Below, piece by piece: positions 1 to 64,000 of a stretch of DNA of 64,000 bases. Position numbers and translations under genes: made by a program. Under the pieces are notes generated by a model. That model was given only the letters and a program-made list of their open reading frames with translations, made no database searches and was not told the origin of the DNA. Every line of letters starts with the position of its first letter. Positions within the stretch are counted from its first letter, which is position 1. Location: contig NIVC01002488.1 in assembly GCA_002269645.1 (NCBI GenBank), positions 62,001 to 126,000 on the forward strand, written 5' to 3'. This stretch comes from Macrostomum lignano (Eukaryota).

Positions 1-2
1 TA

Positions 3-191
3 AAGGTCCTATGCTCATCAGAATGTGCCAAAGAAGCAGTTTGGAAAGATCACTTGAATGTCTCTAAATATTTTGTCTCACAGATCAGTGACCGATCGCT
101 TAAAGACGGATGCCTCGCAGATTGTGCAAAAGCAGCTTCATTGAGAGATCATTTGGATGCTGTGAAATATTTCGCCTCCCAAATCTTGTGA
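3..191 (+). pseudogene. 3' end or remnant of a paralogous 33-aa ankyrin-like repeat gene (extends off the left edge)
   Basis: Frame 3 reads KVLCSSECAKEAVWKDHLNVSKYFVSQISDRSLKDGCLADCAKAASLRDHLDAVKYFASQIL*. It has the same 33-aa period and pattern as the CIKAAESAxxxGHFEVVKFLxxTVSDQxKRDDC repeats at 14469-18630. Stop TGA at 189-191. Confidence 0.55.
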
Positions 192-1998
192 CCAACGCGC
201 AAACCAATAATAAAGCTTCTTCTAAATGTCAGTGGCGGATCGTGGATGGATCTCCTTGCAAATTTTGATTAGCGGAGACAATTTTTGGTGTCTTTTACGA
301 GCCTAGGTGTACTGACCTCCAGATGGGTGCCCCTGTTCTTAGGTGGGCCCTCCTGTCTCTCTTAAAAGTCTATATTGTATTTTCGTTGTGTCAATGGCTT
401 AGTTCCTTTTTTAAACGTGTTTGTGCTAGGAGTATACATTACTTACTTTCAATTGGATTGACAAGGAACAACGAAGCTTGGGCGCAAGAAGGAGCGAAGC
501 CATTTGAGCTTGACATTGAACATTTGATATTTTAACTTGTAACTTTTTACTCGTGAGACTTTATTACACTGGAAATTATTCTATCGTCTTTTGTATTTTC
601 CTGATATTTATATCTTAGTTATTTGTTCTGTGTTTTTGTTCAGTGTCAAGCGAGTTTCTCTTTTGTCAGTCTAAAAGAACTTCAGGCTCCTTTCTCCGCT
701 ATCTAAACTTTTTGAAGTATATTATTCAACACTCATTAGGTTTCAATATTTAAATTCCACTGCATAGCTAAAGTCCGCGTTGTAATTAATGTGTAACAGG
801 TCGTTTACCGGTAGTCGCTGAAGGCCTCTCACGCCAACTACCTTACACGCCTGCTTAACCCCTCTGCCACGACTGACAGAAGCTTCAAAGAACTGAGACA
901 AGTCCTTTTCTTAGGCTTGAGCTCAAACTTTACTCAACTCGGCAGTGGAGAGCCTCGGCTCTTCCAAATGCATTGTATTTATAACCCTCGGCATTGTGCT
1001 CGGGGCAGTGTTGGGGTGGTGGCGTGATATTTTTCCGCCCCACCCATCTTATTTGCTTTTTTGCATGGTTACATGTAGCTAGTTAGATGAATTAACACAG
1101 AGAGAGCACGCAGGGTCTGCGTGGCCGTTTAAGAGCAGGCAAATGGGTGGGTCTAACATTAAGTATCTGTGAAAAGTTTGTAACAGCATATTAGCATTGT
1201 AAAAGCTGATATAATGTCTAGCGTCTTAGTTTTTTCATTTAAGCTCCAGGCCAATTTACCATGGTAGCAGTTAAATTCTCACTTTTCTCTGAACTACAAT
1301 ACGCTCGAAAAGCTCTGAAGTCAGGCCCTTCTCTGTGACTACAGTGTATTTATAAAATCAAACGTGCTTACAATCAGCGTCATTAGTTGCATCAAAAATA
1401 GGAAAAGATATCCCACTAAACATCACACGTAGCATTACTCTTCCAATCTAATCCAGGCGTTTACATACAGCCAAAAGAGTAAAAATAAAATTCACTTTCT
1501 TACCAGTAAACTTTCATTGACTCGCTTAAATAATCAAGTAAAATAGTCATCAGTTAAACAGTTGCTCATGCTGCGCTTATGTCCAGCTATAGGTTTTCAA
1601 TCATGCGATGTCGTTTCGTCATGGCCCAATGCCATACAAATTATCTAAGCTGAGCTTATCAAATTGGTTAGCACTGGTGAATTTCAGTCAGGTAACAGAA
1701 AAACTTTACCTCGACAATGAATATCCACGAATATTTATCAGTACCATGCGATCAGTACATGTATCTTTGGGTCAAAATACTTTGGGTCAGATACTATAAA
1801 CCACAGGTTATTTATCTGTTCTCCAAGGTTATAGCAGCCGTATCGCCTTCGAGCCTCGAACATCGATATCAGCAGCAAGCTATTGAGACTGCTCATGCTT
1901 CAAGAATTGGATTGTATCGCTCTTTAAGTAGTAAACTAACTAAACAAGACTTTTCGACAATTCGAGTTTCGAGCTTATAAAAATAATATATATTAATT

Positions 1999-2404
1999 GG
2001 GACACAGAGGGGGACACCTTGCGGGCACCGCTCGCAGAACAGTCGGGAGGCAGGCAGCAGCAGCATGAGGGGGGTCAGCGCAAGCGCCTGCAGGTCTTTG
2101 ATGAGGCAGTCAGTCAAGTCAGAGTGGCTGCCATCAACCGTCGCAGTTTCTCGGTGGGCTGGTGCATCAGGGTCAGGGGCCGGGAAGGGCGCCCAGGATC
2201 CAGGAGGCAGTGGCCCAGCAGCATCTGAGGGCGCCGGCGCAGGGTGGCGCTCAGGGGCCATCAGAGCATTTTGGTTAGCAGGTGCTCCGGGTAGTGCAAA
2301 CCCAGCACATAGCGCAGCAGCGATCGGTACAGCGCGTCCAGGGCCCGCTCTCGCGTGTTGGTCAGCGGCACAGCCTCCACACCGTACAGGAGGATCGGCT
2401 CTAC
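1999..2404 (-). mobile_element. Decayed 3' fragment of an RTE-like non-LTR retrotransposon (RT C-terminus)
   Basis: Minus strand reads VEPILLYGVEAVPLTNTRERALDALYRSLLRYVLGLHYPEH, then after disruptions LSATLRRRPQMLLGHCL. This is the LLYG..W/TL and RRR..LxGH pattern of LINE RT C-termini. GC-rich island in AT-rich DNA. Confidence 0.7.
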
Positions 2405-2875
2405 GGCCGCGCTATTATGAAATGACTGACATTGGTTTAATCATAATCCTAAGTCTACTGCTAATAAACTTGTCGAAGTGTCAGCGAGGTACTTGCCCAC
2501 TATCTTATAGCATTTTTTGGTACTTATGTTCATTAAAAAGTCAGCCGGAATTTCTAAAAATGTGTAGAGTTTTATAGGGCGGATTCAAAGCCGGAGAGAG
2601 TTCTATAGAGAATAAGGAAATATCAGTAATCAAACTATCTAAATATCTGCTGTGCCAAAAGAAGATGTTTATGCCGTTAGGCAACGTCGATGATTTAAAA
2701 TTTTACTGGCAGTTAAAATTCAAAACATGAGTTGGTTATTTTAATGCTCCAATTCCGGAAATTTCTCTGACGTTAATCTGAATGTTACTGCATATGCAAA
2801 TATAAACACCACACAGATGTACAACACTTCGTCTCTCAGCTCTTTGCTGATTTAATATTGATTGCTCCTCCCCTC

Positions 2876-4612
2876 CGCCTCCCCTGAAGAGAGAATTCGG
2901 TCGATACAATATGCCCTGAAAACTACTGATTTCCCATGAATCCATGACCCAGCAGAAGTCCAAAAAAGCAATCCTAGAAATCCTATCGCATTGTCTGCAC
3001 AGTGTACAGGCATGCAATTAGTACAGTGACTTTAGTTTATATCGGTGTAGAATGAAACTAATCCATTCTGCCAGAGCCTCAGAAGTTGGCCTTCATGGCT
3101 GAGAATGGCCTCAGGCCAATCGCACGGAATCGAACCAACTATACATGCATAAATTTTCGCAAGAGGCAGCTGCTCAGCCCCTCAATTGCAGTCTCGGGCT
3201 TCATCAGTTGTTTATTATTAAAGTGCAGCCGAGCTCCGGCAGCCCATCTCAACTCTGTCCAGCTCTCGGCCGCAGCAGCTCACTGCATTTCGCATTCCTG
3301 CCACCTGCAGCCAGCAGCAACAGACAGGCTTGAGCCGCACTGAATGGCCTGAGAGCCATCAAATTCTGAGATTCAAGCATGGCAACAATGCCTTATTTAT
3401 GACAAAAAGCAGTCTTGAGCTGTAGGGAGCGGGTGTTTAGAGAGGCCAGCTTAACCTCAAGCAGTAATTATCTCTGCTCGCTCGCTATTCTCAGGCCGGC
3501 GCACCGCTCTGCCAGCCTCCCTGCAGAGCTCGGTCTCTGTTTTGAGTAGTGAGCTGGATGGAGCTGCATTCCAGCTAGACTTGTTTATTATCTCAGGCAG
3601 GCAGGAGTTGCCGGGGGGTTGGGTGGTTCGAGAGGCCAGTATGGGGTGATTGCGAACTCGAGCAGTTTTCTCTTTGCCGCCTTTTATCACGCCAGACTGT
3701 CGCACTGCGAGTGCTGAGCTGGGTGGGGCCGTTCCAGATGAAGGTTATAGATTTAATTAGCGATGAGGCTGCCGAGATGAGCAGCGCAAACCTGAGCTGT
3801 CTGAGGCTGCAGTGGCGGCTGCTCCCGAATGAGTTGCAGCCCCAGCCTCGCACAATGGAGACTCTGCATTGTGCTTGAGCACCCTGCCTGCCCCCTCACT
3901 GCACCTTCGCTTCTGTGCTCAGAGATGACGGGCGGAGGCTGAGCTGACAGCCAGCTGCACTTTTTTGATAGTTTAGCGCTTTCTTGAAGCATGAGAAAAC
4001 AAGCGTTTATTGAGCGGATTCTGCATGATCTGAGCTGGGATCTTATAGAGAGTAGAGAAGCTGAGCTGTCGAGTTGACAAATCTCAGCAGTGAAATGCTG
4101 AAGTGCCGGTCACTAAATGCAAAATGCAATAAAAAAAGCCAGGCAGCCGCAGTGCACAGATAAACCGTGTGAAATCCAAAATCAGCCTACATGTGAGTCC
4201 CACACTGTCCTGGGCAGGCCGAGAGCTGGACAGAATTGAGATGGGCTGCCAGAGCTCGGCTGCACTTTAATAATAAACAACTGATGAAGCCCAAGAGTGC
4301 AATTGAGAGGCTGAGCAGCTGCCTCTTGCGAAAATTTATGCATGTATAGTTGGTTCGATTCCGTGCGATTGGCCTGAGGCCATTCTCAGCCATGAAGGCC
4401 AACTTCTGAGGCTCTGGCAGAATGGATTAGTTTCATTCTACACCGATATAAACTAAAGTCACTGTACTAATTGCATGCCTGTACACTGTGCAGACAATGC
4501 GATAGGATTTCTAGGATTGCTTTTTTAGACTTCTGCTGGGTCATAGATTCATGGGAAATCAGTAGTTTTCAGGGCATATTGTATCGACCGAATTCTCTCT
4601 TCAGGGGAGGCG
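2876..4612. mobile_element. Non-autonomous foldback/MITE-like element, copy 1, with ~396-bp terminal inverted repeats
   Basis: 2876-3271 is the reverse complement of 4217-4612 (terminus cgcctcccctgaagagagaattcggtcgatac). No transposase ORF and no clear TSD. Confidence 0.8.
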
Positions 4613-4616
4613 TGGA

Positions 4617-6382
4617 TCCCCAGAAGAGAGAATTCGGTCGATACAATATGCCCTGAAAACTACTGATTTCCCATGAATCCATGACCCAGCAGAAGTCCAA
4701 AAAAGCAATCCTAGAAATCCTATCGCATTGTCTGCACAGTGTACAGGTATGCAAAATATTACAGTGACTTTAGTTGATATCGGTATAGAATGAAACTAAT
4801 CCATTCTGCCAGAGCCTCAGAAGTTGGCCTTTCATGGCTGAGTATCGCCTCAGGCCAATCGCACGGAATCGAACCAACTATACATGCATACATTTTTCGC
4901 AAGAGGCAGCTGCTCAGCCTCTCAATTGCTTCATCAGTTGTTTATTATTAAAGTGCAGCCGAGCTCTGGCAGCCCATCTCTATTCTGTCCAGCTCTCGGC
5001 CGCAGCAATTCGCTGCATTTTGCATTCCTGCCACCTGCAGCCAGCAGCAACAGACAGGCTTGAGCACGCACTGAATGGCCTGAGAGCCATCGAATTATGA
5101 TATGCGAGCATGGTCACAATGGCTTTTTAGGACAAAACGCAGTCGAGCTGTAGGCAGCGGGTGGTTAGAGAGGCCAGCTTAACCTCTCTGTATCTCTGCT
5201 CGCTCGCTATTCTCAGGCCAGCTCACCGCTCTGTCAGCCTCCCTGCAGTTTGGCAGACTCCGGGGGCAACCAGCAGTGCTGTACTCGGTCTGTTTTGAGT
5301 AGTGAGCTGAATGGAGCTGCATTCTAGCTAGACTTATTTATTATCTCAGGCAGGAGTTGCGGGGGTTGGGTGGTTCGAGAGGCCAGTATGGGGTGATTGC
5401 GAACTCGAGTAGTTTTCTCTTTGCGGGCTTTTATGACGCCAGACTGTCGCACTGCGAGTGCTGAGCTGGGTGGGGCCGTTCCAGATGAAGCTTGGAGATT
5501 CATTTAGCGATGAGGCTGCCGAGATGACCAGCGCAAAGCTGAGCTGTCTGAGGCTGCAGTGGCAGCTGCTCCCGAAAGAGTTGCAGCCCCAGCCTTGCAC
5601 AATGGAGACTCTGCATTGTGCTTTAGCACCCTGCCTGCCCCCTCACTGCACCTTCGCTTCTGTGCTCAGAGATGACGGGCGGAGGCTGGGCTGCCAGCCA
5701 GCTGCATTTTTTTGATAGTTTAGCGCTTTCTCGAAGCATGAGAAAACAAGCGTTTATTGAGCGGAGTCTGCATGATCTGAGCTGGGATCTGATAGAGAAC
5801 AAAGAAGCTGAGCTGGGATCTTATGGAGAGTAGAGAAGCTGAGCTTTCGAGTTGACAAATCTCAGCAGTGAAATGCTAAATTGCCGGTCACCAAGTGCAA
5901 AATACAATAAAAAAGCCAGGCAGCCGCAGTGCACAGATAAACCGTATAAAATCCAAAATCAGCCTATATGTGAGTCCCGCACTGTCCTGGGCAGGCCGAG
6001 AGCTGGACAGAATAGAGACGGGCTGCCAGAGCTCGGCTGCACTTTAATAATAAACAACTGATGAAGCAATTGAGAGGCTGAGCAGCTGCCTCTTGCGAAA
6101 AATGTATGCATGTATAGTTGGTTCGATTCCGTGCGATTGGCCTGAGGCGATACTCAGCCATGAAAGGCCAACTTCTGAGGCTCTGGCAGAATGGATTAGT
6201 TTCATTCTATACCGATATCAACTAAAGTCACTGTAATATTTTGCATACTTGTACACTGTGCAGACAATGCGATAGGATTTCTAGGATTGCTTTTTTGGAC
6301 TTCTGCTGGGTCATGGATTCATGGGAAATCAGTAGTTTTCAGGGCATATTGTATCGACCGAATTCTCTCTTCAGGGGAGGCG
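4617..6382. mobile_element. Non-autonomous foldback/MITE-like element, copy 2, in tandem with copy 1
   Basis: Same TIRs (about 4617-5001 and 5995-6382) and same internal sequence in the same orientation as copy 1, with scattered substitutions and indels. Confidence 0.8.
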
Positions 6383-7389
6383 TGCATGCTAGTTACTAAT
6401 GCTAAGTGGGATTTTTCATTTCAAAAAAATGATAAAAAAAATCCTGAATGTCACTGAAAAGACTCTCAGCTCTTTAGAAATTTGTTTAAATGATTGTTGT
6501 ACATATTGAAGAAAGAAGCAGAGTTTTTATTTAGAATTTAGATGCAGGTACAAATAGTTAGGCATCAGCACATCAAGCGTACATACATGTAAGTTTACAT
6601 CTTGAATATCATAGTTGATGTAAACTAAATACGCTCGTATTTGTAGAAGAAAGTTATGCAAAAAGTTTTTTGTAGAAGTTTTCACTTGTTTTTGTTAAGG
6701 GAAAACGATAAGAGTTCGAAGTTAGCTGATTGTGAAAAAACAAATGAAGAACAAAAAAATATATCATGAAAACAAACTGGCAATTAAAAGGCTAAATTAA
6801 TTTCTATCGCTTATATCAATATAGATTGCTACTTGTACTTATAAAAGAAAACCGCTTCTCAACAATAGAAGTGACAGCTGAGACATCTGAGGCGGGGGGT
6901 CGGCTGGCTAAATCCAAATTCAACGAACTGATATTGTATATTCATCAAGAATTATATATATTAGCTCACAATGGCAGTACAGTGTAGGTGCGTGCAACCC
7001 ATAATTTGGCAGAGACAGCGACAACAAACAGCTAGACAGTAAAGGTATATACAGAAAGAGAAATCAAAAGATCAAAAATGAATTTAAAAAGCCTTGAAAT
7101 TAATTACTATAATCTAATAATAATCTATCCGTGCTTTCAGCTTATTTAAAGAATAAAGAAAACTTGTTTTAATGCAGCCAAGGACGACTTGAATTTAATT
7201 TAAAAGTAGTCTTGTGAAGTAGTCTGTAGGGTAAAAGAACACCAGGCTGCTGATCTATTATTTTAGGGAAAACAAATAAAATATGTTTTTTAACTGTCCC
7301 TACAGGCTACGATGTGTGAATTAAGCACATGTACGATTATGGTGAATATAAAAAGCCTATAAAAAAACGTCTACAGGAATTTGATTGAA

Positions 7390-8574
7390 TCAGTCTATTT
7401 CAATAAGAGTTGGAATTCGAACCTTTCCATCGGAACCTCTGCGCCGAGGGACACAATGATGCTGAGCGCAAATCGGAAACTTCTTCTTGAAACAAAAGTC
7501 TCTTAGCTTAAACTGCTTTCCCTGTCCTCGAAAAGTTCTCTGATCGAAAGTACACAGAGCGTACCTGAGCTCAAAGTATTTGTCAGCGTGCACAAGATAC
7601 ACGGTTCCAAATTTGAGTCCTCTTAATATTTCTTTAAACTTGCCGCTGCACTGGCAGTTTAGGCCTGACCATGAATCTGGAGGCTTTTTAACGACTTTTT
7701 GTACCGGGTTTTTTTTGCACGCGTCGCAGTTCCAGTTGTGCAGCAGTATATTTTCTCCGTCATTCTGGTTTAAAAAGTTCAGGGGCTTGCTTAGTTGCCC
7801 CTGAATTACCAGACGATGCTCTTCTGAGCAGCAGAAGTGCTTTGGAGGTTCAAAATTGACACTCTTCACCGAAATTCCAATCTTCTTCCACTCGGGTTCG
7901 GCTCCAGGATTGACATTTACCTCTTTCTCTATCCGCAGGTCGTACTTTTCTGTTTCACGACAATACACGCAGCCAGGCACACGGAAATCCGGGTGAAAGC
8001 TGACGTGAGTTAAAGCCAAGTACTCTCCGAAAATAGACTCTTTAATATCGTTTTTTTCACTGTGAAGAATCATCTCTAGCAAGCACGGGATCTCTGTCAC
8101 TTTACTTGAATTTCGGAAAACTTCGAAAGTGATGTTGGCATCTTTGAGCAGCAAGTAAAGAGATGCAGCAGCCAATCCTTCTGAGTAGCTGTCAGGGACG
8201 TGAACCACTGTAGCTTCAGACAGCTTCCATTGGTTAGGGTTGTCTAGAAGATGAACAGACAGTCTGTCAGCTTCTTGATTGGATCTTTCACGAACCACAG
8301 GCCTTTTATGAACCACCTCGAATGGTGTTCCTGTAACACATACGCTCTTTCTGAATATAGTGTAGGCTTTTTTGTAAACGGTAAGGAATTTGGGATCACC
8401 ATACTGTCCTGAAGACTCGCTGGCAGTTAAAACAGTTAGCAAGGCAGCAAGTTCGTTGCCGCCAGGCAGATCAGCAAAGTTTATTTTGTCGAGTTCCTCT
8501 ACCAGCTCTTTGTTGTAGCGCGCCGCTATGGTTTGATTCGAAGGATTTATTACATTCGCTGTTACACTGGCCAT
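7390..8574 (-). CDS. Intronless 394-aa hypothetical protein with Cys/His-rich C-terminal half; no family recognised
   Basis: Uninterrupted 1185-bp non-repetitive ORF, start context acaATGG, ordinary amino-acid composition. Motifs CVYC, HFCCSEEH, HNWNCDAC, CQC, CAQHHC. Confidence 0.75.
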   Translation of the reverse strand: MASVTANVINPSNQTIAARYNKELVEELDKINFADLPGGNELAALLTVLTASESSGQYGDPKFLTVYKKAYTIFRKSVCVTGTPFEVVHKRPVVRERSNQEADRLSVHLLDNPNQWKLSEATVVHVPDSYSEGLAAASLYLLLKDANITFEVFRNSSKVTEIPCLLEMILHSEKNDIKESIFGEYLALTHVSFHPDFRVPGCVYCRETEKYDLRIEKEVNVNPGAEPEWKKIGISVKSVNFEPPKHFCCSEEHRLVIQGQLSKPLNFLNQNDGENILLHNWNCDACKKNPVQKVVKKPPDSWSGLNCQCSGKFKEILRGLKFGTVYLVHADKYFELRYALCTFDQRTFRGQGKQFKLRDFCFKKKFPICAQHHCVPRRRGSDGKVRIPTLIEID

Positions 8575-9539
8575 TGTATTAAACAGATTTTAGACTTGGC
8601 AAAACATGAAATCGGCTCTAAAAGTGGTATTTTATAAAGATGCCGGACTGCAACGAATTTTTTTCCCAGTATAACCAGAAAAGTATATTACGAGCTAAAA
8701 TTGCGCTTACATACGCTCGTCGATCAAACAGAGATTAAATCGGCAGTTGGCAGTTAGGTAATCAAATATTTGCAACTGATCAGCCGTTGATGTTGTTTTG
8801 AATAAAAATATTTTTTATATCTGCTCACACTCACTATTTGTATATTTCCTAAAACGTGAGGCAAGAATGAAGAGAAGCTTTTTCTGTTTAAACCAACAAG
8901 TTCCGTTTAAATCCAATCAGCAACTGTTCTAGGACCGTAAATTCAGCAGTGTACAAATCAAAATGAGTTGAAACGGCGACCACGGACAACACTAGCTAAA
9001 TTCACGTCTATGTGGTTAAGTGTGGTAAAAACTCAATACTTGTGGCTGCTTTCTTATTCTTTCTTGGAGGGTTGGGAGAAAGAAAGAGCAGACATTGTAG
9101 TCGTCAAAAACTGCTTGAGCTCTTGCACAAAGGCTAAGGCTGTTGAGGCACAAGAACAGTATCTTTCTGTTGCTAACTCAAAACTACAGTCCATGCATTT
9201 GGCTGTGATGATGTACGATATTTTAACCTTAATGCTGTGAGAACACTACTCTCTTTCCGCCCTGCAGAGTCTTAGATACTCTTCGCTCGGTTTGCAGCAT
9301 GAGATTACAGCTTGAGAACTTGTTTATTCTCAGGCAGAGCTTTTCTCTTTTGCATGCTCCATTGAGTCAGCGCACGATATATAGAGAAGAGAGAAATTTT
9401 GTCGTTCTATTTTTTAAAGCTCTAAAGAAACGAAACTGCAGCGTCTGAGCTTTCCACTTTTTCATACGGTAGCTGTTCAGTTTTTTAAAGCATTTCTGAC
9501 TAGCAGCAGCAAAGAGCTCCACTGCCTGGCAAAGCAGGC

Positions 9540-10567
9540 ATGGCTTTGCTTGGCTTTTACGATGGAATTCTAAAAGAGTTGCTTAGCGCCTGCGAAATCG
9601 CACGCAATGCTGATCAGCCCCTGCTCCAGACCGCAGAAGACTCTCCACTGCTGAAGTTCTGTCTAGAAGAGACCAATGAATCGAGTTGTCAACTCATCAT
9701 TCAGCGGGCTGAAAGTGCACACCAGGTCGATGCTGTCTCAGCGCTTTGCTGGACTTCGCCGCATCACCAGGTTGCTATGAGAGTCTCAAGACAAATTGAA
9801 GACTTGACAATGGACTCTGGAAACCAGCAAACTCAGCTCATTCTGTACGACTTGTGCCGATTTGCTTTCAAATACTTGAAGGAGCCCCAAAAACCCGACC
9901 TGAAAATACTTACTAATGAAAAATTGATAATGAGCTTGTTCGACTTCAAGAGACAGCCGGACCATCAGCGAGTGGAAAATTTCCTTGTAAGTGCCTACCT
10001 GTTTATGCACCTTATCCGAGTGCCAGGTGACAGACTTATGACCGTATTTGAAGACGCAAATAGCAGCCTTTGCATCCAGATTGGTGATGGACCCCGAAGC
10101 TCGATTCGAAAGTTGACTTTCGACTGCAGCACCGAAACAGATGAGTCTTTCGAGCAACAATTTCTCAAAACCCTGAGTGAGGGTGGCTCTCCATTGTACA
10201 TCTGTTTATTCTTTAACGAACTGAAGACTTGCAGCTGGTACCTCAATGAAAAGGGCAAGGACAAGCAGCACGATAGGCTCCCGAATCATGACACAAGCTT
10301 GATCAAGCTCGAAGGCGATGGCTCGAAGCTGAATATCTCAGTGACAGCCTTCGATAGCGTTGAAGACAAATACAGCAGCTTCCAGATGGAGCTGAGTGCG
10401 GATGCAGCATTCTCACCCGATCGGTTTGGAGACGATAAGCTGCTGTCGACTGTAGTTCGCCTCGTTCGAAAAGTCGTGGTGGAGCAGAAGCCGGCCAACC
10501 TCTGCCTCGTCTGCCTTACCGTTCCGTGTCGGACAGCCATTAAGTGGTTGGACATCGCTTCCGGCAG
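9540..10567 (+). CDS. Exon 1: ~343-aa domain of unknown family
   Basis: Long non-repetitive ORF ending exactly at a strong donor AG|GTGAGT (10567/10568). Confidence 0.8.
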
Positions 10568-13500
10568 GTGAGTCGCTTATTTTTTAATTGGGTGGAGCAG
10601 GGCTTATTGGATATTTGCTTTTTTACTGTATATACCAAAGAGGAACTGCAAAACAGATTTTAAAATTTTTGGTCACATTATTTCACTATGGCTAGTTGCT
10701 TATTGTGGTTATAAATTGTGATATTTGTAGTCGTATACAGTGTGTGGGAGTCTTGCTCACTTTCATCGATATTTTAATGATGCCAATGAGTGTCAAAGCT
10801 GTCACCGTAACCGTAAACCGTATTACTTCATTCCGTTGCTGAGTTAACGAAGTAAAATGACAGCTAAATATTACAAATTTGAATGTGATTTTCAAAAACG
10901 CCAGTGCTTTTATATTTTTCAGGGAGACATCATGTTGTACAGAAGAAGGCCAAACAGTCCCATCTTTTGAAGACGCTCAGTTATCGGTAGGTTTTCCAAT
11001 ATCCACCTGTTATATCGATTTATGTACTTAATTATTATTTTCGATTTGATTCCAACAACTATCGTTCATGATCATTTTTCTCTATAAGAAAATTAGTGCG
11101 TAGTGTTGATTAATACTAAAAACTATAGTAACCGTCTTTGTAATTAAATAAAAAAAGTTTCTTCCAATTTTCCAGATTTTTCATTCAGCAGCTAGTGGAG
11201 ATGTTGCATTGCTGAGGCAGAGACTGGAGTACAACCGACTATTGGTTAGTGCTCGGCAGCAGGAGTTTCCACATCGCACCGCTCTACTCTGTGCTGCAGC
11301 AGCTGCTCCAGAATACTTTTCTCAGGGTCAACAATCGCACACTGAATGTGCGAGCCTACTCATCAACAAAGGAGCTGATGTTGGAGACTGTGACTCTCGC
11401 GGACACTCGGTGCTGCACTGTGCGGTTCTCTCTGACAATGAAAAATTGGTTGAGTTTCTGCTGAAAAATTCAACTGCAGATCCAAACAGCAGAGACGAGG
11501 ATGGTCTGACACCCCTGCAGCTTGCGGTAGAGCAGGAGAACGTTGCCATGGCAGACCTATTTCTGGAAAGTGGGGTGGATGTCTGTCTGAATCCCGACGG
11601 AACCATTGTTGAACTTGTCCAAGCTCTCGACTCCGAAAACTTTGAGCTCGTGAGGACACTCCTAAATCATTGTCCGGAAGCAATGTCCGACGACCAGTTT
11701 TATAAGTACTACTGGCAAGCGTGGAAACTGGATGCGACTCAAATCTGCAGTCTTCTTTTGATGTATGTATGCTCATAGGTATTTTCCAAAAAGTTATTTT
11801 TTTCAATCTAATCGAACTGTAAATTTTTATTGGTCACCTTTTTAGATCAAAATATGGTCTTTCGAACGAAGCGGTTCAGGTAATTTCCCCAGTTTTTCTA
11901 AGCACTGATTATATATGAAACACTTTAACATAAATGTTCTTAATGTTTATTTGCATATGACTGTATAATTGTACATTAGAATATTCATGATTTAGAAAAG
12001 TTATTGGGTTTTTTTATCAAAGCAGCAATGAGACTTCAGACATCGTAAATCATTCCACTTTTTCGCTAAAAACCCACATTTAGGAAGCAGCTCAACTCGG
12101 TCAGTTTGCATCTCAAGGCGATGTCGAGCAGCTCAAATCGAGGCTCAGCGTCTACAACTGCAACCTCCGAGACTGGGACTGCAGAACTCCGCTAATGTGG
12201 GCAGCCATCGCTAGTTGCGACCCCACAGAGGGACATGCAGACTGTGCTCAGCTGCTGCTCAGTCTGAGAGGAAACCCTAGCGCTGCCGATCTTGACGGCA
12301 ACTCATCATTGCACTTGGCTGCAGCATCCAACAATATTGAAGTGGCGGCGCTGCTGCTGCTGCACGGAGCCGACGTGAAGGTGAAAAACCGGAAAGGCGC
12401 CTTTCCGGCTGAGCTGGCCAAGCAAAGCGGCCAGCTGGATGTGCAACTCATCATGGAGACCGCTGAGGAGCTGGAACGGTAAGAGCTCTTTTATAGATTA
12501 TGCTGATTACTATAATTAAATGTATAGTAAAATTACGATAGAGCGAAACCCGAGTTACTGAGACGCGTGTGACCCAAGTCAAGTATGAGTAGTTCCGTAA
12601 GTCTAGACTGCGTAGCGAGTGAACACCTTCGCTTCCTAAATGGCTTAATATTAAGCGGCTTATGTGGCACAATCCAGATAACAATTACATGCATACAAAA
12701 ATTGATACGAAGCCGCTTTGGTAGATTGCATCAATCCGCCGTAACGCTAGCAATAAAAAAATGAGGATTGTTCGGGAGAGGGGGTAGACCAGGGGTCGCA
12801 AACTCAGACTCTCAGGGCTCATCCAGCCCGTAAAGCCTCTCTATGCGGCCCTTTGAAACTTCACACCTACAATTCGGTGTATATTTTTATGCAACGTTTT
12901 GTGCTTTTATCAGCTCTCCTCTCAGTCCTCACCTCTCTCAATTCTTCTCTCTTTTCTCTTCCCTCCCCTCTCCTCCCATCTCTCCTTTTTCGCTTCTTCT
13001 TTTCTCTCATCCACTATCGTTTTTTCTATCATCTCCTCTCTCTCATCCCCTCTCCTTTATTCTCTACTCTCTTCTCAGCCCTTATCCCATCCCTTATTTT
13101 TTCTTCTCTCTACCCTATTTCCCCTCCTTTCGTTTCTTATTTGGCCTGCAGAAACGATCTAGTTTCTTTATATAGCCTTTGGAGGAAAAATGTTAGCCAA
13201 TCCCAAGGGTAGCCAGTCGGTGGGTCGCCTGAGCAGTTTGAGTTCTGTAGGGTTGCGTTTGGTTTGGGCCGTCGGGTGGGGGCTGCTCTATTAGTACATG
13301 TACTTGCATCTCGCTTTCTTCTCTGTGCATGCCCACCACCCCAGTTGGGTGAGTCACTTATATCGATTTATCATCGCTGACTATTTAATCGCTCCTAAAT
13401 TATCGTGCATCAAAATATACATCGTAAATTAACTCTAAATTCTCGGCTCTTACAGTTATATATGGAAATAAAGCTGTGAGTGAACTCTCATGCTGGATAT

Positions 13501-16500
13501 GAGTAGCAAAAAAATAACCTTTATATCACCGCAAATAAAACAGAGGATCAGGAAAGTTTCGACAAAATAAAAACGAAGGGAACGGAATGGAGGGAGAAGA
13601 AAAGATGAGACAAATTGTATTCTAAGAGAAGGAACGATTACTAATGGAGTTAAATAAAGGTGAGCAAATAAAAAAACGAATTGACTATTTGATGAGATGG
13701 GCAGACAACAGCCGATTGTATATCTTAGGAGGTATTAGATTAGTTAACCTGGTAAATTAGCTCGTACAAAAAAGAGCTTCATGATACCGCAGTGACAATA
13801 AGAGGCGCAGGGACGGAGCAATGACAGGGGCTGCTGGGGGCAAGAGATGGCAGGGAGACGAGAAAGCGTCTCTGGACTCCTCAAAGGCCAGGTCTCCCAG
13901 CAACGAAACCTCAGCCCGGGTGCAGGAGTCAACCTAAATAGAAAGTGAAACCCCGTGGACCCAGACCGAGTTTCAAACATTGAATAAAATGTTAACGAAA
14001 AAATCGACACAGGGATAGTGGGGCTGTTCAAAAGCACTGGGACATAGAAGTGACTGTCATTCTCCATATCCACTTTTTTCCTCGGCCCTCTTTCTCCCTA
14101 CCTCCCCTCTTTCTTCTAGCCTTTTCATTTCAGTCCCCTCTAAACCCCTCCTCTTTCTCCCTTCCGTTTTCATATCTCCCCTCATTCTCCTCTCTGACCC
14201 TCCCTTTTTCTGCCTCGCTCTTCTCCTTCTCTTCTCTTTCTCCCCATCTTTGCATCTCCTCTATCATCCTCTTTTGTCCTCCCAAAAGTCTTGGACAGTT
14301 GGCACATGTCTACAACACGCCACCTAAACTATCAACAGCCATACAATTGACCAAAATTTCAGTCGCCATGGGGCAGTCACCGTTGGAAAATCCACAGAAA
14401 TTAGAGCTGATCTGCAGATTCGACCAAGACAAACATGGAGCACCCTGTTTTACAAAGAAAATATTCGCATGGCTGGAAGCAATGGTCACTTGAAAGTCGT
14501 CAAATTTCTCGTGACACAAGTCGCGGACCAAGCAAACAGAGATCGCTGCTGCATCTACGCTGCAGAATCTGCTGCAACAAATGGTCAATTAGAAGTCGTC
14601 AAGTTTCTCGTTTCGACCGTCTCTGACCAAACAAAAAGAGATCGCTGCTGCATCTACGCTGCAGAATCTGCTGCAACAAATGGTCAATTAGAAGTCGTCA
14701 AGTTTCTCGTTTCGACCGTCGCTGACCAAACAAAAAGAGATGATTACTGCATCACAGCTGCAGAATCTGCTGCAAGCAACGGTCAGTTGGAAGTCGTGAA
14801 GTTTCTCGTTCCCACAGTCACTGACGAAACAAAAAGAGATTATTTCTGCATCAAAGCTGCAGAATCTGCTGTTGTCTGGGGTCAATGGGAAGTCGTCAAG
14901 TTTCTCGTTCCGACAGTCGCTGACGAAAAAAAAAGAGATTATTTCTGCATCAAGGCTGCAGAATCTGCTGCAATCAAGGGCCACTTTGAAGTCGTCAAGT
15001 TCCTCGCTCACAAAGTCACCGACCAAACAAAAAGAGATGATTGCTGCATCAAGGCTGCAGAATCTGCTGCAACAAATGGTCAATTAGAAGTCGTCAAGTT
15101 TCTCGTTTCGACCGTCGCTGACCAAACAAAAAGAGATGATTACTGCATCAAAGCTGCAGAATCTGCTGCAATCTGGGATCGGTGGGACGTCGTCAAGTTT
15201 CTCGTTCCCATAGTCACTGACAAAACAAAAAGAGATGATTGCTGCGTCAAAGCTGCAGAATCTGCTGCAATCAAGGGCCACTTTGAAGTCGTCAAGTTTC
15301 TCCTACACACAATCGCTGACCAAAAAAAAAGAAATGATTGCTGCATCAAAGCTGCAGAATCGGCTGCAACAAATGGTCAATTAGAAATCGTCAAGTTTCT
15401 CGTACACACAGTCGCTGACCAAACAGAAAGAGATGATTGCTGCGTCAAAGCTGCAGAATCTGCTGCAATCAAGGGCCACTTTGAAGTCGTCAAGTTCCTC
15501 GCCGACACAGTCTCTGACCAAGCAAAAAGAGATGATTGCTGCATCAAAGCTGCAGAATCGGCTGCAACAAATGGTCAATTAGAAATCGTCAAGTTTCTCG
15601 TACACACAGTCGCTGACCAAACAAAAAGAGATGATTGCTGCGTCAAAGTTGCAGAGTCTGCTGCAATCAAGGGCCACTTTGAAGTCGTCAAGTTCCTCGC
15701 CGACACAGTCTCTGACCAAGCAAAAAGAGATGATTGCTGCATCAAAGCTGCAGAATCGGCTGCAACAAATGGTCAATTAGAAGTCGTCAAGTTCCTCGCC
15801 GACACAGTCTCTGACCAAACAAAAAGAGATGATTTCTGGATCAAACCTGCAAAAGCTGCTGCAACAAATGGTCAATTAAAAGTCGTCAATTTTCTCGTTT
15901 CGACCGTCGCTGACCAAACAGTAAGAGATGATTGCCGCATCAAAGCTGCAGAATCGGCTGCAACAAATGGTCAATTAGAAATCGTCAAGTTTCTCGTACA
16001 CACAGTCGCTGACCAAACAGAAAGAGATGATTGCTGCGTCAAAGCTGCAGAATCTGCTGCAATCAAGGGCCACTTTGAAGTCGTCAAGCTCCTCGCCGAC
16101 ACAGTCTCTGACCAAGCAAAAATAGATGATTGCTGCATCAAAGCTGCAGAATCGGCTGCAACAAATGGTCAATTAGAAATCGTCAAGTTTCTCGTACACA
16201 CAGTCGCTGACCAAACAAAAAGAGATGATTGCTGCGTCAAAGTTGCAGAGTCTGCTGCAATCAAGGGCCACTTTGAAGTCGTCAAGTTCCTCGCCGACAC
16301 AGTCTCTGACCAAGCAAAAAGAGATGATTGCTGCATCAAAGCTGCAGAATCGGCTGCAACAAATGGTCAATTAGAAATCGTCAAGTTCCTCGCCGACACA
16401 GTCTCTGACCAAACAAAAAGAGATGATTTCTGGATCAAACCTGCAAAAGCTGCTGCAACAAATGGTCAATTAAAAGTCGTCAATTTTCTCGTTTCGACCG

Positions 16501-19500
16501 TCGCTGACCAAACAGTAAGAGATGATTACTGCATCAAAGCTGCAGAATCTGCTGTTGTCTGGGGTCAATTAGAAATCGTCAAGTTTCTCGTACACACAGT
16601 CGCTGACCAAACAAAAAGAGATGATTGCTGCGTCAAAGCTGCAGAATCTGCTGCAATCAAGGGCCACTTTGAAGTCGTCAAGTTTCTCCTACACACAATC
16701 GCTGACCAAAAAAAAAGAAATGATTGCTGCATCAAAGCTGCAGAATCGGCTGCAACAAATGGTCAATTAGAAATCGTCAAGTTTCTCGTACACACAGTCG
16801 CTGACCAAACAGAAAGAGATGATTGCTGCGTCAAAGCTGCAGAATCTGCTGCAATCAAGGGCCACTTTGAAGTCGTCAAGTTCCTCGCCGACACAGTCTC
16901 TGACCAAGCAAAAAGAGATGATTGCTGCGTCAAAGCTGCAGAATCTGCTGCAATCAAGGGCCACTTTGAAGTCGTCAAGTTCCTCGCCGACACAGTCTCT
17001 GACCAAGCAAAAAGAGATGATTGCTGCATCAAAGCTGCAGAATCGGCTGCAACAAATGGTCAATTAGAAATCGTCAAGTTTCTCGTACACACAGTCGCTG
17101 ACCAAACAAAAAGAGATGATTGCTGCGTCAAAGTTGCAGAGTCTGCTGCAATCGAGGGCCACTTTGAAGTCTTGAAGTTTCTCGTTCTCAAAGTCACTGA
17201 CAAAACAAAAAGAGATGATTACTGCATCAAAGCTGCAGAATCTGCTGTTGTCTGGGGTCAATTAGAAATCGTCAAGTTTCTCGTACACACAGTCGCTGAC
17301 CAAACAAAAAGAGATGATTGCTGCGTCAAAGCTGCAGAATCTGCTGCAATCAAGGGCCACTTTGAAGTCGTCAAGCTCCTCGCCGACACAGTCTCTGACC
17401 AAGCAAAAAGAGATGATTGCTGCATCAAAGCTGCAGAATCTGCTGTTGTCTGGGGTCAATTAGAAATCGTCAAGTTTCTCGTTCCGACAGTCGCTGACGA
17501 AACAAAAAGAGATGATTACTGCATCAAGGCTGCAGAATCTGCTGCAATCAAGGGCCACTTTGAAGTCGTCAAGTTTCTCCTACACACAATCGCTGACCAA
17601 AAAAAAAGAAATGATTGCTGCATCAAAGCTGCAGAATCGGCTGCAACAAATGGTCAATTAGAAATCGTCAAGTTTCTCGTACACACAGTCGCTGACCAAG
17701 CAAAAAGAGATGATTGCTGCATCAAAGCTGCAGAATCGGCTGCAACAAATGGTCAATTAGAAATCGTCAAGTTCCTCGCCGACACAGTCTCTGACCAAAC
17801 AAAAAGAGATGATTTCTGGATCAAACGTGCAAAAGATGCTGCAAGAAATGGTCAATTAAAAGTCGTCAAGTTTCTCGTTTCGACCGTCGCTGACCAAACA
17901 GTAAGAGATGATTACTGCATCAAAGCTGCAGAATCTGCTGTTGTCTGGGGTCAATGGGAAGTCGTCAAGTTTCTCGTTCCGACAGTCGCTGACGAAACAA
18001 AAAGAGATTATTTCTGCATCAAGGCTGCAGAGTCTGCTGCAATCAAGGGCCACTTTGAAGTCGTCAAGTTTCTCCTACACACAATCGCTGACCAAAAAAA
18101 AAGAAATGATTGCTGCATCAAAGCTGCAGAATCGGCTGCAACAAATGGTCAATTAGAAATCGTCAAGTTTCTCGTACACACAGTCGCTGACCAAACAGAA
18201 AGAGATGATTGCTGCGTCAAAGCTGCAGAATCTGCTGCAATCAAGGGCCACTTTGAAGTCGTCAAGATCCTCGCCGACACAGTCTCTGACCAAGCAAAAA
18301 GAGATGATTGCTGCATCAAAGCTGCAGAATCGGCTGCAACAAATGGTCAATTAGAAATCGTCAAGTTTCTCGTACACATAGTCGCTGACCAAGCAAAAAG
18401 AGATGATTGCTGCGTCAAAGCTGCAGAATCTGCTGCAATCAAGGGCCACTTTGAAGTCGTCAAGTTCCTCGCCGACACAGTCTCTGACCAAGCAAAAAGA
18501 GATGATTGCTGCATCAGCGCTATAGAATCTGCTGTAATCTGGGGTCAGTGGGAAGTCGCCGAGTTCCTCATTCCGTGTCTCTCAAGTCCGAATCAAAAAG
18601 CAAATCTCCGTTTCCAATGCGCAGTGGTGGCTTGCTCTCATCTTCGCGAAGATTTCGTCGCCGCCCTCGGCCTGGAGCCCGACTGGCTCTTCCAATCCAG
18701 CACCATCCTCAGCTTCACTGCAGCAATGGCCATCGAAGGCAGGAACTCTGTTCTCACTGACACCCTCTCTCGAATGCAGCCAGCTCACATCACACAGCTG
18801 CTTTGTCTCTCCATCTCTCAAAGACACGTCGCTCTTGCTGTCACACTGATCTATGATGAGCGAGTCAGCACAGAGCATATCGATCTGCCAGACAGCACTG
18901 GAGCCACTGCTCTCATGCTGGCAGCTGATGCAGGTCATCACGAGCTCATTGAGAAACTCATCGATCTCGGTGCGTCAGTGCGTGCTAAAGACAGTCAGGG
19001 TCGGACTGCTCTGTCACGAGCGTGCGAAGCCGGTCACGTTCGAGCAGCCAAGGCTCTGTTGGACAGAGGAGCGGATGCGAGTCATCGAGACGGTCGGGGC
19101 CTGACGTGTGCGCAGGTGGCACAGCGATATGAGCAGCGGCAGGTGCTGCGGCTGCTAAATCCTAGTGAAGTGAGGTGAGTTAAGCGAGAATTTAACGATT
19201 TTTTTTCAATATACGAGTATGTTGCTTAAGTATAGCATTTCTGAAATTATACGAGTTTTTCATGAGCTAGGAAACGCTTGGTAAGAATCGCTTCAAATAG
19301 AAAATACGAGTATTTCGTATGTTTGGGCCATGTAGCGAACACAAGAACGAGGGAAGAAGTGAAGAAGAAAAAAGGGGATAAAATACGACGACAAAAAACA
19401 TGTAGAAAAATATCATTTTGCATTTTTAATTTTCATGAGACAAAACAAGGAATAATTTTAAAAAGATAAGAGAGCGAAGAAACCTTATGTGAAAACTGTT

Positions 19501-22500
19501 GGATTTTGTAAAACGAGCAAAGTTTGTGATTGCGAGAAATCCAACTTGGCGCTCAGGCCTGACAATCGATACATTTTAGCAGCCGATAATTGGGGTGGGG
19601 TTTGGGTGTTGCACGCGCACGGGCGCAGCCGCACGTTGCAAACAACCACCCCCATACACAGCTACGTACAGCATACGAGCGTAGAGCTAAGAACACCAAT
19701 AGAATATTTAGGTGCATAGAATGCTCACAATTTGAATGTATTAATAATAAATGAGATTAAAAACGAAATCATTTTTTTAATTTTATTAATCATATTAATC
19801 ATATAATAATTATCCCTGCTGGCAGAGAAGAGGATCAGGCCAAGCCCAGTACGTACGCACATCTGGCCAGGTGGTGGGGCACGAACAGGCCCCTGCTTGG
19901 GCACTAATGCCGGTTTGCTCAGGTGCAAACACAGAGCAGACCACATTCGCTTCAATATCCTAAACTCTGAAGACTCGAATATCCGGTCCAACAAGTGACC
20001 TTCTCTTACAATTTGCGGATTTCTCCCACTCTTTTCTCGGCTTTCTCTTGTTTATTGCCTGCTTTCTCTCGGTCATCTGCTTCTGCCTGCATCTACTTAC
20101 TCTTTTTGATTTTTCTGCCCGAAAAAGCGTTGGAGTTTTGATGAAGCTGCACTAACTGGGCGCTTCGCCTTGAAATGCTTTTACAATGGAAGTTTCCGAC
20201 TCAATGAAGTTGGTTTGTGCTTCATGAGAATCTCAGACTCAACTGCTGTGAGAACCCTTGGCTTTCTCCTTCCCTTGCAGAAGCTCAAAGGCCGAGCAGG
20301 CAGCCGCACACTGCTTGGATTCGGGCCTCCATCGGTGAGTCTGACCGGTTCGGCTTTCACTGCCGCACTGCGCCTTCCAACAGGCTGGCAGCTTGGGACA
20401 GAAATTGTAGCGAAACTCAGGTGGGTTAAGATTGGGTTGGACTGAGTGCTGAAGCAGCTGCACTCTCAGCTCTCCTGCTTGCTCTATCCATCTAACTCTG
20501 AACAAATCACCCACACGCATGTCGGATCATTTTAGGCTCTCAGACGACTCCCAGAAAGACAGGCGCCTGAGCGAGGAGCTGCATCGATTGCTCAGTGAGG
20601 CGGGATTCACCAGAGAGAGAGCGGACTGTCAACAGAGACTGGCTGACTGGCTTGAACGAGTCGCTCGAGTCCTCACACAGGATGACAGACAGATGACGGG
20701 CAGCTACGCAGAGGGCTGGGCCAACAGTCTGGTTCAAGTGAACGGCAGGACAGCTGCAGACTCGGACATTGACTGGACTGTACTGGTTTCTGGGAAACTG
20801 TTTCATCTGGAAGGCAGCTGCATAAGATTGAATAAGTCCTGCAGAGACGCCACTCGGCTGCAGGTCACGGAGGGCCACGCACAGGTGGCAGTGGAAGCAG
20901 GTTAGTGAGGCTGAGTTCATCATCAGAATGCTCATCAAATGCATCAGAATGACACAAGCGGCAGGCGAAATTAAAAAGAAAACTCTGATGCCAACTGGCT
21001 GAGCCATTGGGTTTTGAATTCACAGGCTCCAATTGTAGCAGAGTGGGTGCAGCGCTGTTTGAGTGATGGACGGTAGGCGGCATGGCTCTGCTGAGGTGCT
21101 GCTACTCTTACTGAGAAAGTTTCAAAAAATAAAACGAAGCCGCTCCGACTGTCTGATTGGTGCCTTGCTGCGAGGCAATGAGTCCAGATAATGTTTGATT
21201 TGTGCTGAGCTAGCTACATGTATAACCCGAGAAAGCCAGAACAGCTGAAGCTGAAGGGGTCTACGACAATTTTACCGCCACCCTATTTTACCTTGTCTAG
21301 AACGGCCGTAAAATTTTCTGGCGGTCAGTTGTCGGTCTCCCAAGCTGAAGCTATGCAAACTCAGTTTACTCAGTAAACTCAAACTCATTTAGACAGCGTC
21401 CAAATTCTCTGGCGTGTTATCAAGCAGCTTGAGCGGGATGCCAAAATCGACTAAATAAAAATTAAAAGTCTAAATAAGCGCGTACACGCACTTTAAATAC
21501 ACGCACTGGCAAAAGCGCTCAGAAACCAAAATAATTTCAGCGCGCTGGTGATTTCGATCAGGAGAGCCAAGTCAAGTGCACTTTTACTTGACAATAAATT
21601 CGATCGAAGGCATTAGTGGTAAACATATGCACATTATAACTCTTTCACTACTGATCCACTGATGACACAATTTGATACTTGTAAAGGCTATGCAAATCGT
21701 TTTTTGCATATACAATCATGCAAATGAATGATCGAATTTTAAAGCTTCCGAACTGTACATGTAACTCCCTATCGCGCGCTTGCCAGTGCGTGCCTGAAGC
21801 ATATTTCATCGGACAGTCAAATACTCGATATTCCCAACCAGCCAAGAGAAAATCTGCTGTTTTTAAGCCAACTCATCTATTTTACTCGCCACAAAGCAAC
21901 TCTCCGCTCACTGCGTTCTGCAGGTGGCCAACCTGCAGTGACAGCCACGGCGTGCGGTGTGCGGCCTGCACAGGACACGTGCCATGCGACCCGGTGCTGC
22001 AGAAGTTTCTGTGAGGACAGAATTGAAAAACTGCTCTTATACAGTGATTCTGTTCACCTCGTTCGGGCGACCAGACCGAGCTCGACCAACGAGCTCAGAG
22101 TGAGCTTCAGCTTCCAAGAGAAACGGATCATGAGAGAGCTGAGCACAATCCAGGGCCAGCTGTTCACACTCATCAAGTTCATCTTCAAGAGATACTTGCC
22201 GCTCACTCTGGACACACCTGGACTCAAGACCTACCATGCAAAGACTCTGCTCTTCACAATGCTGGAGAAGTATGACACAGATCCTAAGACTGTGGTTTGG
22301 CAGCCCCATAATCTGATCGCTCTGCTCAAGGAGTCTCTCAACATGATGCTGAGCTTCATCGACTCAAGCAGCTCGCCCGATGAGTGCATGCCGCACTTCT
22401 TCATGCCCGACGCTCCGCTCTACTTCAAGTACGCTGGAATCGGCGGCGACTTCGACAACACGAAGGCGAGGGTTCGAGACCAACTTTGTGAACTGAGAAG

Positions 22501-23380
22501 CGACATCGGCGGAGTGGTAAAGCAGCTGAGGAGACTCGTGAGACCTCCGCAGTCAGAGAAGTTCTATTTTCACCCGTTCACTCTGCTGCCTCTGACAGCA
22601 CCGCCTGCTGTCACGGAGATCAGGAAAGGACGTGGCTCTCAACAATTGTACTGCAAGTTCGCAGATGTGTACAGTTTGGTGCACCAGTGTGTAAGTGAGC
22701 TGCAGTCGGAATCGAGCGACAGAGACACCCTGATGAAGCACCTCAGTCTCCTGCATGAGCAGCAGTGGTGCAAGTGCGCCGCCTTGTGCATGACCGCCAT
22801 GGCGCATTTGAAGTTTGGAGAATCTGAGGAGGCTGAGAGACTCGCGATGGAGCTGCAGAGACATCAGATTGAGTCAGGGTTGAAGCCACAGGATATTCGA
22901 GAAGAGAGCTGGTGGAACATTACTCGTACAAAACTGCCAGAAGACTCAGACTGGGCATGGAGGTTCTGCCTCCCCTGCGACTCTTCGCCTCACTTCCCGT
23001 TCCTTCCCGAGTTCACACAATCTCTATTCACAGCCAGACTGTCGCAGCCTCTCGCCTCCCACCTGTACGTGAACTTCCGCTGCCTGAGCTGGAGTCTCCA
23101 AGCTGAGCTGCTCCGCAATCGCGCACCTGCAATCGCATTCGATCATTGGATTGAACAGCTGCTTGAAGACCCGGACTTGGAGGAGCTGCTCACTCTGGCT
23201 CACTACAGCGACTGCTGCGAGCACGTGGAGCTCAGCCTGCAGCAGATGGAGATGATCAAGAAAGAGAGACGCGTCGCCATAGAGACGCAGGACGAGGAGA
23301 AGATCAGCTGGGTCAGACAGAAGCTGGAGAGACTTAATGATGCAGTAGCCGAAGTCCATCGGTCGGAAAAGGAAGGCTGA
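9540..23380 (+). CDS. Predicted 9-exon gene (8820 nt CDS, 2939 aa): unknown N-domain, ankyrin modules, 42x33-aa ankyrin-like array, Mab-21/cGAS-like nucleotidyltransferase
   Basis: Exons 9540-10567, 10923-10986, 11176-11762, 11846-11879, 12084-12478, 14339-19174, 20281-20334, 20536-20900, 21924-23380. All eight introns are GT..AG and phases match (2,0,2,0,2,2,2,1). The weakest junction is the acceptor at 14338. Confidence 0.7.
10923..10986 (+). CDS. Exon 2: short linker (ETSCCTEEGQTVPSFEDAQLS)
   Basis: tttttcAG acceptor and GTAGGT donor. It converts phase 2 to phase 0, as needed to join exons 1 and 3. Confidence 0.7.
11176..11762 (+). CDS. Exon 3: ankyrin repeat module A
   Basis: ttttccAG acceptor. 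Canonical ANK motifs GADV..DSRGHSVLHCAV and ADPNSRDEDGLTPLQLAV. Donor GTATGT. Confidence 0.85.
11846..11879 (+). CDS. Exon 4: short linker (SKYGLSNEAVQ)
   Basis: cctttttAG acceptor and CAG|GTAATT donor; phase 2 to phase 0. Confidence 0.65.
12084..12478 (+). CDS. Exon 5: ankyrin repeat module B
   Basis: RTPLMWAA, DLDGNSSLHLAAASNNIEVAALLLLHGADV. Ends at CG|GTAAGA; the alternative is termination at TAA 12480-12482. Confidence 0.85.
12790..13205 (+). mobile_element. hAT-like MITE with a pyrimidine-rich core (in intron 5)
   Basis: Begins CAGGGGTCGCAAACT. Its 3' end (ggcctgcag..tctttatatagcctttg..gccaatccc) resembles the reverse complement of 30791-30865. Confidence 0.45.
14339..19174 (+). CDS. 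Exon 6: 41 full plus 1 capping 33-aa (99-bp) ankyrin-like repeats, followed by canonical ankyrin repeats
   Basis: 1569-aa ORF with no stop across about 4.1 kb of tandem repeat. C-terminal DSTGATALMLAA and DSQGRTALSRAC ankyrins. Ends at AG|GTGAGT. Confidence 0.9.
20281..20334 (+). CDS. Exon 7: 54-nt symmetric linker exon (SSKAEQAAAHCLDSGLH)
   Basis: Strong acceptor ctttctccttcccttgcAG, strong donor GTGAGT, open in phase 2-2. Confidence 0.65.
20536..20900 (+). CDS. Exon 8: N-terminal lobe of a Mab-21/cGAS-like nucleotidyltransferase
   Basis: TGSYAEG (G at 20699) and DSDID (Asp codons at 20765 and 20771) match the GS and D-h-D metal-binding motifs of the pol-beta/cGAS fold. Confidence 0.85.
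21924..23380 (+). CDS. Exon 9: Mab-21 domain plus helical C-terminal extension
   Basis: HLVRA, ELRVSFSFQEK, LIKFIFK, LKTYHAKTLLF and CMPHFF match the Mab-21/cGLR patterns HLVP, WRxSFSxxE, SYHxKTxxF and PHxF. Stop TGA at 23378-23380. Confidence 0.9.
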
Positions 23381-26345
23381 GTCAGACTGACTGTCTGGTG
23401 CGGTGTTCGATGCTGACACAATTTTCATTTACTTTGGTTTTGTTCAATCAAACTGTTTATTCTGCTGCATGCTGGCTTGATGAGGGTTCTGCGTATTCTG
23501 CCAATTTCTGTCTAATTTAGCAACTTAAATGCTGCTTTGGTTTGTCTGCTTTTCAGGAAATGAGCACATCGAGAGCCATCGAGTAGGAGTAGCCCTTCTG
23601 CTATTATCTGCAAATTGGTACACTTGTTCTGCAATTCAATTCACACACTGCATGCTAAATCGTTTTTTTCCGTTCAAACTGCGCATCTGCTTTGATGTGG
23701 ACTTTTCTCTGAGATTTTGTTCTGTATTCTTCAATACTTTTTAAGAGGTTTTTTAGGCTAAATGTACAGGCAGTAATTATCAGCATGAACCTTGAAAGGT
23801 CTTAGGGTCAGCTGGGTCGGTTCGAAGCAGGAAAAGCTTGCTTCAGGAAAAAGCAAGAAGGTTCAACCATGCTGTCGCTAAATATTATGCATCACTGATC
23901 AGTGACCAATCGCTCAAAGATCGATGCCTCTCGGATTGCTCTGAAGCTAGTGAATACTTAGCCTGTTGGATTAGTGCTGCTGAAATAACCTTTTTGATGG
24001 CGTAATGAAAAAGACTTATTTTCCAGTGACGTCAATTAACGTCAGTTTCGTCGGTGGACATGAACAAGTTGCAAGGGTAGCTTGTAACAAAGATGTTTGA
24101 GTAGACAACTAGGATACATACTCAAGTCATCCAATTAGCTTGTGCATATACTCGTACATGTAATTGCATGCTTGCTTTTTGTAATTTACTTTCTGTCGCC
24201 GGTTAGATACACTGCAGTGCAGATCTAACTGGCTTTGTTGTTCTCATGCATGGATTGCTGCATGCTTCCCACACCATCCTAGCGCAACTTACATGTATTC
24301 TCTGCTTTCGACGTTTATCTCTTGTAACTCATCTGTTTGTGTTTGCTTAATTTATCGCTGAGTTAGTTTATTTTTCGCTTCTCGGATCTCGGAAGTTTCA
24401 AATCTTTGGAGATATCAATTCGTGTTACATTGCCTGTTTCAGTTGAATCCGCTATGGTGTCATCATCGTGTGGTAGCACTGACGTTTAAAATATACAGCG
24501 TATATCCTCCTGCTTTGATTTACTAGTACTGTGCATGCTATGTTGCAGTTAAAATTCTATTTTTGTGTCAATAAGCATGCATGTGCCTGCGCCAGTTGTT
24601 TCTTGTATACGTTTTACTCCGCAGCAGTTACTTCCCTTAACAATCTCAGTTGATCAGTAAAGTAAGGTGCATTGTTTGTCGTAGCATTTGGGACATATCC
24701 ACAGGATTCAGGAACACCCCATATAACTTTCACCAGCCTCTCCCAGCTCCTTGGCTACGCCCCTGCCTGTGATCCTGATCACAAACGGTTGATGAAACAC
24801 TTGGGGCAACTAGAAATGATCGACTCAAAAACTCATCGAATGACTAGATAGTTGTTGCTATGATGCATTACATGCATTCCTGCGTGGCATTGATGCACGC
24901 ACAGACAAACAATGTATCTCGTAAATAAAGTGCGTACATGTACGTCTGTGCTGCGTGACAGCAGCTGGTTTAGGGTGCTTATTAACTGTTGCTGAGTGCA
25001 TGTACTCGTAATGTTCCACTATTGCATGTACATATAGCTATCTGGTAATATAATAGATTTTTTGCAAAATCTTAAATATTCTGAACAACTTCCATGTTTG
25101 TATTAATTTACCACTCTTTTCGTTAAAAATTCCATAATCATTTTAAATATGTGCAACCCGAGTTAAGAATATTACGTCACCTTTACTATGTATTAGAGGA
25201 TTATGTTTGGGTACAATACGCACTATCTTTTACTTCTTGGGCTAGAAGGTGTCGGAATGTTTATCTAATTTTTTGTACATGTACCTTGAAATTACTTGTG
25301 CTGTATTCGTATTTTGCTGATTCAGCGTCTTGTTTTAACCTCCCTTACTACTTTTTAAATATAACGACTCGTGATTACATGAGCCTCTGCACACGCCTTC
25401 GTGTGTTTTCTTACTTCTATAGCTGAATACTGTGAACCGCATGAAAAATGCAAGGACCACAAATAGCTAATTTATACTCGTAGTTGGTAGTCCTTGGAAG
25501 AATGTAAAGAGCCACGGGCCCTATTCGCATGTAACTCCATAATGATTTGATTTGACTCACGCTCGACCACATATACCACATGTATAGACTAGATACATGT
25601 TGTACGTTGGCCTTCATATTTTTTCGTGTGTAGCACTCGTCGAATTCACGCACCGGCCGGATGAGGGCCGATGAGGCCAGAGCCTCCAGATCGTCGACAG
25701 TCGAATTGATTCGCGGCGTGCCCAGCATCATCAACCTACTAATTACAGTAATAAGGAGAGCGGACGAAATAGCACCTAAACCTAAAAGAATCTCGGATCG
25801 CTACTGTATAGAAGTCGGCATGGCAACCATAAGCAGCAAAAGAACCGCGTGCGTCAAAACGCTATTCCAAACTGCTTAGTCACATCTCCTGTTAATTTTC
25901 CCCTAGAGTCTAGATGCAGAGTATCTGAATTCGATTTTGAATCTCTCTTTTTCCGCATTGTTTTTGTTTAAACAAGCGAGTGCTTCGAGGAAAATTCGGC
26001 CGCAGAAATTGAAATTCGCCCCTGTAATAAAATTGATGCCGATATAAGCGTTAGAAATTTGAAAGAAGGTCATCCAAAACCAACCAAAAGCATCCACCAG
26101 ACCATTTTAGATAAAGTGCAGCCCGTAGCGATCGAGATGAGCGCGACACGGCCTGTCGGAGCTGGAGTGCGACGGCAGGGATCGGGGGATCGGGCACGCC
26201 CAACTCTGGCGACCAACCACGCAGTAAAAGTACAGTAAAATATAAATCGAATACAAATACAAGTAGCACACGATGCGAAATACGAGCTAACTTGATTACT
26301 TTTAAAAACATACGCAGATACATTACACCAGTGGCACGGAAGTCT

Positions 26346-27402
26346 CTTTGGTCGCTGCTGTCCAGGAAGGGACACTCACCAGCCCACCCCCACTCCACTA
26401 TACGAGTTTAGGGGCGTTTTTTCAAGCCCAGAGCGGGGGGAGTTTTAAAATTTCTCGGGACTGAGTGCAATGATCGAGGGCCCATCTTTGCACAAATTTA
26501 CGCATTTATTAGACACTGCTTGCTTTTGCTTGCCACTTTATGCCTATATGATAGTGTGCACGGACATGATGAAGCTTCACTATCTAAGCTTCTAAGCTAA
26601 TCTAAGCTTGCTATCTGAGAATAGAAAGAACCATCCACACAGCCTGAGCTTCTGGAAAAATGGATCTCCGCGACTTCCCCGAAAGTGGAAAGCAGCAGAG
26701 TTGAAGAAGTTGCGCAGCGATCCAAAGCACAACTACCGGATCTGCTCACTGCATTTTTCAGAAAGGCTGTCTGTAACCAATTCTCAGGACTCCAACTCGA
26801 TCGAGCCGTGTAAGCGCTCCGCGTTTGCAAATGCATGCAAATGGACAACCAAAGCAGCTAGAAAATCGACGCTTGAGAATTCTATCCCGTACCTGAGGAG
26901 TGCATCTTTCCAAACTTGCCATCCTGCTTGAGCATCCAAACGTGCCATCCTGCTTGAGCAAAACTGTACCTGAGGACGACCTACCACCATGGCACCTACT
27001 CAGACTTGACGAGAGAGTGCTTAATTACTATACGCGTCGCTACAAGGATAAGGCAGAATAAACTCTTCGAAAGCAATGTTATAGGGGCTTCCATGATCTA
27101 CTGGCGTTCGAGCTCTCCGCCACAAAGGGTAGCAAAATTTATTTTTGCACTAAAGAAACGACAGCTTCGTGAATAATGCAACCAAACATAGTAGATACGG
27201 ATCATAAATTTCTGAATGTTTTGCGTTCAATGATGCAAACCGCATCTTTCGATGACTTTTACTCATAAATTTATCAGTCATAGAAATGAAAAATAATCGC
27301 GTTTTCCTTTTCATTCAATGCAATTTAATTCGGCTTTTGCCCCTTAACTTGTATGCTGCCTAAACTAAGTGTTCCTTCCTGGGGAGCGCAGCGAGCCAAT
27401 AG
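26346..27402 (+). mobile_element. Decayed THAP-domain element bounded by imperfect ~33-bp inverted repeats
   Basis: Frameshifted THAP motifs at about 26635-26990: PELLEKWISA, YRICSLHF, VPEECIFPNLPSCLS. Inverted repeats at 26346-26376 and 27368-27402. Confidence 0.55.
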
Positions 27403-28535
27403 GATTCTAGATCTGCCAGTGGCGTAGCTAGGAGTTTGAAATGGGACTGGGGAAAAACTGCAAAGGTCAAAGTCACAGTCAATTAAATTTTTTTATGTAA
27501 TTTTTTGCGGTAAAAATGCACTAAAAAGTACTTGTAGCATTATTTATAGGCTAAAAAACTTCAATTTGTTATAATCAAAAAAACCCGTTAGACATGTGTC
27601 TTAACTCAAATAACTTGAGTTAAAATTAGGAATAAAAATTAAAATCACATTTTACTAGTACATTTATACTTATTAGCTTTTTTAACAGAGACCGCAGTTT
27701 TTATCAAGTTTCACTCATGGACAACTAGAGTAGAAGGACGCTACACTCGGCTTTCGTGGAAATCGGGCTGGAGGCCAAATTTTCGCGTAAATACACTAGC
27801 GAGATAGAAGAATATATTATTTTTCATGCGAAATAGGCAGCTAAATTTGAGTCCAGTCCAAGAAGCAGTGAAGTTCTTATTTTGATATAAGTTGAAAGAG
27901 TTATTACTTTGTTGAATTTTATATGGCTTTCATCGCGAAAGTGTAGCATTCTATTTTTTCATTTACATTATAACTATAGGCCTAATTATAAGGTATAGGC
28001 TACTCTACTCTAGTAGGCCTGTGGCCTATCTAGTAGTATAGTATTCCCTACTATTATTATTAGGCTCTGCATGTCTACTGTATTCAGTAATGGACAATTA
28101 CCAAGCCAGTCTATACATCCTATCTGTAGCTAGTAGATCTTAAATCTCATGCCTATAGCCTATGATCAATATACTTAGTATATTACAAGAATTGCAATCT
28201 AGAGTGTTATGGATATTCATTCATTCAAGCATACAAACCCAACCTTAGAGATTTCGTATATTTAGATAGGGTAGCTTTAATTTTTGTTTACTTTGATTTG
28301 AAATGCTTGTTTTATAATAGAAAACTATTGATTTGTATCTATGCTATCTATGTAGACTCTAACTCAGATGTCAGACATCCCAACATAATCATTACCTTTA
28401 AGTTTGATTTACTTTGAATTGTAACTGATGTAGGCCTATGAATATGATAATATCATATTTATATACCATTTAATGTCTTATGGCCAATTGTCATTGATTA
28501 TATATATATCTGACAAGTTGGCTACTTAGTGGTAA

Positions 28536-28919
28536 CGAAGAGCTTGCGTGCACGGCAGCCGTTCACGTGGGCTCAGAATTGCGTGCACGGCAGAGCTGTA
28601 TCTTATAGGCCTATACAGTAAGTCATAGCTATTCAAATAATATTCAAATTAACAAAAAAGCAATGAATTAAGATTACATTGGGTGTACATGGTGTACGTG
28701 GGATAAAACATAAAACAATATAGTAACAATAACTTTTTAATTAGTTATTGTTTAATTTAAGGGCCCCAGTCCTGGCCATTTACTGGCTGCCATGCATGCA
28801 ATTTCAACACTAGATGAACGGCTGCCATACATGCAAATAAAGCACTAGTTAGATAGTCGCCGTGCAGTGCACGCAATTCTGAGCTTGCGTGAACGGCTGC
28901 CGTGCACGCAAGCTCTTTG
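28536..28919. mobile_element. Mutator-like MITE (384 bp)
   Basis: About 55-bp TIRs (aagagcttgcgtgcacggcagccgttcacg...) and a 9-bp direct repeat TAGTGGTAA at 28527-28535 and 28920-28928. Confidence 0.75.
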
Positions 28920-29344
28920 TAGTGGTAACTGGGGAACCTGCATGGACAATCGAAGTCATTCATCTTTATTGCCTTTTTGCTTTAAAATTATAGTATTGTT
29001 TGTTTCATTGTTGATATAGTTCTGATACAATTCATGTAGAGTATTGTTATATTTATCTCAATTGCTTCTAACTCTTGGATATATCTGAAAACTTTCGCCT
29101 TTAAATCTATGTAAAAGCCTACGAGTATAATATACACATTTGCACTTGTTTTTATACAGCTTTTATAAGCTGATTATGCATCAGATATTTTACTGATGGC
29201 ACAAGATAAAAGAATTTACTAGAAGGGAGCTGTGGCTTGTGTGGCCTAATGGGTCTGTTTTGACTTTCGACTGCATTATTTTCTGACTGATTATAGTTTT
29301 CCATACATGTTCAGTGCCGATTAATAGCAAAGATGAGCATTAAT

Positions 29345-30265
29345 TGTTTTTACTAGAGCCAACAAATTTCTGAGCAACCTAGTGAAAGAATTTTTAGTTT
29401 TCATGCAGCCAATCAAGAGATATTGACTTTTGAATTTTGGCCTCCAGCTAATTTTACATGATTCGCGAGTGTAGCGTCTTTCTACTCTAGTTGTTTCACT
29501 GCATATTTTACAGAATATTTTCAGGTAACGTTTTCTGCGAAAATCTGGGTAAATTTTCACACTTTACCCATGGCATTGGGAAACTCGGAATTCGTGGAAA
29601 TATCATTAAAAAATTATCTGCTACATATAAAAATCAAAACTCTGTGTGTGTGTCTGTGTGTGTGTCTGTGGACAATTTTGATCGCTATGGACTCCCAAAC
29701 TGCTCAACCAAATGACACCAAACTTTACACCCACCCTAAACGTATTACGGAGAATGTCTTAGGCTACCTTTAAATTTCCTAGACTCAAGTCTTCTTGCCT
29801 AAAAGTACAAAAAACTGCTCAAAATGCGCGATTTTTTCACTTAATCCTCCATAGCGCCGCTCCACTTCTAACAATTCTCTTCAAATTTGACACAAAAAAT
29901 CTTAAACTATTTTAGCATAATCATGTAAAATTTCGAGTCTTAAAGTTAATCCTGAGCGATGCTGTGCACTTTTAAAGTTAGGCTGTTTTTTTCAGCGTAG
30001 CAACCACCCCAACCTCCGCCCGCCTGCCTCTCTTCCCGATCTGGGCCTAGATGTGTAAAAGGGTTTCAAAATTGACTAACTTTCAGCTGCCATAAGTTTG
30101 CTCCAAGTAAAGCGATTGACTTCAAACTTGACATAAATCTTTATTGACTTATTCTCTGTTTAAATGTAAAGTTTCAACTCTCTAACTCAATCAGAACAGA
30201 AACTGTAAACATGTAAAGTTTGTCTGCTTTTTCTGTTGTTTGTGCCACTCACTCACTCATTCCCC
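29345..30265 (+). mobile_element. Possible Helitron/DINE-like non-autonomous element(s)
   Basis: Segment ending cgagtgtagcgtctttctactCTAGt (about 29425-29495) also occurs inverted at about 27720-27790. An internal (GT) microsatellite is followed by ggacaattttgatcgc..aactgctcaacc..accaaactttacac. Confidence 0.3.
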
Positions 30266-30790
30266 CAGAGCCAGATGAAGGGTCAGGCGATAGGGCTCAA
30301 TGTACATAGCGAATGTACAGTGTTTTGGAATAACTTTTTAATAGCCTTCTGTACCCCCGCGAGTGGAGAGGAGAGAGTTTAGCGAGAGATTCAATTTCAA
30401 ACCACTGTCCTCTAAATAGACAAGTCTGCAGCAGTTAAACAAGGATGGCAAATCAAGGCAGTGTGGGATGGTTTGTAAAAATATTGAAAAATTAATGAAT
30501 AACTGATTACAATGCAATCCTACTAAATTAGTTAGTTCCAGCATGAAGCTTTTAACATTAAGATTCACAAGGTAACTTTAAAATTTAAATGGCTACGAAG
30601 AAATGCGTATTTCCTTGGTTGTTAGACTGCTGCAGACTGTGGTGGTGGAGCCAGAGAATGGAGATACACAAATTCCTCTCAGGGCTACTAATTGGCCAGA
30701 AAGATGACGCGATTAAAGCATGAGAAATGATAACAAATAACAACCATGATAGTATTACTTCCCATCCCATGCACAAACTGGCTTTCGAAG

Positions 30791-31220
30791 CAGGGATCGG
30801 CAGATTTTTATCTCAAAGGCCAGATAAAGAATCCAGCTCATGGCTGCGGGCCAGATGAGAGTAAAAAGGAAAAGGAATAGACTATTAGAAAGGGAGGAGG
30901 GGTGAGAGGGGATAAGAGAGCAGATAGAAGATAACAGGAGAGACAAGGGGGTTGAGGAGAGAGCAGAGAATATGGGACGAAGAAGCGAGAGGGGGGAGAG
31001 AGAAGGGAGACGAAATAGTAGAGGTGAGAAGATGGAGAGAGAAGAGGGGAGAGATGAGACAGAGGATCGATGAGAGAGGAGAGTGGAGAAGAGTGAGAAG
31101 AGATGAGAGATGAGAGAACAGAGAGGCAAATGAGAGAGGATCGAGAGGAGAGATTAGAAAGGATAGAGAAGAGAGGAGATAAGAGGGGGAGAGAGAGGAG
31201 TGAGAAGAGAGGAGATAAGA

Positions 31221-31292
<72 letters not shown>

Positions 31293-32338
31293 GAGAAAGG
31301 AGAGATGATAGAGTAAAGGGAAGAGGAGGAGAGAAAAAAGAGATGAGATGAGAGAGATGAGAGAGATGAAAGGAAAGATGAGAGATGAAGGAAGAGAGAG
31401 CAGAGTGCAGAGAGACGAGAGAAGAGAATAAAGGGGAGAGAGTATAGAAGAGGGAAGAGAAGAGAGGAGTAAGGAAAGAGAGGAGTCAGAAGAGGGGAAA
31501 GAGAAGAGTACACAGTAGAGAGGAGAGTAGAGATGACAGAAGAGAGAGGGAAATGAGAGAGCAAAGATGAGAGTGAACAGACGATATAATTGAGAGGAGA
31601 GAGGAGAGTGGAGAGAGAAGAGAGAAGACAAGAGAGGGAGAGAGTATAGAAGAGAGAAGAGAAAAGATGAGAAGGAAGAAGAAAGGAAAGAGAGTCCTGA
31701 GTCAAAAAGGGGAAAGAGAGGAGTACAAGAAGAGAGAGGTGAGAGAACATATGAGAATAAAGATGACAGATGAGAGAGGGGAGATGAGAGAGCAGAAACC
31801 AGAGTGAACAGACAAGAGATGGGAGAGTAGAGAGAAGAGAGGAGAGATAAGAAATAAGAGATGAGATGTGGAGACAAGGGAGAGATGAGAAGTGAGTGAA
31901 GAGAGAGGAGGGGAAGGGAGAGAATTGAGAGGACAGGGGAAATTGGTGAAAAGGACGAGAGAGGAGAGGAAAGAGAGGAGAGATTAGTGAGAAGAGAGAT
32001 AGGACAGGAGAGAGCATAGAGAAGAGAGGAGAGAGAGAAGAGAAATGAGAAAAGATAAGAGAGAGAGAGAAGATAAAAGAAGAGAAATGAGATATAAGAG
32101 AGCAAAGACGAGAGAGAAGGGAGGTGAGAGAAAAGAATAGAGGGAGAGGGAAGAGACGAGAGAAGAGGGGAAAGAGGAGAGAGGACAGAGAAGAGAAAAA
32201 AGAAGAGATAAGAGGAGAAAAAGAGGAGACGAGAGACGTGAGAAAAGATAGGAAACAGAAAAGAAGATGAAAGTTTTAAAGGATGCAAAGTACATAGGGA
32301 GAGGCAGAGGTAGAGGCCAGAGTTTGCCTGACATTCTG
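30791..32338 (-). mobile_element. hAT-like MITE with an expanded ~1.4-kb GA/CT low-complexity core
   Basis: Ends cagggatcggc and gagtttgcctgacattctg resemble CAGGGGTCGGCAAACT termini; related to 12790-13205. Core is almost pure purine on the + strand with (GA)n at about 31226-31290. Confidence 0.45.
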
Positions 32339-35300
32339 CGCAGCACCCTAGCCAACAATATCAATGTTTGCTTCAAATCCTAATTTTACACGAATCTATA
32401 CTCTATTTTATGTTTAACTCCATCCTAACTATTAACAAGTTTTTGTTTGAGTTTGACCTCAGATTTTAGATTACATGCAAAAATAATTCTGGGGAATGGA
32501 GTTCCCCGGTTCAAAATCCGCGGGTTTCAACAGCTTGTAATGTAATATAATTAACTTAAATATAATATCAGTGTCAGCTAACGATGAAACACTTTCTTTC
32601 TTCCTCCGCCCACATCAATATATCTCCGTGTCCCCCGTAGCCACGCTACTGCATTACATCCAGAGGTCCGCGTTCTAACCGCATTATTCACAGTAGGTAG
32701 AAAAAAATACATATTTAATACTGTAAGAACTAAGAACAGTACTAACGTATTGTATGGTAAGAGAAGTCTTTATTGTAACCTTTGTGCATGAGAATTTTTC
32801 CACTGAAATGCTAGGCCTATCTAGCCTATCTTCCTGGCTGTATGCCTGTATCATATTCATATGGTCTAGTCTGACTAAATCAGTATTGTATGGCTACTGT
32901 AATGTATGCTAATGCTAGATTTGATTTAGGAAAAACTCACTTCATGTATTACTAATTCTTTTTTAATTACTTAGGCCTAGGGCCCTAGGCTATACTATTA
33001 CTAGACACATTCCATAGTCATCATAAGCTGTCTTATTGAATTATGGTTACTTTGGTGCCAAATGTGTATAGTATAGAGCATTGCTGCCAAAAATAGGGAG
33101 TCTAGTGAGATGTTAATTTTTTTAATTTGTCTCTTTTTTGATACCATGGCATGTGATAGACATTTATTGTATAAGTAAAATGAAACCTTAGTTTTGAATT
33201 TTGGTCAAGTAATAAAAAAGTTTGAACACTTTTAATGTCATATTTTTTTTAATTTCTATAGCCATGTGACGTTGATGGTTTCTTTTGTCTTGCCAGTTTG
33301 TCAGTTGGTAGCTCGTATCAGCTGGGAATATTTAATGTGTAATCTGGTTATTTCAATGAGTTGTATTTTTATGTTTGCTGACAATGGTTGGGACTTTGTT
33401 TTACTGGGTTGGCAATACTTTATTTAACATTTGAATTCTGTGGCTTTGGAGAAGAGGGATCTAGGGTTCGTGCTTGTCTGTTAAAACTACCGCTTGCAAG
33501 TTCATTTTTTCAATCATTATTAAAGAATGCTTCCCGCTAGATCTTAAACTGCATTCAGTCTAAGTACCGTGTTCTCCCACAAGATCATATCTTCCAAAGC
33601 CACCCCACCTGATCCGTTACTTTGCTATCAGTTGCAAGCGAATATTATACTTCTTCCAACCGTGTTTGAGAGAAAAAATACAAATAATCCAATAATCGGC
33701 CAGTTGTCATCAATCAATCAAGGTTCTACGTGTTTGTCGCTAATTTGAATACATGTAGCAGCCCGTCAGCACGTGAACTCTTACATCAGATCAGATATAT
33801 TTGTCACAGCCATAGGCCTAATGGCTAATGCAATTTCCTATAAGGCACTATGAACATTTTTTCCTTAAGAGGTCTGATTTTTCAAGTTATAGGCCTAAAG
33901 GATATAACTTTTGAACTAGGCCCCTATTCAGGGGATTTTCATTCCTAATAGTAATGTCAATAGTAAGAGGCCTAGTGTGTGGATCATGTACCTGTGTATG
34001 CTGGAAAAAATTTGGGTGTCAAGGACTTTGTATGCCAGTGAATGCCAAAAAACAAAAAGTTGCACTAATGTACACCAAAAAATTTTAAAAAAGGTCATCC
34101 GGTTTTTACAAATAGAGTTTTCTAAGAAAGGCTTTTGTATGAAAAGTGTTTTTAAAATATTACAAATATTTTTAAATTAAACAAACTTAAATTATAACTA
34201 CAAAAAATATGATGCAAAATTAATACTCTTAGCAAAAATTTACACTAATTTTATTTATTATTAATTTAAAAGAAGCAAAAAGTTTATCACTGACAATATA
34301 AATTTTCCTTTACTTTTGAGGTGGGGGCGATTTAGACTTGGTTGTGGTCGGGATTGTCTGGTGTTCACTTGATTTAATGTCAAATTTGAATGGCTCAGGC
34401 CTCTGAATAGGCGCCATTGTTATTTCGCACAAATTAAATCCAGAAAATTTGCGTGGGCAAATCCGATAGAAACAACTCGTAGATACTCCGTCTGCTGGGG
34501 TCCTCAATCCCGGGGGGAAGGTAGTTTTGGTCGTAGGCAAGCGGTCTTCGTTTGGCGCGAGCGTTCAAATGGGGGTCCTTAGACACTGTAAATTTAATGT
34601 GTCTCGTATTCTTGTTGTGTTACTAACAGTAGAGTAGCGCTGCCACCACCGTAATTTGCATATTACGGAACGTTGAAAAGTCTCAGAGCTTGCTTCAAGG
34701 TGAGACTGGGTTATTTTATGCCCCACGGGCAAATGACTTAAGTTAATCTATGGCTTTTAATCGAAGAACGGATTGTAGTAAATTAATGCGAGTTTATTGC
34801 TTAACGAGTTATTACAAAAGACAGCTAAAATATTATACTATGTCTCACGCGTGTAAATTAAGAGACAACTGACGACAGATGATCAGGGGTGCCGCAGTGC
34901 GGACCTTCGCTTAAAGAAAAGTTAAACTAAATTAGTTTTTGGTCAGGCAGTAGTTAGTTGAGTTATCTTAAAGTTATTAAACTAGTAAAAAGGAAATCCC
35001 TGAAGGAAGTTATAGAGGGACGTCACAGACGGAGACAGGGAGGCAAAGGCGAAGGGGGAAAAGAAGAAGACGAAGAAGAAGACGAACAAACAAAACGAAA
35101 CGAAAATGCAACGCATGAGGAGAGGGCAGGCGCAAGGGGTGGGAATAAATACCCGGAGACAGGACACAAAAAGGCTGGCAAGGCCCAGAAACTGGGGAGG
35201 GGTGAAAACTCAAAAGGCCAAAAAAGGATTCAACAAAATTACCCCAGAAATACATAGTAAAACAAAAGAAAAACACAATTTGGTCATATAGCGCCAGAAA

Positions 35301-36234
35301 ATGGGGCAAGGGGGAACAGAAAGGGGGCAAAATTACGTCATGACTTGCACCAGGGAGTAGACTAACGGGGACCAGAATAGGGTACGCATAATTTTATCGT
35401 CCAGAAACTGTAATGTTATTAAAATCAATAAAATAATTAAAATCAATCAAATAATCAATTGGTGGTACCCAACTACCACATGCTTTATTTTATAAATTTA
35501 GTACACAATAGATTTTGACCAAGTTTAACTTGTTTCATACTTGGTTGCACAATTTAAACAGTCAGACACTTATCAGAAAGCAGAATTTATCAGCTTTTTG
35601 GTTTATATTATGGCTTTGTTATATTATTTATTATTTTTATTTTGTTCACTTTTTAAGTTGATACCTTTTTTATTTTTCCCACATTGTATATAGCTCACAA
35701 GACTTGCTACCAAGAATTCAGAGTAAAATAAAAAGCCTTAGTCTATGCTAGTGTGTTGCTGCTTCCTAAGTTCTTGAAGATGTTCCTAGAAATATAACTC
35801 GCTGCTCCGGAAGTAGCTAGATAGTATTGTAGTACTACTTATCGATTTGCCTAAAAAGGAACCTAAAATGTTAGCCTTAGACTTGGTAGGGTTGCTGCCA
35901 CCTTGGTAGGTGGACTTGACGTGTTGGCAGAGTTATCTATCCATCATCTGAAATAAAATAATGAAGTCATTCGGAGCAAGGCAAATCTGAAAAATGTCTT
36001 GACAGTTGATCATTCCTGAAGGTGCTGCTCAATCCTGAAATGAGAGAGGAGAGCTTGGAGGCAAAGAGGCAGCTCCAGTTGAGCCCAGGCAAGACAACGC
36101 AATCAAACAAGGTGCGGCAGCCCGGGGGCACAGTCTGGAGAAAAACAGCTCTCAGGTGCTCCATATTTATAGGTGAATGTGTGAAACTTCCTTATTTGGT
36201 CATCATAATGTAACCCTATTACTCAGCAGTGGCG

Positions 36235-36370
36235 TGACTCAAGGTCAGCAGCCACGCTTAACATGCGTACACAGTCACATGCTTATATTGTGCTAAAAAT
36301 AGAACTTGGGTGGATGACTCATCCTGTTTACTCCTAGGCAACCACTATACCCCGCGTAGTTGATGAGTCA
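36235..36370. promoter_or_regulatory. Cluster of three AP-1/TRE consensus sites
   Basis: TGACTCA at 36235-36241, GGATGACTCATCC at 36312-36324, TGAGTCA at 36364-36370. Motif match only. Confidence 0.3.
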
Positions 36371-36692
36371 TCCTGCTATGCCTCTTCAGCACAAGTGGGA
36401 AGACATTATGTGTGGCTGTCCACACCTGCTCAGGCAATGTCATTGGGCAGTAAACACTTCAGCCCAACTCTCTCTCTAGATCAGGTGGATTGAGACTCTG
36501 TGCAGTGGATCACAGAGCTCTTAGGGAAAGCTAGTGAATGCTGCTGAATAGCCAGTTAGCAGCCAGTCACTACACTCTCCCTGTCCAAATTAAATTGTGC
36601 AGCAACAACAATAATTCAATTTATTTAAAACTCTTCGTGGTAATAATTTTAGTCTGATTCAGCAAAAAAATTAAACAAACAAACAGGCAACT

Positions 36693-36958
36693 TGTGGCGG
36701 ACAAGTGCAAGCACACCTGAAGACGGCCGTTTAGATGCCCTCGCGCTCCCTGCTCATCACGCCGCGTCTATGCGCCACCAACCCGGAGATTAGGGGTGGG
36801 GGTTCGCCCACCCAGCCTGAGCTACGTGGGGGTTGGGGTTGACTGACTAACTAGCGCGTTGGCCTATTTAACCTGATTGTGCGCAGACGCTTGTAAGAAC
36901 CTTTTGCTCTCCGCAAATACAATTTCAAGTCTGCACGCAGTAGCTACTGCCCGCTTCA
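36693..36958 (+). repeat. 5' LTR (266 bp)
   Basis: tgtggcggacaag...cccgcttca, direct repeat of 40784-41050. Confidence 0.97.
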
Positions 36959-36959
36959 T

Positions 36960-36972
36960 TGGTGAGCCCGAC
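36960..36972 (+). promoter_or_regulatory. Primer-binding site, tRNA-Trp-like
   Basis: TGGTGAGCCCGAC just 3' of the LTR; 12/13 match to the TGGTGACCCCGAC complement of the tRNA-Trp 3' end (recalled sequence). Confidence 0.6.
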
Positions 36973-36994
36973 AACCCGCCATTTCGTCTAACAC

Positions 36995-37699
36995 ATGGCG
37001 CCACCCACTGAGTCAACTGTTGCACTCAAGCTGCCCACGTTTTGGGCCATGCAGCCACGCGCGTGGTTCATCCAGGCAGAGGCCCAGTTCCAGCTGCGCG
37101 GCATCACCCAGGACGACACCAAGTATCACCACTTGGTCGCCTCGCTTGATCAACAAACCGCCGAGCGCCTGCTGGACGTTCTGGAAAGCCCTCCGAGCGA
37201 GGACAAATACGGCAAACTGAAAGGGCGCCTGCTCGGCACTTTCAGTCTCACCCGGCAGCAGCGAGCTAGCCGTTTGCTCAGCATGTCCGGCCTGGGAGAT
37301 CGCCGGCCGTCCGAGATGATGGACGAGATGCTGGCCCTGCTTGGTGATCACCGGCCTTGCCTGCTCTTTGAGGAGCTGTTCCGCCAGCAGCTGCCCGTGG
37401 ACATCCGGATGGCGCTCGCATCCGCCGACTTCGAAGACCCCCGGACAGTCGCGCAGCTCGCCGACCAGCTCTGGGCCAGCCGTCCCCAGCCAGTGGCCGC
37501 TTCCGCCCAGTTGGCAGGTCCGCCGGAGGTTTGCGCTGCGCGTCAGGCTGCGCGTCCCCGCACCACGTCGCCCCGGCCTGTGCACCGCGGCACCCGCGCC
37601 CAGGAGCTGTGCTACTTCCACCGCAAGTTCGGCGCGAAGGCTAGGCAATGCGAGCAGCCCTGCAGCTTTCCGGGAAACGGGCCGGCCGGCCGCCAGTGA
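36995..37699 (+). CDS. gag: Gag, 234 aa
   Basis: [18 protein letters not shown] gag N-terminus and C-terminal [18 protein letters not shown] zinc motif. Confidence 0.92.
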
Positions 37700-40600
37700 C
37701 CATCGCGGCGGCCGGCAACCTGCTGCTCATCCCCGACGTCCCATCCGGCCGGCGGTTCCTGGTGGACACAGGCGCCGAGGTAAGCATTTTCCCAGCCTCT
37801 GCAGATGATGCCCGCGCCCGTTCACCTGGCCCGCCGCTGTTCGCCGCGAACGGCACCCGCATCCGAACCTTCGGCGGCCGCAGCATCACACTGGACGTCG
37901 GCCTGAAGACCTGCACCTGGCCATTCGTGTTGGCTGAGGTCTCCCGGCCGTTGATCGGCGCCGACTTCCTGCGCCACCACGGCCTGCTGGTGGACCTGCC
38001 CAACCGCCGCCTTCTGGACGCCGCCTCCCTGGCCAGTGTGCAATTGCTGGCTGGCTCCGGTTCTGCGCCTCAGCTCGCCGCCGCGGTTGCCAGGGACCCG
38101 TACAGCCGGTTGCTGGCGGAGTTCCCCAGCATCACGGAGCCCAGTTTCAGCAAAGCCACGCCGCGGCACGGCGTGGAGCACTACATCCCGACGACGGGCC
38201 CGCCGGTGCACGCTAGAGCGCGCCGCCTGCCGCCCGACAAGCTGGCCGCGGCCAAGGAAGAGTTTCGCAACCTGGAGCAGCTCGGCATTGTGCGGCGGTC
38301 CAGCAGCCCCTGGTCCTCGCCGCTGCACATGGTGCCCAAGACTTCCGGCGGTTGGCGGCCCTGCGGCGATTTCCGGCGGCTCAATGACGCCACGGTGCCC
38401 GACCGCTACCCCGTGCCGCATATCCAGGATTTCTCAGCGCGCCTGAGCGGCTGCACAGTGTTCTCGAAGATCGACCTGGTGCGGGGCTACCACCAGATCC
38501 CGGTCGCGCAAACGGACATCCCGAAGACCGCCGTCATTACACCGTTTGGGTTGTTTGAGTTCCTCCGCATGCCGTTCGGGTTGAAAAATGCGGCACAGGC
38601 CTTCCAGCGGTTAGTAGATTCTATCTGCCAGGACCTGCCGGCCGTCTTCGCGTACATCGACGATTTCCTGGTCGCCAGCAGCAGCCCCGAGCAGCACGAG
38701 GAGCACCTGCGGAAGCTGTTCCAGCGCCTCGCCGACAACGGCCTGTTGCTCAACCCAGCCAAGTGCCAGTTTGGCCGCAGCGAGATCGATTTCCTCGGCC
38801 ACAGGATCAGCGCTGCGGGCGCCATGCCGCTGCCGGACAAGGTCGACGCAGTCGCCAGGTTCGCGCCGCCCACGACGGTGAAGGGTCTCCAGGAGTTTGC
38901 CGGCATGGTGAACTTCTATCACCGCTTCGTGCCCCGCGCAGCCCGGTTGCTGCGCCCGATCTACCAGGCCATGGCCGGCAAGGAGAAGCTGGTGCGGTGG
39001 ACGCCGGAGCTGACCGAGGCCTTCGACAAGACCAAGCAGGCGCTGGCCGACGCGACCATGCTGGCGCACCCCAGGCCCGACGCGCCGCTGGCCCTCACCG
39101 TAGATGCTTCTGACACCGCCGTGGGCGCCGTCCTCGAGCAGCGTGTCGGCCCCGCCTGGCAGCCGCTCGCATTCTTCAGCCGGCAGTTGCGACCTGCGGA
39201 GGTAAAGTACAGTGCCTTCGACCGCGAGCTCCTGGCACTGTACCTAGCGGTCCGCCACTTCCGTTACCTCCTTGAGGGGCGCCACTTCACAGCCTACACG
39301 GACCACAAGCCGTTGGCCGCCGCCATGGCCAAGCTGTCCGACCCGTGGTCCGCTCGGCAGCAGCGGCACCTGGCGTACGTGAGCGAATTCACCACGGACG
39401 TCCAGCACATCGCCGGCAAGAACAATCCGGTGGCCGACGCGCTGTCCCGCTGCACCGTGGCCAGCGTGCTACCCGGCATCGATTTTGCAGCGATGTCGCA
39501 GGCCCAGCATGCCCCGACCGAGTTGCCGCCGCCCGGCTCCGGCCTCCGACTGGAGCGCGTGACCCTCCGCCCAGGCCTGGAGCTGCTCTGCGACGTCTCC
39601 ACCGGCCATCCCCGCCCGCTGGTGCCGCCCGAATTTCGACGGCCGGTGTTCGACGCCATCCACGGCCTTGCGCACCCATCAATCCGCAGCTCCCGCCGCC
39701 TCGTTGCAGACCGTTTCGTCTGGCCCGGCCTCAACCGCGACGTCGGCCGTTGGGCTCGCAGCTGCCTCGCCTGCCAGACGACTAAGGTCCAGCAGCATGT
39801 TGTCAGCCCGCCAGACAGCATCCCGGTGCCCCGCGACCGCTTCGCGCACGTGCACATCGACCTGGTGGGCCCGCTTCCGCACTCTCAAGGGTGCTCGCAC
39901 CTGCTGACCGTTGTCGACCGGTTCACGCGTTGGCCGGAAGCAATTCCGCTGGCAGACACGTCCGCCGCTACCTGTGCGGCCGCATTCATCGCGCACTGGA
40001 TTGCCCGTTTCGGTGTGCCAAGCGACCTCACGTCAGACCGCGGCCCGCAGTTCACCTCGGAGCTGTGGTCCAACGTGTCCCGCTTGCTTGGCACGCAGCT
40101 GCACCAGACGACGGCCTTCCACCCACAGGCCAACGGGCTTGTGGAGCGGTTCCACCGGCAGCTCAAGGCTTCCCTGATGGCGCGGCTGACGGGCCGTCCT
40201 GGACTGCCGAGCTGCCCTGGGTGTTGCTCGGCATCCGCACCGCTCCCAAGGAGGATCTCGGCACGTCATCGGCGGAGTTGGTGTACGGAGTCCCACTGGC
40301 GGTGCCGGGCGAGTGTCTGCAGACCAGCTCGCCTACGGGCCATGACGGGTTCCTCGCGCGCCTGCGCCAGGCCGTGCAGGCTTTCCGCCCGCCACCGACC
40401 TCCCAGCATGGCCGCCGCCCCACCGCCTTGCCTGCTGTCTTGGACACCTGCACGCACGTCTTCGTCCGCCGCGGCGGGCACCGACCGGCGCTGCAACCGC
40501 CTTATCTAGGTCCCTTCAAGGTGCTGGAGCGCGGCGCTAAGGCTTTCCTCCTCGACCTCGTCACTAGGCGGGACTTCGTGTCGGTGGACCGGCTCAAGCC

Positions 40601-40811
40601 AGCGGCGCTTGACCCTGCGAGCCCGGTTTCGACGCCTCAAATTCGGCCAAGGGGGCGCCCACCGCGTGAGCCCACCGTCCCGGGCGCCGCGACGGCCGAA
40701 CCGCTGCGCCGCCGCCCGCCGCGGCGCCGCCAGCCACGCCGCCGTTGCCGTCGAGTACCGGAGGCCACCGCTGGGGGGAGCCGTGTGGCGGACAAGTGCA
40801 AGCACACCTGA
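37648..40811 (+). CDS. pol: Pol (protease, RT, RNase H, integrase) with one 1-nt frameshift near 40193
   Basis: [58 protein letters not shown]. Continues in another frame as [27 protein letters not shown] to a stop inside the 3' LTR. Confidence 0.92.
37672..37678 (+). promoter_or_regulatory. -1 programmed ribosomal frameshift site G GGA AAC
   Basis: XXXYYYZ heptamer in the correct gag frame; pol is in the -1 frame; a GC-rich self-complementary run follows. Confidence 0.8.
40771..40783 (+). promoter_or_regulatory. Polypurine tract
   Basis: ctggggggagccg immediately 5' of the 3' LTR. Confidence 0.7.
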
Positions 40812-41050
40812 AGACGGCCGTTTAGATGCCCTCGCGCTCCCTGCTCATCACGCCGCGTCTATGCGCCACCAACCCCGGAGATTAGGGGTGGGGGTTCGCC
40901 CACCCAGCCTGAGCTACGTGGGGGTTGGGGTTGACTGACTAACTAGCGCGTTGGCCTATTTAACCTGATTGTGCGCAGACGCTTGTAAGAACCTTTTGCT
41001 CTCCGCAAATACAATTTCAAGTCTGCACGCAGTAGCTACTGCCCGCTTCA
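40784..41050 (+). repeat. 3' LTR (267 bp)
   Basis: Direct repeat of the 5' LTR, followed by TSD AACT. Confidence 0.97.
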
Positions 41051-41184
41051 AACTTGTATTTTATAATATTATAAAGTTTCAGAAAGTTTGGAGTTGATGG
41101 TTAATAGTAATAAGCGATTGTACACTAGATAGTCATGGAATACGATTTTCGAGTTACAGCTACCAATCACTGTCACTGTCGCTT

Positions 41185-41521
41185 CTATCGCTGGATGCGT
41201 CCACAGATTGATTGCTGGCTCATGCATTTGCCATTTACGGAGATGCATTTTTGGTAGTGCTCAATCAGCTTGTCGAAGCCAGACTCCCAGAAGCTGGCAT
41301 CGAACCAACGCAGAGACTTGTTGGCTGCTTCAATGACCTCCTTGCACGTTGTGAAGATCTCGCCACACATTGGCATCTTCATTGGGCCAAAGAACACCAA
41401 AAGCAAGATGCACCTCATCAAAGGTCTGTGTCGCTGTTTTGCCCTCTCGTTGGCATTCCATGATAAAGTGGCGCTGGCTTTCCTTAGACCCGAACTCCGA
41501 TGGATTCTTCGGTCGACTCAT
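41185..41521 (-). mobile_element. Internally deleted mariner transposase remnant
   Basis: N-terminal HTH-like QRHFIMECQREGKTATQTFDEVHLAFG joined to C-terminal FTTCKEVIEAA..FWESGFDKLIEHYQKCISVNG. The DDD core is missing. Confidence 0.7.
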
Positions 41522-41778
41522 TTTCGCTCACTTTTGGTTTGTGAAAAATCGTGTCAACAGCTTCAAAGGGTTGCAACCTATTTTGTTCCCTTTTGTCTAT
41601 GGTTTCCGGCATTCATACTTGCGGTAACAATTTAATTGTTTGTCGGCTTTTTTCGATTGTTGCCGGATTTCAGACGAATGTATTTGGCTATCAAAACAAG
41701 GAACAACAATAGCAACACGGCGAAATTGTTTCATAGTCACAAAAAGTTCTTAAGAACAAACCGATCGAATCAATTGTT

Positions 41779-42135
41779 TTACTTTCCGTAAAAGTTGAAT
41801 GTGCAGTTGTGGAACTGACCACCACAGAGGCTTCTCGGCAGGTCTTGGCCGCCCTCGGGTGCTTTCATCAGCTCGCCTCTATCAGACCCAGTTGTCACAC
41901 TTTCGATGGTGGATTCCGCATCGTCGTCAATCTTGGTGACTTTGGACCCATAGGCAGCCAGACAAGCGCTCATTCGGGCCACACAGTCCATGTCTCGCCG
42001 CTTGTATACATCCACTGAGCTCGAATTCTTGTGTCCCGTCATTAGTGTAATCGCTTGATTATCGAAACCGGCCTTGGCCAAACTCTCGGGTGACAAAAGC
42101 CAACTCGTCCGTGGAGAGTCCACATATTTCTCCGC
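41779..42135 (-). mobile_element. Crypton-like tyrosine recombinase C-terminal fragment
   Basis: KAGFDNQAITLMTGHKNSSSVDVY (TGH and catalytic Tyr) and terminal FHNCTFNF. The upstream HSLR motif has decayed to DSPR. Confidence 0.7.
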
Positions 42136-42456
42136 CAGGAATGTTTGCGTAGCGAATCATAGCTACTTTTCCTATTTGCACTCCGAATAGGAGAATTAAT
42201 TCAAGCTCAAAATCAACTTGAGAATTAACTCATGGCAGCCAGGCTAGCTGTCTTCACTGTCCTTTAAATTTGCCATAAACGATTAATTATCTCTACAACC
42301 CTTTCATTTAGAGAGCAACTAAATTTGCCATAGACGATTGATTATCTCTACAACCCTTTCAAAGCGCATTCCGGCAACAATCGCATTTCATACTCAGCAT
42401 CCGCACTATGTCTGGGCCATAGACAAGGGAAGTCAAAAGGGTACAATAATGACATG

Positions 42457-42545
42457 TACCGATTTTTTTCGGCAGCAATTGCGTAAGCTGAAGCCGCGTA
42501 GCGGCTGAAGCTTAGTAGAGCAATTGCTGCCGAAAAAAATCGGTA
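42457..42545. repeat. 26-bp perfect inverted repeat enclosing an inner hairpin
   Basis: taccgatttttttcggcagcaattgc (42457-42482) and gcaattgctgccgaaaaaaatcggta (42520-42545); inner agccgc-gta-gcggct. Confidence 0.85.
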
Positions 42546-44149
42546 TATATCGTTACATTGGCCCTGATGTATGCTGTGATTGACTAGCTGCAAAAAATTT
42601 TAGGAAAAGTTTTTTTCTATGGCTGAATACCATAGACATCAATTTTCAGCCAAATCAAACACGAATTGTCACCAGGATTAGCATTAGTCCGGAAACTTTT
42701 GCAACACCCCTCGTATTTTAATGAGAGATTGCATATTTTTTTAGACTAAATGTTGGACTCAACCGTCCTAATGTTTATGAATTTTAAAATCGCACAAAAC
42801 AGTTAAGCTCGTCTGGTACTTGTATAGTTTGGCCTAAGAAAAATAACATTTTAAGCACTGCCAGCTCCAGAGAAGTTGCATGCGGCAGATGTGGTGGGAG
42901 GGCAGTAGCGGTGCCGCAGGCCACTTCATCAACAGCCTGGCGCCTGGCTTCGGCAGTTGCGGAGCAGAAATCATCGCAAATCGAGTCAGCCATTTTCTGC
43001 ATAGCTACCTCTCTAGACTGGCATTCACAAGTAGGTCTGTCAGTGCACTGATACATGGAGCCCAGATGATTGACTTGGGTCGTCGCATCAGCTTGTTGAG
43101 GCCTGCCCCGGATGGCGGTGCTGATGGCCTTGGCTAGTTTAGTCCAGCTGAACAGTCGTGGAGGCGATGGTACTGGCGATGGGTGGCGGAAGTGCAGCGA
43201 TGGAGGCATAGGTGGTGTCGGATAGTCGTCCAACAACATCTGGCTGCGGTGGCAATCAGGTCAAACAAGTTGCCACTTGGTTGCTGCTGAACGGGCGAGC
43301 TGTGAACAGGTGGTTCTTGGGTCGGCTGCACCGGTGGCGATTGTGGCAGAGTGGGCGAGCTGTGGATTAGTTGCGCTGACAGTGGTTCCTGCAGGGCAGC
43401 GGCGCCTCTAGCTGCTTTTGCGGCCAGTAGCCAAGCGTCAGCCATGATCGCCTTTGACAGGTCAAGACAGCTTGATGGCGGCAGCTGTTTCTCTAGCGAC
43501 TGCTAGTTGATTTCCTATCTGAGGTGGCTGCAATGGTTCAAGTTGGCACACCTCAATATTGGCATCACGTTGGGGACGCACATCCCAGCGGCTGCGTCGG
43601 CTGCGAGATGGGTCCTGGCTTGGAATAGGGATAATGCGCGTCCTGCTTGCTGGCTTTGATGAGCTTGTTGCGCGGAAATGGTGGCTTCAGATGATCTATG
43701 ATGCTCGGCAGCACGGCAAACTTTGACAAGGTGCAAGCTGGGGAGATGCTTCAGCTGTACATGCTCTGTTTTTCTTAAATGCAGACTTCGTCACCTCTGC
43801 ATAGGAACGTGTCAGTTTTGGCGTAGGACAAAGGCGCTTCATGGCGCAAGACATATCGTCCTCGCGTTGTTAATAGGTGGTTGGCTGCAGGCTCATGGAA
43901 GAGCAACAAGATGGCTCGACCTGCGGAGTCTGTTGGCTCATGGGAGAGCAGCGGGACTCCTCAGCGGTAAATTTTTGACCAAGATATGAGCAGTGGCGCT
44001 CGACTGGGAGGGCTGCTAATGCGGTGGCCTCCGAATCTTTGTCCAAGTCAGTCTCCAAACTCTGTAGGTAGACCTTATGGCTGTCGTTGGAGAGGGCTAA
44101 TGGTATAGTGGCCTCTTGAACATCATCATTTAGGCTGGTCTCTTTGAAG

Positions 44150-47100
44150 TGACAATAGAGCGTCGGCTTTGGTGTGGTCAGTACCTTTGTGATGGGAGAT
44201 GGTGAACTGAAATTCGCTGATCCTCTGGACCCATCAACCTAGAATCCCTGTAGATTCTGTCTGACGTAACAGCCAGAGCAAGACCTTATGGTCACTTCTT
44301 CAAATTTCTTTCCTATTTAGTATTCTCGAAAGTGTCGCATGTCATTGACAATTCCTAGTAGGTCCTGCTTGTTGACCATGTAGCGAACTTCTGGGTCACA
44401 GAGCTTGGAACTGAAGAATGCAATCGGGCATTCTATTCCATCGGATTGCAGTTGTCCTAGACATGCTCCGATTCAGGTGTTGGATGCGTTTGTATCCAGG
44501 ATGAACTTGGCCTTTGGATCCTCATTGAACTGCGAGTACTTCAGTTGAGCATAGCTTGCTCTTCAGAGTCTCAAAGGCAGTCTTATGCTGCTGCGTCCAA
44601 TGACGCTAGAATCCTTGCAGGTCCTTGCGTTCAATGCGTGTAACGGGGCAGCAATGCCCAAATAATCCTTGACAAACTTCTTGTAGTAATTGGCAAGACC
44701 AAGAAAGCTTTGTAGTTGACGAACAGTCCAAGGTGTTGGCCAACTGCGTATCTGCGCAATCTTGTATTTACTGGTTCGTAGGCCTTCTGGCCTACCTAAT
44801 CACGTGGCCTAGATAATGGAGGTCCTTCTTAAATAAATGGCATTTATTCGGTTTTAGCTTCAAGTTGGCGGCTATAATTCGATTTAGGATTTGTTGTAGA
44901 CGGTCTAAGTGATCTTTGAATGTCACTGCATGTACAACGATATCGTCCATGTAACCAAACGTGGCCTGCGGTGCTAATCCATTGAGCAGTTGGTTGATAC
45001 AATGCTGGAATGATTGGGGCTGTCAGTGGGTCCCATTAGTAGCACCTTAAAGCAGAATTGTCCACAATCGAGCACAGAGAAAGCAGTGATGTCCTGGTCT
45101 TCTTCGCGGAAAAGGATCTGGTAGAAGCCTTGTACAAGGTCGAGGCTTGAATGCCACTGCGCTTCTCTTAGTTTGGCGAAAGTTTCCTGAATGTGCAGGA
45201 TTGGATACGGGTGCTTCAGCGTCACTTCGTTGATTGCTCTGAAGTCGTGCACAATGCGAATCGTCTTGTCCTTCTTTGGTATTAGGAGCATTGGCGAGTT
45301 GTAACTGGAGTAAGTCAGTCGTATAATGCCCTTCTTCAGCATATCATTGAGCATCTGATCCAGTTGCGGTCATAGGTGAAAAGGTATCCGGCGAGGAGGA
45401 ATCGCGATTTGCGTCGAGTCTATGAGCACAATCTCATGAGTTACTAGGTGCGTCAGTCTGTGGTACAACGGAGTTAGGGAGAATGCCGTCTTGCATTCTT
45501 TGAGTAAATCCTGGACCTGGTGCCTCTAGTGGCTGTTCAGCTGGTCTCCGATGGCGACTTCATTAATCCAACTGGTAGTCGTCTCTTCAGCCATTATCAG
45601 TTGACATACTTCTGGCTCGGTCGACTTGCTGAAGTACTCGAGGTCCTGGGTCTTGAGTGGTGTAGCTACTCCCATTAGCATGTTGCGACGCAAGTGAACC
45701 TCTGTATCTGATGGGTTGAGTACTTCCATCACTCCTCGACTTTCTGTCATCGTATGCAGGACCAGGGCTGCGTCTAACTGGTGATGCTTTACTCGTAGTC
45801 CTGATTTGAGTGGTTCGATAATCATCGGTGAACCGTAGTTCTGCTGTTGACCTTCGGCTAGCTTAATGGCGATGAGGCAGGAACATTGGGGCAGCAGAGT
45901 GCATTTTTCAGCAATATACACTCGGCAGGCCTTCAGTTCTCTCCTTGAATAGCATACTGGAAGTCGGGTGCCTTGTTGGAATGTAAGCATTCCTTGCTGG
46001 AAGTCCAGTCCTTGGCAATGACTCCGCATGAAATCAATTCCTAGAAGATTTCCAGTCTCTTTCGGCGGCAAAGAATTCGGTTTCCACGAATTAATCCCCA
46101 AATTCAACTGATAGGATAACTTTGGTGGCGAGACTTAACTCAGTCCCATCATACATAGTGACTCAGTTAGGGTAAGCAGGTGTGACTATACAACGTGGTG
46201 AACGACGGCTAATGGTGGTCTAAGTAGACGCTCCAAGGAATTTCTTCTGCTTCCGCTGTCTAGCAGAAAGGCGACCTCTTGTCAAGCCACTCATCCAGTA
46301 ATAAATGGATCGGCGTCATGCGCATGGACTGTATTTACAAAAGAGGCATCCAGAAAACCTCCATCAACTGATTCTTTGATTACTGACAACTTGGACAAGT
46401 CAGCTGCTGCGGCTGCGGGGCCATACTCTTCCGGGGCGTGTTCGGTGTCAGCTGCATAGCCTGGGCTGGAGCTTGGGGGTGTTGCCATTTACGTCCTCTG
46501 GCTGGCTGTTTCCCATAAACTGCTGAGTTGATTGATGTCTGTGCGGACAATCTCTTGCCTTGTGTCCTTCTTGATGACACTCATAGCATGTGTAGTGTGG
46601 TGGTCGGTTTGCTTGACTGGTCATTTGATTGGCTGTGGCCTGCTGTGCCATCGTGTTGAGTAGATGCTGCTGCTGCTGCATCATTGCAGCTTGTTGCTTA
46701 ATGACTTTTTCCAACTTCTTGAGGGTGCTGTTGTTGGGCTCCTTTGAGGCTTGTCCCTCCCCGTCCAACATTCTGACTGGGGCTCTTTCAAACAATGAGC
46801 CAGGTCTTTAGCTAGTTCCATCCTCTCTAGTGCTTGCATGGCTTCGCTGAGTGTCCGAGGTTGGATCCAGAAAAGCTTTTTGCGGCAGTCTGATGACATG
46901 CAAATCCCACAAAGGAACTGGTCAATCAGTTATTGCTCTAGATGGCGAGGCTCAAGCCAAGGGAAGGCTTGTTCTCCTAGCTCCTGCAGAGCATCTGCGT
47001 AATCTTCAGTTGACTCATTCTTGCGCTGGCTGCAGCCTCTGAATTCTTCTCAATACTCATCAGGTCCTGAGAGTTGTGCGAATTTCTCTATTAGTCATTG

Positions 47101-47195
47101 CTGAAGCTGTTTATAGGTGATGCAGTCGGGCAGCCTCATGCAAAGTACCACAGGCACAGCCTACTGGGTCCCATAGCGGCTAGTTGATGCCATCA
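44150..47195 (-). mobile_element. Decayed Ty3/Gypsy element (gag, protease, RT, RNase H); no integrase or LTR seen
   Basis: CYECHQEGHKARDC knuckle (about 46540-46580), FLLDSGS protease, IRIVHDFRAIN..SSLDLVQGFYQI, YMDDIVV, LQSFLGLANYY, FILDTNASN, WVQRISEFQFTISHHKG..KADAL. Many stops and frameshifts. Confidence 0.88.
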
Positions 47196-47259
47196 TGTCT
47201 CGGTATCGCGCGGCTTTGGTGACGGAGGGTCGCCTGTCCGAACTTTTTTTAAAACTTGG

Positions 47260-47440
47260 TCAGGATTGCTACAGGGCGACACATTAGCATCATTCCTCTT
47301 CGTTTTGCTTCTTGACTGGGTGCTCCAGAATGCACTCCCCTCAGCAGGCGACGGCTTCCTGCTACGCAGACGCATCGGTCGCCGCTACAACAAGATGCAC
47401 TTGACCCTACTGCGCTATTCTGACGACCTTGTCCTCGTGC
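47260..47440 (+). mobile_element. RTE-like LINE reverse-transcriptase core fragment
   Basis: LLQGDTLASFLFVLLLDWVL...LRYSDDLVLV matches the QG..LSP and YADD motifs. Confidence 0.82.
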
Positions 47441-48199
47441 CATTTAAATTTATACTTGAAATATTTAAATATTAAATAGATGAAAGACCAAAAATCTAGC
47501 TAGTAGATTGTCATATTCTATTATTTACCAAGTTTTAGTAGCAGTGTTTATTATGGTACCTGTATGCAATCTATCTTGACATGTTTAAGAGTAACGGTCC
47601 ATACTTTTACTCAAGTACTCTATGTTAGAATCCCAGAACTAATTTAAAATTTTCAGAGTCCATCTTAGCACTCCAATATTTATCTCAGCTGCCCAACACC
47701 ATCAAAGGCCACTTTAATATTCAGAGTTTCAATCTAGTATTCTAGAATTCTCTTAGTTGTCTAGAATCAATCTTTCCACCATGTCACTCCAAAGTCCCTT
47801 TGTCAGTTGTCACTCCAGAATCCACCTCACCTTATCACTCCAGAGGTCACCTTGTCACTCCAGAGTTCATTTCGTCATCACAGAGTCCACCTATGGACAA
47901 GCATTCGCCTTGTAAATAAGCAAGCAAGATTAAACAGCCTGGCAATTCCCGGTCTATCTTTGTGCTATGCGGGTCTGTTGCGCGGACTTCAACGCAGAAT
48001 CTTTAGCTTTGTGTGCATCGTGTGGTACTTTAAGTCATAGTTTGATGTCCGCTTAGCAACGAGAATATTGTACACCGGGTCTATTGGAAGCAACCAATTT
48101 TCAAATTTTCAGTAATATTAATCTTTTACTAAAATATATCCTTTCTAGATCTGCTAAGAAAACTTGTGCAACACCAAAAATACTAGCGAACACCCATCA

Positions 48200-48358
48200 T
48201 AAACTCAAAATATCAGAAACCCAAAATATCATGACTCCGAAAACCAATGTAGCCTTGGGTAACGTTGCTAGCACTTTCGGAGTCATGATATTTCGGGTTT
48301 GTGATAATTCGGTTTTATAATGGTAGTGCTTTCGGAGTTGTGATATTTTGGGTTTGTA
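48200..48358. repeat. Short foldback with repeated aaatatca(t)gactccgaaa motifs
   Basis: About 48217-48243 is inverted relative to about 48275-48300 and 48330-48355; MITE-like. Confidence 0.55.
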
Positions 48359-48470
48359 ATGCCCCCCCCCCAATTTAAAGATAAAGGACAGAATGTATTC
48401 TAGATTAAGAATAGATGATATGAAAGAGCAAGTGGGAAGGTAGAAGGAAACATGAGACGAGTTTAGCTGC

Positions 48471-48517
<47 letters not shown>

Positions 48518-49512
48518 CTAACAGTTAGGTCTATTTTTACCTCATCGATATATTCCTTAATAGGGAGTTGAAAGTACGCTGGGCTCTCTGCAGTTTCTGT
48601 CTGTCCAATGCGCACACAGCTTAGGAGAGAGAGATGAACTAGGAGAAGCGTGGCATAGAAGCAGGTGCAGCCTAAGTTTCAGATCCTATTTTTAGCTCCC
48701 AAAATGCCTAGCCTATAAGTTCAATCTTTCTGCTCAGTGTTAGTCGCCCTGGCAACTAAACCTGACTATACTAGCTAGATACAGCTTTTGAAAAAGAAAC
48801 TTGCTCGTCCGTCTATTATTCAAGCAAGAAGTTGCCCTGCATAAGCAATTAGTTTCAGCTGTAAAAAACGAAATAATTAAAAAAATCTTCTAGAACCATT
48901 AGTGGTGAGTGCGATTTGTGTAATGATTCTGTGTATTTTTTTATTAACGCAACCCTTGATTTAAGTTTAAGTTTAAGTTATGTATGGATGGAGTTGAATG
49001 TATGTAATGGGGGGGGGGTAGCCATCCCGCTGAGGATGGGGGTCAGATGTTACTTTGTCACTCTTACATTTTGGAGCTAATACCTTTTCTTTGGTGCTAA
49101 ATTGGCGCCAAAACCTTTCCAGTAGCACTGGATTGGCGCTAAAACTTTCCGTGGCGCTAAATTAGCGTCAAAACCTTGCCAGTATTCCAAACCTTGCCTT
49201 GCCACAATAATCTAGTGCAATCTAGTTTTTGCATTAGAATGGCGCCCAAACCTTTTCTGTGGCGCTACATTGGCGCCATAATTATTTTAAAGACCTTAAT
49301 CTCTTTGCTAAAACGCTAAACTGATACCAAGCTGTTGGTCAGTGAGTAAGACTCTTAATTTCTGTCAAAATTATTTCTTAGTGCTGGTTTCAAGTATCGA
49401 AATTTTCATTAAGTTTCAACCACGTATTTGTCGAGAGGTTTTTTGTGTATTTTCTTTTGAAAATGAATTGTTTCTCTTTCTGGTTCTAAATTAGATTAAG
49501 GAAAAACTGAAA

Positions 49513-49567
49513 GACAGACAGACAGACAGACAGACAGGCAGACAGACAGACAGACAGACAGACAGGC

Positions 49568-49604
<37 letters not shown>

Positions 49605-49620
49605 GGCAAGCAGGCAGACT
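49513..49620. repeat. (AGAC)n microsatellite
   Basis: Direct reading of the sequence. Confidence 0.9.
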
Positions 49621-50100
49621 CTGAACGGTAGACAAATAGATAGACTGACAGACAATTCGCTGTCGCCATACTGTATCAAAATTGATAGAAAATTTAAGTT
49701 GCGAAGTCAATCCGAAGCCATCAAGCCACGAATTGTATCGAGGCGCAAGAATCCGCCGGTTAAATTTGTAGCTTATGTTTTTTCCTAGCATTTTTATTGT
49801 CTAATACTTATAGCACTCCTGAAGTTGTGAAATTTTGTCAAGGATGTCCTGTTTTTGAATTGATACAAAGTTAGCAGTAGCATGTTGATAGACAGCTACG
49901 TTTTAAAGAATTAAAACACCTTCGCTACAATGATTGCAGATATTTTCCATCAGGCGATACGGCTGTGCTTAGATCATGTAAAGAATAATCGTTGTAGAAG
50001 AAATAAAACAAAGTTTATTGCTTGTTATAATTCGAATATACCCGGTTCGTTTAAAAGCTTGTTGGAGTTCGTTACCAAGATTTCAAGCTCGTGTGCAATA

Positions 50101-62759
<12,659 letters not shown>

Positions 62760-62807
62760 GTGAGGCATTCAGTTTAGCTGGCTAGATCCATTCTATTTTA
62801 GTTTACC

Positions 62808-63965
62808 TCTGATTGGCTAGATTAGCAATCCAGTCTATTCCAATTGATTTGTGATTGGCTAGATTACCAATCCATTCTATTCCAATTGATCTGTGATTGG
62901 CTAGATTTGCAATCCATTCTATTCCAATTGATTTGTGATTGGCTAGATTACCAATCCATTCTATTCCAATTGATCTGTGATTGGCTAGATTTGCAATCCA
63001 TTCTATTCCAATTGATTTGTGATTGGCTAGATTAGCAATCCATTCTATTCCAATTGATTTGTGATTGGCTAGATTAGCAATCCATTCTATTCCAATTGAT
63101 CTGTGATTGGCTAGATTAGCAATCCATTCTATTCCAATTGATTTGTGATTGGCTAGATTAGCAATCCATTCTATTCCAATTGATTTGTGATTGGCTAGAT
63201 TAGCAATCCATTCTATTCCAATTGATTTGTGATTGGCTAGATTAGCAATCCATTCTATTCCAATTGATTTGTGATTGGCTAGATTAGCAATCCATTCTAT
63301 TCCAATTGATTTGTGATTGGCTAGATTAGCAATCCATTCTATTCCAATTGATTTGTGATTGGCTAGATTAGCAATCCATTCTATTCCAATTGATCTGTGA
63401 TTGGCTAGATTAGCAATCCATTCTATTCCAATTGATCTGTGATTGGCTAGATTAGCAATCCATTCTATTCCAATTGATCTGTGATTGGCTAGATTAGCAA
63501 TCCATTCTATTCCAATTGATTTGTGATTGGCTAGATTAGCAATTCATTCTATTCCAATTGATTTGTGATTGGCTAGATTAGCAATCCATTCTATTCCAAT
63601 TGATTTGTGATTGGCTAGATTAGCAATCCATTCTATTCCAATTGATCTGTGATTGGCTAGATTAGCAATCCATTCTATTCCAATTGATTTGTGATTGGCT
63701 AGATTAGCAATGCATTCTATTACAATTGATCAGTGATTGGCTAGATTAGCAATGCATTCTATTCCAATTGATCAGTGATTGGCTAGATTAGCAATGCATT
63801 CTATTCCAATTGATCAGTGATTGGCTAGATTAGCAATCCATTCTATTCCAATTGATTTGTGATTGGCTAGGTTAGCAATTCATTCTATTCCAATTGATCT
63901 GTGATTGGCTAGATTAGCAATCCATTCTATTCCAATTGATTTGTGATTGGCTAGGTTAGCAATGC
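62808..63965. repeat. 42-bp minisatellite (GATTGGCTAGATTAGCAATCCATTCTATTCCAATTGATTTGT)
   Basis: About 27 tandem units in the intron after the EF-hand exon. Confidence 0.95.
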
Positions 63966-64000
63966 ACTTTATAAACCCCCGCAGGCAACGGCACAGTAGA

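Follow-up and report, generated by a model that had tools for sequence, protein, structure and literature searches.

A Macrostomum lignano gene joining a long ankyrin-like repeat array to a predicted cGAS-like nucleotidyltransferase domain

We analyzed the M. lignano gene BOX15_Mlig012511g1, which occupies positions 9540-23380 (+ strand) of the window, a 64,000-nt stretch of contig NIVC01002488.1 (assembly GCA_002269645.1). An earlier note on this DNA had joined nine exons in phase into a 2939-aa protein and had remarked that the ORF track hides the gene because the ORFs stop inside splice donors. Rebuilding the gene with the exon 6 acceptor proposed there, at 14339, gave GT-AG borders at all junctions, an open frame, and a product of 2939 aa. 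A stronger acceptor (tttcag/T), however, lies 24 nt further 3′ at 14363, and its use yields a 2931-aa translation that agrees at every residue with GenBank PAA57447.1 (UniProt A0A267E988), an entry labelled "hypothetical protein." Since this exact match was obtained only with exon 6 starting at 14363, and not at 14339, we replaced the earlier acceptor. Inspection of the sequence located four ORF stops within splice donors, as the note had said. The features of exons 1 to 7, together with these stops, are as follows.

9540-10567, + strand: exon 1, N-terminal region of ~343 aa, beginning at the ATG of PAA57447.1
10569-10571, + strand: ORF stop TGA in donor GTGAGT
10923-10986, + strand: exon 2, 64-nt linker with AG/GT borders, in frame and part of the exact GenBank product
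11176-11762, + strand: exon 3, canonical ankyrin repeats (N-terminal ANK block 1; Pfam Ank_2 E=3.8e-31, Ank E=4e-19)
11846-11879, + strand: exon 4, 34 nt with AG/GT borders, in frame and present in the GenBank product
12084-12478, + strand: exon 5, canonical ankyrin repeats (N-terminal ANK block 2; Pfam Ank E=3.3e-11)
12480-12482, + strand: ORF stop TAA in donor GTAAGA
14363-19174, + strand: exon 6, from the annotated acceptor (begun at 14339 in the earlier note)
19176-19178, + strand: ORF stop TGA in donor GTGAGT
20281-20334, + strand: exon 7, 54-nt linker, unbroken in paralogue alignments
20903-20905, + strand: ORF stop TAG in donor GTTAGT

Transcript support for the gene model was taken from the public RNA-seq-derived annotation, which was built with StringTie, TACO, and a de novo transcriptome (PMC5730564). 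The same exons are present in that annotation, and ~20 paralogues align without a break over all three junctions between the ankyrin (ANK) repeats and the nucleotidyltransferase (NTase) domain; the proposal that the repeat ORF and the Mab-21 ORFs belong to one gene is thereby borne out. The locus is a real gene, already in the public annotation, and its structure is established.

A Pfam search found no recognised domain in the exon 1 region, and the AF2 model of this region, computed from the single sequence, was unusable (pLDDT 36.8). The N-terminal region has one known paralogue, P0193 (36% identity over aa 101-577), in which the exon 3 ANK block is conserved. P0193 (591 aa) carries the N-terminal module without the cGAS-like receptor (cGLR) part and ends shortly past the start of its exon 5 equivalent, which would fit an alternative in which the 2931-aa product is a transcript-assembly fusion, exons 1-5 are a separate upstream gene, and the ANK-cGLR starts in exon 6, e.g., at the in-frame ATG 14469. 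The shorter N-termini of the paralogues also suggest a start within exon 6, with P0010 and P0012 beginning at a Met ~40 aa upstream of their own arrays; polycistronic transcription and trans-splicing both occur in M. lignano (PMC5730564), and intron 5 is a long, low-complexity stretch. However, the junction from 12478 to 14363 is in frame and present in the public annotation, which uses trans-splice and poly(A) evidence to separate transcription units (PMC5730564), many paralogue models are flagged as partial or truncated within arrays, and P0193, from an older assembly, could be a truncated model too. We consider such a fusion unlikely and retain the single 2931-aa product.

Exon 6 contains a tandem array, detected by TRF with a 99-bp period and 41.4 copies at 14472-18569, which resolved as follows.

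14481-18539, + strand: 41 in-register, gap-free ankyrin-like units of 99 nt (33 aa), from TRF and register analysis
18540-18638, + strand: degenerate 42nd unit closing the array
18639-19174, + strand: conserved linker and three canonical ankyrin repeats immediately 5′ of the enzyme domain (best Pfam Ank stretches at ORF residues 1469-1541)

The units have the consensus xGxxEVVKFLVxTVxDQxKRDDCCIKAAESAAx, and all 41 are exactly 99 nt long, without indel or stop. Their ankyrin-like nature held in the profile check, where Ank_2 (26 stretches) and Ank_4 (24 stretches) matched the array at E <=1e-140. The earlier description of a 42-unit near-identical array was right in its count, if the degenerate last unit is included, but it overstated the near-identity: mean pairwise identity between units was 84.5% at the nucleotide level (range 70-100%) and 71% at the amino acid level. 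The array mixes a few unit subtypes in mosaic fashion: its 41 units comprise 29 distinct sequences, and exact copies (100% identical) are dispersed along it; units that differ in nucleotide sequence always differ in protein sequence too. The segment at 18639-19174 aligns in ~15 paralogues. Tandem arrays are abundant in the M. lignano genome, including this window and a paralogue locus.

The scattered exact duplicates, together with the absence of indels, point to recent amplification, and the array may have expanded from its few subtypes through recent unequal crossing-over. Alternatively, it could be a neutral, minisatellite-like coding expansion, or in part an assembly artefact, rather than a selected recognition module, with function residing in the three conserved ANK repeats and the NTase common to all paralogues. 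The richness of the genome in tandem arrays and the very recent amplification implied by the exact duplicates would suit this account, as would the annotated paralogues, which have at most ~9-10 array-type units (3.4 copies at the one locus tested). Pooled over the units, pN/pS was 0.78, close to neutral; at predicted binding positions it was 1.2, against 0.69, a non-synonymous excess that was not significant in what is a weak test (p ~0.08). The case for diversifying selection on the array, and with it for the diversifiable sensor that the earlier note suggested, is weak. Against neutrality stand the uniform 99-nt length without indel or stop, the protein difference that accompanies every nucleotide difference between units, the retention of this repeat type in many paralogues, and a per-position variability that correlates with that of the paralogue arrays (rho=0.62, p=1e-4). 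The open frame by itself is no evidence of selection, as 99-nt units copied only recently would keep it by construction. On balance, we regard a neutral array as somewhat improbable.

We then turn to the region 3′ of the repeats, where exons 8 and 9 encode the enzyme domain and a C-terminal extension.

20536-20900, + strand: exon 8, encoding the N-terminal spine helix and the start of the NTase core (family conservation, cGLR motif alignment)
20699-20704, + strand: G2380-S2381, GS motif, in exon 8
20765-20767 and 20771-20773, + strand: D2402 and D2404 (D-x-D), in exon 8
21924-22642, + strand: first part of exon 9, remaining NTase core and helical lobe (PF20266, AF2, Foldseek, motif alignment)
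21974-21976, + strand: D2464, third catalytic Asp, in exon 9
22211-22420, + strand: Mab-21_C helical lobe, in exon 9 (Pfam PF20266)
22643-23380, + strand: second part of exon 9, family-specific C-terminal extension of ~245 aa, built of helices and a small sheet and followed by the stop codon

The AF2 model of the C-terminal 624 aa had a pLDDT of 83.7 and a pTM of 0.85, and its best Foldseek matches in the PDB were cGAS structures (E=4.7e-8, probability 1.00, target-normalised TM 0.50-0.57); MAB21L1 was also matched. The cGAS alignments spanned ~350-400 columns of the 624-residue model, roughly as many as the NTase core has residues, so the extension, which is conserved in paralogues and confidently modelled, is apparently not covered. 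By profile, the Mab-21 assignment stood only in part: PF03281 gave no match in the translations of the gene, and the match to Mab-21_C (PF20266) was marginal, scoring 25-26 bits where the cutoff is 24.1. The G-S, S-D-I-D, and third Asp line up with published cGLR active-site motifs (GS, [DE]x[DE]), and the GS and acidic triad are nearly invariant among the paralogues. The spacing of the acidic residues fits the [DE]h[DE]h-X50-90-h[DE]h motif of Li et al. 2023, but the neighbours of the third Asp (Q-D-T) are non-hydrophobic, unlike what that motif requires. The NTase core is mildly basic (calculated pI 8.5). As modelled, the C-terminal domain adopts the cGAS/Mab-21 nucleotidyltransferase fold, in agreement with what the earlier note had proposed, and it carries every residue of the GS / D-x-D / D active site.

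A paralogue survey, which the note had called for, recovered 42 homologues of the C-terminal domain, nearly all of them M. lignano proteins carrying ANK and Mab-21_C. A search of 1.84 billion library representatives gave 66 clusters at E<=1e-30; among 10 clusters sampled for source data, 9 reach this threshold and 8 bear M. lignano names. Membership in this family is established. In Li et al. 2023, ANK-cGLR fusions are a recognised architecture, Ank_2 domains are tabulated for several M. lignano cGLRs, close paralogues of the present protein are classed as cGLRs, and five M. lignano NTase domains, including that of a 79%-identical paralogue, were cloned for a biochemical screen. PAA57447.1 was not found among the entries listed in the available tables of that paper. 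The novelty implied by the earlier note does not stand: the combination of ANK and a cGAS-like domain is already published for M. lignano, and the one unusual feature is how large the repeat array is. In identity and architecture, BOX15_Mlig012511g1 is very likely an M. lignano ANK-cGLR.

The Mab-21 domain might instead, like MAB21L1/2, serve as a scaffold or as a module that binds nucleotides, or its product might be a non-immune one, leaving the protein a giant ANK adaptor. MAB21L1 is among the structural matches, and no Pfam NTase-domain match was found. In Li et al. 2023, the screened M. lignano domains (numbers 89-93) do not overlap with the 15 characterised active enzymes (numbers 01-15), and most flatworms are said to lack immune cGLRs. 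However, the GS and the three acidic residues are kept in nearly all paralogues, whereas the same source predicts no functional active site for Mab21L1/2/3, and such conservation of catalytic residues over a large, diverged family argues for catalysis. We think a non-signalling domain improbable.

Taken together, these data give some preference to the reading of the gene as an ANK-cGLR of a large lineage-specific family, with the NTase as a signalling enzyme and the solenoid as its binding or regulatory part. The 2931-aa protein, probably cytosolic, has an orphan N-terminus and two short ANK blocks followed by 41-42 divergent units in one exon, three canonical ANK repeats, the NTase, and the C-terminal extension. 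Once activated, the NTase may make a nucleotide second messenger, and the ANK solenoid, the part most variable between paralogues, may bind a protein or ligand, or regulate or scaffold the enzyme. We infer enzyme activity and an immune role for the product, and we put forward this signalling mechanism tentatively. The RNase L ANK domain binds 2-5A made by OAS, and the array could by analogy bind a nucleotide messenger, so that the protein would make and sense a signal, or polymerise on it. The one argument for this is architectural, in that both cases pair an ANK receptor with an enzyme of the OAS/cGAS fold; the units lack the canonical TPLH hairpin motif and no effector domain (nuclease, kinase) follows the array. 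We regard this reading as very improbable.

Compared with the ANK-cGLRs of Li et al. 2023, the protein likewise has ANK repeats N-terminal to a cGAS-fold NTase and the GSYAEGW...SDIDW...RPAQD motifs, and its C-terminal domain is 79% identical to M. lignano PAA68676.1 (P0006). It differs from its paralogues in having 41-42 array units, compared to at most ~10 in those annotated, and an additional N-terminal module of ~700 aa (exons 1-5) absent from the cGLR paralogues. With vertebrate cGAS and the Drosophila, cnidarian, and bivalve cGLRs it shares the bilobed Mab-21 NTase fold, the GS loop, the acidic triad, and a mildly basic core, but sequence identity is only 13-16%, the N-lobe is compact where some other cGLRs have long insertions, a Zn-thumb was not identified in the M. 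lignano protein, and the ~245-aa extension and very large N-terminal repeat regions are additions.

The earlier note had also proposed an NLR-style architecture. Like fungal NLRs of the HET-E/HNWD type (ANK/TPR/WD40), the gene has single-exon tandem repeats that closely resemble one another, some of them exact duplicates, which is consistent with unequal crossing-over and subtype shuffling. The likeness ends there. A Pfam search of the six main ORF translations, nearly the whole coding sequence, found no NACHT/NB-ARC or other STAND module, so the protein is not an NLR. Its repeats precede the enzyme, whereas those of the fungal proteins follow a NOD; the units average only 84.5% nucleotide identity, and hypervariable binding-surface positions are not demonstrated by the pN/pS contrast given above. 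Among solved structures, the top sequence matches were ankyrin-R/B (24 repeats) and NOMPC (29 repeats), which share the 33-residue helix-turn-helix units; in contrast to these, the array units have KAAE in place of TPLH and a family-specific "RDDCC" signature, and the total of ~50 repeats is larger than in either.

We examined the gene BOX15_Mlig012511g1, which lies at 9540-23380 on the + strand and appears there as a series of long ORFs. Four of these end at a stop codon inside a consensus splice donor (TGA/GTGAGT at 10569-10571 and 19176-19178, TAA/GTAAGA at 12480-12482, and TAG/GTTAGT at 20903-20905). The earlier note had joined nine exons in phase across this region, and when this joining was rebuilt, all eight introns were GT-AG and the frame was open over 2939 aa. 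However, its exon-6 acceptor was misplaced. Moving this one site from 14339 (caacag/C) to the annotated position at 14363, a stronger acceptor (aaatttcag/T) 24 nt downstream, was the sole change needed to give a 2931-aa product, identical at every residue to GenBank PAA57447.1 / UniProt A0A267E988 ("hypothetical protein BOX15_Mlig012511g1") in an exact-sequence cluster look-up. The GenBank contig record likewise calls the gene, with its start at 9540 and a 2931-aa product; the sequence-only reading had in effect rediscovered an already annotated gene. RNA-seq underlies the Mlig_3_7 annotation, which combined STAR, StringTie and TACO with a de novo transcriptome; evidence of trans-splicing or polyadenylation decided where its gene boundaries were cut (PMC5730564). 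The proposal that the repeat ORF and the Mab-21 ORFs form one protein agrees with this annotation except at one acceptor, and because the annotation is RNA-seq-built, the one-gene reading has indirect transcript support. In about 20 paralogues, moreover, the alignment runs unbroken from the last ankyrin (ANK) repeats across all three junctions into the nucleotidyltransferase (NTase) domain.

Within the 64-kb window, tblastn recovered only the gene itself, and a further paralogue there was rejected on that basis. An Rfam scan of the window gave no match. Other features in and around the gene are as follows.

7390-8574 (-): Cys-rich intronless ORF of 394 aa, called as a gene in the GenBank record and with no Pfam domain; it adjoins the gene under study divergently, about 965 bp away.
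12843-14300: long CT-rich low-complexity sequence in intron 5 (1.9 kb, separating the array exon from the N-terminal module), yielding Ser/Pro/Leu/Phe-rich pseudo-ORFs in three frames.
31035-32248: degenerate purine tract (GA/AGAGAGA), about 1.2 kb long, with a GC skew of +0.51 and an AT skew of +0.41; the 467-aa and 287-aa minus-strand ORFs over it are probably not genes.
36995-40811 (+): Ty3/gypsy-type retrotransposon within a GC-rich block (58-67% GC vs about 40-50% around it), with a 953-aa ORF (RVT_1, RT_RNaseH, Integrase_H2C2, rve) and an upstream 234-aa ORF with DUF7041; an element resembling it lies beside the paralogue locus L002.
50330-63963: dense non-coding minisatellites (23 bp x79, 30 bp x32, TGTC x160, 42 bp x27.5 and others), which account for strong swings in GC skew and for long ORFs that are spurious.

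Exon 1 (343 aa) had no Pfam match, its AF2 model made without an alignment was unusable (pLDDT 36.8), and a first homology search with the N-terminal 387 aa found no match. This negative reflects a limit of sensitivity, since a later search with exons 3-6 as the query retrieved one specific relative that reaches into exon 1. This protein, P0193, is an M. lignano UniProt entry of 591 aa that aligns with PAA57447.1 residues 101-577 (36% identity, E=1e-78), a stretch that begins inside exon 1 and reaches into the beginning of exon 5. No other relative of the orphan domain plus the first ANK block was detectable, and P0193 has no cGAS-like receptor (cGLR) part. The orphan domain with the first ANK block thus also exists elsewhere without a cGLR, and its occurrence in P0193 suggests that the N-terminal module may be an independent, shuffled unit. 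The same occurrence and the fact that some paralogues have short N-termini keep alive the possibility that the 2931-aa product merges two genes, a reading that the public RNA-seq-based gene model speaks against.

ANK matches to Pfam were strong. In the C-terminal region, PF03281, the NTase domain, gave no Pfam match even with the spliced domain as the query, and PF20266 (Mab-21_C) stood just above its cutoff (25.1-25.9 bits vs 24.1). By sequence alone, the Mab-21 assignment is marginal. A phmmer search of the PDB with the last exon alone found nothing relevant, and a profile of the family alignment run against PDB sequences was dominated by ANK matches, with no NTase alignment. When the C-terminal 624 aa were modelled by AF2 with 20 homologues in the input, the model reached a pLDDT of 83.7 and a pTM of 0.85. 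Its best Foldseek matches in the PDB were cGAS from mouse and human (probability 1.00, E=4.7e-8 to 1e-6), with a TM of 0.50-0.57 normalised to the target over about 350-400 aligned columns, and MAB21L1 (5eog/5eom) came next. The suggestion that this domain is cGAS-like was borne out, and the model settles its predicted fold as the bilobed cGAS/Mab-21 nucleotidyltransferase fold. The C-terminal extension of ~245 aa is conserved among paralogues and was confidently modelled by AF2; in the Foldseek search of the PDB it appears to be without structural match. In BFVD, the sole Foldseek match to the NTase model, a weak one, was Hyperionvirus sp. A0A3G5A6S9 (E=4.4e-4, TM 0.38 target-normalised), which may represent a viral Mab-21/cGAS-like fold.

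Li et al. 2023 separated cGLRs from Mab21L1/2/3 by a G-S loop and the motif [DE]h[DE]h-X50-90-h[DE]h (PMC9980059). The protein encoded here has G2380-S2381, D2402-I-D2404-W and D2464 (PAA57447.1 numbering), with 57 residues between the motifs. The G-S pair and the S-D-I-D sequence containing D2402 and D2404 are nearly invariant in the family; in a MAFFT alignment that included the cGLRs whose sequences are given in Table S3 of Li et al., they fall in the columns of the GS loop and of [DE]x[DE]. In the same alignment, the counterpart of D2464 (RPAQDTCHA) is the third catalytic Asp of other cGLRs (VDLVPAL, TDLIPAF, YDIIVAL), although D2464 is flanked by Q and T and not by the hydrophobic residues of the published motif. 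The protein is an ankyrin-repeat cGLR (ANK-cGLR) whose active site is apparently intact.

The repeat array occupies most of exon 6. TRF reported a period of 99 bp with 41.4 copies at 14472-18569 (82% matches). In the protein register, 41 units of exactly 33 codons run from 14481 to 18539 with zero indels and are followed by a degenerate unit, so that of the 42 units counted in the earlier note only the last falls short. The period of exactly 99 nt is that of 33-residue ANK-profile units, and the array ORF matched Pfam Ank_4 (E=4e-150, 24 stretches) and Ank_2 (E=2e-140, 26 stretches). Pfam placed canonical ANK repeats in exon 3, in exon 5 and in the last part of exon 6. The unit consensus of the array is xGxxEVVKFLVxTVxDQxKRDDCCIKAAESAAx. 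The canonical TPLH motif (G-x-TPLHLAA expected) is absent from these units, which read ...CC-I-K-A-A-E-S-A-A..., with KAAE in its place and a Cys-Cys pair that is family-specific. Flanking repeats outside the array are nearer to canonical (TPLQLA, TALMLAA). The array is therefore a divergent ANK-like variant.

The units had been called near-identical, which overstates their mean pairwise identity of 84.5% in nucleotides (70-100%) and 71% in amino acids, although some copies are indeed 100% identical. Built as a mosaic from a few subtypes, the array has 29 distinct units among its 41. Five types recur as 100% identical, non-adjacent units (9=23=32=37, 10=16=24=38, 11=13=19=26, 12=18=27 and 22=29), and exact copies at such scattered positions point to recent unequal exchange behind the array.

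We also compared the units for signs of diversification. Without exception, units that differ in nucleotides also differ in protein, and the pooled pN/pS across units was 0.78 (Nei-Gojobori). Our own alignment of the array unit with the ANK consensus puts six positions opposite those randomised for target binding in DARPins, and at these six pN/pS was 1.20, compared with 0.69 elsewhere (permutation p=0.08, meaning that 8% of random six-position sets attained an equal pN). Per-position variability followed that of 62 paralogue units (rho=0.62, p=1e-4), as would any surface/core split. The open frame is no evidence of selection, since it is expected by construction over recently copied 99-nt units. 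These data are compatible with the idea of a diversifying sensor. A largely neutral expansion of the array stays a serious rival, because annotated paralogues have ~9-10 such units at most (one paralogue locus has 3.4 copies) and non-coding minisatellites are abundant in the M. lignano genome. We consider it unlikely that the 41-unit array is a fast-evolving recognition module that works by subtype shuffling, and that the M. lignano ANK-cGLRs have expanded into a repertoire with different specificities. If this were the case, innate sensing by repeats would feed straight into the synthesis of nucleotide second messengers, and would do so in a phylum regarded as mostly lacking cGLR-STING immunity.

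The C-terminal domain had 42 homologues, nearly all of them M. lignano proteins in which ANK and Mab-21_C occur together; identity reached 83%. Among 1.84 billion representatives, a search gave only 166 matches, 66 of them at E<=1e-30, and M. lignano was named in eight of the ten clusters sampled for source data. One relative from outside the M. lignano assembly, P0027, is a stand-alone Mab-21_C protein of 467 aa on a 3.2-kb JGI metagenome contig; it shares ~50% identity with the NTase and C-terminal region and possibly comes from another macrostomid in an environmental sample. Li et al. 2023 found 87% of cGLRs to be stand-alone and some to be fused to TPR or ANK modules (PMC9980059). The rows listed in their Table S2 include Ank_2 in at least six M. 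lignano accessions, and those in Table S3 include five M. lignano NTase domains, numbers 89-93, cloned for the 140-enzyme screen (PMC9980059). Number 92 in these rows is PAA93208.1, and number 93 is PAA68676.1, our relative P0006, 79% identical to the domain studied here. The characterised active enzymes are the 15 numbered 01-15 (PMC9980059), and since numbers 89-93 fall outside these, no activity is reported for the M. lignano ANK-cGLR family. PAA57447.1 was not found among the listed rows of the tables, and searches of the literature on Macrostomum for Mab-21, STING or cGAS found nothing specific apart from Li et al. The ANK-cGLR architecture is thus already published for M. lignano itself. 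What is specific to this locus is the extreme array and the added N-terminal module; taken alone, the locus is an extreme case, with 2931 aa and about 50 ANK repeats overall, of a class already in print, and it establishes no new mechanism.

The ANK-cGLR paralogues of M. lignano number in the dozens and differ greatly in array length, and RNAi works in this animal. Transgenesis is established as well (PMC5730564), and these three features together possibly make M. lignano a practical test system. Li et al. record only the existence of repeat-domain fusions on cGLRs (PMC9980059); M. lignano could tell whether such repeats serve in ligand binding, in autoinhibition of the enzyme or as its scaffold, and could show whether a flatworm lineage retained or re-invented cGLR signalling.

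Finally, we compared the protein with the receptors to which the earlier note had likened it. NLR/STAND receptors have by definition a central NACHT or NB-ARC NTPase domain, whereas Pfam matched neither in the six main ORF translations, which hold nearly all of the coding sequence, and both are missing also from the Pfam domains listed for the paralogues. With no NOD domain found in these translations, the protein is not an NLR; membership of the NLR/STAND class was rejected, and the proposed NLR-style architecture fails at its defining feature. HET-E-type repeats, for their part, combine very high unit identity with recent shuffling; the units here are on average 84.5% identical in nucleotides and 71% in amino acids, and five types recur identically.
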